Part shown: in pieces, positions 1 through 64,000 of the stretch
How the letters are laid out: each line of letters opens with the position of its first letter
Position numbering within the stretch: position 1 is the first letter of the stretch
DNA from: an uncultured Dehalococcoidia bacterium
Lineage (GTDB): Bacteria; Chloroflexota; Dehalococcoidia; Lucifugimonadales; UBA3495
NCBI GenBank assembly: GCA_951813535.1
Contig: OX638345.1
Span: 11,029 to 75,028 of the forward strand
Reading direction: 5' to 3'
Length of the DNA: 64,000 nt
Made by a program: the position numbers and the translations under genes
Notes under the pieces: model-generated
Told to the model about the DNA's origin: nothing
The model's database searches: none
What the model saw: the letters and a program-made list of their open reading frames with translations, nothing else

Positions 1-2
1 GC

Positions 3-311
3 GACGAGTTCACCGAGCGCGGCTTCAAGTCCATCCTCTACCAGATCGGCGACACCCTCGTCGACTTCTTCGAGCCCCTGCGCGACGACACGCCCATGGC
101 CCAGCAGCTTCAGGCCACCGGCCCCGGCGTCATGCACGTGGCCTGGGGCGTGGACGGCATCGGCCAACTGTTCAACGACCTGCAGGCCAACGGCAACGAC
201 ATGCGCGGCGACGGGCCGTCCGCCAGCCCCTTCGGCTACCTGACCGCCAGCATCGAGCCGGCCAGCTCCCACGGCATCTACTTCCAGTTGGCCGAGGGAG
301 AACACAGCTAA
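3..311 (+). CDS. VOC/glyoxalase superfamily protein (methylmalonyl-CoA epimerase-like), 5' end outside window
   Basis: Open frame from the window edge: DEFTERGFKSILYQIGDTLVDFFEPL...GPGVMHVAWGVD...HGIYFQLAE; GPG-x-H-V-A and terminal QL-x-E motifs are typical of MCE-like VOC proteins. Confidence 0.7.
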   Translation, partial: DEFTERGFKSILYQIGDTLVDFFEPLRDDTPMAQQLQATGPGVMHVAWGVDGIGQLFNDLQANGNDMRGDGPSASPFGYLTASIEPASSHGIYFQLAEGEHS

Positions 312-329
312 GCGTGTTGGCGTTTATCC

Positions 330-431
330 GTCATTCCGGCGAAAGCCGGAATCCACTGTCCCAGGCAAGTGCAACCCACTCGAAGTAACCGCGCTCGGAC
401 TTTCTGGATTCCGGCTCAAGGCCGGAATGAC
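330..431. repeat. Palindromic REP/MITE-like element (GTCATTCCGGC...GCCGGAATGAC)
   Basis: Terminal inverted repeat GTCATTCCGGC/GCCGGAATGAC plus inner GGAATCCA/TGGATTCC; intergenic; degenerate half-copy at 25943-25968. Confidence 0.8.
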
Positions 432-466
432 GATACGAAGTTGTAAATTTGCGACAAGGATTAGCC

Positions 467-1438
467 ATGCAATACACGCAACTCGGCCGCACCGGCCTCA
501 CCGTATCCCGGGCCGGCTTCGGCGGCGGCGGCATCGGTCAGGTCTGGGGAGCCACCGACGAGAACGAGGCCATCGCCTCCGTTCACCGGGCCCTGGATCT
601 GGGCATCACCTTCTTCGACGTTGCCCCGTCCTACGGCGACGGCAAGGCCGAGGAGGCCCTGGGCAAAGCGCTGGAGAGCCGCACCGATCCGGTGGTGGTT
701 GCCACCAAGGTGCGGCTTCGCGCTGACGAGATGGACGACGTGTCCGGAGCGGTTCAACGCTCCGTGGAAACCAGCCTGCGCCGCCTCCGGCGCGATTCCG
801 TGGACGTGCTCCACGTGCACAACCGGTTCACCGAGCACCGGGGCGAGGTCGCGGACTCGCTGTCGGCCGACGACGTGCTCGGCCCGGTGCTCGATGCCTA
901 CCGGGCCGTCCAGCGGGCGGGCAAGACCCGATTCATCGGCCTGTCCGCCATGGACCACCACGTGCCCACCATGCGCCGCATCCTCGAGGCCAACGAGTAC
1001 GACACCGTCCTCGCCTACTACAACCTGTTGAACCGCACCGGTATGGAGCCGCCACCGCCCGGTTTCAGCCAGCACGACAACGGCCAGATCATCCCGCTGG
1101 CGCGCAGCCTCGACATGGGCGTCATCGGCATCCGCTCCCACGCCGCCGGCGCGCTGACCGAAGCCCTCGACCGGCCCCCACGGCCCGGCGACGCGCTGAT
1201 GCAGAAGGATCTGGACAGCGTACAGAAACTGCGGTTCCTGCTCGATGGCCCCATACGGACGATGTCCCAGGCGGCGATGGTCTACTGCCTGATGAACCAG
1301 GACATCCACTCCACCGTTCCCGGCGTCAAGAACCGCGCCGAGGCGGAGGAAACCGCCGCCTGTGTCGATCTGCCTCCGATCCCGGCCGAGCACCTGGAGC
1401 GGTTGCGTCAGCTATACGAAAACGACTTCCGGGACTGA
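467..1438 (+). CDS. Aldo/keto reductase
   Basis: MQYTQLGRTGLTVSRAGFG, FFDVAPSYGDG, VATKV, LHVH and VPG motifs; start moved to ATG 467 after an AAGGA RBS. Confidence 0.92.
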   Translation: MQYTQLGRTGLTVSRAGFGGGGIGQVWGATDENEAIASVHRALDLGITFFDVAPSYGDGKAEEALGKALESRTDPVVVATKVRLRADEMDDVSGAVQRSVETSLRRLRRDSVDVLHVHNRFTEHRGEVADSLSADDVLGPVLDAYRAVQRAGKTRFIGLSAMDHHVPTMRRILEANEYDTVLAYYNLLNRTGMEPPPPGFSQHDNGQIIPLARSLDMGVIGIRSHAAGALTEALDRPPRPGDALMQKDLDSVQKLRFLLDGPIRTMSQAAMVYCLMNQDIHSTVPGVKNRAEAEETAACVDLPPIPAEHLERLRQLYENDFRD

Positions 1439-1479
1439 TTGCCAGTCCCGGAAGCAATATCCTGGGGTCGATTGGTCTC

Positions 1480-3276
1480 CTACAGCGCCAGCGCGTAGCA
1501 CGCTCGCCGCGGGTCGGCCCCGGTGCTCATCGAACCCGTCTCCGAATCCCGCACCGACACCGTTGCGCCCAGCCCGCAGTTGGCGGTGTGGTGGATCTTG
1601 TGACCCAGCGCCTTCAGCGCGCCTTCCGTGGATTCGGCGAACCCGTCCTCCAGGTCCAGTTGGCCCGGGTAGTAGACGTGGGGATAAAAGGAGTTCACGT
1701 TGCTGGAGGTGGCGAACCGGGGCGCTTCCACCGCCTGCTGGGGGTCCATACCGAACACCAGCGAGTTCAGAATCAGCTGCAGATTGCCCTGTACCTGGTT
1801 GTCCCCACCGGGGCATCCCACCGTCATCGCCGGCTTGCCGTCCTTCGCCACGATGTAGTTCACCAGCGTCGTGCGCGGCCGCTTCCCAGGCTCCACCACG
1901 TTGGGGTGCCCCGGCTCGCAGTTGAACATCTCGATGCGCGTGCTCAGGCAGGCGCCCAGTTCGGGGAAGAACACCGACTTGGAGAACGACCCGCCGCTGA
2001 TGGTGCCGCACACCAGGTTGCCGTGCCGGTCCAGCACTGACACGTGTGTCGTGCCATCGTCGGCGGAGGTGTCGGGTCCGAGGGCCGCAGCCATGACCTG
2101 CGGGGCGGTGCGCCCGGCCTTGGTCGAGAACCGCCAGGGATCGCCGGCCGGACGTTGCTCCGGGTAAGCGCCCTCCGGGTCAATCTCGCCGGCGCGGACG
2201 GCGGCATACTCCTTGGAGAGCAGTCCGTCGATGGGCACGGTGGCGAACTCGGGGTCCCCGTAGAAGGCCTCCCGGTCTCCGAAGCAAAGTTTCAGCGCCT
2301 CGGCCACCGTGTGGATGTACGCCGGGCTGTTGTGCCCCATGGCCTTCAGGTCGAAGTTTTCCAGAATGTTCAGGGCCTGCATCAGCATGGGCCCCTGCGT
2401 CCAGGAGTCCTGACCCCAGACTTGGTAGCCGTGGAAAGTCGTGCTCACCGGCTCGCAGAATCGCGCGTGGTATCCGGACAGGTCATCCATGGCCAGAATG
2501 CCGCCCACCTTCCGCGACTCCTCGACGATCAACTCGGCGATGGGCCCCTCGTAAAAGGCGTTCCTCGCCGCCTTCAGGCTCTCCTTTCTGGAGCCCGCCG
2601 CCTGCGAAGCGTCTCGCATGGCCTTCAACGTGTTCGCCAGGCCCGGCTGCTGCATCATGGCCCCGGGAGCCGGCACCTCCCGGTCCTCGTAGAAGACCTC
2701 CCAGCCGCCCGGCGGGAAGTTGTCAAACTGTTCCTGGCCCGACTGTGAACGGAGCCGTTCCAGCATGTACTCGTAGTGCGGGATGCCGTCCTCGGCGTAG
2801 CTGATGGCTGGCGCCGCCACCTGCTCGAAAGACATCGTGCCGTACCGTTCCAGCATGTTGATGAACGCGTCCACGATGCCCGGCTGGGTGAACGACAGCG
2901 GCGCGTCCTTTCCCGGTCCGGTGGGAATACGTTCGTATCCACGCGAGCGGTAGAAATCCGCCGTGGCCGCGCCCGGCGCTCCGCCCTGACCGGACAACGA
3001 CAACAGATCGCCGCTGTCGGAGTCGTACAGCATGAAGACGCCCTCTGCTGCCAGCGAGTACGACGCGATGGGTTCCACCACCGCCGCGGCCAGGCTGGCC
3101 GCCACCATAGCGTCGAAGGCGTTGCCCCCGGCCAGCAGTATCCGCATGCCCGCCATCGACGTCAGGTAGTGCCCCGACGAGATCACGCCCTCGTTGGAGC
3201 GGATTACCGGTCGCCCCGATTCGGGCAGGTTGACGTCGCCCTGTTCCAAGTTGTGCATCGTCTGCTGGATCACCAT
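1480..3276 (-). CDS. ggt: Gamma-glutamyltranspeptidase family (Ntn hydrolase)
   Basis: GGNAFDA, GQGGAP, TQGPMLMQAL, GTTHVSVLDRHGN (autocleavage Thr), PGKRPRTT, GCPGG, GADPRR; GGAG RBS before ATG 3276. Confidence 0.92.
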   Translation of the reverse strand: MVIQQTMHNLEQGDVNLPESGRPVIRSNEGVISSGHYLTSMAGMRILLAGGNAFDAMVAASLAAAVVEPIASYSLAAEGVFMLYDSDSGDLLSLSGQGGAPGAATADFYRSRGYERIPTGPGKDAPLSFTQPGIVDAFINMLERYGTMSFEQVAAPAISYAEDGIPHYEYMLERLRSQSGQEQFDNFPPGGWEVFYEDREVPAPGAMMQQPGLANTLKAMRDASQAAGSRKESLKAARNAFYEGPIAELIVEESRKVGGILAMDDLSGYHARFCEPVSTTFHGYQVWGQDSWTQGPMLMQALNILENFDLKAMGHNSPAYIHTVAEALKLCFGDREAFYGDPEFATVPIDGLLSKEYAAVRAGEIDPEGAYPEQRPAGDPWRFSTKAGRTAPQVMAAALGPDTSADDGTTHVSVLDRHGNLVCGTISGGSFSKSVFFPELGACLSTRIEMFNCEPGHPNVVEPGKRPRTTLVNYIVAKDGKPAMTVGCPGGDNQVQGNLQLILNSLVFGMDPQQAVEAPRFATSSNVNSFYPHVYYPGQLDLEDGFAESTEGALKALGHKIHHTANCGLGATVSVRDSETGSMSTGADPRRACYALAL

Positions 3277-3324
3277 ATCAACTCCTCCGATAGGATTCAG
3301 TCGGAAACATTTCATAAACAGTCG

Positions 3325-4497
3325 CTAAATTCTACCCTCGGCGTCCAGCCCCAGTAACACCCGTCCGTACTCCTGCCCGCCCAGGTCCATGATCAGCGTA
3401 TCCCGGTGGGCCACGGCCTGGGCGTCCCGGTGGAACCGTTGCAACGGGTCGGACTCGAAAAGGCCATGCCCGCCGCTGATGTCAAAAATCCGGTTCACCG
3501 CCTGCAGGCACAGTTGAGTGACGTACGCCTTGTCCCGCCGGTACCTCGCCCGCTCCAATGTTGTGAATCCGTCGCCGGTCTCGCCCCGGTCCAGAACCTC
3601 GCGCACGTCCCGATCCATCAGAGCTTTGCCAGCGTCAATCTCTGCCGCGGCCTGGGACACTCGAATGTGCACCGCCGCCGAGTCCGCCGACTTCGCCGCC
3701 CCGGTGGTTCCGGCCGTTTTGGCGATGAACTCGTCCAACATGCCGTGGGCGATGCCCAGCATCGGGGCCACCAGGTCCCAGCCGAGGAGTACCGGTATCG
3801 GCAGACGGTACCGGCTCTGGCCGTGCAGTTCCCAGCCCGTCCAGTCGCCGTCGCCCGCTGTGCTCACATCCAGGATCCGGTGGGTCGGCACAAAGATGTC
3901 CTCCACCACGATGTCCTTGCTGCCACTGCCCCGCAATCCCGACACGAACCAGGTGTCCACGATTTCGTAGCAACCCCGTGGCGCCAGCGCCCAGTTCCGT
4001 TCGCCGATTCCCGGCACTCCCAGCATCAGCCAACTGGCCGCGTCGCACCCGCTGGAGAATTCCCACCTGCCCGTCAGCCGGTACCCGCCGGCCACGGGCG
4101 TGCAGGTGGACCGGCCCACGTTCAGCGAGCTGGAGCACAGCGCGTCCGGGTCCGACCCGAACACCTCCTCCTGCGCCGGCTCCGGCCAATACCCTACCAG
4201 CCACGCGTGCGCCGCCCACAGTCCGTAGCACCACGCCGTGGCCGGACACGCCCGCCCCAGCTCTGCCGCCACGTCCAGCGCCAATGCGTAGTCGATGTCC
4301 AGGCCGCCGTATCGTGCCGGCACTCCAATGCGATACAAACCCGACGCCAGCAGATCCTCGACCGTTTCTTCCGGCAGTTTCCGCAGTTCTTCGGCGCGTG
4401 GCGCGCGTTTCTTCAGGGCCGGCAGCATTTCCGACGCCCGCCCCATCAACTCGGAGGCGTCCGGGATTTCGCGGGCCTGTCGTCGCTTCGTTGTCAT
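3325..4497 (-). CDS. Acyl-CoA-dehydrogenase-fold flavin-dependent monooxygenase, oxygenase component (HsaA-like)
   Basis: LYRIGVPARYGG, GGYRLTGRWEFSSGCDAASW, WFVSGLRGSGSKD, LQRFHRDAQ; start codon uncertain. Confidence 0.88.
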   Translation of the reverse strand: MTTKRRQAREIPDASELMGRASEMLPALKKRAPRAEELRKLPEETVEDLLASGLYRIGVPARYGGLDIDYALALDVAAELGRACPATAWCYGLWAAHAWLVGYWPEPAQEEVFGSDPDALCSSSLNVGRSTCTPVAGGYRLTGRWEFSSGCDAASWLMLGVPGIGERNWALAPRGCYEIVDTWFVSGLRGSGSKDIVVEDIFVPTHRILDVSTAGDGDWTGWELHGQSRYRLPIPVLLGWDLVAPMLGIAHGMLDEFIAKTAGTTGAAKSADSAAVHIRVSQAAAEIDAGKALMDRDVREVLDRGETGDGFTTLERARYRRDKAYVTQLCLQAVNRIFDISGGHGLFESDPLQRFHRDAQAVAHRDTLIMDLGGQEYGRVLLGLDAEGRI

Positions 4498-4750
4498 TGA
4501 TTTGATCGGGGCCGGCGGCTGCGCAAATTCATACGGCGCGCAGCCTACCACGTACCTGCTGGACGCCGCCAACGCCGGCCTCGGACACGGCCTGCTGTCG
4601 CGCTATGTTATCATCCGGCACTCAAAGTGCCGGCGGCCAGGGGGAAAGCCCAGTGACAACATTCCCAGGCGATTTGCTGCGGAAGCGCGTGCTTCGCGCG
4701 GGCGCGGCCAGTAGCCTCCGCACATTGAGGACTCGCTGCCCGGATCCGGC

Positions 4751-5980
4751 ATGAGAGTATCGACCACTCTCCATCGCGCTTCCTCGCCGCTGGGCATCTT
4801 TCGGTACCGCGATTTCGCCTTCGTCTGGGCCTCCACCACCCTGGTCGGCATGGGTACGCAGATGGAATCTGCTGTCCTGGGCTGGTTCGTGCTGACCCTC
4901 ACCGATTCGCCCTTCCTGGTGGGCGCAATCGCCGCGGCGCGCATGGCGCTGAACTTCCTGGCGCTGTTTGCCGGCGCCCTGGCCGACCGGTTGCCCCGAA
5001 ATCGTCTTTTGGTTTCCGTGGAAATCATCATGGGGCTGATGGGCGGTTTGATGCTGGTCCTGATCGTGACCGATCTGCTGGAGGTGTGGCACATCTTCGC
5101 CATCACTCTGGTGATGGGGGTGATTCGCCTCTGCCAGATGCCCGTCGCCCAATCCCTCGTGGCCGACACCCTGCCCCCGGAACGACTGGGGCACGGAGCC
5201 GCGTTCAACACGGTGGCCATGAACATCGCCATGCTGTGCGGCCCCGTCATCGGCGGGTTTTTGTTCAAAGGATTCGGCCCCCAGGGCGCCTATCTGGCCG
5301 TCGCGTCCCTGTACCTGTGCGCCGGCATGGTCGCCTTGGGAATACGCACCCCGGTCTCGGTCCGAACTCGAGCGCCCGAGCGGGTGATGAGCACCGTTAT
5401 CGGCGGCTTGCGCTACGTCGCCGGCAACCAGGTGCTCTGGGCGGTCCTGGCGGTTGCGGTCATCATCAACCTGGCCGGCTGGACCGTGCACACCGGCCTG
5501 GCGCCCATCTTCGCCCGCGACGTGTTGGGCAGCGACTCCGCCGGTCTGGGGCTGCTGTTGTTCGCCTTCGGCAGCGGAGCCCTCAGCGGATCACTGGGTT
5601 TCACCATGTTGCCGAACCTGCGCCGCCCCGGGCTGTTGCTCATCCTTGCGGTGGTAACCTGGCACGGTTCCATTCTGCTTTTCTCGCTTTCGACGTCCTT
5701 TTACCTGTCTATGGCGATATTCGTCCTGGTGGGCATGTCCTTCGCCTCCACCCAGGTCCTGATCTTGACGCTGCTGCTGCGCACCACCGAGCAGCAATTC
5801 CGGGGACGCGTGATGAGCCTGCGGTCATTTGCGATCCTGGCCTACAGCTTCGGCAGCGTGGGGGCCGGCGCCATCGCGGGAGCATGGGGCGCGCCGGGCG
5901 CGGCCCAGGTTGTGGGCTTCACCGGCATCGCGTTGGTCGCGCTGTTGGCCCTGTTGGCTCCGCAGCTGCGCCGCGCCTGA
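4751..5980 (+). CDS. MFS transporter
   Basis: About 12 hydrophobic segments, GALADRLPRNRL motif A, FRGRVMS. Confidence 0.9.
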   Translation: MRVSTTLHRASSPLGIFRYRDFAFVWASTTLVGMGTQMESAVLGWFVLTLTDSPFLVGAIAAARMALNFLALFAGALADRLPRNRLLVSVEIIMGLMGGLMLVLIVTDLLEVWHIFAITLVMGVIRLCQMPVAQSLVADTLPPERLGHGAAFNTVAMNIAMLCGPVIGGFLFKGFGPQGAYLAVASLYLCAGMVALGIRTPVSVRTRAPERVMSTVIGGLRYVAGNQVLWAVLAVAVIINLAGWTVHTGLAPIFARDVLGSDSAGLGLLLFAFGSGALSGSLGFTMLPNLRRPGLLLILAVVTWHGSILLFSLSTSFYLSMAIFVLVGMSFASTQVLILTLLLRTTEQQFRGRVMSLRSFAILAYSFGSVGAGAIAGAWGAPGAAQVVGFTGIALVALLALLAPQLRRA

Positions 5981-6054
5981 CACTTGCGGCTCACGTCCCG
6001 GGTTCAACCGCCACCGTTCGTTCCAGCAGCCGCGTTGCAGGGTCCCGGCGCGAT

Positions 6055-7650
6055 TCAGCAGACAGCCAGCCGGTCTTTTCCAGGCTCCCTGGCGGTTGCC
6101 AACTTGACTACCGTGCGTACTCCGCCGAGCCCGGTGCGCTCCCGCGACTTTTTGCCGGGCACGACGTCTTCGGCCATCCTGCCGTCAACACTCGTCGACC
6201 GGGCGCGGCGCGCCCAAGTCGTGGCGGCCATGTTCGCCAGCTTCGCCGACATCGGTTCGCGCGCAGCGGCCCTCGCCCCGTCGTCTTTGCCGATTCGATA
6301 GATCGAGGAAATCAGGGCCCCCCCGACTACCACCACCACGTAGAAGAATGTGGCGAGCCCATGCCACAGGTAGCCACTGTTCAGCCTCTCCTGGGCCTCC
6401 TCCTGAGGATAGTCCAGTCGGCTGAAGTCAATCTCCCACGAAGTCCACCAATTGTGATCGGGGAGGACCGACGGGGTGTTGGGCGCCAGGTACGTCGTCA
6501 CCACCACGCCCGCTCCCAGGGAACCCATTGCGGCCAACAGCGCGATGGTGGTTACCAACGCCAATCGGCGGTCGCCGGCGTTGGGCCGCACCGCGGGATC
6601 TCGCAGTACCAAGAGCGCCATGAACACCCCGGCCAACGGCGGCAGCACTATCACCAGCTGAATCCAGAGCGAAATGTTGGAGAAGACCACTATCGACGCA
6701 TACGCGAACAGCGTCGGCGGCACGGTAACCGCCACCGCACGGCGCAGGGCATTGCTCCGGCTGTGATCGCCGGAATACTGCCATTGCCGGAGCAGGTGAA
6801 AAGCCAACCCCGCGATTGAGGCCAGCGCAAGGTTTACCTCCAGCGCCAACAGATAGGGGAGATGCGTGCCCGCGTAATCGCCGATCATATAGAGCCCGTA
6901 CGGATCCATTCGGATATAAGCCGATTGCAGCAGAAACGTACTCAGCAGGAAGAACACGGTGGTGCTGTAGAACTCGCCCAGGTCGTACGGCCGTCGTCGG
7001 TGCAACAATCCTTGCGCCGCCACCAGGGACATCATCGCCGCGACGTAAACAACGGGCATCCAGGTGTTGTTCCACCCGAACGCGGCGAATGCGTACCCGA
7101 CCGCGGCAATGCATACCCCCGTGAGTACGCACTTGTAGGACAGATAACGGATTATGCTTCCCATGTCCGGGATCAGGGTGTCGGGGACCAGGGTGTCCGA
7201 GCCCAGGTTGCTCGCGGCTCGATCGTTGGCGGAGGACACCACATGCTCACCGGCCGGAACTGGTCGCGGTTGTGGCTCCAGGTAAGCGTCCTCGCCCGCG
7301 TCGGCATCCGTCCAGTCGGCGGATCTTTGCTCACGGTACGGGCCGGCGTCTTCCTGAAACCCGGCCAGGATCATCAGACCCTCCACTTCAACGGGAGCGA
7401 GGTTGAGGGCGTTGGCGAAATCCTGCAGCCGCTCCACCGTGGGCAGCGTGGAGCCCGATTCCCACCTCGAAACCGTTACGTGGCTGTACCGCCCGGCGTA
7501 CTGGCCATTTACCTCCGACATCCGCTGCAGGAGGCTGGCCTGGGTCAATCCGTACCTGCCGTCACCCAGCGGAAAGGTTTCCCGATAGGCGCGCATCAAC
7601 ATGCCTACCTGTGCGGCTCTGGACCACCTGGCGTCACGCTCTGCTATCAC
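6055..7650 (-). CDS. XRE-type HTH protein fused to a ~8-TM membrane domain
   Basis: N-terminal GLTQASLL...SHVTVSRWESGSTLPTVERLQDFANALNL (XRE HTH), acidic linker, then about 8 hydrophobic helices. Confidence 0.75.
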   Translation of the reverse strand: MIAERDARWSRAAQVGMLMRAYRETFPLGDGRYGLTQASLLQRMSEVNGQYAGRYSHVTVSRWESGSTLPTVERLQDFANALNLAPVEVEGLMILAGFQEDAGPYREQRSADWTDADAGEDAYLEPQPRPVPAGEHVVSSANDRAASNLGSDTLVPDTLIPDMGSIIRYLSYKCVLTGVCIAAVGYAFAAFGWNNTWMPVVYVAAMMSLVAAQGLLHRRRPYDLGEFYSTTVFFLLSTFLLQSAYIRMDPYGLYMIGDYAGTHLPYLLALEVNLALASIAGLAFHLLRQWQYSGDHSRSNALRRAVAVTVPPTLFAYASIVVFSNISLWIQLVIVLPPLAGVFMALLVLRDPAVRPNAGDRRLALVTTIALLAAMGSLGAGVVVTTYLAPNTPSVLPDHNWWTSWEIDFSRLDYPQEEAQERLNSGYLWHGLATFFYVVVVVGGALISSIYRIGKDDGARAAAREPMSAKLANMAATTWARRARSTSVDGRMAEDVVPGKKSRERTGLGGVRTVVKLATAREPGKDRLAVC

Positions 7651-7720
7651 GATGCTTCCTGTATCAGGGTCTAGTCTGGGTATTTCCCAGCCACAGTATT
7701 ATCAAGGCTCGGAATCAACG

Positions 7721-7755
7721 TTGCAAGCAATTGCCGGATAATGCGACGCTTGCAA
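7721..7755. promoter_or_regulatory. Candidate operator: inverted repeat TTGCAAGC-N19-GCTTGCAA
   Basis: Perfect 8-bp inverted repeat in the AT-richer divergent intergenic region between the XRE-TM gene and the YbaY lipoprotein gene. Confidence 0.3.
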
Positions 7756-7979
7756 TCGAAACTGGCAGCGTGGAGACGGTCGCGCGGCAACCGAAATCCG
7801 TTTTCCATCTGATCTCGTATACCCTTCGATCTACAGTCTATCTACATTCATTGCGACGTACTCGGACAAAACGGCTGGGCAATATTGACCGTCAGACAAT
7901 CTCGACCGCCAAGAGAGTGATAGTTCCCGATCATCCCAGCAAATAGATACACGGCGCGGATCGGCGCCACGAGGAAATA

Positions 7980-9149
7980 TTGATGAAGACCAAAATCCAT
8001 TTGGCCGTTCCGCTGGCGCTTGCTGCCTGCGTTGCCGCCCTGGGCGTGGCCTGCGCCGGCGATCCGGGATCCGGCGAAGACGGCGACGGCGCGTTTTCCG
8101 GCGGCCAACGGAAAGCATCCCTGACCGGGACCGTCTCCTATCAAGAGAGGTTGGAACTCACACCCGAGGCCACTCTCATTGTGGAGTTGCAGGACACCAG
8201 CTACGCCGACGCCCCGGCGAGGTTGATAGGCAGTCAGACCATCACCAGTCCCGGCCAGGTGCCGATCAAGTTTGATGTTGCCTACGACCCCAAGTCCGTC
8301 GATCCGGGGAACCGCTACTCCGTCTCCGCACGCATCGTGGAATCGGACGGCCGCCTCGCCTTCATCAACGACACCGCCTACGAAGTGCTGACCCGTGGCA
8401 ACCCCAACCGCGTCGAAATGCTGCTGGTCCTGGTGGAACCGCCGCCGGACTTGCTGGAATCCGCCAACCTTTCCGGGGATGACTGGCGAACGTGGAGGGA
8501 GGTTCCGGCTGACGTGATTTGGGCCAACCTTATCCCGAATGAGCCAGTGCCCCTGCTGCGCGTCGCCTATCGCCAGTCAACCCTGGAGAACTGTGCCCGC
8601 CCCGGCAGCCAGGACCTTACCCTTGACGGCCGCGATATCCTCGTGCGCCTCACGCTGATGCAGCCGCCGGACACGCCCTGGGCCCTGCCGTGCCACGAGG
8701 AGGTCGTCGAGCTCGACACCGTGCTGCACGTTGGCGCCTCCCTCCGGCCAAGCAGACCGTATCGAGTCATCGTGAACGACGCGGAGATCACCACTTTCAC
8801 CATCCCCGAGAGCCACCTGGATCACACTGCAATCGCGCAGTCGCCGATCCAATCCGCAGAGGTCGCGATGTCCGCATCCACGCCGGATCAACAAATCCTG
8901 CAGGTGGTATCCGGACTGCCCAAAGGCAGCGGGTGCTCCCAGTTCAACGGCTATGAAATGCGACGGAACTCTTCCCGTGAGTTCGACGTGGTCATCACGC
9001 ACCATGAGGTCGCCGATCCGTTCGTCGTATGCACTGCGGACTTCCCGATCGTCGAGACCGACGTACCCCTCGGTTCCGATCTGGAACCCGGCGCCGAATA
9101 CACCGTCAGCGTCAACGACGACGTCACTGCGACCTTTGTCGCCCGGTGA
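7980..9149 (+). CDS. Lipoprotein with YbaY/YscW-like domain plus two repeated Cys-pair domains
   Basis: Lipobox LGVAC; LTGTVSYQERLELTPEATLIVELQDTSYADAPA...GQVPIKF...RYSVSARI (YbaY); two C-terminal repeats each with 2 Cys, ending YRVIVND / YTVSVND. Confidence 0.75.
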   Translation: MMKTKIHLAVPLALAACVAALGVACAGDPGSGEDGDGAFSGGQRKASLTGTVSYQERLELTPEATLIVELQDTSYADAPARLIGSQTITSPGQVPIKFDVAYDPKSVDPGNRYSVSARIVESDGRLAFINDTAYEVLTRGNPNRVEMLLVLVEPPPDLLESANLSGDDWRTWREVPADVIWANLIPNEPVPLLRVAYRQSTLENCARPGSQDLTLDGRDILVRLTLMQPPDTPWALPCHEEVVELDTVLHVGASLRPSRPYRVIVNDAEITTFTIPESHLDHTAIAQSPIQSAEVAMSASTPDQQILQVVSGLPKGSGCSQFNGYEMRRNSSREFDVVITHHEVADPFVVCTADFPIVETDVPLGSDLEPGAEYTVSVNDDVTATFVAR

Positions 9150-9154
9150 CGTGG

Positions 9155-9815
9155 TCAACGCACTGACGTGCCTTCCGCAAAAGGGAAGAGCGGCCGCAAC
9201 CCGTGGGCCGCAATGTTGTTGATGGTCAGCTCAACGCCGAAGCACGCCCCGTAGATGACAAACAGCGCCCACACCCGGTGGTCCTGCGCTGCTTCCAGGA
9301 ATTTGCCCTTGGTGTCGGCTGCTGGGGCCATGATTCCGCGCGCCCGCAGGTCCTTGCAGTTACCCGCCGGCGAGTCCTGAATGAGGAAGAAGTAAGCGAT
9401 GCCCACCAGCAGCAGGGCCGCGCCCGGTGTCACCATGGCGATGCGCCAGCCGAACGCCTCGCTCACGCTGAACATCAACACACCCGCGAAGATCAGGGGC
9501 ATGGCGATTTTCGTGACGCCGCCGCCCAGGTTACCCCAACCGGCGGGGGTCGCGTTGGCGGCGCCCACGACGTTGGGGGCGAACATGACCGAGGTGTGGT
9601 ACTGCGTGATCACAAAGGATGCGCCGATCACGCCGATTGCCAGCCGGAACAGCCGGAAGGTTTCATAGCTGTCCGCCAGACCGATGCACATCACGGGGAC
9701 GGAGCCCACGATGAGCCGCCCACTGCAGGCCAGGCGCGGCCCGATGCGGTCGCACAGCCATCCGAACACCAGGCGCGCCACGATGGTTATGGCCACAGAC
9801 GCAATGAATGATGGT
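9155..9815 (-). pseudogene. NarK/NRT2-type nitrate/nitrite transporter fragment, truncated at both ends
   Basis: ARLVFGWLCDRIGPR, GASFVITQYHTSVMFAPNVVGAANAT-x-AGWGNLGGG, YGACFGVELTINNIAA; only the central ~210 aa is present. Confidence 0.85.
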
Positions 9816-9860
9816 GCTGCCAATCTGCGCCCTGCTGAGCAACAGGTCTTCTCGCACCAC

Positions 9861-10341
9861 CGACATCAGCGGGGGCATAGTCTCCGCCGTGTTTCTGCCC
9901 GTCATCAGGACCACGTCAGCCCCCGCGATGTCTTCCAGCGGGAACGACAGCCCCCGGTCTATCCTCAGCGCCCCGATGCTCGCCGCGGCCGCCGGGGACA
10001 TGCAGCAGCGGCCGTTGCAGTCGATTTTGGATGTTTGCAGCGCCACCAGGTCCAACGCTCCGTCCCGGCGCACCGGCGTCAGCGCCAGTCAGGCATCCGG
10101 GGCCAGTCAGGCATCCGGGGCCAGTGGAGCGGTGAGGCGCTCGGAATGTGACAACGTGGCGGCGGCGGTCCACCCCCTGATGCACAGCGCGCCCTTGTTG
10201 ACCGGGAAAGCCGCGTCGCCGGCGATGGTAATCTCGACGCCGGCAGGGGGAAATCCGCATGCCGCACTGAAACGCGCAGTACGGGCAATGGGTCGCCATG
10301 ACGCCTGTTGGTGGTGTCCTTTCGGCAGTGGTCTGCTGCAT
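9861..10341 (-). pseudogene. Assimilatory nitrate reductase catalytic subunit (NasC/NarB-like molybdopterin enzyme), broken 5' remnant
   Basis: Three frames carry THCPYCAFQCGM, FPVNKGALCIRGWTAAATLSHSERLTAPL and IDCNGRCCMSPAAAA...DRGLSFPLEDIAGADVVL...AETMPPLM; frameshifts, an internal deletion and a stop. Confidence 0.85.
10084..10125. repeat. 18-bp tandem repeat GCCAGTCAGGCATCCGGG x2.3
   Basis: Copies at 10084-10101 and 10102-10119, partial at 10120-10125; disrupts the nitrate reductase remnant. Confidence 0.9.
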
Positions 10342-10613
10342 CGTCTGATCCGCGCCGCCAGACTGGAAAGCACGGTTCAGGAAAGGCAGCGTGTTTTGCG
10401 CGTCCGTTGCGAGAGGGTTGCAACCCGGTTGCAAATTTGTGAATTGGTGACAACAGCGCGGTTAATGCCGTGCAACCGCCGCCTGATTGCCTCGACCTGG
10501 ACGGCAAACCCTCGATCAGCAGCGAACCATTGCCAGACCATGGGCGGTCTCGAACGGCCAAGATCATCACGTATCAGGATAATAAAGCATTATGATAATT
10601 AGTATACGCCATA

Positions 10614-10642
10614 TTGACATTGCAAGTTACGTCCGATAGACT
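10614..10642 (+). promoter_or_regulatory. Sigma70-type promoter of the ABC operon
   Basis: TTGACA-N17-TAGACT. Confidence 0.7.
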
Positions 10643-10714
10643 GCATCGGCGTTGATATTCCAGAATTTCCAGACCCAGAAACAGCGAAATCCCCCACATT
10701 CCAGCCTTAAATTG

Positions 10715-10740
10715 GCGGGCTCTTGGAGCCCGTTTCTTTC
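10715..10740 (+). terminator. Terminator-like hairpin in the 5' leader (possible attenuator)
   Basis: GCGGGCTC-TTG-GAGCCCGT followed by TTCTTTC, between the promoter and the first SBP start. Confidence 0.4.
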
Positions 10741-10784
10741 GGTTACATCGCAACTGCAAGCACCGCCAGGAGGTCGTTTTTTTT

Positions 10785-12632
10785 ATGAGTTGGCCGCGAA
10801 TCACCCGCAAAAGCTTATTTGCCCTTTTGATTGGAGGGTTGGTCCTGACCCCCATCGTCGCGTGCGGAAGCGCCGGAGAAACGGAAACTCCGGTCGCCCA
10901 ACCCACGGCAGCCGCGCAACAGCCGGCGCCCCAGCAGCCCGCCTCCGGCAGCCAGCAATCAGCCGCCCCGGCGGCGCCGACGCAGGCTGCTCCCGCCCAG
11001 GGTCAGGTCGCACCCACCGCCGTGCCGCAGGCATCCGGTTCGGGTGACTCCATGATGATGGCGGAGCCCAAGGGAATCCTCAGCACCGGCTTGAAGGAAA
11101 TGGGTCCCTTCTTCCTGCACCCCAGCAACCTGGGCAACCCGCAGATCTTCGTCCACGGCACCGCGCCCATCGGCGAAGGGCTGCTGCAGGAGGACGTGAA
11201 CCGCGAAGTGCTGGGCCTGCTGGCCGAATCCTGGGAGATCTCCGACGACTTCCTCGTCTGGACCTTCCATCTGAACAAGGGCGTGCAGTTCCACAAGGGC
11301 TACGGCGAGATGACAGCGGAAGACGTCGTCTGGTCGATGCAGCAGTGGGGCCTGAGCAAGCACCCCCGTGCCGGCCAGCTGGAGACGTTCTGGGCGGACC
11401 GGGACGGCTCGATGATCATCGATAGCCACACCCTGCAGGTCCACACCGGCCAACCGTTGGTCCACGTGATCGCCCAGCGATGGCACATGACCCCCGGCGG
11501 CGCATCCACCTTCATCGCCAGCAAGAAGCAGACCGAAGAGTTGGGCGTGGAAGAGGCCAGCGCGCAGATGGCCGCCACCGGCCCCTGGGAAATCTCGGAC
11601 CACCGCACCGGCGAGTTCTGGAAGATGAAGGCGGTACGCGATCACTGGCGGCACACCCCCGCCTTCGATGAGTTTGTCATGTGGGAGATCCCTGAAGAGT
11701 CCTCCCGCGTCGCCGGATTCAAGACCGGCGCCCTGGATACCTTCCTCATGGGATACGACTCCATCCCCAGCGTGCTGGACGTGGAAGGCGCCGAACTGAT
11801 GAAGGTGCCCAACGCCATCGTTCAAAGCCTCCGCATTTACGGTAACTGGTACCCCGTTGAGGGCATCGAAACCCGGCCCGGCTACGACCCTGAAAACCCC
11901 TGGGTATCTCCTACCGACGATATAACGTCGCCGGAGTGGGACCGGGCCCGCAAGGTCCGCCTGGCTCTGATGACCGCAATTGACCGCCAGGCCCTGGTTG
12001 ACGAAATCCTGTCCGGCAACGGCAGCACCGCCACGCCCATCCACTCGTACAGCGGCTTCGAGCACTACCTGGACGGCCGGGACTGGGAGTACAACCCAGA
12101 ACGCGCCATACAGTTGCTGGAAGAGGCCGGATACCCGGATGGGTTCAGCATCACCTTGACGCCGGCCCTGCGCGGCGCTCCCCAGGAAGTGGAAAGCTGC
12201 GAAGCCATCTCGCAGATGTGGAATGACATCGGCCTGGACGTGGACTTCCAGCGCATTCCCTACGGCACCCTGCGCCCCTCGCTGGTGGGGCGGACCTACC
12301 AGGGCGCGACCTGCCACGCCGGTGGCCCCCTGCCCACGCCAGCAAGCGGCTTCGGCAGCTACTTGACCGAAAACCCCTTCAACCGCGGCCTGGAGCACCA
12401 GTGGTCTGATGACATGATGCGCCGCGCCATGGGTGAAGTGGATCCCGACGCGCGCGAACTGATGGAGCGTGAACTCGGGCAGTTCCTGTTCGACCACGCC
12501 CTCACCGACCTGACGTACTACAACATCGACGCCATCTGGCCGGTGGGACCACGCATCCAGCAGTGGGGTGAGTATGTCCGGCGCAGCGACGTCCGGCAGA
12601 TCAACGGCTACGAGTACATCAAGCACCGTTAG
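10785..12632 (+). CDS. ABC transporter substrate-binding lipoprotein, family 5 (DppA/OppA-like), copy 1
   Basis: Lipobox IVAC, A/P/Q-rich linker, GLLAESWEISDD...WTFHLNKGVQFHKGYGEMTAEDV, AGYPDGF. Confidence 0.93.
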   Translation: MSWPRITRKSLFALLIGGLVLTPIVACGSAGETETPVAQPTAAAQQPAPQQPASGSQQSAAPAAPTQAAPAQGQVAPTAVPQASGSGDSMMMAEPKGILSTGLKEMGPFFLHPSNLGNPQIFVHGTAPIGEGLLQEDVNREVLGLLAESWEISDDFLVWTFHLNKGVQFHKGYGEMTAEDVVWSMQQWGLSKHPRAGQLETFWADRDGSMIIDSHTLQVHTGQPLVHVIAQRWHMTPGGASTFIASKKQTEELGVEEASAQMAATGPWEISDHRTGEFWKMKAVRDHWRHTPAFDEFVMWEIPEESSRVAGFKTGALDTFLMGYDSIPSVLDVEGAELMKVPNAIVQSLRIYGNWYPVEGIETRPGYDPENPWVSPTDDITSPEWDRARKVRLALMTAIDRQALVDEILSGNGSTATPIHSYSGFEHYLDGRDWEYNPERAIQLLEEAGYPDGFSITLTPALRGAPQEVESCEAISQMWNDIGLDVDFQRIPYGTLRPSLVGRTYQGATCHAGGPLPTPASGFGSYLTENPFNRGLEHQWSDDMMRRAMGEVDPDARELMERELGQFLFDHALTDLTYYNIDAIWPVGPRIQQWGEYVRRSDVRQINGYEYIKHR

Positions 12633-12680
12633 TAAACCAACCCAAAAATCGACACCCGATTACACGACGTTGAGGTAAAT

Positions 12681-14564
12681 ATGCTGCGATTTCCAGGAAA
12701 GTCCCTGACCGCCGTCGCTGGTCTCTGCGCGTTGTCGCTGATGCTGGCCCTGGTGGCTGCCTGCGGCGGAGCGGCGGAGACCCCCGCTCCGGCCACTGGC
12801 CAGACCTCCGCCGGCCAGAGTGCGGCCCCGGCCGCACCGGCGGCTACAGAAGCGCCGGCGGCCGAATCCCGATCATCCGCCCCGGCAGCCACCGAGGTAC
12901 CGGTTGCGGGCGCCGTCACCGCGCCCACGTCCACGCCCGAAACCGCTGAGGTGATGGTTGACGATACACCCGTGGGCACGTTGACAGTCGGTCAGAAAGA
13001 ACTCGGCCCCTTCATGGGCCATCCCGCCCTGACTGGAAACCCCCAGATTTTCGTCCTGCAGACCGCCCCCATCGGTGAGTCGCTCCTGACCGTGTCCAGC
13101 GAGCTCAAACCGGTCGGGATGCTGGCCAGGGAATGGTCGGTGTCTGAAGACGGGTCAACCTGGACCTTCAATCTCAATGAGGGCGTCCAGTTCCACAAGG
13201 GCTACGGCGAGATGACCGCCGAGGACGTCATTTGGGGCATGAGGCAATTCGGAGCCGAGGGGTCGAAACACCCCCGGGCGTCCAACATGCGCGGAATCTG
13301 GGAGAACCCGGAGGGGCACGCCATCGCCGTCGATGACTACACCGTCGAGGTCAATACTGGCGCGCCATGGTCTGAGGTACCGGTCAACGAAATCCTGACC
13401 AGCGCCGGCGGCGGCGGAACCTGGATCGTCAGCAAGAAACAAACCGAAGAACTGGGCGTGGAAGAAGCCAACGACCAGATCGCCGGCACCGGCCCCTGGG
13501 ACCTGGCGGAATACCGCACCGGTGAGTTCTGGCGCATGGAAGCCGTAACCGACCACTGGCGGAAGACCCCTCACTTCGCAGAGTTGATCTTCCAGGAAAT
13601 TCCCGAGGAATCATCCCGCGTGGCCGGTTTCAAGACCGGAAACCTCGATACCACCCTTCTGGCCTTCGACTCCCTGTCCGAGGTTGAGACGGTCGACGGC
13701 GCTGAGATCATGCGCGTCCCCGGCGGCGGCGAAGCGGCCCTCACCTTCTACGGCCAGTACTACGTGGGCATTGGCACCGAGGACCAGCAGCCCGGCTACG
13801 ATCCGGACCTGCCGTGGGTGTCCGCCGACCCTGACATAAATTCCGAAGCGTGGAAGGACGCGGCCAAGGTTCGCACCGCGCTGTCCATCGCCATCGACCG
13901 GCAGGGTATCGTTGATACGCTGCTGCACGGGTACGGATCTCCCGCCGTCCTCTGGGACTTTGGCCAATACGAAGAAAGCTGGCTGCCGCCGGAACTTCGC
14001 TGGGAGTACAACCCGGAACGCGCCAAGCAGCTTATCGCAGAGGCCGGTTACCCCGACGGGTTCAGCATCACGCTCACGCCGTCGCTGCGGGGCGCGCCGG
14101 TGGAAGTGGAAGCCTGCGAAGCCATCGCGAGCATGTGGGGCGACATTGGCGTGGACGTCAAGTTCCAGAGCCTGCCCTACCTCACGCTGCGGCCCAGCCT
14201 GATTGCCCGCAACTACCAGGGTTCCACCTGTCACGCCGGAGGCATCCGCCTGGAGCCGGGCCAGGGCTTCTCGGGCATGCTGTCCCAGTTGCACCACCAG
14301 GCCGTCTGGAACCGCGGCGTCGAGCATCCTTGGATGGACGAGAAAGTTTCGGAGCACATGGCCGAGATCGACTCGGTCAAGCGCCGCGAACTGGCCATTG
14401 AGATCGCCACCTTCATGTTTGACAATGCCCTCACCGGCGTCGGGCTGTACAACTTTGACAGCCTGTGGCCCGTCGGTCCCAACATCCAGCCCTGGATCGA
14501 GGGCGTGCGCTACCGTGACCTGCGCAACATCAACGGTTACGAATACATCCAGCCCCGCGGCTAA
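12681..14564 (+). CDS. ABC transporter substrate-binding lipoprotein, family 5, copy 2
   Basis: Lipobox VAAC; same family-5 core motifs as copy 1. Confidence 0.93.
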   Translation: MLRFPGKSLTAVAGLCALSLMLALVAACGGAAETPAPATGQTSAGQSAAPAAPAATEAPAAESRSSAPAATEVPVAGAVTAPTSTPETAEVMVDDTPVGTLTVGQKELGPFMGHPALTGNPQIFVLQTAPIGESLLTVSSELKPVGMLAREWSVSEDGSTWTFNLNEGVQFHKGYGEMTAEDVIWGMRQFGAEGSKHPRASNMRGIWENPEGHAIAVDDYTVEVNTGAPWSEVPVNEILTSAGGGGTWIVSKKQTEELGVEEANDQIAGTGPWDLAEYRTGEFWRMEAVTDHWRKTPHFAELIFQEIPEESSRVAGFKTGNLDTTLLAFDSLSEVETVDGAEIMRVPGGGEAALTFYGQYYVGIGTEDQQPGYDPDLPWVSADPDINSEAWKDAAKVRTALSIAIDRQGIVDTLLHGYGSPAVLWDFGQYEESWLPPELRWEYNPERAKQLIAEAGYPDGFSITLTPSLRGAPVEVEACEAIASMWGDIGVDVKFQSLPYLTLRPSLIARNYQGSTCHAGGIRLEPGQGFSGMLSQLHHQAVWNRGVEHPWMDEKVSEHMAEIDSVKRRELAIEIATFMFDNALTGVGLYNFDSLWPVGPNIQPWIEGVRYRDLRNINGYEYIQPRG

Positions 14565-14587
14565 CCCGTACACCACCTGAGGTTTCT

Positions 14588-16483
14588 ATGCTGAGTCTTT
14601 CCGGCAGGGTCGCCACCTTCGCGTTCGCCATGACGGCGTTGTCACTCCTTTTGGTTCTGGCTGCCGCCTGCGGTGGCGCTGCGACCGAGGAAGGCTCAGC
14701 GGCCCAACCGGCCGCGTCAAATCAGCAGGCGGCGCAACCGACTGCAGCCCAACCGGCCGCCTCGGGGCAGCAGGCAGCGGAACCTACCGCAGCCCAGCCT
14801 GCTCCACAACAGCAGGCCGCCACGCCCGTTCCTATCGCAACCCCAATCCCCACTCCTGAAAGTCCTGCGATGGGCTCATCGGAGCAACCGGTGGGAACTC
14901 TCAATGTCGGTCAGAAGGAACTCGGGCCCTTCATGGGCCATCCGGCCCTGACGGGTAACCCGCAGATCTTTGTCCTGCAAACCGCTCCCATCGGCGAATC
15001 GCTCCTGACCGTCAGCAGCGACCTGGTGGCCGTTCCGATGCTGGCCCATAGCTGGGAAGTGTCCGACGACGGTTCGACCTGGACTTTCCATCTGAACAAA
15101 GGCGTCCAGTTCCACAAGGGTTACGGTGAAATGACCGCCGAGGACGTGATCTGGGGCATGCGGCAATTTGGAGCCGAGGGCTCCAAACACGCTCGGGCGT
15201 CCAACATCCGCAGGGTTTGGGACAGCGAAGATGGCCACGCCATCGCCATCGACGACTACACCGTGGAAGTTGACGCCGGAACACCCTGGTCGCCGGTCGC
15301 CGTCGTGGAATTTTCCACGAGCGCGGGCGGCGCCGGCTCCTGGATCATCAGCAAAAAACAGACTGATGAACTGGGGGCGGAAGTGGCAAACAACCAGATC
15401 GCGGCCACCGGGTCCTGGGACTTGGTGGAATTCAGCACTGGATCCTTCTGGCGCATGGAAGCCGTGGAGAACCACTGGCGCAAGACCCCGCATTTTGCTG
15501 AAATGTACTTCCGGGAAATCCCCGAAGAATCTTCCCGGATCGCCGGATTCCAGACCGGAAATCTGGATACCACCGTCATCGCTTTCGACTCTCTGGATGC
15601 TCTGCTCAGCGTGGAAGGCGGAGAATTGATGCGCCTGCCCGGTGGGGGAGAATCCGCGCTCAACATCTATGGTCAATACCACGTGGGCGCCGGTACGGAA
15701 GACCAACTGCCCGGCTTCGACCCTGAATTGCCTTGGGTCTCCGCAAGCGCGGACGTTGACTCCGAAGAATGGGCCAACGCGGCCAAGGTCCGTAACGCGC
15801 TGTCCATCGCCATCGATCGGCAGGGCATCGTCGACACCTTGCTGCGGGGATATGGCAGCCCGGCGGTGATGTGGGAGTACGGTCAGTACGAAGACACCTG
15901 GTTGCCTCCGGAAATGCGCTGGGAACACAACCCCGACCGGGCCCGAGAACTGCTGGCTGAAGCCGGCTACCCGGACGGGTTCAAGATAACGCTGACGCCG
16001 TCCCTGCGCGGCGCGCCCGTTGAAGTGGAAGCTTGTGAGGCCATCGCTTCCATGTGGACCGACATCGGCGTGGACGTGAATTTCCAAAAGGTCCCCTACG
16101 GCACGCTTCGACCCACGATAGTGGGACGAACGTACCAGGGCGCCACCTGCCACGCCGCTAGTATCCGCCTGGAACCGGGGGTGGGATTCACCGACAAGGG
16201 CTCGAAACTAGTCCACCAGGCGGTCTGGTCCAGCGGTGCGGACCACCCCTGGCTTGACGAAAAGATCGCTCTGCATAAGGCTGAGATCAACGCCGAGGCG
16301 CGCCGAGCGCTGGCCATCGAGATCACCACGTTCATGTTCGAAAACGCCATCACCAACATTGGGCTGTACAACTTCGACGTGATCTGGCCCGTTGGTCCCA
16401 GGATCCAGCCCTGGTCCGAAGGCGTACGTTACCGCGACCTCCGCAACATCAACGGGTACGAATACATCCGCCCGCGGCCGTAG
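14588..16483 (+). CDS. ABC transporter substrate-binding lipoprotein, family 5, copy 3
   Basis: Lipobox AAAC; closest paralogue of copy 2 (shared QKELGPFMGHPALTGNPQIFVLQTAPIGESLLTVSS). Confidence 0.93.
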   Translation: MLSLSGRVATFAFAMTALSLLLVLAAACGGAATEEGSAAQPAASNQQAAQPTAAQPAASGQQAAEPTAAQPAPQQQAATPVPIATPIPTPESPAMGSSEQPVGTLNVGQKELGPFMGHPALTGNPQIFVLQTAPIGESLLTVSSDLVAVPMLAHSWEVSDDGSTWTFHLNKGVQFHKGYGEMTAEDVIWGMRQFGAEGSKHARASNIRRVWDSEDGHAIAIDDYTVEVDAGTPWSPVAVVEFSTSAGGAGSWIISKKQTDELGAEVANNQIAATGSWDLVEFSTGSFWRMEAVENHWRKTPHFAEMYFREIPEESSRIAGFQTGNLDTTVIAFDSLDALLSVEGGELMRLPGGGESALNIYGQYHVGAGTEDQLPGFDPELPWVSASADVDSEEWANAAKVRNALSIAIDRQGIVDTLLRGYGSPAVMWEYGQYEDTWLPPEMRWEHNPDRARELLAEAGYPDGFKITLTPSLRGAPVEVEACEAIASMWTDIGVDVNFQKVPYGTLRPTIVGRTYQGATCHAASIRLEPGVGFTDKGSKLVHQAVWSSGADHPWLDEKIALHKAEINAEARRALAIEITTFMFENAITNIGLYNFDVIWPVGPRIQPWSEGVRYRDLRNINGYEYIRPRP

Positions 16484-16524
16484 ACCTAGGCGGAACGAAA
16501 GGATTGTGGGCAGGTAACGCCAGT

Positions 16525-17079
16525 ATGGGGCCGCAGAAGCCTTGGATATCAGTCGTTGTCAGAACGCTCCTGGGGTTTCCCCTGGCCGGGGTGCTGGGAG
16601 CCCTCGGTATGGCGCTAGCGTCTGCGCTGGCGGTGTTCTTCGGGGTGGCGGCCCTGCCCAAGATCCTTACAATGCTCATGGTAGGCGCCGGCGTAGGAGC
16701 TGGAATCGGGGCGGGAATAACCCTGCTGAGGGTGGACTCCATCCCGGCCTGGCCTATTCTGCTGGGCGCGGGCCTGGCTCTGTCCGCGGTAAGCTTTGGC
16801 GGAGCCTGGGTCGGTTTCCAGATCGGCGGCTACATAACCGCCATCGAGGAAGCCAGATGCGTGGGCGTTTGCCCCTACCTGTTCAAGCCGCGAACCTATA
16901 TCGCCCTGGGAGCGGCGCTGGTGCCAAACATCATCGCGCTGCTGTTCAACATCGGCTACGAAGGCGTGTTCGGTAGATTTGCTCGAGCGCGCCATGCGCG
17001 ACCGGACGGGACGCTGGGACATTCCAACGGGACCGGCTCCGGCAATGACAGCGCTCGGGCCGCTGGCAACTCGTCGTGA
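16525..17079 (+). CDS. Hypothetical membrane protein (~5 TM) inside the ABC operon
   Basis: Gly-rich hydrophobic helices, loop motif RCVGVCPY; start uncertain (16504 or 16525). Confidence 0.65.
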   Translation: MGPQKPWISVVVRTLLGFPLAGVLGALGMALASALAVFFGVAALPKILTMLMVGAGVGAGIGAGITLLRVDSIPAWPILLGAGLALSAVSFGGAWVGFQIGGYITAIEEARCVGVCPYLFKPRTYIALGAALVPNIIALLFNIGYEGVFGRFARARHARPDGTLGHSNGTGSGNDSARAAGNSS

Positions 17080-17179
17080 TTCGACCCGATCTGCGCCCAG
17101 CGACTCTCGGCGCAAGTTCGTCAAAAACCACCGATCACCCGCAACGCTCAGGAAACAGTTTGTGAGGTAGTGAAAAATC

Positions 17180-18115
17180 ATGCAGCGATACCTGTTGCGG
17201 CGCATCCTGCTGGCTATGGTAACCCTGCTGGCGGTGTCGTTGATCATCTTCGTGATGAGCCGGGCGGCCGGCGATCCCAGGCACGTGTACCTGGACGACT
17301 ACTCCACCCAGGAAGACTGGGATCGGCTCACGGCAACTCTCGGGTTGGACAAACCGTACTATCAGCAGTACGGCATATTCCTGGGCAGCGCCCTGCGCGG
17401 TGACTTCGGCCAGTCGATCAAGGAAGGTCGGCCGTCCATGGAGGTCATCGTGGAGCGGATCCCGGCCACGTTGCAGTTGGGCCTGGCCGCCTTTGCGTTC
17501 TCGGTGATCGTCGGCGTGCCACTGGGCATCCTGTCGGCGGTGAAACGAGGGAGTTTCCTTGACATGGCCGGGAAGGTGGTCGCCCTGGTGGGACAATCTG
17601 CCCCGGTGTTCTGGTTAGGACTGATGCTGGTGTTCCTGTTTGCGGTGCGCTGGAATGATTGGTTTGGGGACAGCTTGGTGCCGCCGTACGGCCGCCAGGA
17701 GATCTCCAGCATTATCTTGCCGGCGGTTACGCTGGGCTGGTTCTACGCCGCAGCCAACCTCCGCCTGCTCCGCTCCGCCATGTTGAACGTCCTCGACTCT
17801 GAGTACGTCAAACTCGCTCGGGCCAAGGGCGTGTCCAACAACATAGTCATCTGGAAGCACTCGTTGCGCAACGCGCTCATTCCGGTGCTGACCTTCGCCG
17901 GCATCACCCTGGGGAGCCTGGTGACGGGTTCGCTGGTCGTGGAAACCGTGTTCGCGTGGCCCGGATTGGGTCAGCTTGCGATCCAGGCGCTGGCCGGCAA
18001 CGATTACCCGCTGCTCCAGGCAGTGGTCATTGTGTTCACGCTGATGTACGTGGCAGCCGCGCTGTCGGTCGACATCATGTACGCCTACATCGACCCCAGG
18101 ATTCGGTACTCCTAA
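17180..18115 (+). CDS. Peptide/nickel ABC permease (DppB/OppB-like)
   Basis: MQRYLLRRILL, LGLDKPYYQQY, EYVKLARAKG...KHSLRNAL EAA motif. Confidence 0.95.
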   Translation: MQRYLLRRILLAMVTLLAVSLIIFVMSRAAGDPRHVYLDDYSTQEDWDRLTATLGLDKPYYQQYGIFLGSALRGDFGQSIKEGRPSMEVIVERIPATLQLGLAAFAFSVIVGVPLGILSAVKRGSFLDMAGKVVALVGQSAPVFWLGLMLVFLFAVRWNDWFGDSLVPPYGRQEISSIILPAVTLGWFYAAANLRLLRSAMLNVLDSEYVKLARAKGVSNNIVIWKHSLRNALIPVLTFAGITLGSLVTGSLVVETVFAWPGLGQLAIQALAGNDYPLLQAVVIVFTLMYVAAALSVDIMYAYIDPRIRYS

Positions 18116-18146
18116 GGGCCGTTACTCCTAAGGGGAGGAGATTACC

Positions 18147-19046
18147 GTGGCAGCAGACGCAACTCTGGTCGTACAGCAACCGGCGGTGCCGGCCCGAATT
18201 GCCAGGAAACTCTGGCAATTCCGGAGATGGCCCCTGATACCCATGTTCTTCCTTGTGCTGTTCGTGTTCACCGGGATCTTCGCCCCGTTGATCGCGCCGC
18301 ACGATCCCGAGCGCGGCGGCCTCCGCGACCGCAACCTGCCCCCGGCTTGGGAAGAGGGCGGAAGCTCCGAATTCCTGCTGGGCACGGACCATCTGGGCCG
18401 CGACATGCTCAGCCGGGTCATCTTCGGCGCCCGTATTTCGCTCGCGGTGGCGGGCGTCACCCTGGGCGTTGGCATGGTCATCGGCGTGGCCAGTGGCCTG
18501 ATCGCCGGGTGGTACGGCGGCTGGCTCGATGAGTTCCTGATGCGAATCGTGGACATCAAGCTGGCGATACCAACCATATTGTTAGCCCTGGTGTTGGTAT
18601 TGGCGCTGGGGCAATCCTTCCTGATTATCGTCGCGATCCTGGCCATCGCCGTGTGGCCGCGTTTCGCCCGCAACGTGCGGGGCGAGGTACTCCAGCTGAA
18701 AACCATGGACTTCGTCGCCCTGGCCAAGGTCGCCGGAGCGTCAACGCCGCGCATCCTCTTCATCCACATCTTCCCGGGTGTCATCAACACCCTCATCGTG
18801 TTGGCTACCCTGGAAGTGGGCATCGTCATCCTGCTGGAGTCCACACTGAGCTTCCTCGGCGCCGGAGTTCCGCCGCCCACGCCGGCTTGGGGCTCCATGG
18901 TTTCCGACGGCCGCGACCGGCTGGCAGTGGCCTGGTGGATCTCCACTATGCCCGGCCTGGCCATCATGCTCGTCGTGCTGTCAATGAACCTGTTCGGCGA
19001 CTGGCTGCGCGACCGCCTGGACCCCAGGCTCCGCCAATTGAACTGA
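18147..19046 (+). CDS. Peptide/nickel ABC permease (DppC/OppC-like)
   Basis: LGTDHLGRDMLSRVIFGARISL, DFVALAKVAGAS, NLFGDWLRDRLDPR. Confidence 0.95.
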   Translation: MAADATLVVQQPAVPARIARKLWQFRRWPLIPMFFLVLFVFTGIFAPLIAPHDPERGGLRDRNLPPAWEEGGSSEFLLGTDHLGRDMLSRVIFGARISLAVAGVTLGVGMVIGVASGLIAGWYGGWLDEFLMRIVDIKLAIPTILLALVLVLALGQSFLIIVAILAIAVWPRFARNVRGEVLQLKTMDFVALAKVAGASTPRILFIHIFPGVINTLIVLATLEVGIVILLESTLSFLGAGVPPPTPAWGSMVSDGRDRLAVAWWISTMPGLAIMLVVLSMNLFGDWLRDRLDPRLRQLN

Positions 19047-19111
19047 TCATTCAACTGAACTGATCATTTTCGCCCCAATAATCATTGCCCCACCGAAAAG
19101 CAGGCTGAAGC

Positions 19112-20104
19112 ATGACTACTAGCACAACCGAAAACACAGCGCCCGTGGTGCTGGAAGTTGACGGACTGAAAACCTATTTCGAGACCCGCTGGGGAACGGT
19201 GAAGGCGGTCGACGGCGTCAGCTTTAACCTGCGACGCGGGGAGACCCTGGGCATCGTCGGCGAATCCGGTTCCGGCAAATCGGTGACCATGCTGTCGCTG
19301 ATGCGGCTCATCCCCGAGCCGCCGGGCCGCATCGTAGATGGTCAAATCCTCCTGGAAGGCCAGGACCTCGTTCAGATGAACGACAAGGAGATGAGCGAGA
19401 TCCGGGGCAGCCAGATCGCCCTGATCATCCAGGACCCCATGACCTCTCTCAACCCGGTCTTTTCTATCGGCAACCAGGTCGGCGAAGCAATCAAGATCCA
19501 CCAGGACATTCCCAAGCGCACCGTGGTGCAGCAGGTGCTGAACGTGCTTCGCAAGGTGAACATCCCCGCCGCCGAGACCCGGGTCCGGGACTACCCCCAT
19601 CAGATGAGCGGCGGCATGCGCCAGCGCGTCGTCGGCGCCATTGGCATATCCTGCGAGCCCATCGTGCTGATCGCAGACGAGCCCACGACCTCGCTGGACG
19701 TCACCATTCAGGCGCAGTACCTCAAGCTTCTGAAGGAATTGCAGGAAGCCTCCAACATCGGGCTCATCTTCATCACCCACGACTTCGGGATCGTGGCCAA
19801 GATGTGCGACCGCGTGGCCGTGATGTACGCCGGCAGGATCGTCGAGATGGGCGACGTGCGAGACATTTTCAACCACCCCTCACATCCCTATACCGAGGCT
19901 CTCCTGGCCTCGGTCCCCAAGCTGGAGGAGGACGTCGATCGCCTGTACTCCATCGAGGGACAGCCTCCGACCCTTCACGATCTGCCGACGGGCTGCCCCT
20001 TCGCCCCCCGGTGCCAGTACGTCATGGACAAATGTCTGGAAACCTATCCGCTACAATTCGACGTGACTGATAGCCACTACGCCGCCTGCTGGAGGCTCGA
20101 ATGA
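19112..20104 (+). CDS. Peptide ABC ATP-binding protein (DppD/OppD-like)
   Basis: [32 protein letters not shown]-terminal CPFAPRC. Confidence 0.95.
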
Positions 20105-21105
20105 CCACCCTGGAAGCAAACCCGGTGACCCAAACCACCAACGAGGTGCTGCTCGAGGCCGACGGCCTGAAAAAACATTTCCCTGTTACCAAGGGTCTCC
20201 TGGTCTCCAAGGTAACCGGATGGATCAAGGCCGTCGATGGCGTTTCCTTCCAGGTGCGGGCCGGCGAAACGCTGGGAATCGTGGGCGAGTCCGGGTGCGG
20301 CAAGAGCACCACCGCCAAGATGCTCCTGATGCTTGAAGAGCCCACCGAGGGGACCATCAGGTACCAGGGTCAGGAAATCCGCGATGCCAACTCCGAGCAG
20401 CGCCGCGCCTATCGCAGCTCGGTACAGGCGGTTTTCCAGGACCCCTGGAGCTCCCTCAACCCCCGGATGCGTGTCCGGGACCTGATCGCCGAACCCATGG
20501 TCATCAACCTCAACCTGAGCCGGCGCGAAATGCAGGATCGGGTCGCCAAGCTGCTGAACGACGTGGGTCTGAGCAGCTACCACGCCAACCTGTATCCCCA
20601 CGAGTTCAGCGGTGGGCAACGCCAGCGGTTGGCCATCGCCCGGGCCCTGTCCGTGGAGCCACGGGTAATTGTGCTCGACGAGCCGGTTTCAGCGCTGGAC
20701 GTGTCCATTCGCGCCCAGATTATGAACCTGCTGATGGACCTGCAAAATGAGTACAACGTCAGCTATCTGCTGATCGCCCACCACCTGGCAACGGTGCGGT
20801 ACATGTGCGACTGGGTAGCCGTGATGTACCTGGGTCAGATCGTTGAGTACGGGCCCACGAAAGAACTGTTCGACAACGCTTCGCATCCCTACACCAGGGC
20901 CCTGATGAACGCGGCGCTGCCCTCGCACCCGGACATCGAGCAGGAGGAGATGATCCTCACCGGTGAGGTGCCGTCCCCGCTGAATCCGCCCGAGGGTTGC
21001 CGGTTCCATCCCCGGTGTCCTTTCGTAATGGAGCGCTGCTCCCGGGACATCCCCGAAGTAACGGAGCTGGCCCCCGGGCACATAGTTTCCTGTCACCTTT
21101 ACTGA
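20101..21105 (+). CDS. Peptide ABC ATP-binding protein (DppF/OppF-like)
   Basis: GESGCGKS, YPHEFSGGQRQR, VLDEPVS, GCRFHPRC; 4-nt overlap with the previous gene. Confidence 0.95.
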   Translation: MTTLEANPVTQTTNEVLLEADGLKKHFPVTKGLLVSKVTGWIKAVDGVSFQVRAGETLGIVGESGCGKSTTAKMLLMLEEPTEGTIRYQGQEIRDANSEQRRAYRSSVQAVFQDPWSSLNPRMRVRDLIAEPMVINLNLSRREMQDRVAKLLNDVGLSSYHANLYPHEFSGGQRQRLAIARALSVEPRVIVLDEPVSALDVSIRAQIMNLLMDLQNEYNVSYLLIAHHLATVRYMCDWVAVMYLGQIVEYGPTKELFDNASHPYTRALMNAALPSHPDIEQEEMILTGEVPSPLNPPEGCRFHPRCPFVMERCSRDIPEVTELAPGHIVSCHLY

Positions 21106-21121
21106 CGCACGCCGACAACCG

Positions 21122-21146
21122 TGAACCCCGGCATGGCCGGGGTTCA
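21122..21146. terminator. Hairpin between convergent genes (probable terminator)
   Basis: TGAACCCCGGC-ATG-GCCGGGGTTCA, a perfect 11-bp stem. Confidence 0.65.
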
Positions 21147-21175
21147 GCAACCGCCAGATCATCGACGCCGCCCCG

Positions 21176-21943
21176 TTAGAGGGCGGCGTTCACGTTTTTC
21201 AGGAAGTCCTCGGCTCCGATGCGCAGCAGCCCCCAGCCGGATACCGTCACGAAGTTCGCGCCCAGCTTGATGAACTCGGCGACGCCGGCCGTGTCGGCCG
21301 GGTTGTTGCCGCCCACGCCGACATTCTTTCCACCGGCCCGCACCCGCGGGATCACCTCGCTCATCACCCGCCGAACCTCGGCGACTCCCGGGTTGCCCAG
21401 GCTCTGTCCCAGGTCCGATGCTGCGACGTGCAGCACGTCCGCGCCGGAGACCGCCAGGATATCATCCAGGTTTCCCACCGCCTCGACGTCTTCCACCATC
21501 GGGATCACCAGCACGTTCGAGTTCACCCAAGCCGTGGCCTCGTCTCGGTTGACGCCGATGCCGTAGTCCTGCGCCCGGCCGCCGCCCATGCCGCGGTAGC
21601 CGTCGGGGTAGTACCGGGCCGCCCGGGCGATGGCCGCCGCCTGTTCGCCAGTGTTCACGTGCGGCACGATGATTCCCTGCAACCCCCGGTCCAGGAACCG
21701 CAGGATCGTCTGGTCCGAGTGGTCGGGTATCCGCGCTATCGGCGTTATGCCGAAGGACTCGGCGGCGCGGACCATGTGCTCCACCTGGTCCAGGTTGGCC
21801 GGCCCGTGCTCGCAGTCGATCATGACAAAGTCGTAGCCCAGGGCCCCGAAGATCTCGACCATGTCGGGAGCGTAGCGGGTGATGATGGCCCCGAAGACGA
21901 CCTGGCCTTCGTTCAGTTTTGCCTTGGTGGTGTTGGTTCGCAT
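21176..21943 (-). CDS. HpcH/HpaI class II aldolase family protein
   Basis: GYDFVMIDCEHG, RFLDRGLQGIIVPHV, ARYYPDGYRG, IPMVE, ASDLGQSLG; start moved to MRTNTTK (21943) after a GGAAGG RBS. Confidence 0.9.
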   Translation of the reverse strand: MRTNTTKAKLNEGQVVFGAIITRYAPDMVEIFGALGYDFVMIDCEHGPANLDQVEHMVRAAESFGITPIARIPDHSDQTILRFLDRGLQGIIVPHVNTGEQAAAIARAARYYPDGYRGMGGGRAQDYGIGVNRDEATAWVNSNVLVIPMVEDVEAVGNLDDILAVSGADVLHVAASDLGQSLGNPGVAEVRRVMSEVIPRVRAGGKNVGVGGNNPADTAGVAEFIKLGANFVTVSGWGLLRIGAEDFLKNVNAAL

Positions 21944-21968
21944 GAGAATGTTTACCTTCCTGATGGGA

Positions 21969-22712
21969 TCACTGGTTCCGTCGTTGCCGAAGCTCCTCTT
22001 CCAGCTGTCGGACCCGAGCCTCAGCGGCGCGGGCGCGGGTCTCCGCCTGTTCCACCCTGCCTTCCGCTGCGATACGAGCCGCCCGCTCGCCTTCGAAGGT
22101 TGGGATGTGTTGCCCCGTCGCCGGGTCATACCAGCCCAGTTCGCCCTGGTCCCACCGCAGGTGCAGGTCCAGGGCCGCGCTGTATCCCTGCAATGACCCG
22201 TCCGGCAACTCCTCGATGTCGATGGGGTGATACCGCCCGTCCACCAGCAGGTCGCCGGCCAGGCGCGCGCCGTGATATTCACCGGTCTGATCGAACCGCC
22301 AGTACTCGGTGATGCCCAGGGCGGCGTAATCGTCCCTCTTTTCGCCCACGTCGATGCTTCCCGTGCTTGGTGAGGCGACCTCCATCGCGAAGTCTGGGGG
22401 CTTGCCCTGCTCCGAGATGATGTAGCCGTTGCGGTCGCGATAAGCCTGGGGGTCAACGTCGAAGGCGATGAACAGGTCGGGACTGCGCCGGATGCCGCCC
22501 CGGCCGGTACGGGGCATCAGTACGACGTAGCGCTCAGCGGCGACCAGGGTGGTTTCGGGGTTGCCCAGGTGCTGGGCCAGAAAGTGGGCGTTGCCAGGCA
22601 GGTGGATTTGGTCGTAGCTGGTCACTTCGTCAGGATGGCGCTCAGGAGGGTCGGGCAATTGGAACTGAACCTGAGGCTTGGGAGTCTTGGCGGAGGCGTC
22701 GGCGGTTGTCAT
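21969..22712 (-). CDS. Uma2/DUF820 family putative endonuclease
   Basis: RSPDLFIAF, GKPPDFAMEVASPST, KRDDYAALGITEYWRFD, C-terminal coiled coil. Confidence 0.88.
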   Translation of the reverse strand: MTTADASAKTPKPQVQFQLPDPPERHPDEVTSYDQIHLPGNAHFLAQHLGNPETTLVAAERYVVLMPRTGRGGIRRSPDLFIAFDVDPQAYRDRNGYIISEQGKPPDFAMEVASPSTGSIDVGEKRDDYAALGITEYWRFDQTGEYHGARLAGDLLVDGRYHPIDIEELPDGSLQGYSAALDLHLRWDQGELGWYDPATGQHIPTFEGERAARIAAEGRVEQAETRARAAEARVRQLEEELRQRRNQ

Positions 22713-22822
22713 GCTGAACCTCTGCGGGTTTAGAGTAGGCATCCGGTTTGTCGCCGGGGTGGTGATGAACCGGATTATACGCGCGAAGGGTGGGTTATTT
22801 GGTGTACTACGTTATTGGTGTA

Positions 22823-24493
22823 CTACAGCGAACCGTCGATCACCATGTCGAGCAGGGCCGGCTTGCCGGACGCCACCGCCCGGTCCACCGCCGGTTTGAT
22901 CTCTGCCGGGTCCGTGATGCGTTCGCCGTGCACTCCCATGCTGTTGGCGATGGCGGCCATGTCGAAGGGCGTGCCGAAATCGGAGTACAGGAGCTGCCCG
23001 CCCGATGTCTCCGGCAGCTCCAGCACGTCCCGCTGGTACACGTTGAAGTTCACCTTGAGCACCCGGTACGCCCCGTTGTTGCAGATGACGAAAACGCACG
23101 GGATGTTGTCGTTGGCCGCCGTCCACAACCCTTGCACCGTCATCATTGCGCTGCCGTCGCCGATGATCCCGAAAACGGTCCGGTCGGGGTTGGCGCACTG
23201 CGTCCCCATGGTGGTGCCCATGCCGCCGCCGATGGACTGGCCCCGGTAGCCTCTCAGGTCGCCCCGGCGTTCCGCCTGGAAGTAATGCCGCATCGTGCCC
23301 CGGTTGCTGATCGAATCGTCCACCACGATGGCGTTGTCGGGGATTGCTGCCGCCAGTTCCGCCATCATGCGGGCCGGCGTCATCGGCTTGTGGTCCCACT
23401 TTTCGGCCACCGACTCCTCGAATGCTCTCCGATTGTCCATCCTCTCAGCGGCAACGGCGCGTTTGCGCTCCTCGATCTCCGCCCGGTCGCCCGGCGACAG
23501 CCGCTCCCTGAGCGCTGCGATCAGGTCTTCCAGCGCCAGCCCGCAGTGTCCCACGATGCCCACGTCGGTGGGCTCCGAACGCCCGATGCGGCTCCGGTCG
23601 GGATCGATATGGACCAGCTTGGCCTCGGCGGGCAGGATCACGTCGCCCCAGTAGAACAGTTCCTCGAACGGGTCCGAGCCCACCGCCAACGCCAGGTCTA
23701 CGGACTGCAGGACGGCGCGCTGGTCGTTGACCCGCAGCGACAACGCCCCCAGGAACTGCTCGTGCGTCGTTGGGAAGGACACCTCGGCGCCGCGCGCCTG
23801 GTACACCGGCAGGCCCATGAGCTCGGCCAGTTCCACCGCCTGGTCCACGGCGCCGTCGTCGGATAGACGGTCGCCCACCAGCATGATCGGCCGGCTCGCG
23901 TCCATCAACAGGGAAGCAGCCTGGGCGATCCCTTCCGCGCTGGGTCGCGGCGCGTCGTACACCGGCCGCGACGGCTCGATGTTCATCTCGGCCAGGCCCT
24001 CCAGCGCATTGGAGGTGAAGCCCACGTAGACCGGCCCCTTGGGGTGGCTGTTGGCCTCGTTGAACGCCCGGCGGATCGCGCTGGGGATCTGGTCCGCATG
24101 GGATAGTTCCACCGACCATTTGGTGACCGGTCGTACCAACTCCGCCAGATCGGTCATGGTCTCGTTCACTTTGCGCACGTCGTAGTTGGCGGAGGTCACC
24201 ACCATGGGCGTGCCGGTGTTCAGGGCGTCCAGCATCAGGGCAATCCCGTTCGCCAGCCCGCTGTCCACGTGGAGACTGACGAAGGACGCGGTGCCCGTGG
24301 CCCGGGCGTAGGCCTCGCCCATCCCGACCGCCACGCTTTCCTGCAAGGTCAGGATGTAGCGCAACTCGGGGTAATCGCCCAGCAGGTCGATGATCGGCCC
24401 CTCGCTGGTTCCCGGGTTGCCGAATATGTACTCGACCCCCTCGACCTTGAGCATCTCCAGCAGCGCCTGTTTGCCGGTCATCAGTTGGGACAT
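22823..24493 (-). CDS. Thiamine-diphosphate enzyme (benzoylformate decarboxylase-like)
   Basis: IFGNPGTSE, LQESVAVGMGEAYARATG, GDGSAMMTVQGLWTAA...NNGAY ThDP motif; start MSQLMTG at 24493 after GGAG. Confidence 0.92.
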   Translation of the reverse strand: MSQLMTGKQALLEMLKVEGVEYIFGNPGTSEGPIIDLLGDYPELRYILTLQESVAVGMGEAYARATGTASFVSLHVDSGLANGIALMLDALNTGTPMVVTSANYDVRKVNETMTDLAELVRPVTKWSVELSHADQIPSAIRRAFNEANSHPKGPVYVGFTSNALEGLAEMNIEPSRPVYDAPRPSAEGIAQAASLLMDASRPIMLVGDRLSDDGAVDQAVELAELMGLPVYQARGAEVSFPTTHEQFLGALSLRVNDQRAVLQSVDLALAVGSDPFEELFYWGDVILPAEAKLVHIDPDRSRIGRSEPTDVGIVGHCGLALEDLIAALRERLSPGDRAEIEERKRAVAAERMDNRRAFEESVAEKWDHKPMTPARMMAELAAAIPDNAIVVDDSISNRGTMRHYFQAERRGDLRGYRGQSIGGGMGTTMGTQCANPDRTVFGIIGDGSAMMTVQGLWTAANDNIPCVFVICNNGAYRVLKVNFNVYQRDVLELPETSGGQLLYSDFGTPFDMAAIANSMGVHGERITDPAEIKPAVDRAVASGKPALLDMVIDGSL

Positions 24494-24607
24494 GGGCTCC
24501 TCCGGTGCGGGCCGTCCATGCGGGGAGCGGCCAGGGGATTGGGTGTCGGCCAATTCTACAACAAACCGTGTGCCGCAGTTCCCACTATTCCTGCCATAAC
24601 CGCCATC

Positions 24608-24702
24608 GCCAGCGAGGCGCGGCACTCACTGGCAACCCCTTTCACGCAAACCTCTTCGCCAGCGCTCTTTTCGCTTGCCGTTGCCAGCGAGGCGCGGCAC
24701 TC
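24608..24702. repeat. 20-bp direct repeat GCCAGCGAGGCGCGGCACTC x2 (degenerate REP-like)
   Basis: Copies at 24608-24627 and 24683-24702. Confidence 0.75.
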
Positions 24703-24928
24703 CTCGCGGCGCCGCGCTGGGCACGCCTGACCGCGACTCCAGGATGGCTCAGGCTGTGTGGTACCATGGAATCAGTGACGGTACTCTGAGTTCTCCTGGT
24801 CGCTTGTTAGCGCCCCAGCTCACCCTTCGGTTCCTCGTCAGTTCCCCTCTGGGCCTCCCAAGTCCCTTTGCGGTTCTTACCTCGGTGGCCCAGTCTACTT
24901 GTCAACTATTCATCAAAAGGGGTCACGA

Positions 24929-25255
24929 ATGACTTACGCGGATCGAATCCTCCCCTGCACCGAGTGCGGTCAATCCTTCACCTTCAGCGCTGACGATCAG
25001 GCGTACCACGCCGAGAAGGGGTACACCAACGAGCCCAAGCGCTGCCCGTCCTGCCGCCAGGCCAGGCGCGCCCAGCGCAACAACGACGGCTTCGGCGGCG
25101 GGTATGACCGCGGTGAACGCGAAATGCACGCCGTCGTTTGCGCCGAATGCGGCAGGGACACCACCGTGCCTTTCCGACCGAGGGGCGACCGCCCGGTCTA
25201 CTGTAGCGACTGCTTCAGACGACAGGGCACAACGGCCAACACTGGCAGGTACTAG
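24929..25255 (+). CDS. Zinc-ribbon / CxxC-x17-CxxC protein
   Basis: CTEC...EPKRCPSCR, then CAEC-x17-CSDC; start at ATG 24929 after AAGGGG. Confidence 0.9.
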   Translation: MTYADRILPCTECGQSFTFSADDQAYHAEKGYTNEPKRCPSCRQARRAQRNNDGFGGGYDRGEREMHAVVCAECGRDTTVPFRPRGDRPVYCSDCFRRQGTTANTGRY

Positions 25256-25265
25256 GATCCCGAAC

Positions 25266-25304
25266 GAAGAGGGGAGGCGAAAAATGCGCCTCCCCCCTTC
25301 TTTT
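25266..25304 (+). terminator. Intrinsic terminator
   Basis: GAAGAGGGGAGGCG-loop-CGCCTCCCCCCTTC followed by TTTT. Confidence 0.75.
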
Positions 25305-25335
25305 CACATCAGAACGCAAATGATGGAGAATCGCA

Positions 25336-25656
25336 ATGAAGCTATGGCCATTCGGCAAACAGGTCCAAGAACTTTCCCGAGAGTTGATCCTGGAGTTATC
25401 CAGGACCTTTGGTGTTGCGTCGCAAGACGCCTCGCAGATGCGCTACGTGTCCAAACGGGGCCGGCTGGGCACCGGAAACGTCAACCGGGTGTTCATATTC
25501 AACCCCGCCGCTCTTTCTGCCTTGGAGTTGGCGTCAGCCAGCTTCGACACCCTGACTGCCCTGAACAAGGGCCTGCTCTTCACTGGGCACATCATGAAGG
25601 GCCACGAAGCCTCGAAGGGGAACCTGGTCGTTCTCTACGATAAGCGCGCCACGTAA
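25336..25656 (+). CDS. Hypothetical protein (106 aa)
   Basis: GGAGA RBS, protein-like composition, no recognised motif. Confidence 0.65.
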   Translation: MKLWPFGKQVQELSRELILELSRTFGVASQDASQMRYVSKRGRLGTGNVNRVFIFNPAALSALELASASFDTLTALNKGLLFTGHIMKGHEASKGNLVVLYDKRAT

Positions 25657-26163
25657 CGGTATCACGAGCCCCGGCGCCTTCGTCGTACCGGCAACGCCGG
25701 CGGATCGACATTTCAAACGCCGCAGCGCGTTTGCCGATATTGCAACAGGCGTCCCGCACCTCGGGCATTCGCGCGGGGTACGGGACGCCTGCGCCGTTTC
25801 CGCAGATCTCTCTTCCAACACCGCGGTCAGACTCCCGTCGCGCCTCCCACCATACCCGTGTCGCCCGCCGACCGCGCCACTCCTCCCGCCGTCCCTGTCC
25901 CCCTCCCGCCGTCCCTGTCCCCCGTCATCGCTGTCCCCCTCCGTCTTGCCGGCGAAAGCAGGCATCCAGCAACCCCGCGATACAGCAGCCGCAAACCTGT
26001 CACGTTCCCGCCCCACCGCGCCGTCGACAGGCCATCCTGTCCATCCTGTCCATCGAAGTAAGTTCAACCCCCGGCCTGCCAAGCGGAAAATCCCTGACAC
26101 CGGCGTCTCACAACTGCCAGAACCCCCGTGCTAACATGGTTCCACAGGCGAAAACTCGACCCC

Positions 26164-26368
26164 GACCAGGTCCCAGGCAACACGGCCAATCAGCACCAAG
26201 TCGCTACCGGCCTTTGTGGCGGACTGTCTCTGACCGATCTAATCAGGGTAGTCCTCCCGGCCACCGGGCCCGCAACAGCCCGCCATGCTTCAGGCATGGA
26301 CAATAAGAGCAAAAAGCCACAGCGCAACACCTCCGGCCGTAGGGCTGATACACGCCTGGGACCTGGTC
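26164..26368 (+). ncRNA. Candidate structured ncRNA (~205 nt; 6S-like rod with branched apex)
   Basis: Perfect 15-bp closing helix GACCAGGTCCCAGGC/GCCTGGGACCTGGTC, nested helices ATCAGC/GCTGAT and TTGTGGC/GCCACAG, three apical hairpins, upstream extended -10 TGCTAACAT (26129-26137); strand inferred from the promoter only. Confidence 0.55.
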
Positions 26369-26528
26369 ACCAACCCAATCACCAATCGCCTGTAGCCACC
26401 AACTTACCTGCAATCAATCAATCGCCTGTGAAAACCCAAACCCGGAGGAGCCAACCCATCGCAAACTGACCGCGATCCCAATCCCGTACATCCTGTGCAT
26501 CCATGCAAAAAAGGAGCGCGCGTCCATC

Positions 26529-27224
26529 ATGGGCAGTGTCCAACATCACCAGGCTGAGGCCCGGCGGTTCCTGTCGCTGGCCCGGTCCGACCACAACTCC
26601 GACAATTACGACCGTGCCGCCAACGCGCTGGCCCGGGCGGCCTCTCACGCCGCCACGTCGGCCCTGTTCCACGTCGGCCTGTTGCGCCGGCCCACCCGTC
26701 GCAAGCTGACCAACACTCTGTTCATGCTGGCGAACCAGGGACAAATCTCCAACGGAGGGGTCCGCACCTTCCGGAGCATCTACCAGCTTCCCGACCAACT
26801 GGACGCTGCCAAGCCCGGCCAGCGCCAGCGTCTGTCCCGTCGGGCCCGCAACCGCGTCGCGGCGCTCGTCCGTTCGGTGGAAGGAGCCATCGCTGGCCGT
26901 CCCGCATCAGGACGCGGCCGCCGCAATCGTCCGCCTCGCCGACCCGCGCCCAACTGCGTATCGGAGATCATCGCCCTGCCGGATTACCACGAGATCGCCC
27001 AGGCCCACAACCTGGTGAGCGCGCCCTTGGCGAGACGACCTGACCCTCACGGCTTCTACGCCCGTGGCCGGACGCCGCCGGAGTGCCCCTGTCATCCCGT
27101 GCCGCTGCCCCGCCGCGACGACCGCGACGCCATCGAGTTGTCGCCCCTGTGGAAGCGCGCCCTGGAGCGCACTTTCCGCGTCCCCTTCCCCCACACCATC
27201 CCCATCCATATGGCCGCCGTCTGA
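26529..27224 (+). CDS. Hypothetical protein, N-terminus resembling a HEPN/PaREP1-type helical bundle
   Basis: AAGGAG RBS; EARRFLSLAR...YDRAANALARAASHAATSAL pattern; C-terminal CPCHP. Confidence 0.55.
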   Translation: MGSVQHHQAEARRFLSLARSDHNSDNYDRAANALARAASHAATSALFHVGLLRRPTRRKLTNTLFMLANQGQISNGGVRTFRSIYQLPDQLDAAKPGQRQRLSRRARNRVAALVRSVEGAIAGRPASGRGRRNRPPRRPAPNCVSEIIALPDYHEIAQAHNLVSAPLARRPDPHGFYARGRTPPECPCHPVPLPRRDDRDAIELSPLWKRALERTFRVPFPHTIPIHMAAV

Positions 27225-27230
27225 TCCCGA

Positions 27231-27259
27231 TTGACGCCCGTCGCCCCCTGCGGTATCGT
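27231..27259 (+). promoter_or_regulatory. Sigma70-type promoter of the MaoC-selenoprotein operon
   Basis: TTGACG-N17-TATCGT, about 40 nt upstream of ATG 27299. Confidence 0.6.
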
Positions 27260-27298
27260 TAGTCCCGCCTACGCAAACGATATTGGGAGTGCCCCATT

Positions 27299-27724
27299 AT
27301 GCCCGAACAAGAACTGCCCCTCTTCGACTACGACGAAGTTCAGGTTGGCGAGGAGTTGGGTTCCTATGAGTACTTGCTGACGCAGGAGATGGTGGATCTG
27401 TATCGGCGGGCCGTGGACGATCCCGATGCAGTGTTCCCCACCATTGCCGTCAAGCATGACGCCACTTCGCTGGCGCTGGCCTACGACGACCAGACCGGGA
27501 GCATCAACGCCGGCAACGAGATTGATCTGTACAATCCGCCAATCCCCGGCAAGAAGATCCGCGTCACCGGCCGGATCCACAACAAGTACGTCCGCCGCGA
27601 GAAGCCCTATCTGGTCATCGAGGCCACGGCTACCGACGAGGATGGGCGGCTGATCGAGAAGATGCGCACCTACCAGATCAAGAAACCCGAGGAGTTGGGC
27701 AAGAAATGGCATCCCCAAAGCTAG
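27299..27724 (+). CDS. MaoC-like hotdog-fold dehydratase subunit
   Basis: YRRAVDD, INAGNEIDLYNPPIPGKKIRVTGRI, YLVIEATATDEDG. Confidence 0.78.
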   Translation: MPEQELPLFDYDEVQVGEELGSYEYLLTQEMVDLYRRAVDDPDAVFPTIAVKHDATSLALAYDDQTGSINAGNEIDLYNPPIPGKKIRVTGRIHNKYVRREKPYLVIEATATDEDGRLIEKMRTYQIKKPEELGKKWHPQS

Positions 27725-28128
27725 ACAGCGAAACCCTCCCCGTCGTCACCAAGCACATCACCCAGGACGTCATCAACCAGTTCGAGGCCTGCGGAATCCT
27801 CAATCGGTCCAACATCCACAACGATCCGGAGTTGGCCTCAAAACGGCTCGGCACCACCTACGCCATCGCCTCCGGCCGCATGAGCATCGCCTTCTGCACC
27901 GAGGCCATGCGCAAGTTCATCGGCTCCGATGACTTCCACCGTTCCGGCAACGTCAACCTCAAGTTCCTGCGCCCGGTGAAGCACGGCGACACCGTCAGCG
28001 TCCACGGGCAGGTCAACAGCCGCGAGCCGCAGGACGACGGTTCCACGCTGGTCACCGTCGACGTCTACTGCGAGAACCAGAACGGCGACAAGACCGCCGT
28101 CGGCCAGGCCAGCGCCCGCGTCAAATGA
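27706..28128 (+). CDS. MaoC-like hotdog-fold dehydratase subunit
   Basis: NIHNDPELA...IASG hydratase motif, LKFLRPVKHGDTV, CENQNG. Confidence 0.82.
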   Translation: MASPKLDSETLPVVTKHITQDVINQFEACGILNRSNIHNDPELASKRLGTTYAIASGRMSIAFCTEAMRKFIGSDDFHRSGNVNLKFLRPVKHGDTVSVHGQVNSREPQDDGSTLVTVDVYCENQNGDKTAVGQASARVK

Positions 28129-28188
28129 GCTCGTCGCCGGCAGCCGGCCACCAAGTCCAGCAAACATCCATAATCTGGAGCAATTCCC

Positions 28189-28506
28189 ATGACAATGACC
28201 AGGTCCGATTTCGGCAAGGTTGAAGTCGACATCGTCTACTGCGTGCCTTGAGGGTACCACGGCCTCGCCACGTGGCTGGCGACCGAGTTCTGGCGCTCCC
28301 AAAACGCCGGCGATATCGCGATCAAGCTCACCCCCGCCGATAAAGGGCGCCTCGAGATCTACCTTGACGGCGACAAGATCTTTGACCGCTTCGACGAAGA
28401 TGGCGACGAGTACCCGGGCTACACCAAGGTCAACGAGCTCAAGATGGTCATCGCCGAGCGCGTCTTCGACGTTGAAGACGAAATCGCCGCCGCGAGGAAC
28501 GCTTAG
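28189..28506 (+). CDS. SelW/SelT/SelH (Rdx) family selenoprotein with in-frame UGA (CxxU)
   Basis: GGAG RBS; MTMTRSDFGKVEVDIVYCVP-TGA(28249-51)-GYHGLATWLATEF...GRLEIYLDGDKIFDR...TAG abutting the next ATG; absent from the ORF track. Confidence 0.88.
28261..28284 (+). promoter_or_regulatory. Candidate bacterial SECIS hairpin
   Basis: TCGCCA(28265-70)-CGTGGC-TGGCGA(28277-82); G-containing loop begins 19 nt after the UGA. Confidence 0.6.
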
Positions 28507-29208
28507 ATGGCCAATCCTGACCATGTAGCGGCCGTCGCCGCCGGCCAGGCTGCCCTCGGGGCATGGCGTTCCGCCAATCCCGGCGAGCCTCTCGATCTGC
28601 GCGTCGCCGACCTGTCCGGACTGGACTTGGCCGGCGTGGACCTTCGTGATGCCGACCTCCGGGGCGCCTCCCTGGCAGATTCTCGCCTCACCCGGGCCAA
28701 TCTGTCCCGCTGCGATCTGCGCTCTGCCGACCTGACCGGAGCCGACCTCTACGGCGCGACCCTGGCCTCGGCGCAGATGGCCACCACCATCCTGCGGAAC
28801 ACCAACCTGTTCTGGGCCGACCTCAAGCAGTCCAACATGCAGGAGGCCATCCTGCAGTGGTCCCGCCTCAACCGGGCTTCGTTCCTCAACACCGACCTGA
28901 CCGACGCCGATTGCAGCCAGGTCACCGGCATAGAGGTCGATCTGCGTTCCGCCAACCTGACCAACTCCAACTGGCAGGGCGCCAATCTGAACGGGGCCGA
29001 CGTGAGCCGGGCCATCATGCACGGCGCCGACTTCACCGCCGCCAAGATCCGCGACTCCATGTGGATAATGACCGATATGCGGGGAGCGAACTTCAACCGG
29101 GCCAGCCTGCATCGCTGCGACATGACCATGGGCAAGTGGGACGACACCACCAATTTCCCACCCGGCTTTGATCCCAACTTCATCGAGAACCGGGTGGATG
29201 ACTACTAG
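28507..29208 (+). CDS. Pentapeptide repeat protein
   Basis: Runs of A(D/N)LxxA-type pentapeptides; MANPDH...W N-cap and W-DDTT-FP-GFDP C-cap. Confidence 0.93.
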   Translation: MANPDHVAAVAAGQAALGAWRSANPGEPLDLRVADLSGLDLAGVDLRDADLRGASLADSRLTRANLSRCDLRSADLTGADLYGATLASAQMATTILRNTNLFWADLKQSNMQEAILQWSRLNRASFLNTDLTDADCSQVTGIEVDLRSANLTNSNWQGANLNGADVSRAIMHGADFTAAKIRDSMWIMTDMRGANFNRASLHRCDMTMGKWDDTTNFPPGFDPNFIENRVDDY

Positions 29209-29234
29209 CCGCGCTTGATCGGCCCGGTCACCTG

Positions 29235-30215
29235 ATGTCTGTCCTACTGGTAGCGTCCCACCAGCCCGGCGCCGGCAAGACCTCCGTCGCTGCCGGTATC
29301 GCCACCCTCATCGCCCGGTCGGGAGTTCGGGCCTCCGCCTGCAAACCCCTCTCGCCGGCCGGCCGCACGGACCCCGACGCCGTCTACTTCTCCCGTAGTT
29401 TCCGCGGCGGTACCGCGGTGGCGTCTGCGGAGGACGATGCCGGCCTGGATGCGGCTGCCAGCGCCGTGCGGTCGCTGACCGGCATCAGCGAGCAGGTGGT
29501 CGTCGAGGTGGCCAACCCGGCCAGTGGTTCCGGCGCGGCTTCGGCCATCGTCACCGGCCTGGCGGAGCGGCTCTCTGCTCGTGTCCTGGCGGTATTCGGT
29601 CATGAATCCGACCTGTCATCGGTAAGCGTTTCCGGCGCGGTGGCCACACTTGGACATAGGCTCGCCGGCGTGATAGTCAATCAAACGCCCCGCTACCGGG
29701 TCCAGCGCGTGGCGACCCTGCTATCCGAACTGTCCACCGCCGGCGTACCGGTGATCGGCGCGCTGCCCGAGGATCGCACCATGCTTTCCCTTAGCCTGGA
29801 CCAGTTGGAGTCCAACCTGGGCGGCCGCTGGGAACTGGAGCCGGCAGATGGCGACGCATGGATCGACCGTTTCCTCATCGGCGGGAACATCATGGACTCC
29901 GGCGCCGGTTATTTCGGGCGATACGACCACCAGGCGGTGATCACCCGCGCCGAACGGCCGGATATCCAGATGGCGTCCCTGATGCAGGACACCCGGTGCC
30001 TGGTGCTGACCGGTGGCTCACGACCCACGGAATACATCCGGGTCGAAGCGGCCAAGCGCTGTGTGCCGGTGCTCCTGGTCGAACCGGGCACTGTGGCCAC
30101 CGCCGACGCCGTCGGAGACCTGATGGGCGCTATCGTGCCTCACGCCCCGCACAAGGCCGAGCGGATGGCGGACCTGCTGGATGGGCTCGTAGACCTGGAT
30201 GCGCTGTTGTCCTGA
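29235..30215 (+). CDS. Phosphotransacetylase N-terminal-like protein (BioD-like P-loop + DRTGG domain)
   Basis: PGAGKTS, CKPL, VIVN, AVITRAERPDIQ...CLVLTGG. Confidence 0.82.
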   Translation: MSVLLVASHQPGAGKTSVAAGIATLIARSGVRASACKPLSPAGRTDPDAVYFSRSFRGGTAVASAEDDAGLDAAASAVRSLTGISEQVVVEVANPASGSGAASAIVTGLAERLSARVLAVFGHESDLSSVSVSGAVATLGHRLAGVIVNQTPRYRVQRVATLLSELSTAGVPVIGALPEDRTMLSLSLDQLESNLGGRWELEPADGDAWIDRFLIGGNIMDSGAGYFGRYDHQAVITRAERPDIQMASLMQDTRCLVLTGGSRPTEYIRVEAAKRCVPVLLVEPGTVATADAVGDLMGAIVPHAPHKAERMADLLDGLVDLDALLS

Positions 30216-30239
30216 GGTCGGTCCCGCCTTCTCCCTGGG

Positions 30240-30533
30240 TCAGCCCTGCATCTCGAAGCGCTCCGACTCCGGAGGACGGGACCACAGTTCCTCAGCGCCA
30301 GCCATGGCCACGGCGCGCTCGGGACTGGCCCGCCAGGCATCGTAGATTTCGTTGCTCTCCCAGGTCACCAGGGTCGAGATCTTGGTGGAATCGCCCAGCG
30401 AGATGAAGGTATGCCGCGCACCGAAGCCGGGCGCGTGACTCTGCGCCACCCCGTTGCGGTCCAGGAGCGCCTTCGCCTCCTCCACTTTGTCTTCCTTGGC
30501 CCAATGGTGGGTCAGTACGCCGATCAGTGCCAT
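30240..30533 (-). CDS. Antibiotic biosynthesis monooxygenase (ABM)-like dimeric alpha/beta barrel
   Basis: APGF...TLVTWESNEIYDAWRASPE; GGAGG RBS before ATG 30533. Confidence 0.8.
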   Translation of the reverse strand: MALIGVLTHHWAKEDKVEEAKALLDRNGVAQSHAPGFGARHTFISLGDSTKISTLVTWESNEIYDAWRASPERAVAMAGAEELWSRPPESERFEMQG

Positions 30534-30609
30534 CGGTAGTCCTCCTTGAAAAAGCTGGAGATTGGCCGGATGGCTCCGGCCCGCAGTCACAGTAACCTGT
30601 AATCCGGCT

Positions 30610-31917
30610 TCACCCGCGTGACCAGGGGAGTATCACCCGGGATCTCAGGCCTTCCTCGCGCACTTGCAATAGCTTGCCCAGCACGTAGGCCACCAGCGCG
30701 GCGCCGATGCTGAACACGGCTCCCATCTTGCCCGGCTCCTGGAACGGCGAGTCACCGGGAAACGCCTTTCCGGCCACGAACAGCGCCACCGTAAGCCCCA
30801 GTCCCGCGATCACCCCGGTCACCACCAGGTGCCTCACTCCCATTCCCGGCGGTAGCGGGAAGCCGACCAGCGACGCCACCCAGGAGAACAGCGTGACCCC
30901 GATGGCCTTGCCGACGATCAACGACGATAACACCATCATCGTGACCCATCCTATGCTGGAGAAGGCCACGCCGGCATTGGCAAAGGCGAAGAAAAACAGG
31001 CCGTAGTCCACGAAGGGTTTTAGCTGATGCTCGAATCGCTCCAGCACGCTGTGGCCGGCATGCTCGGCGGCATGGGGATGGGGAGCAGCGTCCGTGTCGT
31101 GGGAGTGCGTTTCCTCTGCATCCGGTTGCTCATTGTGCCCGAGATGCGGCATGAAGGGGACGATGGGCGCCAGCGCCAGGGCCGGCTCCACGCCGGCCTT
31201 GGCCAGGCCGATCCAGGACAGAGTTCCGCCGGCCAGGAGGTACACCGGCCACCAACGAATGCGGAAACGGCGCATGATGTACGCGACGGCCATGCCACCC
31301 ACGACGAAGAGCAGCCAGATGGGTTCCACCGGATGGAGGGGATCAGGGTAGAAAACGGCGATGATGACCAGGCCGATGGCGTCGTCGGCCACCGCCAGCA
31401 GCAGCAGGAAGTTCACCGCCGGGTGCATGGGCCCGAATACCACCCGGGCCACCAGCCACGCCAATGCGATGTCGGTGGCAGTGGGTATGGCCCATCCGTT
31501 GGCCACCGCGGCGAAATCATTGGTGCCACCGTAGATGATCCACGCCAGCGCAAAGTACATCCCGACGGGTCCGAAGACCCCGCCCAGGGTGCCGGCCAGC
31601 GGGTTGATCGCCCTCCGCACCGGGTTGAGCACCCCGCCCGGCAGCGTCGACTCGGCGATTTCCTTGGTGGCGATCCCGAAGAACAGGCACATGAACATGC
31701 CGTTGATCATGAAATGAAGGGTCATCTCGTGACCGAACACCGAAGCGTGCCCACCAAACGGATTGAACTCCACCAGCACCTCGTACCAGTGTTGGTTGAC
31801 GTTGGCAGCAACCAAACCAAGAACCGCGCCGACAATCAGCGGCAACGAAAACTCCTGTACAAAATTGGACACCCGAACTATCTGGGGCGTTGGTTTGGCA
31901 ATTTGAGCCTGCATCAA
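30610..31917 (-). CDS. nhaA: Na+/H+ antiporter NhaA
   Basis: INGMFMCLFF, GWAIPTATDIA, FLLLLAVADDAIG, LPLFAFANAG-like YGLFFFAFANAGV, GLGLTVALFV. Confidence 0.92.
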   Translation of the reverse strand: MMQAQIAKPTPQIVRVSNFVQEFSLPLIVGAVLGLVAANVNQHWYEVLVEFNPFGGHASVFGHEMTLHFMINGMFMCLFFGIATKEIAESTLPGGVLNPVRRAINPLAGTLGGVFGPVGMYFALAWIIYGGTNDFAAVANGWAIPTATDIALAWLVARVVFGPMHPAVNFLLLLAVADDAIGLVIIAVFYPDPLHPVEPIWLLFVVGGMAVAYIMRRFRIRWWPVYLLAGGTLSWIGLAKAGVEPALALAPIVPFMPHLGHNEQPDAEETHSHDTDAAPHPHAAEHAGHSVLERFEHQLKPFVDYGLFFFAFANAGVAFSSIGWVTMMVLSSLIVGKAIGVTLFSWVASLVGFPLPPGMGVRHLVVTGVIAGLGLTVALFVAGKAFPGDSPFQEPGKMGAVFSIGAALVAYVLGKLLQVREEGLRSRVILPWSRG

Positions 31918-32036
31918 TCTTGATCTCGCTAATGGAGTCGTCGGAATTTCGACGGCGGCAATTTTATCATCAAATCCTCAATTGCCGGGCTCGATTGCCC
32001 GGCACGCTTCTCACGCGTACCCAGCTTCAGTCGAAC

Positions 32037-32130
32037 TGTCATTGCGAGCCAAGCGTGGCAATCTCGTGATGGCAGCCGGGATCTCTTGCAGCAACGAGAT
32101 CGCGACGTCGCTGCGCTCCTCACGATGACA
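32037..32130. repeat. Palindromic REP-like element (TGTCATTGCGAG...CTCACGATGACA)
   Basis: Imperfect terminal inverted repeat plus inner GCAATCTCG/CGAGATCGC. Confidence 0.7.
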
Positions 32131-32159
32131 AACCGGGTACGCGTGAGCGGCACGCCTGA

Positions 32160-32879
32160 GTTGACAACGCCCACGGTCAGCGAGAGATATTGGGCATGGA
32201 TGTGGGCGCCAGCGAGGACGGCGCTTTCTGGTTGACCTTCCTGCGCTCCCTGAACGCCCAGGGTCTCAGTGGGGTGGAACTGGTCATCTCCGACACTCAC
32301 CAGGGACTGAAGCAGGCCATCGCCACCGTGTTCGCCGGAGCCGGTTGGCAACGCTGCCGCACCCGCTTCATGACCAACCTTCTGACCCGGGCGCCCAAGC
32401 GATCCCAACCCGGCGCTGCCACCATGGTGCGCACCATCTACAGGCAACCTTCACCAGAGGAAGTCCACGCCCAGGCCGACCGGGTGGTGGTCCAGCTCAA
32501 GGAGCGCTTCCCCAAACTGCCCAGATGCTGGAAGACGCTTTGCCCGACATCCTGGCCTTCACCGCCTTCCCGGCATCCCACTGGCAGAAGCCCTGGTCCA
32601 ACAACCCGTCGGAAAGGCTGAACAAGGAGATCCGCCGCCGTAGAGCATGTCCCGGTAGGGAACGTGGCGGGCATCTTCCCCGACCGGGCAGCAACGCGCC
32701 GTCTGGTGGACGCGGTGCTGGCTGAACAGCACGACGAACGGGCCGAGGGCCACCGCTACCTCACCTTCACTGACGATGTCGACACCGAGACCCTACCGGC
32801 CAGCAACGTCCTGGAGGCGGCAGCCTGAACCACATCAACAAGGATGACGCCTATTACACTGCTTGACGGGACATGACCC
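32160..32879 (+). mobile_element. IS256-family transposase remnant (3' half, frameshifted) with right end
   Basis: REILGMDVGASEDGAFW...ELVISD-x-HQGL...WQRCR...WSNNPSERLNKEIRRR...GIFP; frameshift near 32520, ~19-bp insertion near 32641, stop at 32828, IS256-like end TTACACTGCTTGACGGGACATGACC. Confidence 0.88.
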
Positions 32880-32994
32880 GATCACCCGCCGCTGCACGTC
32901 CTTCACCCCCAACTCCCACTGTTCCAGCGATCGGTCAATCTCTCTGACTCCCATCTTCCCTCCATCCATCCCGCGAACAATGTCTGACCTGGTA
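32880..32994 (-). mobile_element. Probable IS630-like transposase 5' stub interrupted by IS256
   Basis: GGAGGGAAG RBS + MGVREIDRSLEQWELGVKDVQRRVI, cut at the IS256 end; TA at 32993-94 at the putative terminus; family call is from recollection. Confidence 0.4.
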
Positions 32995-33139
32995 CCCCCT
33001 CAAATTTACCCCAAACTTCTGCGCATTTCACCTTGGCTTTGGTTTAGTTGCAAGCGCGCACGCCGGTCATCGCAACCAGCGCAATTTGCATGATATCGCC
33101 TCCTTCCCCATCGTTCTCGTACGCTCAGCGTGGCGGTTC

Positions 33140-36100
33140 CTAATGCCCCGTCTCAAAACAGAACAGGTCGGACTGGGGCGACCATTCACCCCAGTTGGCC
33201 CCCCATCGTCCGCGGACCTGGATGGCCAGGGAACCGTAGCCTGCCATGCTCACCGTGCCGTTCATCTCAAAGTAGCCGTGAGCTTCGCTTTCCCTGAAGC
33301 TGTAGTCGACCATGCCCGCGCCGTCTCTGGTGTTGATGTGGGTAGCCCATTCGTCGGCTTCCCGGTCGCCGGTGGGGCCAGACCAGATGACCAGGAAGTG
33401 CAGGTCGCCGTCGCAGGACTCCAGTTCCAGGAGGTTGCCGCTCCGGGCGTCGGGGTGGTCGTACTGGCCGGTGCTGTCCAGCCAGAAGACGCCGAGCGTC
33501 CCTACGTCGAAAGCCTCCACACCCGATGGGTCCGGCTCTGGCGCCTCCGGGGCCTGGGGGGTGCCCTTTCCGGATGCCCACGCGCCAGTGCCCACCCGGT
33601 TCACCGCCGCCACCTGCAATTCGTAGTGCGTCCGATTGGTGAGGCCGGTGATACCGTCGCTCTCAATCAGGTCATCGTTGGAGCGGGACAGGTAGTTCCA
33701 TGATGAGCTTCCTTGCTGGCGGTAGCGGACCCGGTACGAGGTAACGGGCGCCCGCGGGTCTTCACCCGGCGGCACGTTCCAGAGCAGGAAGAGGCTTTGG
33801 TCTCCGCTCCGTACAATCAGATCGGTGGGCGCCAGCGGCACGGTGGCCGGGCCCTCCGGCGTGGCGTCGGCGGTGGCAGCCGGACCCTCCAGCGTGCCGC
33901 GCATCGCTCGCACCTCGAAGGTGTAGCCGACCCGGTTGGTCAGGTTGCTCACCGGGTGGGACGTGGTGTCCCAGCGGCTGCCGGGCATCGCCGCCCAATC
34001 GGGGTCCCACTCGGCCACGGAGCTGAGCCGGTGCCGGTACTGGTAACCCGTGATGGAGTCGTCGCCGGAGTTATTCCAGTTCAGGGTGACCCGACCGTCG
34101 CCGGGTGTGGCGGCGAAGTTCGCCGGCGCGGTCAGCGGGCCCCGCGGTTTGGCGGTGGCGCGCGCCGCCGGCCCCGGGGTGTTGCCGCGCACCGCGCGCA
34201 ACTCGATGGTGTAGAGCAGATTGTTGGTCAACCCCGAAAGCGTGCGGGCGGTTGTCGTGGCGCCGCTGCCCGACATACGCGTCCAGTCGGGGTTCCAGTC
34301 CGAGTCCGATGTGTTCATGTAGCGGTACTGGTATCCGGTCAAGGTGGCGTCGTTGGGATCGTCCCAGGTCAGCGCGATTTCACCGTCGCCGGCGGAGGTC
34401 GCGGTCAAGTTGACCGGCGCTCCCAGCGAGCCCCTTGGAATTGACTTCACCTGACCCTCTTTGCCGGGCGTGTCCACACTATTGCGACGGTACACCGGAC
34501 GCACCTGGAAGGTGTACTCCATGCCGTTGGTCAAGCCGCCAACCATGTGCTCCGTGGTATCGCCGCTACTGCCCGAGACGTCCCCCCAGTTCGGGTTCCA
34601 GTCAGTGTCCGCGCCGCTCCGTGTCCGGTATTCGTACTTTTGTATCGTGTCGTCTCCGGGATCGTCCCATTTCAGCCCCACTTGCTGGTCGCCGGGGACG
34701 GCGCGAAGGTTCCGGACGTCGGCAACGTAGTCGACATCCTGGTCGCCGAACCCGTCCGCCTCCTTTCCGCTCGGGTCTTTGATGGGGTTGGTGCTGGGCT
34801 TGCTGTAGCTCACCGTGGCCGTCTGATCCCGGGTTACCGGGGCGGCTAGGGTCAGCGTGACCACGCTGCCGGCGATCGATACCCCGGTGGGGTTGGCGCC
34901 CGCGCCGGCGTCCACCTTTACGGTGAACGCGCTGTTGGCCGGGGCGGTGGTGTTCAGATCTTCGCTGTAGTTCAGGTAGAGGCTGGAATCCTCCACCTCG
35001 GCCGACACCAGGGCGGGCTTGGTGGTATCCACCCGGTGGTCCGACAGCGCCTCCTGTGCGAGATGCTCCAAGCTGGCGGGCACCTGCCGGTCGGTCTCCG
35101 TATGCATGAACTTGATGGAGCCTCCATTCAGGTCCAGGGAGTTAACGTCCCACGAGATGCCGTCGTAATCGTCGTCGCCGGACACCACGGTGTAGGAGAA
35201 GACCAGGGACTCGGAGTCGGAGCCGTTGTCGTAGGCGGCTTCGCGGGTGGAATCACCCAGGTTGAATGTGAACTCCGGCGTCCCGTGGGTGGTATCCACC
35301 GTAACCGGGCCGGTGAACGTAACCGTGAACTCGATGTCATCCCCGACATCGTAGTATCCGTTGGTTGGCGTCGACGTCAACGCTATGCCGGATACCTGCA
35401 GGGTATCGTCGTCCAATATGGTGACCGTGATCCGACAATCGCCGTGGGGCAACAGGTGTTCGTCCGGGCAGGCCGTGAAGAAGACCGACCAGGACTCATG
35501 CTGCATATCGATGTAGAACTGTTCACTGCCCTCGTAGACGGCGTCCTCGGTCGTTTGCACGGTCAACGGTTTGTCAGCCACGTAGGCGTCGCCCGAGGAG
35601 ACAAAGTCGCTCATGTACACATAAACGATGCCAGGCAAAACCGGAACGTAATCGCCGTCCGTCGCCGTATCGGGTACGGAATCCAGCTCAACCGCATCAG
35701 AATACTTACCCCTCGGCTCCGCCACGCCCGTGCCCGTGATGAACGACACCAGCACGTCCACGCTGTCTCCCTCCTCAACGATGTACGAGTAGTGCTTGGG
35801 GGCCAACGTGTAAAGGTCTCCAGTAACGGGCATCTTCATAAACACCGTCGCCGACCGGTTCGCCCCCACCGCCGGAGCGTGGTCGTCGTGCCACGCCACA
35901 GTTGCCGTCAGGTTTCCCGATGTATGGCCAACGTAGCTGCTGCGAAGGTATTTCGTCGCCGTGGTCTGGCTTGCTGGGATGGTGATGGTCTGCGGCTGGT
36001 GCGGGAACGCATCCAGGTATTCCACGTCCTGCGCGATCTCGAGCTCCACGGTCAAGTCCGCGTCCGAGGTGTTGGATCGCGTTACCCGGAATACCGCATC

Positions 36101-38728
36101 GGATATGATGGGCGTTGCGGTAGAATACACCGCCTCGATGGAAACCCGGGGCACCGTGCTGTTGTTGGTCACCGCCTGGTCCGTGAAACCGGGCGCGTCG
36201 TTGCCGGTGGCGTCCTTGATGACCGGTCCGCTGCTGGGCTTGGCGTAGCTGACCTTGACCGAGCCGTCGTTGTGGGCGATGGGCCTGGCCATTTTGAGCA
36301 CCACCGTGCTGCCGCTCACCGAAACGCAGTCGGTGGACGCCAGATCAACCGTGGCCTCGCTGGCCCCCGCCGGCGTCGCCTCCACGGTGAAGGCCGTCGT
36401 TGGAGGCGCCGATGAATCCTTGAGCGCCTCATTGTAGGTGATGGTCAGGGTCAGACCGTCGGCGGCCAATACCGCAGTCGAGTTCGCGGCCAGAGCAGGC
36501 GGGGTCACGTCCACCTTCAGGTTGCCCACGTCCTGATCTTCAAACGTGGCCGTCTCGTTGCCGAACTTGTCGGCAATCTTGTTGTCGGTGCCCGAGTCCG
36601 GCCTGGTGTAGGTCACTTTCACATTGCTGTCGGCCGACGTGACCGAGGACGCGGTGTCCAGGGTCAGCGTCACGCTGTTGCCGGAGATTGACGGGCTGCC
36701 TGTCAGCGTGAGGGTCTGCGCCGGGTCGTTTTTCTTCACCGTGAACGCGCTCTGGTCCAGCGATGCTGCCTCGTCCAGCGGCTCATTGAAGTTCAGCGTC
36801 AGTGTCGTATTGTCCACCGTGGCGGAGGCCAGCGTGGGAGCCGCCGCGTCCTGGCTCAGGTACAACGTGCGCTCGGCATGGCCGCTCCAGTCCTGCCCGG
36901 CGCTGGTGAACAGATAGGAGGATGTTCCGCCTACGACGGAGGAATCAAAGCCGTACTCCGCCGCGTCGCAAACGTGCAGCACCAGGTTCTTCTTGTCCGC
37001 TGCGGCGAGCGCAGCTTCGAGCTGGAAGGCCACAGTGTCGTTGGACGTCGTCAGGGCGTTGATCTCGTGGTCGGCGTCGCTGGCCGTGGTGAATGTGACA
37101 TCGTCCAGGCCGCCGTTGCCCCCGCTTTCCCGGAAACCGTAGAAGGTGTCCTGGGATACGGTCCACTTCTCGACCGCAACCTTGCCGGTCCACACCTGCG
37201 ATGCTCCGCCGGTGTAGGCAGGCGCGGCACACTCGGCGGCGGCGGTGATGACCTCGGTGGCCGCGCTGGTCAGGGGGCCGTTGGCGTATCCGTCGTCGTC
37301 GGTGTAGCTGACCAGCACCTTGATGGTCTTGCCCGCGTCGTCGTCCGTCAACCGGTAGTTGGCGGCGGTGCCGATGTAGTCCGCTTCCATGGTGGTCCCG
37401 GCCGAGTCGAACCGTTGCCAGCGATAGGCGAGGTTGATGAGTTCGCCATCGTCGTCGGTGTCGTAAATCCCGTCCACGCCGTTGGTGTCCGTGATGCTGG
37501 AGAGGTCGGCCGTCAACACCGCCGGCACGCGGAACACATTGGGCGCGTTGATCACTGGCGCGCCTTTAGGCGCCGAGTTCCTGGGAGCAGCCCGCACCTT
37601 GATTTTCAGGGATCGATTCCCGGACTCGTCGGCGAACGCTCCTTCGCTGCTGGCGGCGCGGGTCTGCGCCGTATTGCCGATGGATGCTCCGTCCAACGGC
37701 GTGCCGTCCTCGTCGTCGGTGCCGGCGAACTGCACGGAAACGCCAGCCGAGCCGTTATCAACCCTCAACCAGTACTCGGTGGACCCGGCAAGCACCGCGG
37801 TTGACGAGGTCGCCCGGTATATGTAGTCCCTGGTTGCGTCGGCGGTGAGGGAGTCCGGGACGAAGGTGTCGACCACCCCGACGCCGGTCGCGGACCCACT
37901 ATGCACCGTCAGCCGGGGAGACGAGGGGGCGTTGGGCCCGGTCTGGAGGCGAATTTCGATGGTGCCCACCGTGTAGCCAGCGTCATTGTCGCCCGTGGTG
38001 AACGACTGGGCGAAATCGTAGGATGCCAGGGAACCGGTGTCCGTCCCAGATTGCGCGATGTTGCTTACCATCACCGGGACCGAATTAATGGAGCCCCGGA
38101 CCTTTATCATCAACGCCGGTCCCGTGGTGTCGTACTGGAAACTGCCGGTGCTATCGTGCCCGCGCCTGTGGAACCGGTTGCCGATGGACCAGTCCGGCGC
38201 CGGGTCGGCGTCTTCGGTGTCGACAAGGGTGCCCCGCACCAACACATTGGATACGCCCTCAACTACCACCCAGTACTTCGTGGCCGGTTCCAGGTGGAAG
38301 CCCGCCGGGGTCGTGAACGTGTAGTCCCTGGCAAAGCCGGTCCGGAGACTGCCCGGGCCGGTCAGTGTCGCTCCCGACGAATGGTTGGGGTTGTACCTGA
38401 CCACCCTCACCGAAGGGACGGTCGTTGCCCCCAACGTCTGCAGCTTGAGATCAACGCTGTTGAGCGTGTAACCGGTGGGGTTGTTCCCGGTGGTGAATTC
38501 CTGGGCGACGTCCAGGGCCCCCAGGTCCTGTCCGAATTGGTTGGACCTCCCGATGTTGCTGACCAACGTCTGCGGCGACTGCGCCTGGGTCGTGCCCAGG
38601 AGGCTGAACAGGAGCAGGGCCAGCACGGCCGGGGCAAGCAGCCAGCGGGTCAAGGCGCGCGTCGTCGCTGCGCCGCCCGGCCGGTGGGGCCGGAATATGC
38701 AGCGAATTGAGGTGGGCAGAACTGACAT
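33140..38728 (-). CDS. Giant secreted adhesin-like protein (choice-of-anchor-R-like x2, SwmB-like x3, Calx-beta-like, fibronectin type III x4)
   Basis: Signal peptide ...LLFSLLGTTQA; AQEFTTG/AQSFTTG repeats; PTLASATVD..LTL.FNE.L repeats; WDDP...YQYR...GLTN...Y...VRA FN3 repeats. Confidence 0.88.
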   Translation of the reverse strand: MSVLPTSIRCIFRPHRPGGAATTRALTRWLLAPAVLALLLFSLLGTTQAQSPQTLVSNIGRSNQFGQDLGALDVAQEFTTGNNPTGYTLNSVDLKLQTLGATTVPSVRVVRYNPNHSSGATLTGPGSLRTGFARDYTFTTPAGFHLEPATKYWVVVEGVSNVLVRGTLVDTEDADPAPDWSIGNRFHRRGHDSTGSFQYDTTGPALMIKVRGSINSVPVMVSNIAQSGTDTGSLASYDFAQSFTTGDNDAGYTVGTIEIRLQTGPNAPSSPRLTVHSGSATGVGVVDTFVPDSLTADATRDYIYRATSSTAVLAGSTEYWLRVDNGSAGVSVQFAGTDDEDGTPLDGASIGNTAQTRAASSEGAFADESGNRSLKIKVRAAPRNSAPKGAPVINAPNVFRVPAVLTADLSSITDTNGVDGIYDTDDDGELINLAYRWQRFDSAGTTMEADYIGTAANYRLTDDDAGKTIKVLVSYTDDDGYANGPLTSAATEVITAAAECAAPAYTGGASQVWTGKVAVEKWTVSQDTFYGFRESGGNGGLDDVTFTTASDADHEINALTTSNDTVAFQLEAALAAADKKNLVLHVCDAAEYGFDSSVVGGTSSYLFTSAGQDWSGHAERTLYLSQDAAAPTLASATVDNTTLTLNFNEPLDEAASLDQSAFTVKKNDPAQTLTLTGSPSISGNSVTLTLDTASSVTSADSNVKVTYTRPDSGTDNKIADKFGNETATFEDQDVGNLKVDVTPPALAANSTAVLAADGLTLTITYNEALKDSSAPPTTAFTVEATPAGASEATVDLASTDCVSVSGSTVVLKMARPIAHNDGSVKVSYAKPSSGPVIKDATGNDAPGFTDQAVTNNSTVPRVSIEAVYSTATPIISDAVFRVTRSNTSDADLTVELEIAQDVEYLDAFPHQPQTITIPASQTTATKYLRSSYVGHTSGNLTATVAWHDDHAPAVGANRSATVFMKMPVTGDLYTLAPKHYSYIVEEGDSVDVLVSFITGTGVAEPRGKYSDAVELDSVPDTATDGDYVPVLPGIVYVYMSDFVSSGDAYVADKPLTVQTTEDAVYEGSEQFYIDMQHESWSVFFTACPDEHLLPHGDCRITVTILDDDTLQVSGIALTSTPTNGYYDVGDDIEFTVTFTGPVTVDTTHGTPEFTFNLGDSTREAAYDNGSDSESLVFSYTVVSGDDDYDGISWDVNSLDLNGGSIKFMHTETDRQVPASLEHLAQEALSDHRVDTTKPALVSAEVEDSSLYLNYSEDLNTTAPANSAFTVKVDAGAGANPTGVSIAGSVVTLTLAAPVTRDQTATVSYSKPSTNPIKDPSGKEADGFGDQDVDYVADVRNLRAVPGDQQVGLKWDDPGDDTIQKYEYRTRSGADTDWNPNWGDVSGSSGDTTEHMVGGLTNGMEYTFQVRPVYRRNSVDTPGKEGQVKSIPRGSLGAPVNLTATSAGDGEIALTWDDPNDATLTGYQYRYMNTSDSDWNPDWTRMSGSGATTTARTLSGLTNNLLYTIELRAVRGNTPGPAARATAKPRGPLTAPANFAATPGDGRVTLNWNNSGDDSITGYQYRHRLSSVAEWDPDWAAMPGSRWDTTSHPVSNLTNRVGYTFEVRAMRGTLEGPAATADATPEGPATVPLAPTDLIVRSGDQSLFLLWNVPPGEDPRAPVTSYRVRYRQQGSSSWNYLSRSNDDLIESDGITGLTNRTHYELQVAAVNRVGTGAWASGKGTPQAPEAPEPDPSGVEAFDVGTLGVFWLDSTGQYDHPDARSGNLLELESCDGDLHFLVIWSGPTGDREADEWATHINTRDGAGMVDYSFRESEAHGYFEMNGTVSMAGYGSLAIQVRGRWGANWGEWSPQSDLFCFETGH

Positions 38729-39659
38729 GATGTATGTCCTTTTGAGTTATCGAGCAGTTGACCAACCGTCGCGACCGGCCGCATATCGCGGCAGGTTCGG
38801 CGTATGCCCTCGCCTGGACGCTGGTCGCAGGCAGGAGCGAGGGCACACGGGTTCGGGTTGGATGCGGCCTTATGGGGCCGCTTTGGGCGCTGTTTTATGG
38901 ATGGCGGATTGAATTCCCCGGAAATCACCGAGGAAGCAAAGCCCGTCTCGCCTTATGCGGCGGCTTGCACGACTTTCAATCCACGTCTGTGCGTATCGTT
39001 ATGGATGCGATTGTCCGGGCAGAATGGCTGGGCCAATCAATTGCCGGGTATCACCTCTGCACTTCGACCTCCTGTGGCGATAGCGGCGCAAGCGTGACGC
39101 TCTGCTGCGAGACGGGTAATGACGCCCGATCACGAAGATGGGTCCGCTCCGCATCACGACGCCAGGCAGTCGCGAACCAACGGGGCGAGTTTGCGCCGAT
39201 GTCGGCAGGCGCGAAAGCAGGGCCGCAGGGCCACCCGCTGCGGGCAGCCGTGAACGTTGGGGGCGGGCCGCTGCCTCAAATACCCCGCCGACCGGTCGGA
39301 ACGGTTATTCGCGCCGTCGCTCCCGGCGCGGGTTCAACCCGGGTCGGTCCCGCATCTTCCCGTCCCGATGCCCTGACGAAACAGCCCGGCGCGACGACCG
39401 GCGGACGGGTATGAGCCCTTCGGGACGGGGCGAGTGCCCCCATGGATGGATATGACGTTGCGTGTATGCATATTTTGCTCTTTATATTCTTTGATGACCA
39501 TTTCAATCCTCAGATGGTCGAAATTATGCCGTTAAGCGTACACCACCAAAATTGCTGCAACAAGGCAATTGCCCGCCAGCGGGTGTATTTTATGTGATGC
39601 TTTTGTGAAAAACTTGTGCACGACCATCATCGTTCCGGAGCCGCCTTTCCCGCGGACGA

Positions 39660-40046
39660 TCATGGCGTGATGGTGTCGGCTCAGAGCCCTGCCAACCGGA
39701 CCGCCACCCGGCAGGCCGGGACGCTGCCACCGATGCCCCAACAGATACCCGTTACTACATCTGCAACTATCCGGCGGACGCAGCTACCCTGCTGGCATCG
39801 GCCAGAAGCCATTGGGATATCGAGAACAGCCTGCACTGGGTGCTGGACGTGGCCTTCGACGAGGACCACAGCCGAGTGAGAACGGGCCACGCCGACCAGA
39901 ACCTGGCGGTGATCAGGCACTGGGCGCCGAACCTGCTCGAGCAGGAACGCACCGCCAAAGTAGGCATCAAAGCCAAACGCAATAACGCTGGGTGGGACCT
40001 CGATTGCCTCCTCGCAATCCTGTCCCAGTGAAATGCGATTGCCCTG
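39660..40046 (+). mobile_element. ISAs1-family transposase 3' remnant with right terminal repeat
   Basis: TRYYI...RSHWDIENSLHWVLDVAFDEDHSRVR, KAKR...W; end ATGCGATTGCCCTG at 40033-40046. Confidence 0.9.
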
Positions 40047-40246
40047 CCCCCCGGGGTTGGTTATTGCCCCAACCGGTGGCTCGTAAACCCCCTGACTAAC
40101 GTAGTGCATGTTGGGCGAAGCAATACGCGTCCCAAAGAGGTCGTCCGCTGCGGTGTCCTGACCGCAACCCCGGGATCGCCCACTGTGTCTGCGGCATGAT
40201 CCCTCTCCAAATCAACCTTCCCCGAATCAACCTTCTCCAATCAGTC

Positions 40247-40515
40247 ATGGCTAACCCGCAGACGGGCTGCTGGCTGCCACGTCTCCTCGTTGGCGAGGAC
40301 TCCTGCGAGTGGGCCATCCGCTTCAAGGCCCATTGCCAGGACTGAGACCGGCTTCCATCCGACTTCGACCGGGCCAAATGGATGCTCGACCACACCGCAC
40401 TGCTGAACAAGCGAATCACCAACTGGGTAGCCGGCGGTTGCGAATGCGACACCGAGGCCCGCAGGCTCGAAATCCACGGCAGGTCGGCAACCATTGTGGG
40501 TCGGCCGGACCCCAT
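40247..40515 (+). pseudogene. PD-(D/E)XK nuclease-like gene fragment with internal stop
   Basis: WLPRLLVGEDSCEWAIRFKAHCQD*DRLPSDFDRAKWMLDHTALL...IVGRPD, then loss of similarity; family call is from recollection. Confidence 0.45.
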
Positions 40516-40596
40516 CACCAGGCGGTACGGCGAAGCCGCCGGGTTTCCCGTCCATCGTGTCGTCTCCCCGGGGCGGAGCAGTGTTCGGTGGCCTGG

Positions 40597-41163
40597 TTAG
40601 GCGTGGGCCAACGCGCTCAAACCAATCAGCGCCAGGCCCACGACAATCAGGGCTATGTGCACCCCAACCAGCGTCCACCGGCCCGGCCCGAATGGATCGT
40701 CCAGGAACCGCGGCACCGGCGCCAGGCGGAACCAGAACCAGAGACCCAGGACTCCGCCCATGAGCACGCCAGCGGTGGTCATCAACCAGCCAACCCTGGA
40801 TACTCCCCAGTCTGGGGGCAGGGCCGTCAGGCAAATTGCAACCAGGCCGACGCCAACCAGGGTCGAGGGCAGCGCCAGACCGTAGCGCGCCGTCGGCCAG
40901 CGCAGGCTGGCGGTCAGCAAAACCGGCATCAACGCCCAGCCTGCCGCCAGGGAGACGCCTACGAAAGCCGGAGTGTTCAAGGTTGCGAACTGGAATCCCC
41001 AGATCAAACCGAGGGCAACCACACTGGTAGCCGCCAGCCTGATGACGCGGACCCCGAAACGGGTGTCTCGCGTCATCTCCACCGACGTTTGACCACGGAC
41101 CAGGGAAGTCATTTCGGTCATCATCGCGGTTCCCGCGTTGGTCAGGCCACGTACGCTAGACAT
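40597..41163 (-). CDS. Hypothetical membrane protein (~5 TM)
   Basis: GAGGAGG RBS; overlaps the radical SAM 3' end by 22 nt; hydrophobic helices. Confidence 0.75.
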   Translation of the reverse strand: MSSVRGLTNAGTAMMTEMTSLVRGQTSVEMTRDTRFGVRVIRLAATSVVALGLIWGFQFATLNTPAFVGVSLAAGWALMPVLLTASLRWPTARYGLALPSTLVGVGLVAICLTALPPDWGVSRVGWLMTTAGVLMGGVLGLWFWFRLAPVPRFLDDPFGPGRWTLVGVHIALIVVGLALIGLSALAHA

Positions 41164-42491
41164 CGTGCTGCCTCCTCGCGCCGGGGCTGCCGAGCCGTGC
41201 GCACGTGATCGCGAAAGGCGTTCCTGCGACCGGCTTTGGCCTCGGCGGTGTATAGCTGCGTTGCCAGTTCGATGAGGCCGCGCTCCAGGTCCTCAACCGA
41301 CATCTGACTGGGTTGGAAGTTGACGTCGAACAAGGTGCATTTCTCCCAACCCGTGGGGTCCAGCAACCTGCCTTCTCCGAGCAGCCGCGAGTACAGCGGG
41401 GTCCCGGGAAAGGGCGTCATGACGGTAATCTGGACTTCGCACAGTCCGCTGTCCTCGACGAAGTCGCGCACGGCCGGGAAGCACTCTTCAGTATCGCCGT
41501 CCATCCCCAGCACGAAGCAACCGTTGACGGCGATGCCGTGGGACTGGATGCGCCGGATGGCCTCCCGGTAATCATCGAGACGCTTTCGTTTCCAGTTGTT
41601 GTTCAATTCGACGCCATCCAGGCTTCCGGCGGTGGGGCTCTCGAAGCCGATCAGGACTTCCGCACAACCCGATTCGCGCATCAGGTCGAGGATCTCGGGA
41701 TCGTCGGCGACGGCGACATCGGTCTCGGTGAACCACTTGACGCCTTCGTCCGCCAGGGCCCGCAGCAGTTTCTTCGAATGGGCGCGGTTGACGAAAGAGT
41801 TGTCGTCGGCGAACTCGATGAAGGGGCGCGGCCAGATCTCCTTGATCGCCTGTATCTCCCGCATCACGTTTTCCACGGGCTTCAACTTGTACCGCTTGGT
41901 CATCAAGATGGAACTGGCGCAGAAGTTGCACCGCCACGGGCAGCCCCGCTGGGTCTGCACCGTAATCCGGTTGTATTCGTCGGGGCTCAGCAGGTTGAAC
42001 CGGGGCAGCGGAGACTCAGCCAGATCGAACTCCTGCCCGTCGGCACGGTAGATGCCGCCCAGGCAGCCGTTCTGAAAGTCCTCCAGCACCCGGTGCCAGG
42101 TCAACTCGGCCTCGCCAACCACCACCGCGTCGCAGTGACGGATCGCCTCGTTGGGAAGGGCGGTGGCGTGGTGGCCGCCGATGACCGTTTTGATGCCCGC
42201 CTCGCAGTACCGATCAGCCAGAGCATATGCGTCCTTGACCTGGGCGGTGAACGTCGAGATGGCGGCCAGATCGCAGTCCGGCAGCCGGCCCAGCTTCCTG
42301 ATGTCGGGCACCTGGTGGTACTCGATCTCAAAGCATTCCGGCGTCATTCCCGCCAGGGTGAGCAGTGACAGGCTGGGCAGGGAGGCGATCACCTCCCCGC
42401 GCTCCATGAAGCCCGGCATGGTCATTCCCAACGCGGTGAGTTCCTCGTTGTAGGCGCGCACGCCGCTCATGGCAATCAGTGCAATCTTCAT
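41142..42491 (-). CDS. Cobalamin-binding radical SAM protein
   Basis: N-terminal B12-binding Rossmann domain (ISTFT, VIGGHHAT, VVVGEAE), RGCPWRCNFC CxxxCxxC, FADDN, GCFVLG, TPFPGTPLY. Confidence 0.92.
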   Translation of the reverse strand: MKIALIAMSGVRAYNEELTALGMTMPGFMERGEVIASLPSLSLLTLAGMTPECFEIEYHQVPDIRKLGRLPDCDLAAISTFTAQVKDAYALADRYCEAGIKTVIGGHHATALPNEAIRHCDAVVVGEAELTWHRVLEDFQNGCLGGIYRADGQEFDLAESPLPRFNLLSPDEYNRITVQTQRGCPWRCNFCASSILMTKRYKLKPVENVMREIQAIKEIWPRPFIEFADDNSFVNRAHSKKLLRALADEGVKWFTETDVAVADDPEILDLMRESGCAEVLIGFESPTAGSLDGVELNNNWKRKRLDDYREAIRRIQSHGIAVNGCFVLGMDGDTEECFPAVRDFVEDSGLCEVQITVMTPFPGTPLYSRLLGEGRLLDPTGWEKCTLFDVNFQPSQMSVEDLERGLIELATQLYTAEAKAGRRNAFRDHVRTARQPRREEAARCLAYVA

Positions 42492-42741
42492 CGTTCTGTC
42501 TCCTCTGGCTCAACCCTGGCGTTACGACGCGGCGTCGCAGCCATTCCGCATATTTGGTGTAGTCGTTATGGTTGAGCCTTTGCTTAATCAAATGGTATGG
42601 TCAAATATCTGACATATCCATAACGGTTCAGGGTATAGTTATGACGTTTACATGACAATTCTAGTGGCAGGTTTTTCGCGTCCCGACTGGATCCCGAAGG
42701 CCGGCCCGATTGCGCTTGTCGAGCAGTTCACGGAGGCGAGG

Positions 42742-45141
42742 ATGGGCACCACAAACGAACCGGCGACCCCAGGAATGCAGGCGATGCAGCACCGCCTGAC
42801 CAAGTTGAGCGAGGCGAGCCTGCGCATCAACGAGGACCTGGACTACCACAGCGTGCTGGAAGAGGTGACCAACAGCGCGCGCATCCTCACGGACGCGAGG
42901 TACGGCGCAACCACGGTCCTCGACCAGGCCAACCGTCTGGAGGAGTTCGTCACCTCGGGCCTGACTCCGGAAGAACACCGTCATCTGGCAGCGTTGCCCG
43001 AAAGCGCGCAATTCTTCAGTTACCTGAACGATTTCCCCGGTCCGCTCCGGATCGGCGACGTGGCATCGTACGTGGCCTCGCTGGGCATGGCGGAGTGGAC
43101 TCCTCCCGTGGCCGTCGCCTCTCTGCTGGTTGCTCCCATCCGCAACAAAGGCGTGCGCCTGGGTTCCATCTACGTGACGAAAGGTGAAACGGGCAGCGAG
43201 TTCACCCGCGAGGACGAGGACACCCTGGTGATGTTCGCGTCCCAGGCAGCGCTGGTCATCGCCAACGCCAGGAGGTACCGGGACGAGCAGCGGGCGAGGT
43301 CCGACCTGGAGGTCCTGGTAAGCATATGCCCGGTGGGCGTGGTGGTCTTCGACGCGAAATCAGGGGCGCCGGTGTCGTACAACCGCGAGACGCTCCGGAT
43401 AGTGGAGAGCATCCGGCCGCCCGACCAACCCGTCGAGCAGATGATGGACATTTTGAGCATCCGGCGGATTGATGGGCGCGAGGTCTCCCTGGAGAAATTC
43501 CCGTTGGCGCACCGTCTGAGCACCTACACCGCGCTGCGGGCCGAGGAGATCGTGCTGAAGGCGCCCGGCGGCAGGTCGGTCACGGTGCTGGTCAACGCTA
43601 CGGCCATCTATTCGGAGGATGGAAACGAGATGGAGTCGGTGGTTGTGACCCTTCAGGACATGACGCCCCTGGAGGACCTGGAAAGGCTACGGGCCGAATT
43701 CCTGGGTTTGGTCAGCTACGAACTGCGGACCCCGCTGGCCTCCATCAAGGGTTCGGCCGCAACACTGTTGGACGAGTCGGCAGACCTGAACCCCGCCGAG
43801 ACTCGACAGTTCCACACCATCATCAACGACCAGGCCGACCGGATGCGCAGGATGATCAGCGACCTGCTGGACACGGCTCATATCGAGTCCGGCACCCTTT
43901 CGGTGAACCCCGAGCCTTCGGACGTTGGGACTCTGGTGGAGCAGGCTGGAGTGTCGTTCGCCAGGGGTGGGGGCCGGAACGACCCGCAGGTGGACCTGCC
44001 GGCAGAACTCCCCGCCGTGATGGCCGACCGGGCGCGCATCATCCAGGTGATCAGCAACCTTCTGTCCAACGCAACCAGAAACGCGCGAGGGTCATCCGTC
44101 ATCAGGGTGAGAGCCGAGCATGATGGTTTATACGTCGCGGTTTCGGTGGAGGCCGAAGGGTGGGCGCTGCCGCCCGACCAACTGCCCAATCTGTTCCGGA
44201 AATACTCGCGTATCGATGGCGGCATGGTCGAACGGGACATCGCCGGGTACGGCCTCGGATTGTCCATCTGCAAGGGTATCGTCGAAGCCCACGGCGGCAG
44301 GATCTGGGCGGAAAGCGAAGGCCCGGACCGGGGCGTCCGGTTCACCTTCACGATCCCGGTCGTCGAACAATCCGTCCCGGAAGATCCGGTTCAATCTGAC
44401 CGGCCAACTGGCCGGTCGCGGCCCGGTGAAGCTGGCCCGGCGCGCATCCTCGTGGTGGAGGATGATCCCCAGACGCTGCGACACATGCGCGAGGTCCTTT
44501 CCAGGGTAGGTTACCCAACGATACTTGCCACGGATCCCGACGAGGCGCTTCGCCTGACGGAGTCGGAAAACCCCCAACTGGTGCTTTTGGAATTGGCGCT
44601 GCCCGGCGTCGACGGGTTTGAGCTGATGCAGGACATCCTTGACGTGGCCGACGTTCCGGTCATCTGCCTTTCCACCCACGGAAGAGACCAGGACGTCGAG
44701 CGGGCCCTTGACCTGGGCGCTGCGGACTACATGGTCAAGCCTTTCTCGCCCACGGAGCTGACGGCGCGGATCCGGGCCACGCTTCGCAAGGCGGCCGCGG
44801 CTGACCCTGGCGATGAGGCGTCGCCATTTGTCCAGGGAGACCTGACCATCGACTATGCCCAGCGCCGGGTGGAAATCGCGGGTCAGCCCGTCCATCTGAC
44901 CCCCATCGAATACGAAATGCTCCGCGTCCTGTCGCTGAACGGCGGGCGGGCGCTGACCCACGAGCAGTTGTTGCGGCGCGTCTGGCGCGTGACCAGCTCC
45001 GGTGATCCCCAGGTGGTTCGCACCCATATGCGCCGGCTCCGGCGCAAGCTGGGCGACGACGCGGACCGCCCGAGGTATATCTTCACCGAGCCGAGGGTCG
45101 GTTACCGCATGCCGGCGTCGAGCGCCGCGCACGGAGGCTAG
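42742..45141 (+). CDS. GAF-PAS-HisKA-HATPase-REC-winged-HTH fusion with substituted phosphotransfer residues
   Basis: VSYELRTPL (H-box), SNLLSNA, GYGLGLSICKGIVEAHGG, ILVVEDD...LLELALP...YMVKPF, OmpR-type C-terminus YIFTEPRVGY; GGAGG RBS before ATG 42742. Confidence 0.9.
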   Translation: MGTTNEPATPGMQAMQHRLTKLSEASLRINEDLDYHSVLEEVTNSARILTDARYGATTVLDQANRLEEFVTSGLTPEEHRHLAALPESAQFFSYLNDFPGPLRIGDVASYVASLGMAEWTPPVAVASLLVAPIRNKGVRLGSIYVTKGETGSEFTREDEDTLVMFASQAALVIANARRYRDEQRARSDLEVLVSICPVGVVVFDAKSGAPVSYNRETLRIVESIRPPDQPVEQMMDILSIRRIDGREVSLEKFPLAHRLSTYTALRAEEIVLKAPGGRSVTVLVNATAIYSEDGNEMESVVVTLQDMTPLEDLERLRAEFLGLVSYELRTPLASIKGSAATLLDESADLNPAETRQFHTIINDQADRMRRMISDLLDTAHIESGTLSVNPEPSDVGTLVEQAGVSFARGGGRNDPQVDLPAELPAVMADRARIIQVISNLLSNATRNARGSSVIRVRAEHDGLYVAVSVEAEGWALPPDQLPNLFRKYSRIDGGMVERDIAGYGLGLSICKGIVEAHGGRIWAESEGPDRGVRFTFTIPVVEQSVPEDPVQSDRPTGRSRPGEAGPARILVVEDDPQTLRHMREVLSRVGYPTILATDPDEALRLTESENPQLVLLELALPGVDGFELMQDILDVADVPVICLSTHGRDQDVERALDLGAADYMVKPFSPTELTARIRATLRKAAAADPGDEASPFVQGDLTIDYAQRRVEIAGQPVHLTPIEYEMLRVLSLNGGRALTHEQLLRRVWRVTSSGDPQVVRTHMRRLRRKLGDDADRPRYIFTEPRVGYRMPASSAAHGG

Positions 45142-45353
45142 CTCTCCAAAGGCGGTATAGGGAGGAACGCTGACGGCGGGGCGCAGCATCACGTAGACCT
45201 GTTGGCCCGCTCGGTGCGCGTGGCGCATCCGCCCGGTCAGTGGTTGAAGCACCGCAGATGCAACGGTTGGCGGACCGTGGCCGGCTTTGCCGTGGATGGC
45301 GCGGACGGTAGCCCGACCGGCCATCGGGCGAGCGGCCACCGAGGCGGCGCTAC

Positions 45354-45476
45354 GGGCGTCTGGAGAAGGGACGGCTGGCGTCCTACCGGGTGAACCAGGA
45401 CAGCGGGGAACTGGAGCCGCTGGAGGTATATGACATCGGGCGGGAGCCGATGTGGGTGCTGATCATCGACCTGTGA
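45354..45476 (+). pseudogene. 3' remnant of a 6-phosphogluconolactonase-type beta-propeller gene
   Basis: LEKGRLASYRVNQDSGELEPLEVYDIGREPMWVLIIDL*; no upstream homologous sequence. Confidence 0.55.
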
Positions 45477-45547
45477 CGGCGCATGGCCGGATGTCTGGGC
45501 TGGATGGTAGTATGGAAGGGCGGTCGACGCGGCCGCCCTTTGGTCGT

Positions 45548-45622
45548 GGGCGCGTAGCTCAGTGGGAGAGCACCTGCTTTGCAAGCAGGGGGTCACGGGT
45601 TCGAATCCCGTAGCCTCCACCA
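45548..45622 (+). tRNA. tRNA-Ala(TGC) with two acceptor-stem mismatches
   Basis: D arm GCTC/GAGC, anticodon stem CCTGC/GCAGG with TGC, T arm ACGGG-TTCGAAT-CCCGT, G3:U70, A73, encoded CCA; extended -10 TGGTAGTAT upstream. Confidence 0.95.
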
Positions 45623-45847
45623 AATCGCGCATGATGTGGCTCTCGCCCCGAGAATGTCGGGGATGACTAGCCAACATTTATTGTGCGAACCGAGACCGGA
45701 GCCGTTACGGTAGGTTTCTCTTTGACCGCACTGAAGCTGCGAGTATGATTCTCTCGCAGGTCATGGGGTTTTCCGGTACACTGTGACCACGCCTAGACGG
45801 TCTAGATCCGATTCAAGGGCACTGACACCGCACACCGCGAGGCGCCC

Positions 45848-46003
45848 ATGCTGTATCTAGCTATTCTTCTTACCATCGTCTCCGCCATCCTCTTCGCCGC
45901 CGGATTCGGGCTCGCCGGGTACGTCATCACTACCAAGATCCGCGAGTCCCGCCGGGATTCCGGTTCCAACTCCAGGCCGGCTGACAATCCCTCAGTCCTG
46001 TGA
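45848..46003 (+). CDS. Small single-TM protein (51 aa), missed by the ORF track
   Basis: GAGG RBS; MLYLAILLTIVSAILFAAGFGLAGYVITTKIRESRR...; TGA overlaps the next GTG (GTGA). Confidence 0.55.
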   Translation: MLYLAILLTIVSAILFAAGFGLAGYVITTKIRESRRDSGSNSRPADNPSVL

Positions 46004-46212
46004 GGTGGTTCGTCCTATTCTCGGGGGTTTTCATCCTCGGGGGACTGACTGTCGCGGGATTCGCCACGATGCTGTGGCTGGCCCAGTCTACCGATCCAGG
46101 CCTCACCCCAGCCCAGGCGGAGCTATTGGAAACCGCCCGCTGGCTAACCCAGAACGGCGCCATCATGCTTGGCGCCTTCTTTTTCGGCTGGCTGGCCGGA
46201 CAAGTTCGATAG
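46000..46212 (+). CDS. Small two-TM protein (70 aa)
   Basis: Two hydrophobic helices; 4-nt coupling to the upstream ORF. Confidence 0.6.
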   Translation: MRWFVLFSGVFILGGLTVAGFATMLWLAQSTDPGLTPAQAELLETARWLTQNGAIMLGAFFFGWLAGQVR

Positions 46213-46603
46213 CACAAGTTTGCTCCAGAACCGAAACTTTGCGAACCACGTTTGCGTGTCGACGCATGATGTCGCCCGTGCGCCATGAATGTCAGGATTG
46301 ACTGGCCGATGTCCGGGTTCTGACGCGGGGGATGGTATGGTATCTACGATGCCTGGGCTCGGCCGAAACGAGCGCTGGTCATGCAACTGCACGGCTTGGG
46401 CGATGGAATCCGGTCACAGGTGGGGCGAATTGGTTTTACGTGGCCTTGCAAGAACCGCTCGGCGATTTTTGTAATCGCGGTGTCTTGGGGACTCCTGAAC
46501 GAACGGCGTAACATAACATTATTATGCGAACCAGGACCTGCAACAACAGAGCTGGGTTCCACGCCTCAATTGCGTCTAAAGTTCTTCGAACAAGGTGAGT
46601 TTT

Positions 46604-48013
46604 ATGTCGAAAATACGGGTTCAGCCGTTAGACTTGGACATCCCAAAAGGGGATCCTTTTGCCAACGATAGTCTCGATCGCAGAGAAGCAATTGAGACGT
46701 TGACACGGACCCTAAGCAACATAGAGGGCCCTTGCATCATAGGAGTGGACGCACCCTGGGGGGCTGGGAAAACGACGTTTGTCAAGATGTGGGCCAGTTA
46801 TCTCAGATCGCAGGACTTCACGGTCGTTCAATTTAGTGCCTGGGAAACCGACTATTCTGGCGATCCTTTCGTCGCGCTGTCTGGTGAGATCATCTCCGAG
46901 TTCAAGAACAGCGATAATTCACGTATCAAAACAGCGGGCGCAGCCGTAGCGGTTGAAGCCGGCCGATTAGTGAAACAGAACTTGCCGCTACTCATACGGA
47001 CTGTCGGGTCTGCTGCACCCGTCGTCGGCCCGTCGGCTGGCGCCGTACTTGGTAACCTAGCAGAGAATTTGATTGCGCAGCACGACAAGTCTCGCAATTC
47101 CATCCGTGCTTTCCGCGACCGTCTCGAAAAGATTGCTGGTGACCTAGCGGGAAGTGACGAGAACCTGCCGATGATCGTGATCATAGACGAACTTGACCGA
47201 TGCCGTCCGTCCTACGCGGTTGAGCTTCTAGAAACGGCGAAGCACATTTTCAGCGTCAACAACGTTGTTTTTGTGCTGTCCACTCACCGGGAACAACTGG
47301 CACATGCTTTAACGGCTATCTACGGCGATCGATTTGACGCCGGTGGTTATCTTGGCAGGTTTTTCGATATAGATTTTCGCCTTCCTGAAGTGGATCGACA
47401 AAAATTCATTCAAGCTGCACTGAGTTCCACGCAACTTTCCGAACGGTATAAGCAACAACGCAGTCTGCAGGTGTTGGCGAAATTCTTGAATAATTCTGGC
47501 CTCTCCCTCAGAGACATCGCTAGGGCCATCAACCACTTAGCTTTGGTAGTCGCGTCTATGAACGTTGACAGCGAACGGTTTCTGCTCGAAGCCGAGATAG
47601 CTGCTACGCTGATGGTTCTTAGGGCGATTGACTACCCTACTTACAGACGGTTCGTCGAAGGCTCTGCGACCCACCAGCAAGTCATCCAGCAAGTGTTCGT
47701 CAACTTACGTAAGGATACCTTGCGAACCACCACCGAGGGAGCGTTCTATCAAGCCGTGATATTCTTGGCGAACCGAGAGATGACCGGCGACACCACGCCA
47801 CTGTGGGAGGCGGTGGTTCAAACTCTAACGGACGACAACACTTACGGTATCATGGCTGACGATTTGACAGTGCGTGCGCAATTCGAACAATACGTTAAAC
47901 GTTTCGGATCGTCGGAAGTGCCGTATTTTCGCGTCGATTACTCAGGGATTGTGCGTACGATCGAATTGTTTTCACAGGAGAGGTTGGTTGGGGTTGTTCC
48001 GTTGGGGGTTTGA
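46604..48013 (+). CDS. KAP family P-loop NTPase (no TM insert)
   Basis: D-x-LDR, GVDAPWGAGKTT Walker A, FSAWETDY, IIDELDRC-x-P Walker B, YLGRFFD; AT-richer than the flanks. Confidence 0.92.
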   Translation: MSKIRVQPLDLDIPKGDPFANDSLDRREAIETLTRTLSNIEGPCIIGVDAPWGAGKTTFVKMWASYLRSQDFTVVQFSAWETDYSGDPFVALSGEIISEFKNSDNSRIKTAGAAVAVEAGRLVKQNLPLLIRTVGSAAPVVGPSAGAVLGNLAENLIAQHDKSRNSIRAFRDRLEKIAGDLAGSDENLPMIVIIDELDRCRPSYAVELLETAKHIFSVNNVVFVLSTHREQLAHALTAIYGDRFDAGGYLGRFFDIDFRLPEVDRQKFIQAALSSTQLSERYKQQRSLQVLAKFLNNSGLSLRDIARAINHLALVVASMNVDSERFLLEAEIAATLMVLRAIDYPTYRRFVEGSATHQQVIQQVFVNLRKDTLRTTTEGAFYQAVIFLANREMTGDTTPLWEAVVQTLTDDNTYGIMADDLTVRAQFEQYVKRFGSSEVPYFRVDYSGIVRTIELFSQERLVGVVPLGV

Positions 48014-48120
48014 TCGCAATGCTTCGCGTCTTTCGGCTCGCTCGTTAAGTGATTAACCCTGTTAAATTGGCTGATCCACCACCATGCGCAACCTGATCCG
48101 ATAGCGATCCCAATACCCGC

Positions 48121-48345
48121 GGGTGAATGATTGGCGTGGTCAGCCCGGACGTCCCGGCCTGCAAGGCGAACGTGAATCATGTTGGTTTCGATGCGCTCGT
48201 GCCCTAGTACGCACTGAAGTTGCCGAGTGCTGCCACAAGAGCGGATGTAACCGGTCCCGAACGTGTGCCTGAGGGTATGCGACCCCAGCTTATTGCCGGT
48301 GATACCTGAACGGCGAAATAGCTGATTGTAGACGCGCTTCACGCC
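48121..48345 (-). pseudogene. Tyrosine recombinase/integrase C-terminal remnant
   Basis: HTLRHTF...LQCVLGHERIETNMIH; the catalytic Tyr position reads His; N-terminal domains absent. Confidence 0.8.
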
Positions 48346-48654
48346 GTTCCTACACGTGGGGCACGTTGTCCGCACCAGATATGGCCATCGGCCACCATGT
48401 CCTCCAGACGAGTCGGTGCGCACGAGGCGCGCAGGGACGTTCACGTAGAAGCCCGGGACTGCCAGGCAAGTGGTCCACGACGCACACGGGACACAATCTG
48501 CCCGAGGTGTTAGGCTACGGGCGATTTGGGGTCATAGGCCGGCGGTCAGCCAGTCACATGACTTGAGCGGCCGGACGATTTGCGCTTGAATTAGGACACG
48601 AAACAATCGACAAGTAACTGCAAGCAAAGCATATTCACTGCAGGAGGCCAGAGC

Positions 48655-50217
48655 ATGAGGTACGACTATATCGTGGTGGGCGGGGGGTCCGCCGGATGCA
48701 CCATCGCCAGCCGGCTGTCGGAGGACCCGGACCGTTCCGTGCTGCTGCTGGAGGCGGGGCCGGACTACCCGGTCTTTGAGCAACTGCCCGACGACCTGAA
48801 GCTGGGGAACAACGTGTGGCTCTCGGCCTACGGGCCGCACAACTGGGGCTACACCGCCCGGATCACGGAGGAGCAGGACGACCTGGTGATCCCGCGAGGC
48901 AAGGCGACCGGCGGCTCCAGCGCGGTGAACGGGCAGGTGCTGTTCCGCGGCATCCCCGAGGACTACGACCGCTGGGCCGAGTGGGGCAACGACGAGTGGA
49001 GTTTCACCAGGTGCCTGCCCTACTTCAACAAGCTGGAGACCGACCTGGACTTCGGCGGCGACGACTTCCACGGCTCCGACGGGCCGGTGCCAGTGCGCCG
49101 CGCTCCCCGCAACGAGTGGCTGCCCCACGCCGTGGCCTTTGAGCGGGCGTGCCTCGACGAGGGCTTCCCTCAGGACGAGGACCAGAACCATCCCGAGTCC
49201 ACGGGCGTCTCGCCCCGGGCCCGCAACACCATCGACGGCGTGCGCATGAGCATGGCCATCAACTACCTGGACATCGCGCGGCACCGGCTGAACCTGACCA
49301 TACGGGGCGGCGTCACCGCGCGGCGGATCATCTTCGAAGCCGGTTCGACAGGCTCACCACGAGCGGTGGGAGTCGAGGCGGAAAGCGGCGGCGAGGTCTT
49401 CACGGTGGAGGGCGGCGAGATCATCGTCAGCAGCGGGGCCGTGGCGTCGCCGCAGCTGCTGATGCTGTCGGGCGTGGGGCCGGCGGAACACCTGCGCAGC
49501 ATGGGCATCCCGGTGGTGCACGACTCGCCGGGCGTGGGCAAGAACCTGCGCGACCATCCCGCGGCGTCGGTGCTGTACCTGGGCAAGGGCGAGAAACCCG
49601 ACGTGCAGGCGCCGGTGATCCAGGTGGGACTGCGCTACACGGTGGAAGGCTCGGGCCTGCGCAACGACATGCAGCTGAGCCCCAACCTGATGACCAGCGA
49701 GCACCGCCCGGCCCACGTGGTCATCGACGAGGACCTGAACTACATCGGCATGGGCGCGAGCCTGCAGCTGGCGCTGGGCCAGGGCGAGCTCACGTTGCAG
49801 TCCACCGACCCCCACGTGCAGCCGTTCCTGAACTACAACTACTACCAGGAGCCGGAGGACCTGCGCCGGATGCGGGAGGCGATACGCCTGGGCGTCCGGA
49901 TGGCGGAGCGGCCTCCGTTCGCCGACCTGGTGGAGGAACGGATCATGCCCACCGACGAGGAGTTGGAGTCGGATGAGCTGCTGGACGACTGGCTGCGCAA
50001 GAATTCGGGAACGTCGCACCACATATCGGGCACGTGCAAGATGGGGCCGGACTCGGATCCGCTGGCGGTGGTGGACCAGCATCTGAAGGTCAAGGGCGTG
50101 GAGGGCCTGCGGGTGGCCGACGCATCAGTCATGCCCGACTGCATCCGGGCCAACACCAACGCCACGACCATCATGATCGGCGAGAAGGTGTCCGATTACA
50201 TCAATGACGGCCGGTAA
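48655..50217 (+). CDS. GMC family FAD oxidoreductase (choline dehydrogenase/MftG-like)
   Basis: VGGGSAG, LLEAG, RGKATGGSSAVN, GKNLRDH, HISGTCKMG, RANTNATTIMIGEK. Confidence 0.93.
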   Translation: MRYDYIVVGGGSAGCTIASRLSEDPDRSVLLLEAGPDYPVFEQLPDDLKLGNNVWLSAYGPHNWGYTARITEEQDDLVIPRGKATGGSSAVNGQVLFRGIPEDYDRWAEWGNDEWSFTRCLPYFNKLETDLDFGGDDFHGSDGPVPVRRAPRNEWLPHAVAFERACLDEGFPQDEDQNHPESTGVSPRARNTIDGVRMSMAINYLDIARHRLNLTIRGGVTARRIIFEAGSTGSPRAVGVEAESGGEVFTVEGGEIIVSSGAVASPQLLMLSGVGPAEHLRSMGIPVVHDSPGVGKNLRDHPAASVLYLGKGEKPDVQAPVIQVGLRYTVEGSGLRNDMQLSPNLMTSEHRPAHVVIDEDLNYIGMGASLQLALGQGELTLQSTDPHVQPFLNYNYYQEPEDLRRMREAIRLGVRMAERPPFADLVEERIMPTDEELESDELLDDWLRKNSGTSHHISGTCKMGPDSDPLAVVDQHLKVKGVEGLRVADASVMPDCIRANTNATTIMIGEKVSDYINDGR

Positions 50218-50228
50218 CCGGGGGAATC

Positions 50229-50336
50229 GTCAGAATCAGGATTTGCCGGATTTATGGATTGGCAGGATTGGATTGGTTGATGCGAAAGTCGGCCTCATCC
50301 TGAAAATCCGCCAATCCAGCGAATCCTGATTCCGAC
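50229..50336. repeat. ~108-bp MITE/REP-like element, copy A
   Basis: Ends GTCAGAATCAGGATT / AATCCTGATTCCGAC; second copy at 59637. Confidence 0.75.
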
Positions 50337-50357
50337 TACACGTGGAGGTTCACAGCA

Positions 50358-50834
50358 ATGGAAGTCCAATGGATGAACCACACCGGGTTCGTGGTGAGCG
50401 ACATGGAGCGCTCCCTGGCTTTCTACCGCGACCTGCTGGGTCTCAGCATCGAGCGGGACCAGGTGTTGGAAGGCGACTTCATCTCCGAGGTCGTGGGTTA
50501 TCCCGACGCGCGGCTGCACATCGTGTACCTGGGAGTCGGGGATCAACGCCACTCGGTGGAGCTGATCCAGTACCTGAACCCGGCGGGAGATGCCGTCGCG
50601 CTGCCGCAACGCCACCAGGTGGGAGCGAGCCACCTGGGCATCATCGTCGACGATCTGGACGCGTTTTACGCCGACCTCAGCGCCAAGGGCGTGCGGTTCG
50701 TCAGCCCGCCGGCGACGCGGCCCAACCCGGTGTATCCGGCGGCCAGCAAGGGCTGCTACATGGAGGACCCCGACGGGAACTGGTTGGAACTCCTGGAGCG
50801 GGGCCCGGCGCCGCCCGGCGCGACCTCGGTGTGA
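50358..50834 (+). CDS. VOC/glyoxalase family protein
   Basis: NHTGFVVSDMERSLAFYRDLLG, VELIQY, SHLGIIVDDLD, YMEDPDGNWLELLE. Confidence 0.92.
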   Translation: MEVQWMNHTGFVVSDMERSLAFYRDLLGLSIERDQVLEGDFISEVVGYPDARLHIVYLGVGDQRHSVELIQYLNPAGDAVALPQRHQVGASHLGIIVDDLDAFYADLSAKGVRFVSPPATRPNPVYPAASKGCYMEDPDGNWLELLERGPAPPGATSV

Positions 50835-50908
50835 CCGCCGGGGCGGCGGGCTGCTACCGAACTGGGCGGCAAGGGGTTCCAGGGAAGACGACTGGAAATA
50901 CCAGAAGG

Positions 50909-50937
50909 AAGGCCGGGATTAAACCCCCGGCCTTTTT
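50909..50937 (+). terminator. Intrinsic terminator
   Basis: AAGGCCGGG-loop-CCCGGCCTT followed by TTT. Confidence 0.7.
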
Positions 50938-50960
50938 GGCTCGTTGAATAGAGGATACGA

Positions 50961-51375
50961 TCAGTCCAGCGAGGACTGCGCGAGCCTCGGTCCGGCTAAG
51001 AGACCAACCAAGGCTCCTACCAACAACGCCACGCAATGCCACAGATACCCGATCGAGTTCTTGACGGTTTCTTTGGTACCACGGGCCGAGTCCACATACA
51101 GGGACAGGATCACGGCTAGGATCGCAAACAGGACAGCGACTCCGATGAGCAGACAAACTACCCAGAAGTACGACCCACTGAGCAGTGGACCTCTAGGCTG
51201 ATCTTTCACGATCCGGCCAAACGTCTCCGGTGCTGTAGTCGACTCTGGCCGGCTTGCCGGGATGGCGGAAAGCGTGGAATATAATTCGCGCGGATGCCAG
51301 GCCGAAGGCGACCAGGGGAGGTTTGATTGAACCCATCGGCCGTTCCACAATAGCGGAGTCATTGCGTTCCGTCAT
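50961..51375 (-). other. Possible small two-TM protein gene, probably split or frameshifted
   Basis: AGGAGG RBS leads to MTERND... (stop at 51193), while the hydrophobic hairpin YFWVVCLLIG...LVGLLAG lies in another frame ending at 50961. Confidence 0.35.
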
Positions 51376-51556
51376 CGGCACCTCCTAGTCAGGGGACTGG
51401 TGCAGCCATCGCTTAGTAGGCTATTGCTATCGAGTCAACCCCTCAGCACCACTATACCACGGTATTATGGTAGCAAGGTATTTGCCAAGATCAGAGGTAG
51501 TACCCCTTTTACTCTGGCATGTAGCTGCCTTTGGGAAGAGGTTTCGTGGAGTGAAC

Positions 51557-52933
51557 ATGACCACCGTCATCGGCAACGCGACCATCGTGACCGGCAACGC
51601 GGGACGGGACATCCTGCATGACGCCGGCATCGCCGTCTCGGAGGACCGGATTGCAGCCATCGGGCTGACGGACGACGTGCGGCAGGCGCATCCCGACGCC
51701 GAGATGGTGGACGGACGGGGCAAGGCGGTCTTTCCCGGCCTGATCAACTGCCACACGCACCTGCTGGCGACGGGAGACCGGGGCATCCTGGAGGACTTCG
51801 GGTTCCCGACGCGGCTGACCTTCCCGGTCTCGGCCCGCGCGCTGCTGAGCGACGAGGAGCGGCAGACCCTGGCCCTGCTGGGCGTGCTGGAATCCATCCG
51901 CAGCGGCGTCACGTCCCTGCTGGAAATCTCGTCCAACGTGGCCGGCTACGCGGCCGATCTGGCTGCGACGGGGCTGCGGCTCGTTCTGGGGGAAAACATC
52001 AACGACGTGGACGAAGCCCAGATCCGGAACGGGGTGTACCAGTTCGACGAAGCCCGAGCCGACGCCGGCCTGCAGCGCTGCGCCGACCTGGTGGAGTCGT
52101 GGCACGGGCGGGAGCAGGGGCGGGTCAGTTGCTTCCTGGCCCCGCACGCGCCGGAGACCTGCTCGCCGGACCTGCTGCGGCGCAGCCGGGAAATGGCCGA
52201 GCGCCACGGCGTCGGCTACACCATCCACCTGTCGCAGAGCCGCGAGGAGATTGAAGCGGTGATGCGGACGCGCGGAGTGTCGCCGACCCATTACCTCTTC
52301 GCCAACGACTTCCTGGGGCCGGACCTGCTGGCCGCCCACTGCCGGTACGTCAATCCCGCCGAGATCGCGCTGCTGGGCCAGACCGGGGTTAAGATCACCA
52401 ACAACGCCGCCATCGCCGCCCGCCGGGGCGCGGCCGCGCCGGTGCGGGAGTTGCAGGCGGCCGGGTGCGTCATCGGCATCGGCACGGACAACATGGCCGA
52501 GGACATGGTGGAGGTGATGCGGGCCGGCCTTTTCCTGGAGCGGGTGCGCCGCAACGACGAGGTGTATCCGCAGCCCGAGGACGTGCTGGAGTGGGCCACC
52601 TCGGGCGGAGCGCGGGCGCTGGGGATGGAGGACTTCACCGGCAGCCTGGAGGTGGGCAAGAAGGCCGACCTGTTCGTGGTGGACCTGATGCGGCCGCATT
52701 TGGTGCCCACCCTGCGCGTGGTGTCCGCGTTCGTACACAACGGCCAGCCGGCCGACATCACGTCGGTGATGGTGGATGGCAAGTGGGTCATGCGCGACGG
52801 CAAGGTGCTGACCATCGACGAGGCGGACGTGGTGCGTCGTGCGGAGGCGGTGGGACACGCATCGTGGCGCCGGCTGCTGGAACGCTACCCCAACGTGCCT
52901 TTCCCCATTTCCATTCCGCCGCCCATCGTCTGA
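51557..52933 (+). CDS. Amidohydrolase (Atz/Trz/SAH-deaminase-like)
   Basis: PGLINCHTH, APHA, IHLSQS, AAHC, GIGTDN, GSLEVGKKADL. Confidence 0.92.
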   Translation: MTTVIGNATIVTGNAGRDILHDAGIAVSEDRIAAIGLTDDVRQAHPDAEMVDGRGKAVFPGLINCHTHLLATGDRGILEDFGFPTRLTFPVSARALLSDEERQTLALLGVLESIRSGVTSLLEISSNVAGYAADLAATGLRLVLGENINDVDEAQIRNGVYQFDEARADAGLQRCADLVESWHGREQGRVSCFLAPHAPETCSPDLLRRSREMAERHGVGYTIHLSQSREEIEAVMRTRGVSPTHYLFANDFLGPDLLAAHCRYVNPAEIALLGQTGVKITNNAAIAARRGAAAPVRELQAAGCVIGIGTDNMAEDMVEVMRAGLFLERVRRNDEVYPQPEDVLEWATSGGARALGMEDFTGSLEVGKKADLFVVDLMRPHLVPTLRVVSAFVHNGQPADITSVMVDGKWVMRDGKVLTIDEADVVRRAEAVGHASWRRLLERYPNVPFPISIPPPIV

Positions 52934-52958
52934 ACTCCGCCACCGGTTCGGCATCCCG

Positions 52959-54185
52959 TCAGGGCAACTGGCGAACGCGGCCGAGGGTGGCGTAGCAAAC
53001 CAGGGCCAGCGCGAGACCCAGGGCCCCGATGATAGCCATGGCCGTTGTCGGTGAGGTGGCGTCGGAGAGGATGCCGACGCCCAGGCTCGCGACAACCAGG
53101 AACCCTCGGTCAAAGCTCTGCAGGCTGGTGAGACGGCCTCGGAGGCTGTCCGGGGCCAACGTCTGGATCAGGGTGCCGCGAGTGGTGCGGAAGAAGGACT
53201 GGCTGAAGGCCATGGCGGCGATGACCACGAAGGCCAGGGCCATCCACGTGGAGAAGGCAAACAGAACCAACGTCAGGGAGCTGGCGATCGCGGCCGCGAA
53301 AACCACCCGGCCTTTGGGAACGACGAAACCGAAGGACGCAATGAACAGCGCCGCCAGCAGGCCACCCACGCCCGTGACGGACAGGAGGTATCCGCCGACA
53401 TCGGCGTCGCGCTGTAGCACCTCGGTGGTGAACACCGGGAACAGGAACCACGCCGGGTGCAGGATGATGTTGGGAATCACCGAAAGGATCATCAACTGGA
53501 AGAAGGCGCGCTCCCCACTCCAGATGTAGCGAATACCTTCAATCATGTTGGCCAACGCCGAGCCGCGTTGGCGGGCGTTGCCGGGGCGGTGGAAGGGCGT
53601 TCGCAATGGAAAAATCATCGCCACGTTGGCCAGATACAGCACGCACTCGATGGTGAAGTTCCAGAAGTACCCGAGGGTGAAAATCAGGATGCCGCCCACG
53701 AAGGGTCCAACAATGCGGGTGCCCGTGATGGTCAGAACGTTGGTGGCCATGGCATTCCCCAGCATCTCCCGTGGCACGGTGCCGGCGATGAGGGACTGGC
53801 GCATGGGTTGGGTCATGGAGCGGCAGGCGCCGGCCAAAATCACGTACAGGTAGGCGTGCCAGACTTCCACGCGTCCGGACAAAACCAGCAAAGCGAAACA
53901 CAGCGCCAGGGCGGCCATGATCAGCTGCAACACGATGACCAGCCGGCGGCGGTCGAACCGGTCGCTGAGGACGCCGCCCCAGGGGCCGACCACCAGACCG
54001 GGCAGGGTGTTGATGCCGCCCACGGTGACCACCAGCAGACCCGCGACCGTGGAGCCTTCGGACAAATCCCGGACCAGCCATCCCACGCTCAGCAGTTGGA
54101 TCCACTGGGCGTTGTTGGCGAAGAAATTGCCGCACCACAGCAGCCGGAAGTTGCGGTACGCCAGCCAGGCGTCCAGCGTATGCAA
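52959..54185 (-). CDS. MFS transporter
   Basis: About 12 TM, GGVLSDRFDRRR, LRGRLTS; TTG start uncertain. Confidence 0.9.
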   Translation of the reverse strand: MHTLDAWLAYRNFRLLWCGNFFANNAQWIQLLSVGWLVRDLSEGSTVAGLLVVTVGGINTLPGLVVGPWGGVLSDRFDRRRLVIVLQLIMAALALCFALLVLSGRVEVWHAYLYVILAGACRSMTQPMRQSLIAGTVPREMLGNAMATNVLTITGTRIVGPFVGGILIFTLGYFWNFTIECVLYLANVAMIFPLRTPFHRPGNARQRGSALANMIEGIRYIWSGERAFFQLMILSVIPNIILHPAWFLFPVFTTEVLQRDADVGGYLLSVTGVGGLLAALFIASFGFVVPKGRVVFAAAIASSLTLVLFAFSTWMALAFVVIAAMAFSQSFFRTTRGTLIQTLAPDSLRGRLTSLQSFDRGFLVVASLGVGILSDATSPTTAMAIIGALGLALALVCYATLGRVRQLP

Positions 54186-54684
54186 TCGGGGGAGTGCAGC
54201 TATCCGGAAAATCGTTCCCCCACGAATGGCAATCCCGTTGATGAGTCTCGTCGCGGCAGGGCAATCGGCCGGCTATTTTGGAATGCTCAATCGAGTGTGT
54301 CAATGCTAATCCGCCGATATTATTCGAAATAAAAACACCGCACCCATCCCAGCGTCCCCAGCGCGTCAGGCTCGCGGGGAATGCAGGCGTTCTCGGGCCG
54401 GGATGCCAAAGGCAAACGCATCTGCAAGACGGAATCGGTTCTGATGATCGGCCAACGCCCGACGCCGGCTACGCGAATTCCCGTCCGAATTGGGTTGCGG
54501 CGTCACCCCTGCAAAAGATCGCTACAAGGTTGCTGAGTGGCTCGGAAGATTTGTGTGAAAGAAGCCATCCGTACCATGGGCGCGGTCAATGTCCAGGCGC
54601 GCCCCGGCAGATATCCCCAGGCCCGATATACAATGGCCTCCCGGCCGGAACGGACCGGGTATTTCGCGACCACGGGAGGCGCAC

Positions 54685-55719
54685 ATGCCGGCTGAGAAAG
54701 GCATCATCCAGACCGTATTGGGAAACGGATCGGAGGGTTGGGAGGGCGACGGCGGCCCGGCGATAGACGCCGCCTGTCAAACCCCCTACGCCTGCGAATT
54801 TGATCCTCAAGGGAACATGATCGTGTGCATGGGACGCCACCACCGCATCCGCCGCATGGATGCCCGGACCGGCGTCATCACGCTGATCGCCGGCGCCGGA
54901 GAGCCGGGATACGCCGGCGATGGCGGCCCCGCCGTGGATGCCCTCATCAACCAGCCATACGGCCTGGCCATCGATAGTAACGGGGACATGTACTTCTCGC
55001 AGAGATTTGACCCGGCGGTAAGAAAGATAGACGGTCTTACCGGCATAATCTCCACCGTCGCCGGCACCGGCGAATTCGGGTACAGCGGGGATGGCGGTCC
55101 CGGCAACCAGGCCATGCTCAGGGAACCCAACGACGTGTTCCTGGACCGGCGCGGCGGCCTGCTGATCGCTGATATCCAGGACCAACGCATCCGCCGGGTG
55201 GATCTGGAGACCGGCATCATAACCACCTTCGCCGGGACCGGGGAGATGTCCCGCGCCGGAGACGGTAAATCGGCCGCGGCGGCGAGCTTTATGGGTCCCC
55301 GAGCAGTGTGCGCGGACGGCCAGGGGAATGTGTATGTGTGCGAGCGGGAAGGAAACGGGGTCCGCAAAATATCCCCGGATGGAGTGTTGAGCACGATCGC
55401 CGGGGCTGACGCAGTGTATGGCTACTCCGGCGACGGCGGCCCGTCGCTGGCGGCCGCCTGGGGATCGCCCAAGGCAATGCGCTGCGACCTGAATGACAAC
55501 ATCATCGTGGTTGACTCGGACAACTGTGCGGTCAGGAGAATAGACGCCCGTACCGGCATCGTAACCACCATCGCCGGCGGCCACGAAGGGAGTGGCGGCG
55601 ATGGTGGCCCCGCCACCGAAGCCGGGTTGTTTCATCCCCATGGCTGCGGCATAAACGCCGAAGGCGACCTTTTTATCGCCGACACCCACAATCACCGGGT
55701 GCGTGTGGTCGGCCTGTGA
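54685..55719 (+). CDS. NHL-repeat (teneurin-like) protein
   Basis: Six repeats of GYAGDGGPA...L..P..(L/V)..D..G...(I)AD...RIR; GGAGG RBS; no signal peptide. Confidence 0.92.
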   Translation: MPAEKGIIQTVLGNGSEGWEGDGGPAIDAACQTPYACEFDPQGNMIVCMGRHHRIRRMDARTGVITLIAGAGEPGYAGDGGPAVDALINQPYGLAIDSNGDMYFSQRFDPAVRKIDGLTGIISTVAGTGEFGYSGDGGPGNQAMLREPNDVFLDRRGGLLIADIQDQRIRRVDLETGIITTFAGTGEMSRAGDGKSAAAASFMGPRAVCADGQGNVYVCEREGNGVRKISPDGVLSTIAGADAVYGYSGDGGPSLAAAWGSPKAMRCDLNDNIIVVDSDNCAVRRIDARTGIVTTIAGGHEGSGGDGGPATEAGLFHPHGCGINAEGDLFIADTHNHRVRVVGL

Positions 55720-56193
55720 AAAACACCCTGAGTGTTCTCCACGGTGCGAAACACCGTGTTGGCCACCGTGCCGGTCACGTCGTCCAGGACCGGTAACAGC
55801 GCGAACTTCGGCAGCAGGCACTACGGTTGCCGCCCAGTTGCGCCGGCATTCCCCGCTGGGGCATCCGCTGACGGGGTCGTGGGACGGGAACAGCCGGTCG
55901 CCTCGGTTTTCCCCTCGGGCCATCTGCGCCGTGCGAGATCATGGCACGTCGTTCCGCCGCTTCATGGCGTTGGTGACCTACGCCAGGGGGCGGTTCCCGA
56001 GACTTTGGCGAAATTCCGACGGTGTCCAAATGGGCGGACGGCACATGCCGGCGTTGCGGTCCAAGGGGGTTCAATCCGCAAGCGCATGTTCGGGCGTAAC
56101 TGAATGACCGGAACCGGAGGCGGCGCCGCACTACTGTCGCGACATCCACGCCCACGGGCGGTGGCAATGCCTCAGCCACCAGGAGAGGAAACA

Positions 56194-58065
56194 ATGATCC
56201 GCATCGTCCGACAGCATTCATTGCGGCTTGCGATCCCGATCGGGATGGCGCTGATGTGCTGGTTGGCGCTGGGTTGCGGACTACTCGACCGCGACCGGTC
56301 GGAGTCTGCGCCCACGCCTGAGCCGGACATCGCGGCTACCGTCCAGGCAGCGCTGGAAAGCGTTGAGTCCACCCGCCAGGCGGAGGCTGCCGCGCCCGCA
56401 CCCACCGCTGAGGCCCGTCCGGAAATGACCCCTGAGGTGACGATCGATCCCACCGCCGCGCCGGCTGCGTTCCGTTCGCGCGGGGGCCCGGCGGGATTGG
56501 AAGCCGCGCTGTCCGCAGTCGGCCCGGATCCCCTCTGGTCTGACCTGTTCGATGCGCTCACAGAGACGGAACAGTCCTGCCTCCGGAATGAACTGGGGGA
56601 GGAGGGTCTGGCATCGGCGCTGGACAGCCCGGTCTACGGTCAAGGCGACACCCAAAACTGGGAGGTTTCGGTGTTCGGCTGCCTGGCTCCGGACACCGCT
56701 CTCGTGCTTTTCCAGACCATCTTCTTCGCAGAACTGGGGCAGGAGATCGAGCTGACCGGGCAGCACCAGGATTGCATAGGTGAACTGTTGAATGGCGCCG
56801 ATATTCCGGTGCTGGTCGCCGCTTCCCTCCCGGACGCGACATCCGTTCAGGCTGAACCGCTCCACGCGCTGATCTTCGGCGTCTTCGCGTGCGTACCTGA
56901 GCTGGCGGCCATGATGGAAGGCGGAGCGCCGCCAGGTGGACCGCCAGCGCGCGAGGAATCCCGCCTATGGAGTTATGCCACCCAGGGTTGGATGAGCGCG
57001 GCGCCTGCGGTGACGTACGGCGTGGTCTACGTCGGTTCCAATGATCAACGGGTTTATGCGCTGGACGCCGCCACCGGCAACGAACTGTGGAGCTTCGCCA
57101 CCGGCGACGCGGTGGTGTCAGTCCCCACGGTGGTGGACGGCGTGGTGTACGTGGGTTCCAACGACAACCATCTCTACGCCCTGGATGCCGATACCGGGGA
57201 GAAGCTGTGGAGTTACGACACCGGTTCCTGGGTGCAGTCCTCGCCCGCCGTCACTGACAGCAGGGTCTATCTGGGCGCCCGAGTCGATGGCAACCACCGG
57301 GTCGTCGCCCTGGACGCAACCTCGGGCGCCGTGGTCTGGACGGCTCAGGAGACACGCGGGTATGACGCCGAGCCGGCGCCGGCCGCGGTGGGCAACCTGG
57401 TCTATACGCCGGGGGACGAGCACGGCGAGTTCCATGCGCTGGACACGGCCACCGGACGACTGGCCTGGAGCGCGCCAGTCAGCAGCTACGTTAAATCGGT
57501 TCCCACGGTGTTGGAAGGCGTGGTGTACCTCACCGTGGTCAACACCGCCTACGCCCTGGATGAGTCGACCGGGGAGGTCATCTGGAGCTACGGGACCGAG
57601 CGGTATCCGGCGCAGGACTTTCCGGCGCTGGTGGTGGACGACGTGTACTACCTCTCCCCCGACCAGTTTCTCCATGCCCTGGACGCGACCGCGGGTGACG
57701 TTCTTTGGACCTACGAAGCGCCCGGCTTCATCAGCGCCGCGCCCGTCGTCGCCGACGGCGTGTTATTCGGCGCCACGGAAGGAGGGTACGTCTTCGCCCT
57801 CGACGCGGCCACCGGCGCGGAGCGCTGGACACTTGCCACCGAAGGCTCGGCCTTGCAGTCGCTGTCGGTGTACGATGGAGTCCTCTACGCGGAGTCGGAC
57901 GTGGGCGAACTGATGGCGATTGACGCTTCGGATGGAACTGTGATCCAGGCTCTCCAAACCGGCTACATCCTGGGCGCAAGGCTCTACACCGTGAGCGACG
58001 GCGTGGTGTATGTCAGCTCTCTCCCCGGCGGGGTGCAGGCCTACGCCGCTCCGACACCACCGTAG
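56194..58065 (+). CDS. Lipoprotein with PQQ-binding-like (BamB-type) beta-propeller
   Basis: Lipobox LALGC; repeats PAV..GVVYVGS.D..YALDA.TG..LWS; AGGAGAGG RBS. Confidence 0.9.
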   Translation: MIRIVRQHSLRLAIPIGMALMCWLALGCGLLDRDRSESAPTPEPDIAATVQAALESVESTRQAEAAAPAPTAEARPEMTPEVTIDPTAAPAAFRSRGGPAGLEAALSAVGPDPLWSDLFDALTETEQSCLRNELGEEGLASALDSPVYGQGDTQNWEVSVFGCLAPDTALVLFQTIFFAELGQEIELTGQHQDCIGELLNGADIPVLVAASLPDATSVQAEPLHALIFGVFACVPELAAMMEGGAPPGGPPAREESRLWSYATQGWMSAAPAVTYGVVYVGSNDQRVYALDAATGNELWSFATGDAVVSVPTVVDGVVYVGSNDNHLYALDADTGEKLWSYDTGSWVQSSPAVTDSRVYLGARVDGNHRVVALDATSGAVVWTAQETRGYDAEPAPAAVGNLVYTPGDEHGEFHALDTATGRLAWSAPVSSYVKSVPTVLEGVVYLTVVNTAYALDESTGEVIWSYGTERYPAQDFPALVVDDVYYLSPDQFLHALDATAGDVLWTYEAPGFISAAPVVADGVLFGATEGGYVFALDAATGAERWTLATEGSALQSLSVYDGVLYAESDVGELMAIDASDGTVIQALQTGYILGARLYTVSDGVVYVSSLPGGVQAYAAPTPP

Positions 58066-58234
58066 ACGGGATCCTGACGGGCGCTCCGGCAATCGCGTGG
58101 CTTGCTGCGGACCCGCTGCGGATCAACCGAGTGGCCGCGAACGTTGGCGTACCCTGGGCTCGGGGCCTTGTCACCACCCGCCTGCCCTCTCTGCCGGGCT
58201 CGCATGGCGGGCCAACCGGCTTGCGGAAGGCCGC

Positions 58235-59563
58235 CTACGCCGCTTCGGCCGCCAGCGGCGCCCGCCGCTCCGGACGCCGCGCCACCGCCATCAGGACCAT
58301 GCCCGAAGCCTGCGCCACCGCCGAGAAAAGGATCAGGATGGTGTAGCTGCCCGTCAGGTCGTACACCACCGGTCCTATGATCTGCCCCACGCCCAGGCCG
58401 CCGGCCTCGAAGGGACGCATGGCGCCGGCGATGGCACCGTAGGAGTTGCGGCCGAAATAGTCCGCCAGCACCATGTACATCAGCACCTCCAGCGCGCTGT
58501 GGAACAGCCCCCAGAACACCCCGTAGGCGAACGCCGCCGCCAGCGAGTTGACCTGCAGCAGCGCCAGCGTCGCCAGCGTCGATACCCCCATGGCCGCCAC
58601 GATGCACCATCGCGGCGTCAGCTTCCCCGCAACCTGGCCCCACACCAGGCTGCTCAACGCCAAAAAGGTGCTGACGCTGAGCACGCCCGCCGCCTGCGGA
58701 GTGGTCAGTCCCGCGAACTCGTGCAGGTAGGGCACCAGGCTGAACCCCAGGCCGGAACTGCCGCTCACGTTCAGAAAGGCGACCACCGACACCATCCAGA
58801 AGGCCTTCGTTCGCATCGCCTCGCGGGACGTCCAGCTCACCTCTTCGCCGGGGCGCGCCGCCGGCCCATGCCCTCCGCGCGCCGACGCTGCGCTGCCTGG
58901 CTGTGCGGTCGAGGCGCTCGGCCGAGCGCCGTCCGGCAGCATCCCGATGTCCTCCGGGCGCCGGCGCATGATGACGATCATGGGGATGGCCACGAACAGG
59001 CTCAAAACCCCCATCAGCCGGAAGGCCATCCGCCAGTCGGCCAGCACCGTGATCACGGAAAACGCCTGGATGATCAGCGCGCCGCTGATGGGACGATAGA
59101 TGCCCGTCAGGGCGAGGGCGATGTTGCGGCGCCGGTTGAAGAAATTTACCGCCATCGTCCGCGGCACCACGCCGATGAGGAAGGGTTGACTGATGGCTCG
59201 CCCGATGATCGCCGCGACCATGAACTGCCATGAGCTGGTCACTTCGGCAATTGCCAACATGGACAGGCCCAGGACAATCGCTCCGATGGGCATCAGCCAC
59301 CGGGGGCCGTACCGGTCTGCCAGGCGTCCGGCGAAGGGGGCGAAGACGCCCGATAGCGCCACGCCGCAGCTTGCGGCCAGGCCGATCTGGGTTCGGGCCC
59401 AGCCGGTGTCGTCAATGATGTAGGTCTGCACGCCCCCCAACACCACGCCGGCCGGCGCCGTTGCCACGAACGCCCCGGCGGCCGACAGACCGAGCACCAG
59501 CCAACCGTAGTAGAAGGGGGTGTTGGGACGCCAGTTGAGGAGAGCCGACACAGAGGACGCCAT
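58235..59563 (-). CDS. MFS transporter (OFA/MCT-like)
   Basis: FYYGWLV, GRLADRYGPR, EAMRTKAFW, ADYFGRNSYGAI. Confidence 0.9.
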   Translation of the reverse strand: MASSVSALLNWRPNTPFYYGWLVLGLSAAGAFVATAPAGVVLGGVQTYIIDDTGWARTQIGLAASCGVALSGVFAPFAGRLADRYGPRWLMPIGAIVLGLSMLAIAEVTSSWQFMVAAIIGRAISQPFLIGVVPRTMAVNFFNRRRNIALALTGIYRPISGALIIQAFSVITVLADWRMAFRLMGVLSLFVAIPMIVIMRRRPEDIGMLPDGARPSASTAQPGSAASARGGHGPAARPGEEVSWTSREAMRTKAFWMVSVVAFLNVSGSSGLGFSLVPYLHEFAGLTTPQAAGVLSVSTFLALSSLVWGQVAGKLTPRWCIVAAMGVSTLATLALLQVNSLAAAFAYGVFWGLFHSALEVLMYMVLADYFGRNSYGAIAGAMRPFEAGGLGVGQIIGPVVYDLTGSYTILILFSAVAQASGMVLMAVARRPERRAPLAAEAA

Positions 59564-59636
59564 AAGCCCGTCCCTTGTATCAGACCGTCGCCGCCGGGAC
59601 AAGAAGCCGCCTCACGCGCACCCACTTTCGTAAATC

Positions 59637-59746
59637 GTCAGAATCAGGATTTTCGGGATTTTTTGATTTGACAGGATTAGGCGATTTCCATCTCAGAACG
59701 GTTCCAATCCTGATAATCCCCAGATCTGGCAAATCCCGATTCTGAC
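59637..59746. repeat. ~110-bp MITE/REP-like element, copy B
   Basis: Ends GTCAGAATCAGGATTT / AAATCCCGATTCTGAC; preceded by AATC, as is copy A. Confidence 0.75.
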
Positions 59747-59886
59747 GTTTCCCCGCCGCAAACCGGGTGTGCATGAGAAGAAGCCGCGCGTTGCCGGTGC
59801 CACCGGCCACGTCTATACTTCGCGCAGGATCAGAATCTGTGACACGGCCTGCAAGAATGCAGGGACGACCGCCGGGAGGTGGGATC

Positions 59887-60699
59887 ATGGCTACTGCGAA
59901 CGTGAACGGCGCCGAGCTTTACTACGAAGAGACGGGCAGCGGACCGCCCATCATCCTCTCGCCGGGCGGACTGCAGGGCAATGCCAGCAGCTACCATCCG
60001 GTGATTGAAGGGCTATCCCAGGAGCACCGGGTGGTGGTGTACGACCGCCGCTTCGGCGGTCAGTCCCGCAGCCCCATGGTGGTGCAGACGTGGGACATGG
60101 TGTGCGACGACGTGTTCGGCCTGATGGACACCCTGGGCATCGAGCAGGCCTACCTCGGCGGCGGATCATTTGGGGCGGCCATCTCCCTGGGCTGCGCCGT
60201 GCGCCGTCCGGAGCGAGTCCGCGCTATCTTCCCCTCCAACATCGCCGGCGGCACCATCTGCGACGCCTACCTGGCGGCCAAGCTGTTCAAGAGCATGGAC
60301 TGGGCCGAGAACCGCGGCATCGCGGCGATCGTGGACGCCTTCGACCCCGACGACCGCTTCTCGCCCTTCAGTCCCGAGATGGCGCAGACCGACGCCGACT
60401 ACCGCAAGTCCCTGGAGTCCATGAACGCCGAGGACTTCATCCAGGTGATGCGCGACACCATCCACGCCCTCTTCGACGGCCCCTACAAGACCCTGGGCAT
60501 GACCGAAAAGGCGCTGAAGAGCGTGTCCGTCCCCGCAATGGTCATGCCGGGCAACAACGACGTACACCCCCGCGGCCTGGCCGAGGCCGTCCACCGCCTG
60601 ATCCCCAACTGCCGCTGGGCCGAGGTCCGCCCCCACAGCGAAGAGCCGGAGAAGTACACCAAGCGCGTGCTGGGCTTCCTGGCGGAGGTGGAGGTGTAG
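59887..60699 (+). CDS. Alpha/beta hydrolase
   Basis: NGAELYYEETGSG, YDRRFGGQS, GGGSFG nucleophile elbow, PGNNDVH. Confidence 0.9.
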   Translation: MATANVNGAELYYEETGSGPPIILSPGGLQGNASSYHPVIEGLSQEHRVVVYDRRFGGQSRSPMVVQTWDMVCDDVFGLMDTLGIEQAYLGGGSFGAAISLGCAVRRPERVRAIFPSNIAGGTICDAYLAAKLFKSMDWAENRGIAAIVDAFDPDDRFSPFSPEMAQTDADYRKSLESMNAEDFIQVMRDTIHALFDGPYKTLGMTEKALKSVSVPAMVMPGNNDVHPRGLAEAVHRLIPNCRWAEVRPHSEEPEKYTKRVLGFLAEVEV

Positions 60700-60703
60700 G
60701 GGG

Positions 60704-63073
60704 TTAGAGGGATGACTCACGCAGGGATTGAAACAGCACGTCTATCTCTGCCGGTCCAGACCCGTCGTCAGACCCTTCCTCAGGATCAGAATATAGTTCC
60801 CGCATGTGATCTTCGAAGTCGGGTTCCCATTGTTCTCGCAATTCTTGCATGCGATTTTCCACGAGGTAATCAAGCTCGCCAACGTCTACACCGAGCGCCC
60901 TAGCTACACCTCGAATATCTGACATGATCGAATCGAGCCAATCAGGGTCGTCGATTTCTTCCAAAAGCCAATCTTGTTCGCCCTTCAAGAAATCTTCAAA
61001 CTCCTCGGCCCAAGCCTCTAGACTACGGTTGGGACTTTTGAAGAGATCGGTGGCCAGTTCGGCGAATTCGACCAGCGCTTCGAAATCTTGCGTGTCTGCC
61101 AGACGACCCGTGATGGCATCGAGCACGGTTTGTTTTGCTCGGTGCAGGATGTCCTCAGGGAGAGAGTCGCGCACTATAATAGCTTGACGGATGATCCGCA
61201 CCATTTCTCTGGACGATCTCCTGCCTGCTTTCCAATAGTCGACAACAATCTCCAAGCCCTTAGCAGCTGATCCAGCGACTACTGAACTAGTCGGATGCTG
61301 CTCCAATACTGACAACATGAAAGCGGCTCTTCTTCCTAAGTCTATCTCTTCCCGTTCAGCGTACGCAGAATGTATATCCCTGCGGGATCGGACCACTGGA
61401 CTAGCCCCTGCAATCAGCTCGATGGCTCGGCTTGCGACCTTTTCATGGTCGACTAGCTGTCGTACGCGTTTACTACCTCGGGATTCTCGAGAGAACGTCG
61501 GTGCATCGGCGTTGACATGATTTTGGCCCTCGTAGAGGATTACGCACTGTTCAAAGAAGATTGCGGATTCCAGTAACATATCCATCTCTGCGTCGTCGGA
61601 TTCGAGACGTGCCCACAGATAATCGCGTACCGATGGATTTCGTATTGCTACTATTCGGCCGCGGCGATTGGTTCCTGGACTGGCTTCTTTCAGGTCAACA
61701 AACATTCCTTCGATTACGGCGACTGCCTCCCTGAATTTACCGGAGTCGAAGTCTGTCGGCCAAACCTTTTTGACCACATCGCGCACATCGATTAGGAACG
61801 TTTCACTTGGCAGACTGGTTACGGCGAGCAGCACTCGTCGTGCCATATCTGATAAATCTTTGAAAATACGCTCCCATATGACAGTCGGATCTTCGAGTGT
61901 TGCGAAAAAGTTAGACACAAACTCTTCGGGGCTCAAGGAAGATACATGCCGGACATCCACAGCATACTCTATGACCCGAGGGTTGTAATTTCGATGATTT
62001 ATCACCTCCCGATATCGTTCGCTTGGGATCAACGCGGTTACCAATTCGGCAGGTAGGCCCGAAAAAAACAGATGATTATAGAGAATATGCGCCCGGATCA
62101 GCGGCGTATAGTCTTCCAGCGAGACGATGCTTTTGATGGGCTCGATTTCCCTGTCTGCCAGACCTTCGTAACGGTGCGCGGCATCGGTTAGGATGTATTC
62201 TCTCGTCGCGAGAATGAATTTCTTGTCATCGCTCTTCCGAACGCGCTCCAAAAATCTCGAAAGTCGGGTTTCTTCGTTTTTTCGCAGATGCAACTCGCCA
62301 AATGTGACGCGTCCCAGAAAGTCGTCGTACAAGAACACCTGCCGTGAATTCGTTCGCCACGTACGATTACCTTCGTCGATGTCTTCGGATATGAAGACAG
62401 CCTCATATCCTTGCGAGGCGTAGCTGGTCAAGAGGATATCGGCCAGCATGGATTTACCAATGCCTGGTCCGCCGGCAATGACGCAAACGTGGTTGGCATC
62501 GAGGATCTCCCGTGCCCGGTTGTAGCTCTTATTGGGCACCCACAACCTGAGTTGACGCTGGGCTACCTCTAGTGCGTCTTCGCTCCTGTTGGCAATGCCG
62601 CTATTGAGTAACGCGCGCAAAACTTCGGTGCTCGTGAGCCAAAGTTTGACGTAGCGTAGCTCGACCTCCGGGTGCTTAGACAATAGCCCCGATAAGTCGT
62701 CTCTGCCTATCACGTCCGCAGGGGATTTGACCCAAGGGTACAAGGCTTCAACAATTCTATCCTTGCGACCCGGCGTCAACCGCACCGAAGTCATTACGAT
62801 GTACCGATTGGGAGCCAATTCTTGGATCTTTCGGAGTTCTACCCTAGCAAGGCGTCGGAGTAGGCTGTCAAAGGAGTTTTCATCCCAGAGCTTGCATTGG
62901 GCCACGATTGTTTGACTCTCGCCGGCAACGACCCCGATGTAACGAATGTCGATACCGCCATCGGGTCCGGGCGCAAAAAGCTCGAACGAATGCCCTGTTT
63001 CGGCTTGGAGCAAGTCTCGACACAACGACTCAAACTCAAAGCTTGAGATCTGTGAGAAATTGTACGTGCTCAT
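60704..63073 (-). CDS. Restriction-endonuclease-like (Mrr-type) domain fused to STAND (nSTAND3-like) NTPase
   Basis: FEFESLCRDLL...DGGID...AQCK nuclease motif; GGPGIGKS Walker A; LYDDFLG Walker B; ILATREYIL; ILYNHLFFS; YNPRVIE; AT-richer than the flanks. Confidence 0.88.
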   Translation of the reverse strand: MSTYNFSQISSFEFESLCRDLLQAETGHSFELFAPGPDGGIDIRYIGVVAGESQTIVAQCKLWDENSFDSLLRRLARVELRKIQELAPNRYIVMTSVRLTPGRKDRIVEALYPWVKSPADVIGRDDLSGLLSKHPEVELRYVKLWLTSTEVLRALLNSGIANRSEDALEVAQRQLRLWVPNKSYNRAREILDANHVCVIAGGPGIGKSMLADILLTSYASQGYEAVFISEDIDEGNRTWRTNSRQVFLYDDFLGRVTFGELHLRKNEETRLSRFLERVRKSDDKKFILATREYILTDAAHRYEGLADREIEPIKSIVSLEDYTPLIRAHILYNHLFFSGLPAELVTALIPSERYREVINHRNYNPRVIEYAVDVRHVSSLSPEEFVSNFFATLEDPTVIWERIFKDLSDMARRVLLAVTSLPSETFLIDVRDVVKKVWPTDFDSGKFREAVAVIEGMFVDLKEASPGTNRRGRIVAIRNPSVRDYLWARLESDDAEMDMLLESAIFFEQCVILYEGQNHVNADAPTFSRESRGSKRVRQLVDHEKVASRAIELIAGASPVVRSRRDIHSAYAEREEIDLGRRAAFMLSVLEQHPTSSVVAGSAAKGLEIVVDYWKAGRRSSREMVRIIRQAIIVRDSLPEDILHRAKQTVLDAITGRLADTQDFEALVEFAELATDLFKSPNRSLEAWAEEFEDFLKGEQDWLLEEIDDPDWLDSIMSDIRGVARALGVDVGELDYLVENRMQELREQWEPDFEDHMRELYSDPEEGSDDGSGPAEIDVLFQSLRESSL

Positions 63074-63360
63074 TTATTCTGTTCCATAGCCACTTGGGCG
63101 AGGTTTCCCGCCAGGCTCAAGCAGTATCATTTTATTGCGGCTCGTGCTCGTCCGCCAAGGTTCATAGCACCTTGTCTGCGAAAACCAATGCGCACCCAAA
63201 GATTGGCTGATTTCGGAATGCCAATAGCGAGGCCACTGGCCGTGACAAACCCTTTCAGCACAACCTGCTAAGCGTCATTGCCGATGGATTACCGGTTTAT
63301 TATATGGGCGATGTTACGCCGCACATGATCCACGCCATAATGGCGCTCTATTCTCCTTCC

Positions 63361-64000
63361 CTACCCCGCCATCAGCATCTCGTCCGTGCTCATCAGCGGC
63401 GACAGCAGCCGGGGCGCGCCGTCGGTGACCACGACCATGTCCTGCAGGTGCCAGCAGGGACCGATGTGCGGCTCCAGGGCGACCACCATGCCCTCCTCCA
63501 GCACCCGGTCGCTGGACGGCACCATGTACGGCTCCTGCTGGTGCCACCATGCACCGACGCCGTGGCCGGCCAGGGCCACGTTGCCCTCGAAACCGGCCTC
63601 GTGGAAGGCATCGTTGGCGAAGTGGTAGATGTCGGCTGTGCGCGCGCCGGGGACGCACCGGTCGATGGTGCCGCGGTAGATGTCCAGCACGGTTCGGTAG
63701 GTACGCTTCTGCTCGTCTGAGGGCGCGCCGACGCAGACGGTTCGCGACTGGTGACCGGGATAGCCGTTGAGGTAGGCGACGTAGTCGTTGCGGATGATGT
63801 CGCCGGCCTCGAAGGCCAGGTCGCTCTCGCCGCCGTAGCCCACGGTGTTGCGGCTGGAGTTGAGGATGCCGTGAACCCAGTTGGCGCCCCGCCGTAGGCA
63901 GCTCTCGACGATGCGGCTGTGCACCAGCCGTTCCGTGTCGCCGGGCCGCACTGTGGGCAGCACCTCCAGGTAGGCCTCGTCCAGCAATTTGGCGCCGGCC
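63361..64000 (-). CDS. M24 family metallopeptidase (Xaa-Pro/creatinase-like), 5' end outside window
   Basis: GDIIRND...GYPGHQSRT, GHGVG..WHQQEPY, LEEGMVVALEP, DMVVVTDG. Confidence 0.85.
   Translation of the reverse strand, partial: AGAKLLDEAYLEVLPTVRPGDTERLVHSRIVESCLRRGANWVHGILNSSRNTVGYGGESDLAFEAGDIIRNDYVAYLNGYPGHQSRTVCVGAPSDEQKRTYRTVLDIYRGTIDRCVPGARTADIYHFANDAFHEAGFEGNVALAGHGVGAWWHQQEPYMVPSSDRVLEEGMVVALEPHIGPCWHLQDMVVVTDGAPRLLSPLMSTDEMLMAG

Follow-up and report, generated by a model that had tools for sequence, protein, structure and literature searches.

We read positions 26108-26430 of the window, the 64,000-nucleotide stretch of DNA analysed here, as one member of a structured-RNA family confined to a single genus. 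The RNA would probably be under SOS control and serve a novel HEPN protein as its leader or partner; we give this reading a probability of roughly 0.5. On this reading, a core of ~210 nt would lie within a transcript of ~250 nt or more, driven by a sigma70-type promoter and starting near 26144, and a LexA-type operator in that promoter would make the RNA inducible by DNA damage. The still dominant order, with promoter, RNA and HEPN-fold gene on one strand, would be the ancestral one. The RNA would act as the partner of the HEPN protein, which would bind or cut either the fold or a repeated 3′ motif; by analogy with the RCd22/AbiF pair discussed below, it could act in cis to set how much HEPN protein is expressed, and in trans to neutralise or titrate that protein. 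Solo copies of promoter plus RNA would then supply additional RNA, place neighbouring genes under the same promoter, or do both.

The RNA stands in near-obligate synteny with a novel HEPN-fold gene, which in the window lies at 26529..27224 (+) and encodes a conserved 231-aa protein with a HEPN fold, a basic linker and a C-terminal Cys/His domain. Relatives of this protein were encoded at 72 loci in a scan of GTDB species genomes, all in Dehalococcoidia MAGs. Of the 67 loci with at least 650 nt of upstream sequence, 66 have the RNA upstream and in the same orientation according to the covariance model R1, against which the window copy scores 216 bits. This is the strongest result of the analysis, and it fits one option raised by an earlier sequence-only reading of this DNA, namely an RNA partner of the adjacent HEPN-like protein. 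The linkage spans protein identities of ~30-100%, homologues at 29-40% included. Spacers between RNA and gene measure 40-680 nt; at the most distantly related loci, only 40 nt separate the end of the RNA from the start codon, and the RNA must therefore belong to the 5′ UTR there. In the window copy, no terminator was predicted between the RNA and the ORF at 26529, which, together with the synteny, suggests that the RNA is made as the long 5′ leader of a presumably co-transcribed HEPN mRNA (26529-27224). For annotators, such a leader would explain the long 'empty' gaps upstream of HEPN-like genes.

The distribution of both partners was essentially confined to one genus. All 25 genomes sampled from the genus encode the HEPN-like protein, compared to 0-1 of 16 further families of the order, and the RNA was present in 28 of 31 genomes of the genus. 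Among another 150 genomes across the order (89 genera, the own genus included), the sole RNA match was weak and lay within a coding region. This covariance-model match, in another family (G070), was discarded as spurious. The core pattern gave zero matches in IMG/VR viral contigs, and a description of the RNA was not found in the literature.

Judged by its structural model, the 231-aa protein belongs to the HEPN superfamily. Its 93 homologues are all unnamed Chloroflexota/Dehalococcoidia proteins without Pfam domains. In the confident AF2 model (pLDDT 90), the N-terminal part forms a domain of five helices, for which Foldseek ranked the HEPN domains 2hsb (TM 0.81), 1wol and 3o10 highest among PDB structures; the Pfam HEPN match was weak (E = 0.0096). 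After the HEPN-fold domain come a basic, disordered linker and a small domain at the C-terminus in which D172, H174, C186, C188 and H189 are invariant; the confident model of this C-terminal domain gave zero fold matches in the PDB. H6, H7, R36-A-A-S-H40 (Rx3H), R82 and R109 are also invariant. There is no evident Rx4-6H motif of the canonical HEPN kind, and RNase activity may therefore be lacking. Comparison of the protein with Abi_2 (Pfam), PADLOC, NCBIfam, toxin families and PDB sequences returned zero matches.

RCd22, an abiF motif RNA of Clostridioides difficile, lies upstream of the gene for the HEPN toxin AbiF; it acts in cis to repress this gene and in trans to neutralise the toxin by direct binding (PMC12373285). 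By analogy, this pair is the closest experimentally characterised counterpart of a system that also proliferates as a promoter-plus-RNA module. As in AbiF/RCd22, which is type III-like as a toxin-antitoxin system, a structured RNA lies directly upstream of a HEPN-superfamily gene on the same strand. Unlike that pair, the present one has no match in Rfam, Abi_2 or PADLOC, and its RNA is far larger and multibranched, with a LexA-type promoter and many solo copies. The present protein also differs in having no evident Rx4-6H and an extra Cys/His domain. As RNA and protein both fall outside the abiF/AbiF families by every model tested, the likeness concerns mechanism and not membership.

The RNA is a structured family under selection for its fold. 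Read as RNA, the + strand of 26160-26372 folded at -96.9 kcal/mol, compared to a mean of -70.1 for dinucleotide shuffles (z = -5.7; 0 of 200 shuffles as good); the folding z of the minus strand of this segment was -3.65. A consensus fold was obtained with RNAalifold from 28 diverse core sequences, and its pairs were then tallied explicitly. Pairing over the 45 pairs reached 94.5%, compared to 34-37% when the 3′ partners were slid by 1-3 columns, with double (compensatory) changes at 27 of 45 pairs (6-11 in the slid controls) and a covariation score of 0.395 (≤0.075 in the slid controls). A second set of 65 distinct sequences, chosen solely by their position upstream of HEPN-like genes in other MAGs, was 93.9% paired and showed double changes at 37 of 45 pairs compared to 12-17 in controls, counts that are somewhat favoured by an alignment fitted to the covariance model. 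G-U cells (74) outnumbered A-C cells (35), which favours the + strand as the RNA. The folding z-score, this covariation and a conserved predicted promoter together bear out the earlier proposal of a selected, structured RNA with a promoter of its own.

The structured core, defined by RNAalifold and the pair counts of the 28 and 65 distinct sequences, occupies 26164..26368 (+), and its consensus is multibranched, with at least five helices within the closing stem. An extent of about 205 nt, as first proposed, holds for this core; the RNA itself is longer, and the conserved unit reaches from ~26109 to the copies of the 3′ motif. The closing helix is a perfect 15-bp inverted repeat, GACCAGGTCCCAGGC/GCCTGGGACCTGGTC (26164-78/26354-68, +); at least eight unrelated sequences occur in this stem with pairing preserved in all of them, so that the helix first noted in the sequence is supported by covariation. 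Inside it, the helix AUCAGC/GCUGAU (26189-94/26344-49, +), also named in the sequence-only reading, changes in a compensatory manner to UUAGC/GCUAA in diverged copies, and a further helix, GUCGCU/AGCGC, joins 26200-05 and 26321-25 (+).

Other elements of the first fold were revised. Two of the three apical hairpins originally drawn, 26221-54 and 26283-99 (+), are supported by covariation; the third (26256-68) is only 76% paired and broken exactly where a competing helix, CGGGC/GCCCG (26265-69/26278-82, +), covaries (13:13 GC to CG), and it was replaced by that helix. The proposed TTGTGGC/GCCACAG helix was abandoned, with only 44% of cells pairing across copies. A helix between CUAC(C)GGCC and GGCCGUAG is possible (~89% paired) but shows zero double changes; the A/G variation within it covaries in 8 of 8 cases with a local hairpin (CCU..AGG) instead. 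This local hairpin, CCUCCGGCCGUAGG (26330-43, +), is an invariant hairpin of the core.

The loop of that covarying hairpin, GGCCGU, is the complement of the invariant ACGGCC at 26182-87 (+), which would allow for a pseudoknot or a switch; the two segments are 99% complementary across copies, and GGCCGU is also able to pair with CCGGCC. The conserved fold, with its covariation and invariant junction nucleotides, is aptamer-like. A riboswitch-like leader that senses a ligand or signal, with alternative pairings of ACGGCC, CCGGCC and GGCCGU controlling the downstream genes, would make use of these invariant, unpaired or alternatively pairable nucleotides (ACGGCC/GGCCGU, CCGGCC), and it agrees with RNAs that always lie upstream of and co-oriented with a gene in the own genome and that, in the distant class, end 40 nt from the start codon. 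Neither a terminator nor a clear SD-sequestering platform was found, however; the genes downstream of solo copies share no common pathway, the gene spacer varies from 40 to 680 nt, and nucleotide identity over the whole element together with bursts of copies is unlike riboswitch evolution. We therefore consider this explanation improbable, and less likely than a leader or partner RNA of the HEPN protein. An anti-SD role of the invariant CCUCC was considered separately and rejected, since distant members carry CUCC or CCCC and the spacer to the SD is variable.

The sequence-only reading had also suggested a 6S-like RNA and a comparison with Rfam. cmscan against Rfam 15 found zero family matches to the RNA within 25700-26700, either at the gathering threshold or at E ≤ 10; the sole match at E ≤ 10 was a chance miRNA match elsewhere in the gap. 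An RNA of the 6S type, binding RNA polymerase, shares with the present one only a size of ~200 nt and paired ends. RF00013 is among the families without a match, the consensus is multibranched and not a rod with a central bubble, and the RNA occurs in 12 copies in this genome and in at least 76 in another, all within one genus, where one or two copies and a broad spread would be expected. The 6S-like identity is therefore rejected.

We next describe the promoter, which occupies 26108..26137 (+) and consists of a weak -35 (TCACAA), the box GAACCCCCGTGC (26120-31) and an extended -10, TGCTAACAT (26129-37). The extended -10, already pointed out in the sequence-only reading, proved to be a conserved part of the element. 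The promoter is of the sigma70 type, with a -35 of the CCCTTGCC type in most copies and only TCACAA in the window copy. The box abuts and overlaps the extended -10 and has the form GAAC-N4-G(T/C)(T/G)C, resembling the LexA-type GAAC-N4-GTKC; it is perfect (GAACGTCTGTTC) in C copies, one of the copy classes described below. Eight close copies agree without exception in GAAC, in the G four bases further on and in the -10. The strict box was found in 50 of 79 copies compared to 0.1 expected, and 49 of 57 boxes of a looser pattern sit 40-49 nt before the closing stem.

The SOS box, or LexA operator, of the Bacillus type is GAACN4GTTC (PMC4234289). The own recA promoter, TTGCAT-N-GAACGCGCGTGC-TAAACT, has the box in the same layout as the element, and a gene for an SplB-like radical-SAM repair protein of the same genome shows the same box arrangement. 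The own lexA gene carries GAACATTAGTTT, and a LexA homologue is encoded at C1:1288562-1289194. The LexA of Dehalococcoides reportedly recognises the same motif, GAACN4GTTC (Fernandez de Henestrosa et al. 2002). Control of the RNA promoter by LexA is probable and a reasonable reading of these motifs; with a LexA-type operator in the promoter spacer and -10 region, the RNA would probably be induced by DNA damage. As to transcript support, the only public runs containing this sequence behaved as DNA metagenomes, and the two RNA-labelled runs of the same label contained none of it. In E. coli, tisB/istR and symER are LexA-regulated, with an SOS-box promoter driving an RNA/toxin-type module; they are type I systems, in which antisense RNAs accompany small membrane peptides or SymE. 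The present RNA differs from them as a sense leader of a HEPN gene, with an SOS box of the GAAC-N4-GTTC type.

The conserved unit comprises the promoter (~26109), a 5′ motif (26143-51), the structured core and 3′ motifs (26385-93, 26421-29). The 5′ motif, CACAGGCGA (26143..26151, +), lies at the putative transcript start and is conserved, and the RNA 5′ end, ACAGGCGA, is complementary to the 3′ motif AUCGCCUGU, which occurs as a direct repeat at 26385..26393 (+), where it is predicted to pair with the 5′ motif, and at 26421..26429 (+). The number of 3′ motifs varies from 1 to 4 between subfamilies, and of 57 scorable cases, 34 had two or more copies of the motif. Changes in the 5′ and 3′ motifs go together from one subfamily to the next, as in ACAGGCGAU/AUCGCCUGU and GUCAGGUG/CACCUGAC, and further in GUCAGGC/GCCUGAC (3′ motif three times), AUCGGGC/GCCCGAU (twice) and GUCGGGU/ACCCGAC (four times). 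Across 79 copies, the longest exact complement between 5′ and 3′ motifs averaged 7.6 nt compared to 5.7 nt in shuffled sequences. A retron msr/msd, which also has paired 5′ and 3′ ends, was considered and dropped: among the neighbouring genes inspected, in the gene tables of three other loci and the ORF lists around the 12 own copies, no reverse transcriptase family appeared; comparison with Pfam covered the HEPN-like gene and one transposase.

The RNA might alternatively be one of a set of free-standing, trans-acting sibling sRNAs, induced by DNA damage and working through base pairing or protein sequestration, with no relation to the HEPN protein. Multicopy sibling sRNAs are known in other bacteria, and such an RNA would have its own (predicted) promoter and would be stabilised as a discrete molecule by the paired 5′ and 3′ ends; copies of class B, moreover, have at their end a GC-rich hairpin, GGCGGCAG...CUGCCGCC, and after it a short tail poor in U. 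The window copy, however, has no predicted canonical terminator, a conserved single-stranded seed with evident targets was not identified, and the near-absolute synteny with the HEPN gene would be left without explanation. This possibility is also less likely than the leader or partner RNA, and we regard it as slightly more doubtful even than the riboswitch-like leader.

The arrangement of a leader or partner RNA also invites comparison with the type III systems ToxIN, CptIN and TenpIN, in which, as here, an RNA gene precedes the gene for an RNA-directed protein and short motifs are repeated (here the 3′ motif, in 2-4 copies). Antitoxins of the ToxI type consist of tandem 34-36-nt repeats that the toxin processes, and a terminator stands between them and the toxin gene, whereas the present RNA has one large fold, repeats of only 7-9 nt and no predicted terminator. 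The toxin fold is ToxN-like in the classical type III systems and HEPN here.

The promoter-plus-RNA module has been amplified independently of the protein gene. Searches with BLASTN and an nhmmer profile found 12 diverged copies in the 4.38-Mb single-contig genome. Three A copies, including that of the window, each have a paralogue of the 231-aa ORF (26529) downstream; five B copies precede unrelated genes; three diverged C copies precede dinB, a PHP-plus-DinG-like pair and an acyl-CoA dehydrogenase gene; and the single D copy is decaying. Nine of the 12 thus precede unrelated genes (dinB, the PHP/DinG pair, fur and others), and all 12 are oriented toward the next gene (chance ~2e-4).

Among congeners the copy number ranged from 1 to at least 76, with 72 copies in G011 (3.3 Mb) and at least 76 in G022; these genomes hold 2 and 23 HEPN-like genes, respectively. 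The repeated unit in G011 is ~520 nt long and includes sequence upstream of the promoter. Of 20 copies analysed there, 13 point at the next gene and 7 are antisense-tandem; a divergent gene lies upstream of 17 of the 20, and convergent gaps hold none. On these counts, the recent bursts resemble insertions, of no strict orientation, into gaps that bear promoters, and this loose orientation resembles selfish spread more than regulation. G000, G009 and G015 carry the element at an orthologous site in front of a B12-radical-SAM gene, nine congeners lack it there, and in this solo-copy case the gene retains its own promoter downstream of the element. In contrast to the recent bursts, the older, diverged copies of the own genome are all co-oriented with the downstream gene.

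These data bear on the possibility that the element is mainly selfish, non-autonomous mobile DNA, MITE-like or a 'mobile promoter', whose fold and promoter serve its own propagation and not a cellular function. The 12 copies here, the 72 to at least 76 near-identical copies in congeners and the polymorphism of the orthologous site (present in 3 genomes, absent in 9) fit this explanation, as do the lack of a clear orientation bias in G011, with divergent promoter regions favoured and convergent gaps avoided altogether, and the inclusion of sequence upstream of the transcription start, which implies copying as DNA. The large excess of RNA copies over HEPN genes in some genomes (72 compared to 2 in G011) speaks against the reading as a leader or partner RNA. 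The sequence-only reading had itself named many scattered copies with target-site duplications as the mark of a MITE; scattered copies were found, and terminal inverted repeats and target-site duplications were not seen. The 15-bp inverted repeat is internal, the repeated unit beginning ~55 nt before it and ending 25-170 nt after it, and the conserved unit is asymmetric, its two ends not being inverted copies of each other. Neither the boundaries of five B copies nor the comparison of the filled with the empty orthologous site showed a target-site duplication; the boundaries are blurred by divergence and neighbouring repeats.

No parent IS or transposase with matching ends was identified, and the sole adjacent transposase belongs to an IS110 element whose proximity is coincidental (1 of 4 IS copies). 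An IS110 bridge RNA was likewise rejected, as only that one of the four IS copies lies near the element, which sits outside the IS and has its own promoter. Several internal local helices covary independently, the G-U bias marks one strand, a single protein family is linked across ~30-100% identity, and the 12 copies of the own genome are all co-oriented with downstream genes. The covariation among homologues, for which the sequence-only reading had asked, is strong, so a plain MITE is not an explanation. We consider a mainly selfish element unlikely, and selfish spread of the solo copies a serious partial rival, which may coexist with a cellular function of the HEPN-linked copies.

Known mobile elements resemble the module in part. 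Promoter-bearing MITEs such as the Correia elements of Neisseria, and 'putative mobile promoters', are, as here, short dispersed intergenic repeats with an outward promoter; they also share presence/absence polymorphism between relatives and can be transcribed into structured RNA. They differ from the present element, in which neither terminal inverted repeats nor target duplications were seen, internal helices covary independently and the association with one protein family is fixed. HEARO/IscB omega-RNA and other RNA-plus-ORF elements of the IS200/IS605 type likewise have a large structured RNA directly upstream of an ORF and are multicopy, with many ORF-less copies; the present RNA has no Rfam match, and its ORF encodes a 231-aa HEPN protein and not an HNH/RuvC nuclease. 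TnpA, IS ends and a guide-like variable segment, as in IS200/IS605-type elements, were not identified here.

The RNA family is large, well supported and absent from Rfam, and it occurs in a major uncultured marine lineage (Dehalococcoidia/SAR202-like MAGs). Near-obligate HEPN linkage, a LexA-like promoter and dozens of copies per genome with the fold retained are rarely combined. Should the RNA control or neutralise the HEPN protein, the RNA-antitoxin logic of type III-like systems would reach the SOS response as well as a new protein family. Should the module move itself, it would offer a clear natural case of gene regulation being rewired as promoters and leaders propagate. A more far-reaching proposal, which we offer as speculation, is that the RNA and the HEPN/Cys-His protein form a new damage-induced ribonucleoprotein system, in which the solo copies would serve as an antitoxin or decoy pool or as RNA tags for HEPN control, and a self-propagating RNA module would have built a genome-wide post-transcriptional SOS regulon. 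In a bolder variant, the module may be moved by an RNA- or ssDNA-based copying mechanism in which the co-varying, complementary 5′ and 3′ motifs take part.

Several minor features flank the conserved unit. A heptamer-repeat motif, CATCCTGTCCATCCTGTCCATC (26033..26055, +), forms a direct repeat upstream of the promoter and is a recurrent companion of the element; it precedes the promoter in many copies and also stands alone at orthologous sites without the RNA. A second heptamer-repeat motif, ATCCCGTACATCCTGTGCATCCATGCAA (26481..26508, +), lies directly before the ribosome-binding site. The ORF at 26128-26469 was rejected as coding, since copies differ by 1-nt indels. By direct reading of the sequence, an SD-like GGAGGAG followed by AUC GCA AAC UGA (26444..26469, +) is conserved and recurs in other copies. 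This GGAGGAG-AUC segment suggests a mini-frame or a relic of a translation start, and in distant HEPN homologues the start codon is AUC after GGAG.

Three candidate SOS promoters, each with a GAAC-N4-GYKC box (the LexA-type operator-like sequence of the element promoter) adjoining a -10, were found in the genome that carries the window (contig C1: positions 1349798 and 1574188 on the minus strand and 3676671 on the plus strand). The genes lying 3' of these promoters are a small HTH protein gene, an SplB-like radical-SAM repair gene and recA, and the three sites provide a starting set for the putative LexA regulon of this lineage.

The HEPN-like protein encoded next to the RNA has a C-terminal domain (residues 138-231; window 26940-27221) with five invariant residues, D, H, C, C and H. 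The AF2 model of this domain is confident (pLDDT 88), and a Foldseek search of the model against the PDB returned no match, suggesting that the domain may represent a new small metal-binding fold. In 12 distant homologues of the HEPN-like gene, the ATG of the others is replaced by ATC (n=10) or ATA (n=2), located 8 nt 3' of GGAG (position 1501 in loci L093-L098, L101, L104, L106-L108 and L117). The Ile codons at this position appear to serve as conserved start codons, possibly a sign of translational control sensitive to IF3.

Short reading frames follow the RNA. Within the window, an SD-like GGAGGAG precedes AUC GCA AAC UGA (26444-26469), which could represent a uORF or else the remnant of a translation initiation region that used AUC as its start. 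Comparable frames, 3-5 codons long (AUC GCA ACA ...), also lie 3' of several other element copies. The subfamily of the congener genome G011 carries a conserved AAAGGATGACCCATCATGACTTGACCAAACC 3' of the RNA, ~30-90 nt past the 3' motif (L122-L141); it has the form of a short ORF (MTHHDLTKPP...), or it could instead represent a sequence motif. Copies other than those of G011 have short frames of the MPPSTRAPPP- or MK(P/R)LPN-type.

A heptamer-repeat motif, consisting of two to three units of (A)ATCC(T/C)GT and then CCATGC(A/C)AA, recurs directly 5' of many element promoters. It occurs twice in the window (26033-26055 and 26481-26508), the second time directly preceding the ribosome-binding site of the HEPN gene, and it was also found without the RNA at orthologous sites (L146-L150). 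The motif looks like a separate, genome-wide repeat, either REP-like or a regulator site. At one element copy, the end of an IS110-family insertion sequence (C1:1174473-1175393, L007) lies ~75 nt from the left edge; this insertion sequence has four near-identical copies in the genome, the other three with no element nearby. A tandem 20-nt repeat, CCTCCCGCCGTCCCTGTCCC, is present in 2-3 units 5' of the window's element (25882-25942), within the same long non-coding gap.

Follow-up and report, generated by a model that had tools for sequence, protein, structure and literature searches.

The locus described here raises the question whether an in-frame TGA codon at positions 28249 to 28251 terminates a very short reading frame or is read as selenocysteine (Sec) within a longer gene. 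The window, which denotes the whole stretch of 64,000 nucleotides that was analysed, is part of a genome that is represented by a single contig of 4.38 Mb with a completeness of 99.8%. The host is an uncultured SAR202/Dehalococcoidia bacterium and probably a sponge symbiont. The original prediction, made from the nucleotide sequence alone, had postulated a hidden selenoprotein gene of the Rdx/SelW type, with a ribosome binding site, the start codon ATG 28189, a frame passing through Cys-Val-Pro-TGA and 84 further codons up to a TAG abutting ATG 28507, and every one of these coordinates was confirmed (Table 1). With TGA translated as U, the frame starting at ATG 28189 reads MTMTRSDFGKVEVDIVYCVP up to the TGA codon and continues with GYHGLATW through 84 sense codons (28252-28503). 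The deduced residues of this second part include GYHGLATWLATEFW, GRLEIYLDGDKIFD and finally AARNA ahead of the TAG at positions 28504-28506, which is directly followed by the start codon of the downstream gene. The orthologues carry unrelated sequences 5' of the first Met and their conservation starts at M-T/P/A-M-T-R-S, which supports the assignment of ATG 28189 as start codon. According to the sequence comparisons and the structural modelling detailed below, the product of the region 28189-28506 is very probably a selenoprotein of 105 residues that belongs to the bacterial SelW-like type of the Rdx (SelW/SelT/SelH) family.

Table 1. Features of the predicted selenoprotein locus and of the adjacent genes; positions refer to the window.
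Feature	Position	Strand	Remarks
Hot-dog protein gene	27299-27724	+	First gene of the five-gene run
MaoC-like dehydratase gene	27706-28128	+	Second gene of the five-gene run
TGA as ordinary stop codon of the upstream MaoC-like gene (27706-28128)	28126-28128	+	121 nt upstream of UGA 28249
Shine-Dalgarno-like GGAG	28177-28180	+	8 nt before ATG 28189; read from the sequence
Predicted SelW-like / Rdx-family selenoprotein gene	28189-28506	+	105 residues including Sec21, then TAG
Redox motif Cys18-Val-Pro-Sec21 (TGC GTG CCT TGA)	28240-28251	+	Situated in the b1/a1 loop
In-frame UGA, predicted to be read as selenocysteine	28249-28251	+	Conservation, dN/dS, sel genes in the genome
SECIS-type hairpin in the coding sequence	28260-28285	+	MFE fold, conservation, one covarying pair
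Pentapeptide-repeat protein gene	28507-29208	+	Pfam Pentapeptide, E=1.2e-36; ATG abuts the selenoprotein TAG
AAA_26/DRTGG (Pta-N-like) protein gene	29235-30215	+	Fifth gene of the run

Standard ORF calling closes the selenoprotein frame at position 28251, as would be the case if TGA 28249 were a true stop codon and the locus represented a pseudogene or a gene for a 20-residue peptide with an untranslated remnant downstream. The ORF list compiled with translation table 11 contained no in-frame ORF of at least 40 aa located 3' of TGA 28249, so that an ordinary gene caller would miss or mis-call the gene. Two overlapping ORFs of spurious appearance were observed in this region, an antisense ORF of 424 aa (27838-29112, minus strand) and an ORF of 102 aa in frame 2 (28220-28528, plus strand). 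The two ORFs also overlap the pentapeptide gene, and in this genome with a G+C content of 63% a gene caller might report them instead of the real gene.

The meaning of the TGA codon was deduced mainly from its conservation. In a six-frame search of 40 relatives, each of the other 24 genomes belonging to the same genus yielded an orthologue with 80-96% identity, more distant copies with 37-50% identity were present in 11 other families of the same order, and the host genome itself contains two further Rdx paralogues. A single TGA codon is present at the same column in all 25 genomes of the genus, in the 11 other families and in all three paralogues of the host. A wider scan of 185,579 species, each represented by one genome, returned 80 loci that are all titled as SAR202, Dehalococcoidia or Chloroflexota MAGs, several of them originating from sponge studies. 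The search pattern identified the gene in 79 loci, L130 being the exception, and each of the 79 orthologues carries TGA at the Sec column. Taken together, more than 100 orthologues share this TGA. Relative to the copy in the window, dN/dS ranged from 0.02 to 0.35 over the 14 codons before the UGA and from 0.03 to 0.23 over the 46 codons after it, with dS often near saturation. It follows from these ratios, which remain well under 1 before as well as after the UGA, that both halves of the gene are translated. A true stop codon is hardly compatible with strong purifying selection on the downstream codons at a dS reaching saturation, nor with the facts that these codons specify the b2-b3-b4-a2 part of the Rdx fold and that more than 100 genomes from several families have retained this arrangement. 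Termination at TGA 28249 is accordingly very improbable and has effectively been refuted already.

The same comparisons bear on the notion that TGA 28249 is an assembly or sequencing error for a Cys codon (TGC or TGT) or for TGG, for which no supporting point was found. Independent assemblies produced in many different studies share this codon. For three DNA-type runs and one metatranscriptome run, the listed differences included no other letter at positions 28249-28251, which is a weak comparison based on Logan contigs. TGC or TGG at this position, which had been named beforehand as an observation that would speak against Sec, was detected neither in the orthologues of the relatives nor in the 79 orthologues from the scan. 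The probability of such an error is therefore regarded as negligible.

Two deviating sequences and one unusually invariant codon were observed around the Sec position. The homolog P0005/L065, sharing 65% identity, contains a genuine TGT Cys codon at the UGA column, and its downstream stem is broken. In the metagenome contig L064 from NCBI (878 bp, positions 47-352), ACT AGA (Thr-Arg) replaces CCT TGA with the downstream hairpin being kept; either Sec may genuinely have been lost in this sequence, or the AGA codon may stem from an error of assembly. Moreover, the Pro20 codon CCT (28246-28248) shows T at its third position in 79 of 80 Pro-bearing orthologue sequences, corresponding to an entropy of 0.10 bits, whereas other fourfold degenerate sites of the gene vary freely (1.2-1.9 bits). 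The near-fixation of CCT suggests selection on the codon or nucleotide just upstream of the Sec codon, and the frozen CCU could mark an upstream codon-context requirement for Sec insertion in this lineage.

The protein deduced by reading through the UGA, with UGA read as Cys in the query, was assigned to its family by profile searches. In the family search that the original prediction had suggested as a check, it exceeded the curated cut-offs of both Pfam Rdx PF10262 (44.4 bits versus 22.6, E=2e-11) and the NCBIfam model TIGR02174 of the SelT/SelW/SelH family (34.9 bits versus 34.2). Pfam Rdx PF10262 is the former PF05169, 'Selenoprotein W-related', and TIGR02174 carries the name CXXU_selWTH. 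The Campylobacter-type equivalog NF041051 yielded 35.7 bits for the read-through protein, compared to a cut-off of 88, which places the protein outside that subfamily. A profile built from 15 homologues and searched against the PDB retrieved the entries 2fa8, 2oka, 2obk, 2p0g and 3dex with E-values between 1e-14 and 1e-13, and mouse SelW (2npb) with E=4e-4. The five bacterial entries are Cys-form Rdx proteins, namely Atu0228 of Agrobacterium (2fa8), two proteins of Pseudomonas (2obk and 2oka), a Vibrio protein (2p0g) and SAV_2001 of Streptomyces (3dex). In the profile alignments, Y-C-V-P-U matches the Y-C-x-x-C motif of the solved bacterial Rdx proteins. Together with the TGT codon in P0005/L065, the CxxC motif of the solved proteins shows the exchange of Cys and Sec that had been anticipated for this column.

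An AlphaFold model computed with 20 orthologues (pLDDT 83.8, pTM 0.76) predicts the thioredoxin-like topology b1(11-18)-a1(24-36)-b2-b3-b4-a2(78-104). Cys18-Val-Pro-Sec21 is located at the b1/a1 junction of this model, right after the first beta strand, which agrees with the N-terminal thioredoxin-like position claimed for the CxxUGA motif. A Foldseek comparison of the model with the PDB placed Rdx-family proteins, including mouse SelW and MIEN1, at all of the best 23 matches, with thioredoxins following; the top matches comprised 2fa8, 2obk, 2oka and 2p0g, with TM scores of 0.79-0.85 normalised to the target, and also 2npb. Two alignments (A1 and A3) show no variation at Cys18 or at the Sec column. 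The product is most likely a thiol-dependent oxidoreductase that would alternate between the selenol/thiol and the selenenylsulfide state.

Downstream of the UGA codon, the mRNA can form a hairpin that begins after 8 nt and is present in the MFE fold. It is composed of a lower stem CGG/CCG (28260-28262 and 28283-28285), a 2-nt bulge, an upper stem TCGCCA/TGGCGA (28265-28270 and 28277-28282) and the apical loop CGUGGC (28271-28276), which holds the Trp29 codon. The TCGCCA/TGGCGA hairpin with its loop 19 nt after the UGA had been part of the original prediction and was reproduced exactly. The CGUGGC loop contains a G and thus matches the consensus of bacterial SECIS elements, in which a G is found in the apical loop (PMC1088965).

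The codons covering the hairpin are conserved at synonymous sites. Among 87 distinct orthologue sequences, the third-position entropy was 0-0.25 bits at codons +5 to +10, whereas degenerate codons in the rest of the gene showed values of roughly 0.4-1.9 bits. The frozen codons include Ala GCC (87/87), Thr ACG (59/59), Leu xxG (83/83) and Ala GCG (84/87), and the frozen stretch coincides with the hairpin. Across 72 distinct sequences, the 7-bp stem was paired in 86.9% of the cells as opposed to 20-62% when the 3' partner was slid along the sequence, with homologues in a shifted register being scored as not paired at columns 19, 20, 24 and 25 in this count. Real covariation was apparent at a single pair, formed by columns 21 and 36, both of which are third codon positions (CG in 48 sequences, UG in 10, GC in 5, UA in 4, AU and GU in one each, and 3 non-pairs); most other pairs of the stem are uninformative because they are invariant. 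In the paralogues and the other families, a hairpin likewise spans the Trp codon, but its stem register is shifted and its loop is UGGAU. One consensus hairpin for all homologues was rejected for this reason.

Folding stability was dropped as an argument for a SECIS element, since shuffled and synonymously recoded sequences fold equally well. The folding energy of the 71-nt hairpin region was no better than that of dinucleotide shuffles (z = 0.10), and in 16 of 18 homologues the 42 nt after the UGA were not more stably folded than synonymous recodings based on the host codon usage (p > 0.05). These results are explained by the sequence Ala-Thr-Trp-Leu-Ala, which in GC-rich codons folds into a hairpin almost by default, and the support for the hairpin consequently comes from conservation and not from thermodynamics. 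A search of Rfam yielded no matching bacterial SECIS family and only two chance matches with E-values of about 0.5. The aligned nucleotide sequences show that an RNA element at the SECIS position is under selection.

The claim that the organism decodes Sec was substantiated by the detection of selA (542 bits), selB (355 bits), selD (370 bits) and the tRNA-Sec gene selC (66.4 bits) in the nearly complete host genome. All four exceeded the curated cut-offs, and ARAGORN likewise identified the tRNA-Sec, with the anticodon TCA (UCA). The genes are dispersed over the chromosome at 0.71, 1.11, 2.12 and 2.35 Mb and do not form a cluster. The selD gene (G000:C1:1105770-1106690, L013) itself contains one in-frame TGA codon and probably encodes another selenoprotein. 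A genome-wide reassignment of TGA was rejected, as TGA is the commonest ordinary stop codon of the host, terminating 1123 of 2532 long ORFs with high GC3. Since TGA is not reassigned, its decoding at position 28249 must depend on the context.

These data also bear on the possibility that the UGA is read through by a near-cognate Trp or Cys tRNA or by a suppressor tRNA, which would result in a full-length protein devoid of Sec. Such a read-through might be suggested by the unexceptional thermodynamics of the hairpin and by database translations that print W at the UGA column. The few full-length database entries with C-V-P-W are P0001, P0002, P0004 and P0006. For two of them, P0001 and P0006, the DNA sequence was inspected and revealed TGA translated by table 4 instead of TGG. 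Trp at the Sec column, originally listed as a potential refutation, was rejected as such, because no Trp codon underlies these two entries. Moreover, the genome keeps a complete dedicated Sec pathway, TGA serves as its main stop codon, and the column in question is occupied by the catalytic Cys in CxxC homologues, a classic Sec/Cys pairing. Insertion of Trp or Cys should in time have favoured replacement of the UGA by the cheaper sense codon, but TGG and TGC are absent from the orthologues. Read-through of the UGA by a tRNA other than tRNA-Sec is thus considered very improbable.

The standard bacterial pathway of Sec insertion is the most likely mechanism for decoding UGA 28249. The UGA codon would escape termination during translation when the mRNA hairpin at 28260-28285 recruits the Sec-specific elongation factor SelB as the ribosome reaches this codon. 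SelB would carry the Sec-tRNA(Sec) with the anticodon UCA, made by SelA and SelD, and Sec would be inserted at position 21. In the resulting thioredoxin-like oxidoreductase, the Cys18-Sec21 pair may cycle through a selenenylsulfide.

The public records of the orthologues reflect the difficulty of annotating such a gene. A search of a collection of 5.8 billion proteins revealed that most close relatives are deposited as C-terminal fragments of 57-76 aa, which are unnamed or titled 'hypothetical protein', 'Rdx family protein' or 'predicted Rdx family selenoprotein'. The expectation that annotation would split or miss the gene was borne out by these fragments and by the ORF list of the window. 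The truncated entries and those printing W represent a systematic annotation artefact. Standard gene calling of SAR202/Dehalococcoidia MAGs either omits this gene and its two paralogues or reports them in truncated form. As public records contain fragments or translations with TGA as W, the selenoproteomes of abundant ocean and sponge bacteria are under-counted.

The predicted selenoprotein gene is the third of a run of five genes located on the same strand (Table 1), and the pentapeptide-repeat gene is likely to be co-transcribed with it. In 79 of the 80 related loci (L068-L147), the pentapeptide gene is located directly downstream on the same strand; the MaoC pair is found upstream in 54 and the DRTGG gene downstream in 57 of the 80 loci, and the same gene order was detected on an unrelated metagenome contig. 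From this arrangement it may tentatively be proposed, as a rather doubtful possibility, that the SelW-like protein and the pentapeptide-repeat protein of SAR202 act as a fixed two-protein module. This module may often reside within a larger unit that also comprises the hot-dog/MaoC dehydratase pair and the AAA_26/DRTGG protein. To our knowledge, no physiological function has been established for the Rdx family in any organism. If the module were real, the family would gain a concrete partner and possibly a pathway, namely acyl-thioester metabolism. The pairing with the pentapeptide gene is the only lead that extends beyond what is already known.

The paralogues G000:C1:3063802-3064086 (L050) and G000:C1:2585849-2586040 (L051) each contain an in-frame TGA codon, and their motifs are CVPU and CWDU. 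Neither the pentapeptide partner nor the five-gene context is present in their neighbourhoods. According to names derived from ORF reading only, one neighbourhood includes an APS-kinase-like gene and an aminotransferase gene, the other a gene for a Rex-like regulator and an Fe-S oxidoreductase-like gene. Elsewhere in the window, a minus-strand ORF of 1862 aa (33140-38728) shows many Thr/Ser/Asp-rich repeats resembling extracellular repeat domains.

Among the known systems, the solved Cys-form Rdx proteins share the fold of the predicted model, with TM scores of 0.77-0.85 normalised to the target and an rmsd of about 2 A in the Foldseek comparison. They differ from the protein described here by carrying Cys in place of the predicted Sec, and the sequence identity is 24-30%. 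Mouse SelW (2npb) likewise combines the Rdx fold with a CxxU redox motif, although its similarity is marginal at the profile level (E=4e-4). The mammalian SelW gene depends on a SECIS element of the kink-turn type in the 3'-UTR, acting with SBP2 and eEFSec, whereas the element considered here is an intra-ORF hairpin located just after the UGA and corresponds to the bacterial SelB type. An established system of the bacterial type is E. coli fdhF, in which an intra-ORF hairpin with a small G-U apical loop is situated immediately 3' of the UGA and selA, selB, selC and selD are required. The locus resembles fdhF in the position of the hairpin and in the small G-U loop, and all four sel genes are present in the host. 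It differs in the sequence of the stem, in the 6-nt loop CGUGGC and in the scattered location of the sel genes, which are not organised as one operon.

The closest counterparts are the bacterial SelW-like selenoproteins recorded in surveys of the Sargasso Sea and GOS metagenomes (PMC1088965, PMC2398784). In the Sargasso Sea, the SelW-like CxxU proteins outnumbered every other selenoprotein family, with 48 genes, and they were also detected in complete bacterial genomes (PMC1088965). In the literature searched, no description of SelW-like proteins specifically in SAR202 was found. Sponge-symbiont bins, including those of SAR202, were noted to be enriched in selA and selB (PMC5649159), and the locus described here adds to the evidence that sponge-associated SAR202 bacteria invest heavily in selenium-based redox proteins. 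Marine bacteria have been known since 2005 to possess SelW-like selenoproteins. The gene is a further member of this family and leaves the present knowledge of Sec decoding and of the Rdx family unchanged. With more than 100 orthologues, it offers a clean natural set of sequences from which a bacterial SECIS element specific to this lineage could be defined. Nothing fundamental distinguishes the predicted protein from the bacterial SelW-like selenoproteins. Both have the same domain, a size of about 90-105 aa and a CxxU motif located where b1 passes into a1. Both are specified by genes of marine bacteria in which the in-frame UGA precedes a hairpin within the coding region whose small apical loop contains a G, and Cys-form homologues exist in both cases. 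The SAR202 orthologue group differs from the catalogued proteins in the greater length of its acidic C-terminal helix (residues 78-104) and in the fixed pentapeptide-repeat neighbour downstream.

Follow-up and report, generated by a model that had tools for sequence, protein, structure and literature searches.

A pseudokinase fused to a DNA-binding receiver in SAR202 Chloroflexota most likely controls a divergent B12 radical SAM operon without phosphotransfer

The 64,000-nucleotide window analyzed here is from an uncultured Dehalococcoidia bacterium (GenBank assembly GCA_951813535.1, contig OX638345.1, positions 11,029 to 75,028) and includes a gene, P0001 (42742..45141, + strand), that fuses a histidine kinase to an OmpR-type response regulator and has all three canonical phosphotransfer residues replaced. 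The locus raises the question of whether such a gene still encodes a working regulator and, if so, what it regulates and by which means. A preliminary description had read it as an intact 799-aa GAF-PAS-HisKA-HATPase-REC-wHTH open reading frame, and this was borne out: translation gave a product of 799 aa with no internal stop; a Shine-Dalgarno sequence, GGAGG (42732-42736), was found 6 nt before the start at 42742; and start codons (ATG, GTG, or TTG) fell in this alignment column in 14 orthologs. Five domains scored above the Pfam gathering thresholds. From the N terminus, the chain comprises a GAF domain (aa 33-173; 42838..43260, +), a PAS-like domain (aa 198-306; 43333..43659, +), the HisKA or DHp domain (aa 317-384; 43690..43893, +; 58.4 bits), the HATPase_c or CA domain (aa 429-540; 44026..44361, +; 80.3 bits), a receiver (Response_reg; aa 569-678; 44446..44775, +), and an OmpR/PhoB-type winged helix-turn-helix (wHTH; aa 714-790; 44881..45111, +). 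The kinase core was matched by HK853 structures (E ~1e-33), the receiver aligned with that of KdpE, and the wHTH is a full-length output domain (Trans_reg_C, 76.9 bits over all 77 profile positions) that aligned end to end with the KdpE and MtrA structures. Pfam made no PAS call in P0001 itself; the PAS-like fold was assigned from the alpha/beta pattern of an AF2 model, from Foldseek alignments of about 400 columns with the PAS-histidine kinase proteins VicK and YF1 (4i5s, 4gcz), and from weak PF00989 matches in homologs. The AF2 model is a monomer of moderate confidence (pLDDT 73.5, pTM 0.44), and interdomain contacts were not drawn from it. No transmembrane segment was found in P0001 (maximum KD19 of 1.63, inside a PAS strand), and the family is predicted to be cytoplasmic.

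Alignment to the KdpE and HK853 structures and to 119 homologs placed the three substitutions in the canonical His, Asp, and Asp columns, in agreement with the preliminary description. These are (i) Tyr326 for the phospho-accepting His in the H-box SYELRTPL (codon TAC, 43717-43719); (ii) Ala471 for the G1 Asp in the G1 box VEAEGWA (GCC, 44152-44154), where the second G1 Gly is likewise replaced in this copy, by Ala475; and (iii) Glu617 for the phospho-accepting Asp in the receiver sequence LLELALP (GAA, 44590-44592), which lies opposite the KdpE acceptor Asp in the structure-based alignment. Other parts of the machinery were found to be retained, as had in part been noted along with the DNA-binding domain. 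The receiver keeps E573-D574-D575, S644, Y663 (K-3), and K666 of the KPF motif, while the CA domain keeps the N-box Asn, N443, together with its G2 box, GYGLGL (G502-x-G504-L-G506). The kinase half of P0001 is nevertheless very probably dead. Glu is the commonest acceptor state in pseudo-receivers and, as the earlier account had stated, is often phosphomimetic (PMC12632262). The acceptor Glu of this copy, atop a dead transmitter, leads to our proposal that P0001 is wholly phosphorylation-independent.

The preliminary description had regarded the three changes as coordinated, and comparison with orthologs did not uphold this. P0001 belongs to a clade of 50 members (SH-aLRT 100) with one origin, in which Tyr occupies the position of Tyr326 in 50/50 members (codons TAT, 10; TAC, 5) and the G1 Asp is likewise missing from all 50, with A, V, T, S, or G in its place. 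The receiver acceptor, on the other hand, is Asp in 44 members, Glu in three, and Asn in three; on the tree, Glu was gained three times and Asn twice, independently (codons GAT in 12 orthologs, GAA in P0001, GAG, and AAC). Thus, the first two changes occur together throughout the clade and are assigned to its ancestor, whereas the receiver change is restricted to 6/50 members and, at residue 617, is recent and lineage-specific. ATP-contact columns 447, 448, 450, and 475 were relaxed in the Tyr clade compared with the His clade, with N443 and the G2 box kept. As the Tyr is invariant with both codons in use while the G1 and ATP-contact columns drift, selection appears to act on Tyr itself and not merely on any residue other than His. 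The whole gene had a dN/dS of ~0.20 at a dS of ~0.5, with values of 0.08 in the DHp, 0.10 in the PAS, 0.15 in the wHTH, 0.17 in the receiver, 0.24 in the CA domain, and 0.69 in the linker. All domains thus fell below 0.25, the REC linker excepted, and the dead DHp was the most constrained. Only four private substitutions were detected in P0001 at sites of ≥95% conservation, which, together with the dN/dS, indicates by sequence criteria that the gene is functional and not decaying. In the Tyr clade, five acceptor changes were counted over 4.25 units of tree length compared with three over 6.88 units elsewhere, a 2.7-fold excess per unit that is not significant (p = 0.15), and we therefore make no claim of relaxed selection on the acceptor Asp. 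Since the 44 members with the receiver Asp also retain the DD, S/T, Y, and K residues, most orthologs could still be phosphorylated in trans, and fully phospho-blind function could be confined to P0001 and a few other orthologs. The suggested conversion to a phosphorylation-independent or constitutive regulator is supported in part, constitutive activity being a putative trait.

The regulator is divergent to a gene for a 449-aa B12-binding radical SAM protein (rSAM; 41142..42491, − strand; Pfam B12-binding, Radical_SAM, and DUF4070), whose best NCBIfam matches (HpnJ, PhpK, and BchE) were far below their cut-offs. A 188-aa polytopic membrane protein is encoded next (40597..41163, −); its hydrophobic translation had no Pfam or NCBIfam match, and the gene overlaps the rSAM stop and is thus presumably cotranscribed with it. 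The rSAM was found to be 86-93% identical and to adjoin the regulator in 16/16 orthologous species loci, and the membrane protein was 76-84% identical and syntenic in 15/16, the exception being L011, which had no match. Across 25 genomes of the genus, the regulator and the rSAM/membrane-protein pair were present together in nine and both missing from the other 16. The synteny and co-occurrence provide strong comparative support for a link between the regulator and this operon, as the preliminary description had supposed, and the retention of the gene by selection beside one rSAM operon in many SAR202 species suggests that it most likely regulates that operon. The rSAM and membrane protein probably remodel a membrane lipid. 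Among canonical sister regulators, the one at L135 is divergent to an operon with a fatty-acid-desaturase/B12-rSAM fusion and a second B12-rSAM, and the one at L041 has two distant B12-rSAMs upstream; no rSAM adjoins the immediate sisters P0054 and P0093 (both Q/D/D), which are closer relatives of the Tyr clade than these canonical regulators. A tRNA-linked islet was also observed to adjoin the regulator gene.

The divergent intergenic region (42492..42741) was aligned by MAFFT across 15 species and found to contain a conserved core of ~75 bp (about 42590-42663) that is almost invariant though the dS of the flanking genes is ~0.5. Within it, box A (CTGACATATCCATAACG, 17 nt; 42609..42625, +) lies over promoter-like hexamers and is a candidate operator. 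A 16-nt sequence, CTGACNTATCCATAAC, was exact in the window locus (L027) as well as at 11 loci of the Tyr clade, of which 10 are distinct because the L003 and L004 sequences are identical; it was also detected upstream of the canonical (H/D/D) sister-clade regulators of L041 and L135. Box A had one or two positions changed in other orthologs and three in L037, and it occurs once in the 4.38-Mb genome when up to two mismatches are allowed. Box B (CATGACAATT; 42651..42660, +) was also conserved in the 15-species alignment. The tetramer TGAC occurs at 42642 and 42653, 11 bp apart, and for a third time at 42610. Upstream of the regulator gene in L135, L041, and L037, [A/G]TGACA is followed after 17 nt by TATAAT or TACAAT, and with this hexamer pair and spacing, box B may be the −35 element of the regulator; indeed, boxes A and B may both be plain promoter elements and not operators. 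These promoter assignments were made by eye; a simple sigma-70 scan and a terminator scan of the intergenic region found nothing. Rfam matches to 42300-42900 (E up to 10) were at chance level, which argues against a known riboswitch in the rSAM leader, and none of the RNA-seq runs searched for expression or a transcription start contained the locus.

Known systems provide precedents for the separate parts of P0001. The His-to-Tyr swap in a HisKA DHp is shared with DivL of Caulobacter crescentus (Tyr550 at the H-box; PDB 4q20; PMC4211667), which has a similar fold (Foldseek TM 0.79, 30% identity) and likewise retains its CA domain, though one with little or no affinity for ATP. Like DivL-type pseudo-histidine kinases, P0001 keeps the histidine kinase fold, has its His replaced, and is under purifying selection. 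In DivL, the DHp has remained a docking site for a receiver and an allosteric transmitter; a comparable role in P0001 would be in line with the high constraint on its DHp. The two proteins are not orthologous and differ in that DivL is membrane anchored, has multiple PAS domains and no fused receiver or DNA-binding domain, and senses a separate DivK~P to control the kinase CckA, whereas P0001 has lost the G1 Asp and carries its receiver and wHTH in cis, with transcription as the output. Atypical OmpR/PhoB regulators of the ChxR/HP1043 type, together with aspartate-less receivers and pseudo-receivers (PMC3960148, PMC4395418, PMC12632262), also have the acceptor Asp replaced, and P0001 resembles them in keeping the S/T, K, and K-3 Tyr positions. 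ChxR forms an OmpR-type dimer that does not depend on phosphorylation (PMC3960148); by analogy, dimerization without phosphorylation and binding to direct repeats would be expected of P0001. These regulators are, however, stand-alone two-domain orphans, while in P0001 the receiver and wHTH are covalently joined to two sensor domains and a probably dimeric pseudokinase, and most of its orthologs, unlike that type, still have the receiver Asp. The one-chain order of sensor, HisKA, HATPase, REC, and DNA-binding domain recalls the hybrid two-component systems (HTCS) of Bacteroides (PMC11253607), which also act as local regulators of an adjoining operon and must hold in check a DNA-binding domain that is attached to a dimer. 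In contrast to the P0001 family, which is cytoplasmic with GAF/PAS sensors, an OmpR-type wHTH, and phosphotransfer residues that are often missing, the HTCS are inner-membrane sensors of periplasmic glycans with AraC-type DNA-binding domains and intact phosphotransfer. The hybrid histidine pseudokinase PsmA of Streptomyces venezuelae (PMC12963549) is similarly conserved without a catalytic His or a canonical phosphorelay but, unlike P0001, is a polarisome component and DivIVA partner with no DNA-binding output.

Taken together, we consider it probable that P0001 controls the divergent rSAM operon without phosphotransfer, as a local regulator in which a DivL-like pseudokinase is fused to a ChxR-like atypical receiver. 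Its ancestor would have been a fused histidine kinase, response regulator, and OmpR-type transcription factor, and the change of His to Tyr with loss of the G1 Asp in the ancestor of the SAR202 (Dehalococcoidia) clade would have ended phosphotransfer by the transmitter. We infer that P0001 neither binds ATP nor transfers a phosphoryl group, and that its DHp and CA domains were kept by strong selection as a dimerization and allosteric module, as in DivL. The product is predicted to be a soluble, probably dimeric, single polypeptide in which the state of the GAF and PAS domains may be relayed to the tethered receiver and wHTH by docking and release instead of phosphorylation, and Glu617 may tilt the receiver toward an "on" state like that of ChxR. 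Regulation would be local: binding to the box A/TGAC-repeat core upstream of its own gene, by which the regulator would control its own promoter and the divergent rSAM/membrane-protein operon, the direction of regulation likewise being a matter of inference. Pseudo-histidine kinases have been described, as have pseudo-receivers, though mostly as isolated cases with poorly understood mechanisms; P0001 combines the two in one chain that also carries a DNA-binding output, and it has a conserved candidate operator and one evident target operon. This provides a compact system for examining how a dead transmitter core governs a tethered regulator. The locus also suggests that lipid modification by B12-radical-SAM enzymes is regulated in the SAR202 of sponges and corals.

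Other explanations of the locus were weighed against this reading. We give virtually no credence to a sequencing or assembly artifact at any of the three codons. The MAG from which the window derives is a single contig, probably of long-read assembly, but contigs from Logan for runs X1, X2, and X4 had 0 differences across all three codons, although these runs are three samples of a single study, one possibly the window's own assembly sample, such that the read support is not fully independent. Tyr with a non-Asp G1 is moreover common to 49 other clusters, and the substitutions are not assembly errors. It is extremely improbable that the gene is an early pseudogene, a neutral relic of an inactivated two-component gene that has yet to acquire stops. 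The replacement of all three phosphotransfer residues, a dN/dS that is rather high for a housekeeping regulator, and the adjoining tRNA-linked islet would fit such a relic. At a single representative locus, L011, the regulator gene is broken into two ORFs. The relic reading is refuted by intact orthologous frames in 9/9 genus genomes having one, by the 50 near-full-length clade members in the metagenome set, by dN/dS values of 0.08-0.24 in every folded domain, by the conservation of Tyr through synonymous turnover, and by the conserved gene order and intergenic core; simple pseudogenization, the outcome that would have undone the preliminary description, is thus rejected by the selection analysis.

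More serious, though still unlikely, is that the regulator is phosphorylated in trans. The dead transmitter would then be a dimerization scaffold or dedicated phosphatase, the phosphoryl group on its receiver would normally come from acetyl phosphate or from a canonical paralogous kinase (possibly by way of DHp heterodimers), and Glu617 would mark a locked-on or partly active derivative. Consistent with this, the complete receiver active site persists in 44/50 orthologs, to which P0001 would be an exception; two canonical H/D/D paralogs (par28 and par29) are encoded in the same genome, with up to 13 family copies per genome elsewhere in the genus; and the phosphatase motif E-x-x-T beside Tyr326 (H+1 Glu and H+4 Thr) is kept in 49/50 Tyr-clade members, HisKA phosphatase activity not needing the conserved His (PMC12632262). 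The Glu of P0001 cannot, however, take a phosphoryl group, yet selection on the gene is not relaxed, and Glu or Asn has arisen five independent times in the clade with no gene decay; DivL, the precedent for His-to-Tyr, is furthermore without phosphatase activity (PMC4211667). The strict conservation of Tyr in 50/50 members could also suggest a switch in which Tyr326 is phosphorylated by a bacterial tyrosine kinase or by residual activity of its own CA domain, in place of His~P chemistry, and DivL was originally described as a tyrosine kinase (the title of PDB 4q20 still reads "tyrosine kinase (DivL)"). We find this highly improbable, as ATP contacts have been lost or relaxed at the G1 Asp and at several other residues, later work found no DivL autokinase activity (PMC4211667), and phospho-Tyr cannot donate to a receiver, which in P0001 has a Glu in any case.

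Control of the rSAM operon without phosphotransfer would also fit a wider pattern in the family. In a census of 122 representatives at 50% identity, the His was missing in 35% compared with 0.9% of HisKA domains generally, while the G1 Asp was missing in 29% and the receiver Asp in 19%, and the losses were correlated. These figures suggest that phosphotransfer becomes dispensable once kinase and regulator are covalently fused, which bears on the interconversion of one- and two-component systems. We tentatively suggest, without counting it as the likelier case, that the GAF-PAS-HK-REC-wHTH regulators of SAR202 Chloroflexota have expanded, to up to 13 per genome, and repeatedly dropped phosphotransfer to become ligand-gated one-component factors with the dead transmitter as an allosteric hinge, with selenocysteine in the sensor GAF of one sub-branch, such that one-component signaling may evolve from two-component signaling by way of kinase-regulator fusion. 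Regarding that sub-branch, distant paralogs were observed to have a conserved in-frame TGA at the position of a Cys in homologs, which makes them candidate selenoproteins; synonymous invariance at the hairpin argues less strongly for a SECIS element, since the same codons occur there in par30, which lacks a TGA. The GAF domain of P0001 is a clear sequence homolog of the GAF-A heme sensor of mycobacterial DevS/DosS (PDB 2w3d, 2y79; E ~1e-21 to DevS GAF-A). Heme sensing was rejected for P0001 because the heme-ligating His149 aligns to Thr120, in a column that varies (S/N/R/E) in the Tyr clade; the heme-ligating GAF His is retained in paralogs par30 to par33.

The regulator gene at 42742-45141 (+) is an uninterrupted frame whose translation gives a product of 799 aa. 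Pfam domains above the gathering cut-off were found for GAF (aa 34-173), HisKA (aa 317-384), HATPase_c (aa 429-540), Response_reg (aa 569-678), and Trans_reg_C (aa 714-790). No PAS domain was called by Pfam between the GAF and the HisKA core (DHp); a PAS-like fold in this stretch is supported by the AF2-predicted secondary structure and by Foldseek, whose alignments to the PAS-containing histidine kinases VicK and YF1 spanned ~400 columns. Three phosphotransfer residues were altered: (i) the H-box SYELRTPL carries Tyr326 (codon TAC, 43717-43719); (ii) the G1 box VEAEGWA carries Ala471 (GCC, 44152-44154), with the second G1 Gly also replaced (Ala475); and (iii) the receiver β3 strand LLELALP carries Glu617 (GAA, 44590-44592). 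Alignments to KdpE, HK853, and 119 homologues placed all three in the canonical columns; these alignments, the open frame, and the Pfam domains confirm the three substitutions in an intact frame reported in the preliminary description. Logan contigs from three samples of one study showed no differences at the three codons, ruling out an assembly artefact. E573-D574-D575, S644, Y663, K666, N443, and the G2 box were kept. The protein is thus a HisKA, HATPase_c, receiver (REC), and Trans_reg_C protein at the domain level, but lacks the residues that define a catalytic kinase (His and G1 Asp) and receiver (Asp). On this basis, we regard it as a pseudo-histidine kinase joined to an OmpR-type regulator with a pseudo-receiver.

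Co-occurrence of the substitutions was surveyed in the best 120 clusters at 90% identity. Within this set, every protein of at least ~77% identity to the regulator had an H-box Tyr and lacked the G1 Asp, and a maximum-likelihood tree grouped these proteins in a single clade of 50 (SH-aLRT 100; the Tyr clade). In terms of H-box/G1/receiver acceptor residues, its immediate sister (P0054) was Q/D/D, the next clade outwards was H/D/D except for one H/D/G and one Q/D/D member, and a 53-member clade at 65-70% identity was canonical. The H-box Tyr was present in 50 of 50 Tyr-clade members and encoded by both TAT (10) and TAC (5) among 15 species, which argues that Tyr itself is selected. The G1 position drifted (A41, V6, then T, S, and G), and the ATP-contact columns S448, E450, G475, and Y447, invariant in the His clade, were relaxed, a pattern expected if nucleotide binding was lost. 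The receiver Asp was retained in 44 of 50 members, with three origins of Glu (GAA in the regulator, GAG in another species, and P0024) and two of Asn. Thus, what had been proposed as one conversion by three changes comprises an ancient, linked pair (H>Y and loss of the G1 Asp) and a D>E change that arose recently, in the lineage of this regulator. Acceptor change per unit branch length was 2.7-fold higher in the Tyr clade, which was not significant (p = 0.15).

Selection was estimated by pairwise Nei-Gojobori comparison, as medians over 15 species orthologues with phylogeny not corrected for. The regulator had an overall dN/dS of 0.20 at a median dS of 0.51, and the domain values were 0.08 (DHp), 0.10 (PAS), 0.15 (DNA-binding wHTH), 0.17 (REC), 0.23 (GAF), 0.24 (HATPase_c, CA), and 0.69 (inter-domain linker). 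Of all domains, the DHp, which has lost its catalytic His, is under the tightest constraint. Only four private substitutions were found at sites of at least 95% conservation, among the fewest in the clade. Early pseudogenisation under relaxed selection, which had been raised as an alternative, is excluded by these values.

Loss of phosphotransfer residues was found to extend across the family, whose related loci come from Dehalococcoidia/SAR202-cluster MAGs; sponge and coral metagenomes were among the runs containing the regulator sequence. Representatives at 50% identity were searched exhaustively with HMMER; among the best 150 relatives, 122 span all three columns. Of these 122, the His was replaced in 43 (35%; R12, Q11, E7, D5, N4, Y2, S2), the G1 Asp in 35 (29%), and the receiver Asp in 23 (19%, Glu commonest), leaving only 63 (52%) fully canonical. 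Proteins without the His also tended to lack the G1 Asp (odds ratio 11.9, p = 3e-8) and the receiver Asp (odds ratio 3.8, p = 0.007), in tests not corrected for phylogeny. HisKA domains without the His account for 0.9% in a representative proteome set (PMC12632262). The window's genome, a single 4.38-Mb contig (C1), encodes six additional full-length paralogues of 37-51% identity: par28 and par29 (H/D/D), par30 (H/V/E), par31 (Q/T/D), par32 (E/V/D), and par33 (A/A/D); other genomes of the genus have up to 13 family copies. The census rates and this paralogue spectrum therefore suggest that the fused architecture loses phosphotransfer unusually often. We found no published description of the pseudokinase and pseudo-receiver combination, of its conservation with a candidate operator and target, or of the family-wide tendency, although each element is known.

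The proposed link to the divergent B12 radical SAM operon was upheld by gene order and distribution. In 16 of 16 species-representative loci the regulator was divergent to a 449-aa protein (41142-42491, - strand; 86-93% identical) with B12-binding, Radical_SAM, and DUF4070 domains. An overlapping gene for a 188-aa polytopic membrane protein (40597-41163, - strand; 76-84% identical) followed in 15 of these 16 loci, with no match in L011, while gene content downstream of the regulator varied. Orthologues of the regulator and radical SAM protein occurred in exactly the same 9 of 25 genomes of the genus, adjacent every time. Among canonical H/D/D sister regulators of ~65% identity, that of L135 (G010:C3:158000-168000) is divergent to an operon (861-5940, - strand) encoding an 852-aa fatty-acid-desaturase/B12-radical-SAM fusion, a second B12 radical SAM protein, and a 374-aa protein of no known kind, and that of L041 has two distant B12 radical SAM genes upstream (1580-5740, - strand). 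These neighbours point to regulated lipid modification as a possible family theme. Another family in the order (L134, G025:C1:981500-994500, 5269-7912) has an orthologous pair of radical SAM (71% identity) and membrane-protein genes, but there the divergent neighbour is a short LysR-type regulator with a DDE transposase after it. The divergent regulator of this module can therefore be exchanged.

The 250-bp intergenic region (42492-42741) contains a nearly invariant core of ~75 bp. This includes box A (CTGACATATCCATAACG, 42609-42625), box B (CATGACAATT, 42651-42660), and TGAC repeats at 42610, 42642, and 42653, the latter two at the 11-bp spacing expected of OmpR-family direct-repeat sites. 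Box A occurs once in the window's genome with up to two mismatches allowed. It was also detected upstream of canonical sister-clade regulators (exact in L041 and L135, three mismatches in L037); therefore, the element predates phosphotransfer loss and travels with the regulator gene. In the same three loci, box B followed by 17 nt and TATAAT/TACAAT resembles a promoter of the regulator gene itself, and the elements may thus be promoter, operator, or both. In the - strand RNA, the radical SAM 5′ leader has a conserved long-range stem of 8-9 bp (GGCUCAACC...GGUUGAGCC, 42507-42515/42570-42578) with a GC-rich hairpin inside it; the stem stops a few nt before the Shine-Dalgarno sequence, and two pairs showed compensatory changes among 14 species (fold z-score -2.35). 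No Rfam family matched the stem, which may be either structured leader RNA or an inverted repeat at the DNA level. Perfect inverted repeats were also observed at 42564-42571/42618-42625 (CGTTATGG/CCATAACG, right arm within box A) and 42550-42556/42602-42608 (ATATTTG/CAAATAT), as was GTTATG at 42565 and 42638 and, in reverse orientation, at 42619.

Overall, synteny, co-occurrence, the shared DNA element, the sister operons, and L134 support a role as a dedicated local regulator of a putative membrane-lipid-modifying module. The closest precedent for its transmitter half is DivL (fold match TM 0.79), in which His is replaced by Tyr, kinase and phosphatase activities are absent, and nucleotide binding is weak, while a receiver can still dock on the DHp, which passes on conformational change (PMC4211667). 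The receiver-output half most resembles the ChxR/HP1043 class of phosphorylation-independent OmpR-type dimers (PMC3960148), and an acceptor Glu is often phosphomimetic (PMC12632262). In hybrid HTCS proteins, a DNA-binding domain that is tethered to a kinase dimer has to be held in check by an inhibitory contact between domains (PMC11253607). By analogy, the GAF/PAS sensor may alter the conformation of the DHp helices, such that the tethered REC-wHTH pair is either sequestered by the DHp/CA core or set free; freed receivers would dimerise, with the help here of Glu617 together with S644 and K666, and then bind the TGAC repeats. As the chief alternative, the Asp-bearing orthologues would be phosphorylated in trans, and the present protein would be a locked derivative; we consider this unlikely. 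On the sensor side of the sequestration and release model, the GAF domain is DevS-like, but its haem His is replaced by Thr120. The DevS His149-equivalent haem ligand ('HPPM') is retained in par30-par33 (C1:3516687-3519002, 4119832-4122174, and 1817220-1822142) but absent from the regulator, par28, and par29; thus, sensor chemistry differs between family branches.

In a distant subclade of the family, at least 10 copies, drawn from 8 genomes, each contain a single in-frame TGA; the subclade includes the tandem paralogues par32 and par33 (C1:1817220-1819583 and C1:1819773-1822142, both outside the window; TGA at 1817322 and 1819875) and loci L122, L123, L125, and L126. In six copies compared from five genomes, the TGA shares one DevS-like GAF column ('..SA*xLTGARYG'), which in homologues is Cys (L128, TGT) or Ser (L129, TCA) and in the regulator is Arg47; Cys was found there in 35 of 151 aligned family sequences. 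A GC-rich hairpin begins ~12 nt past the UGA, and the window's genome encodes tRNA-SeC(tca) at c[2115006,2115102]. We regard the subclade as a promising candidate for a new family of selenoprotein sensors. Inside the window, a 1862-aa frame (33140-38728, - strand) encodes what is probably a giant surface or adhesion protein, having fibronectin-III, SWM-repeat, and Big_5 domains; fragments of proteins resembling it were observed near other family paralogues (L017 and L028).
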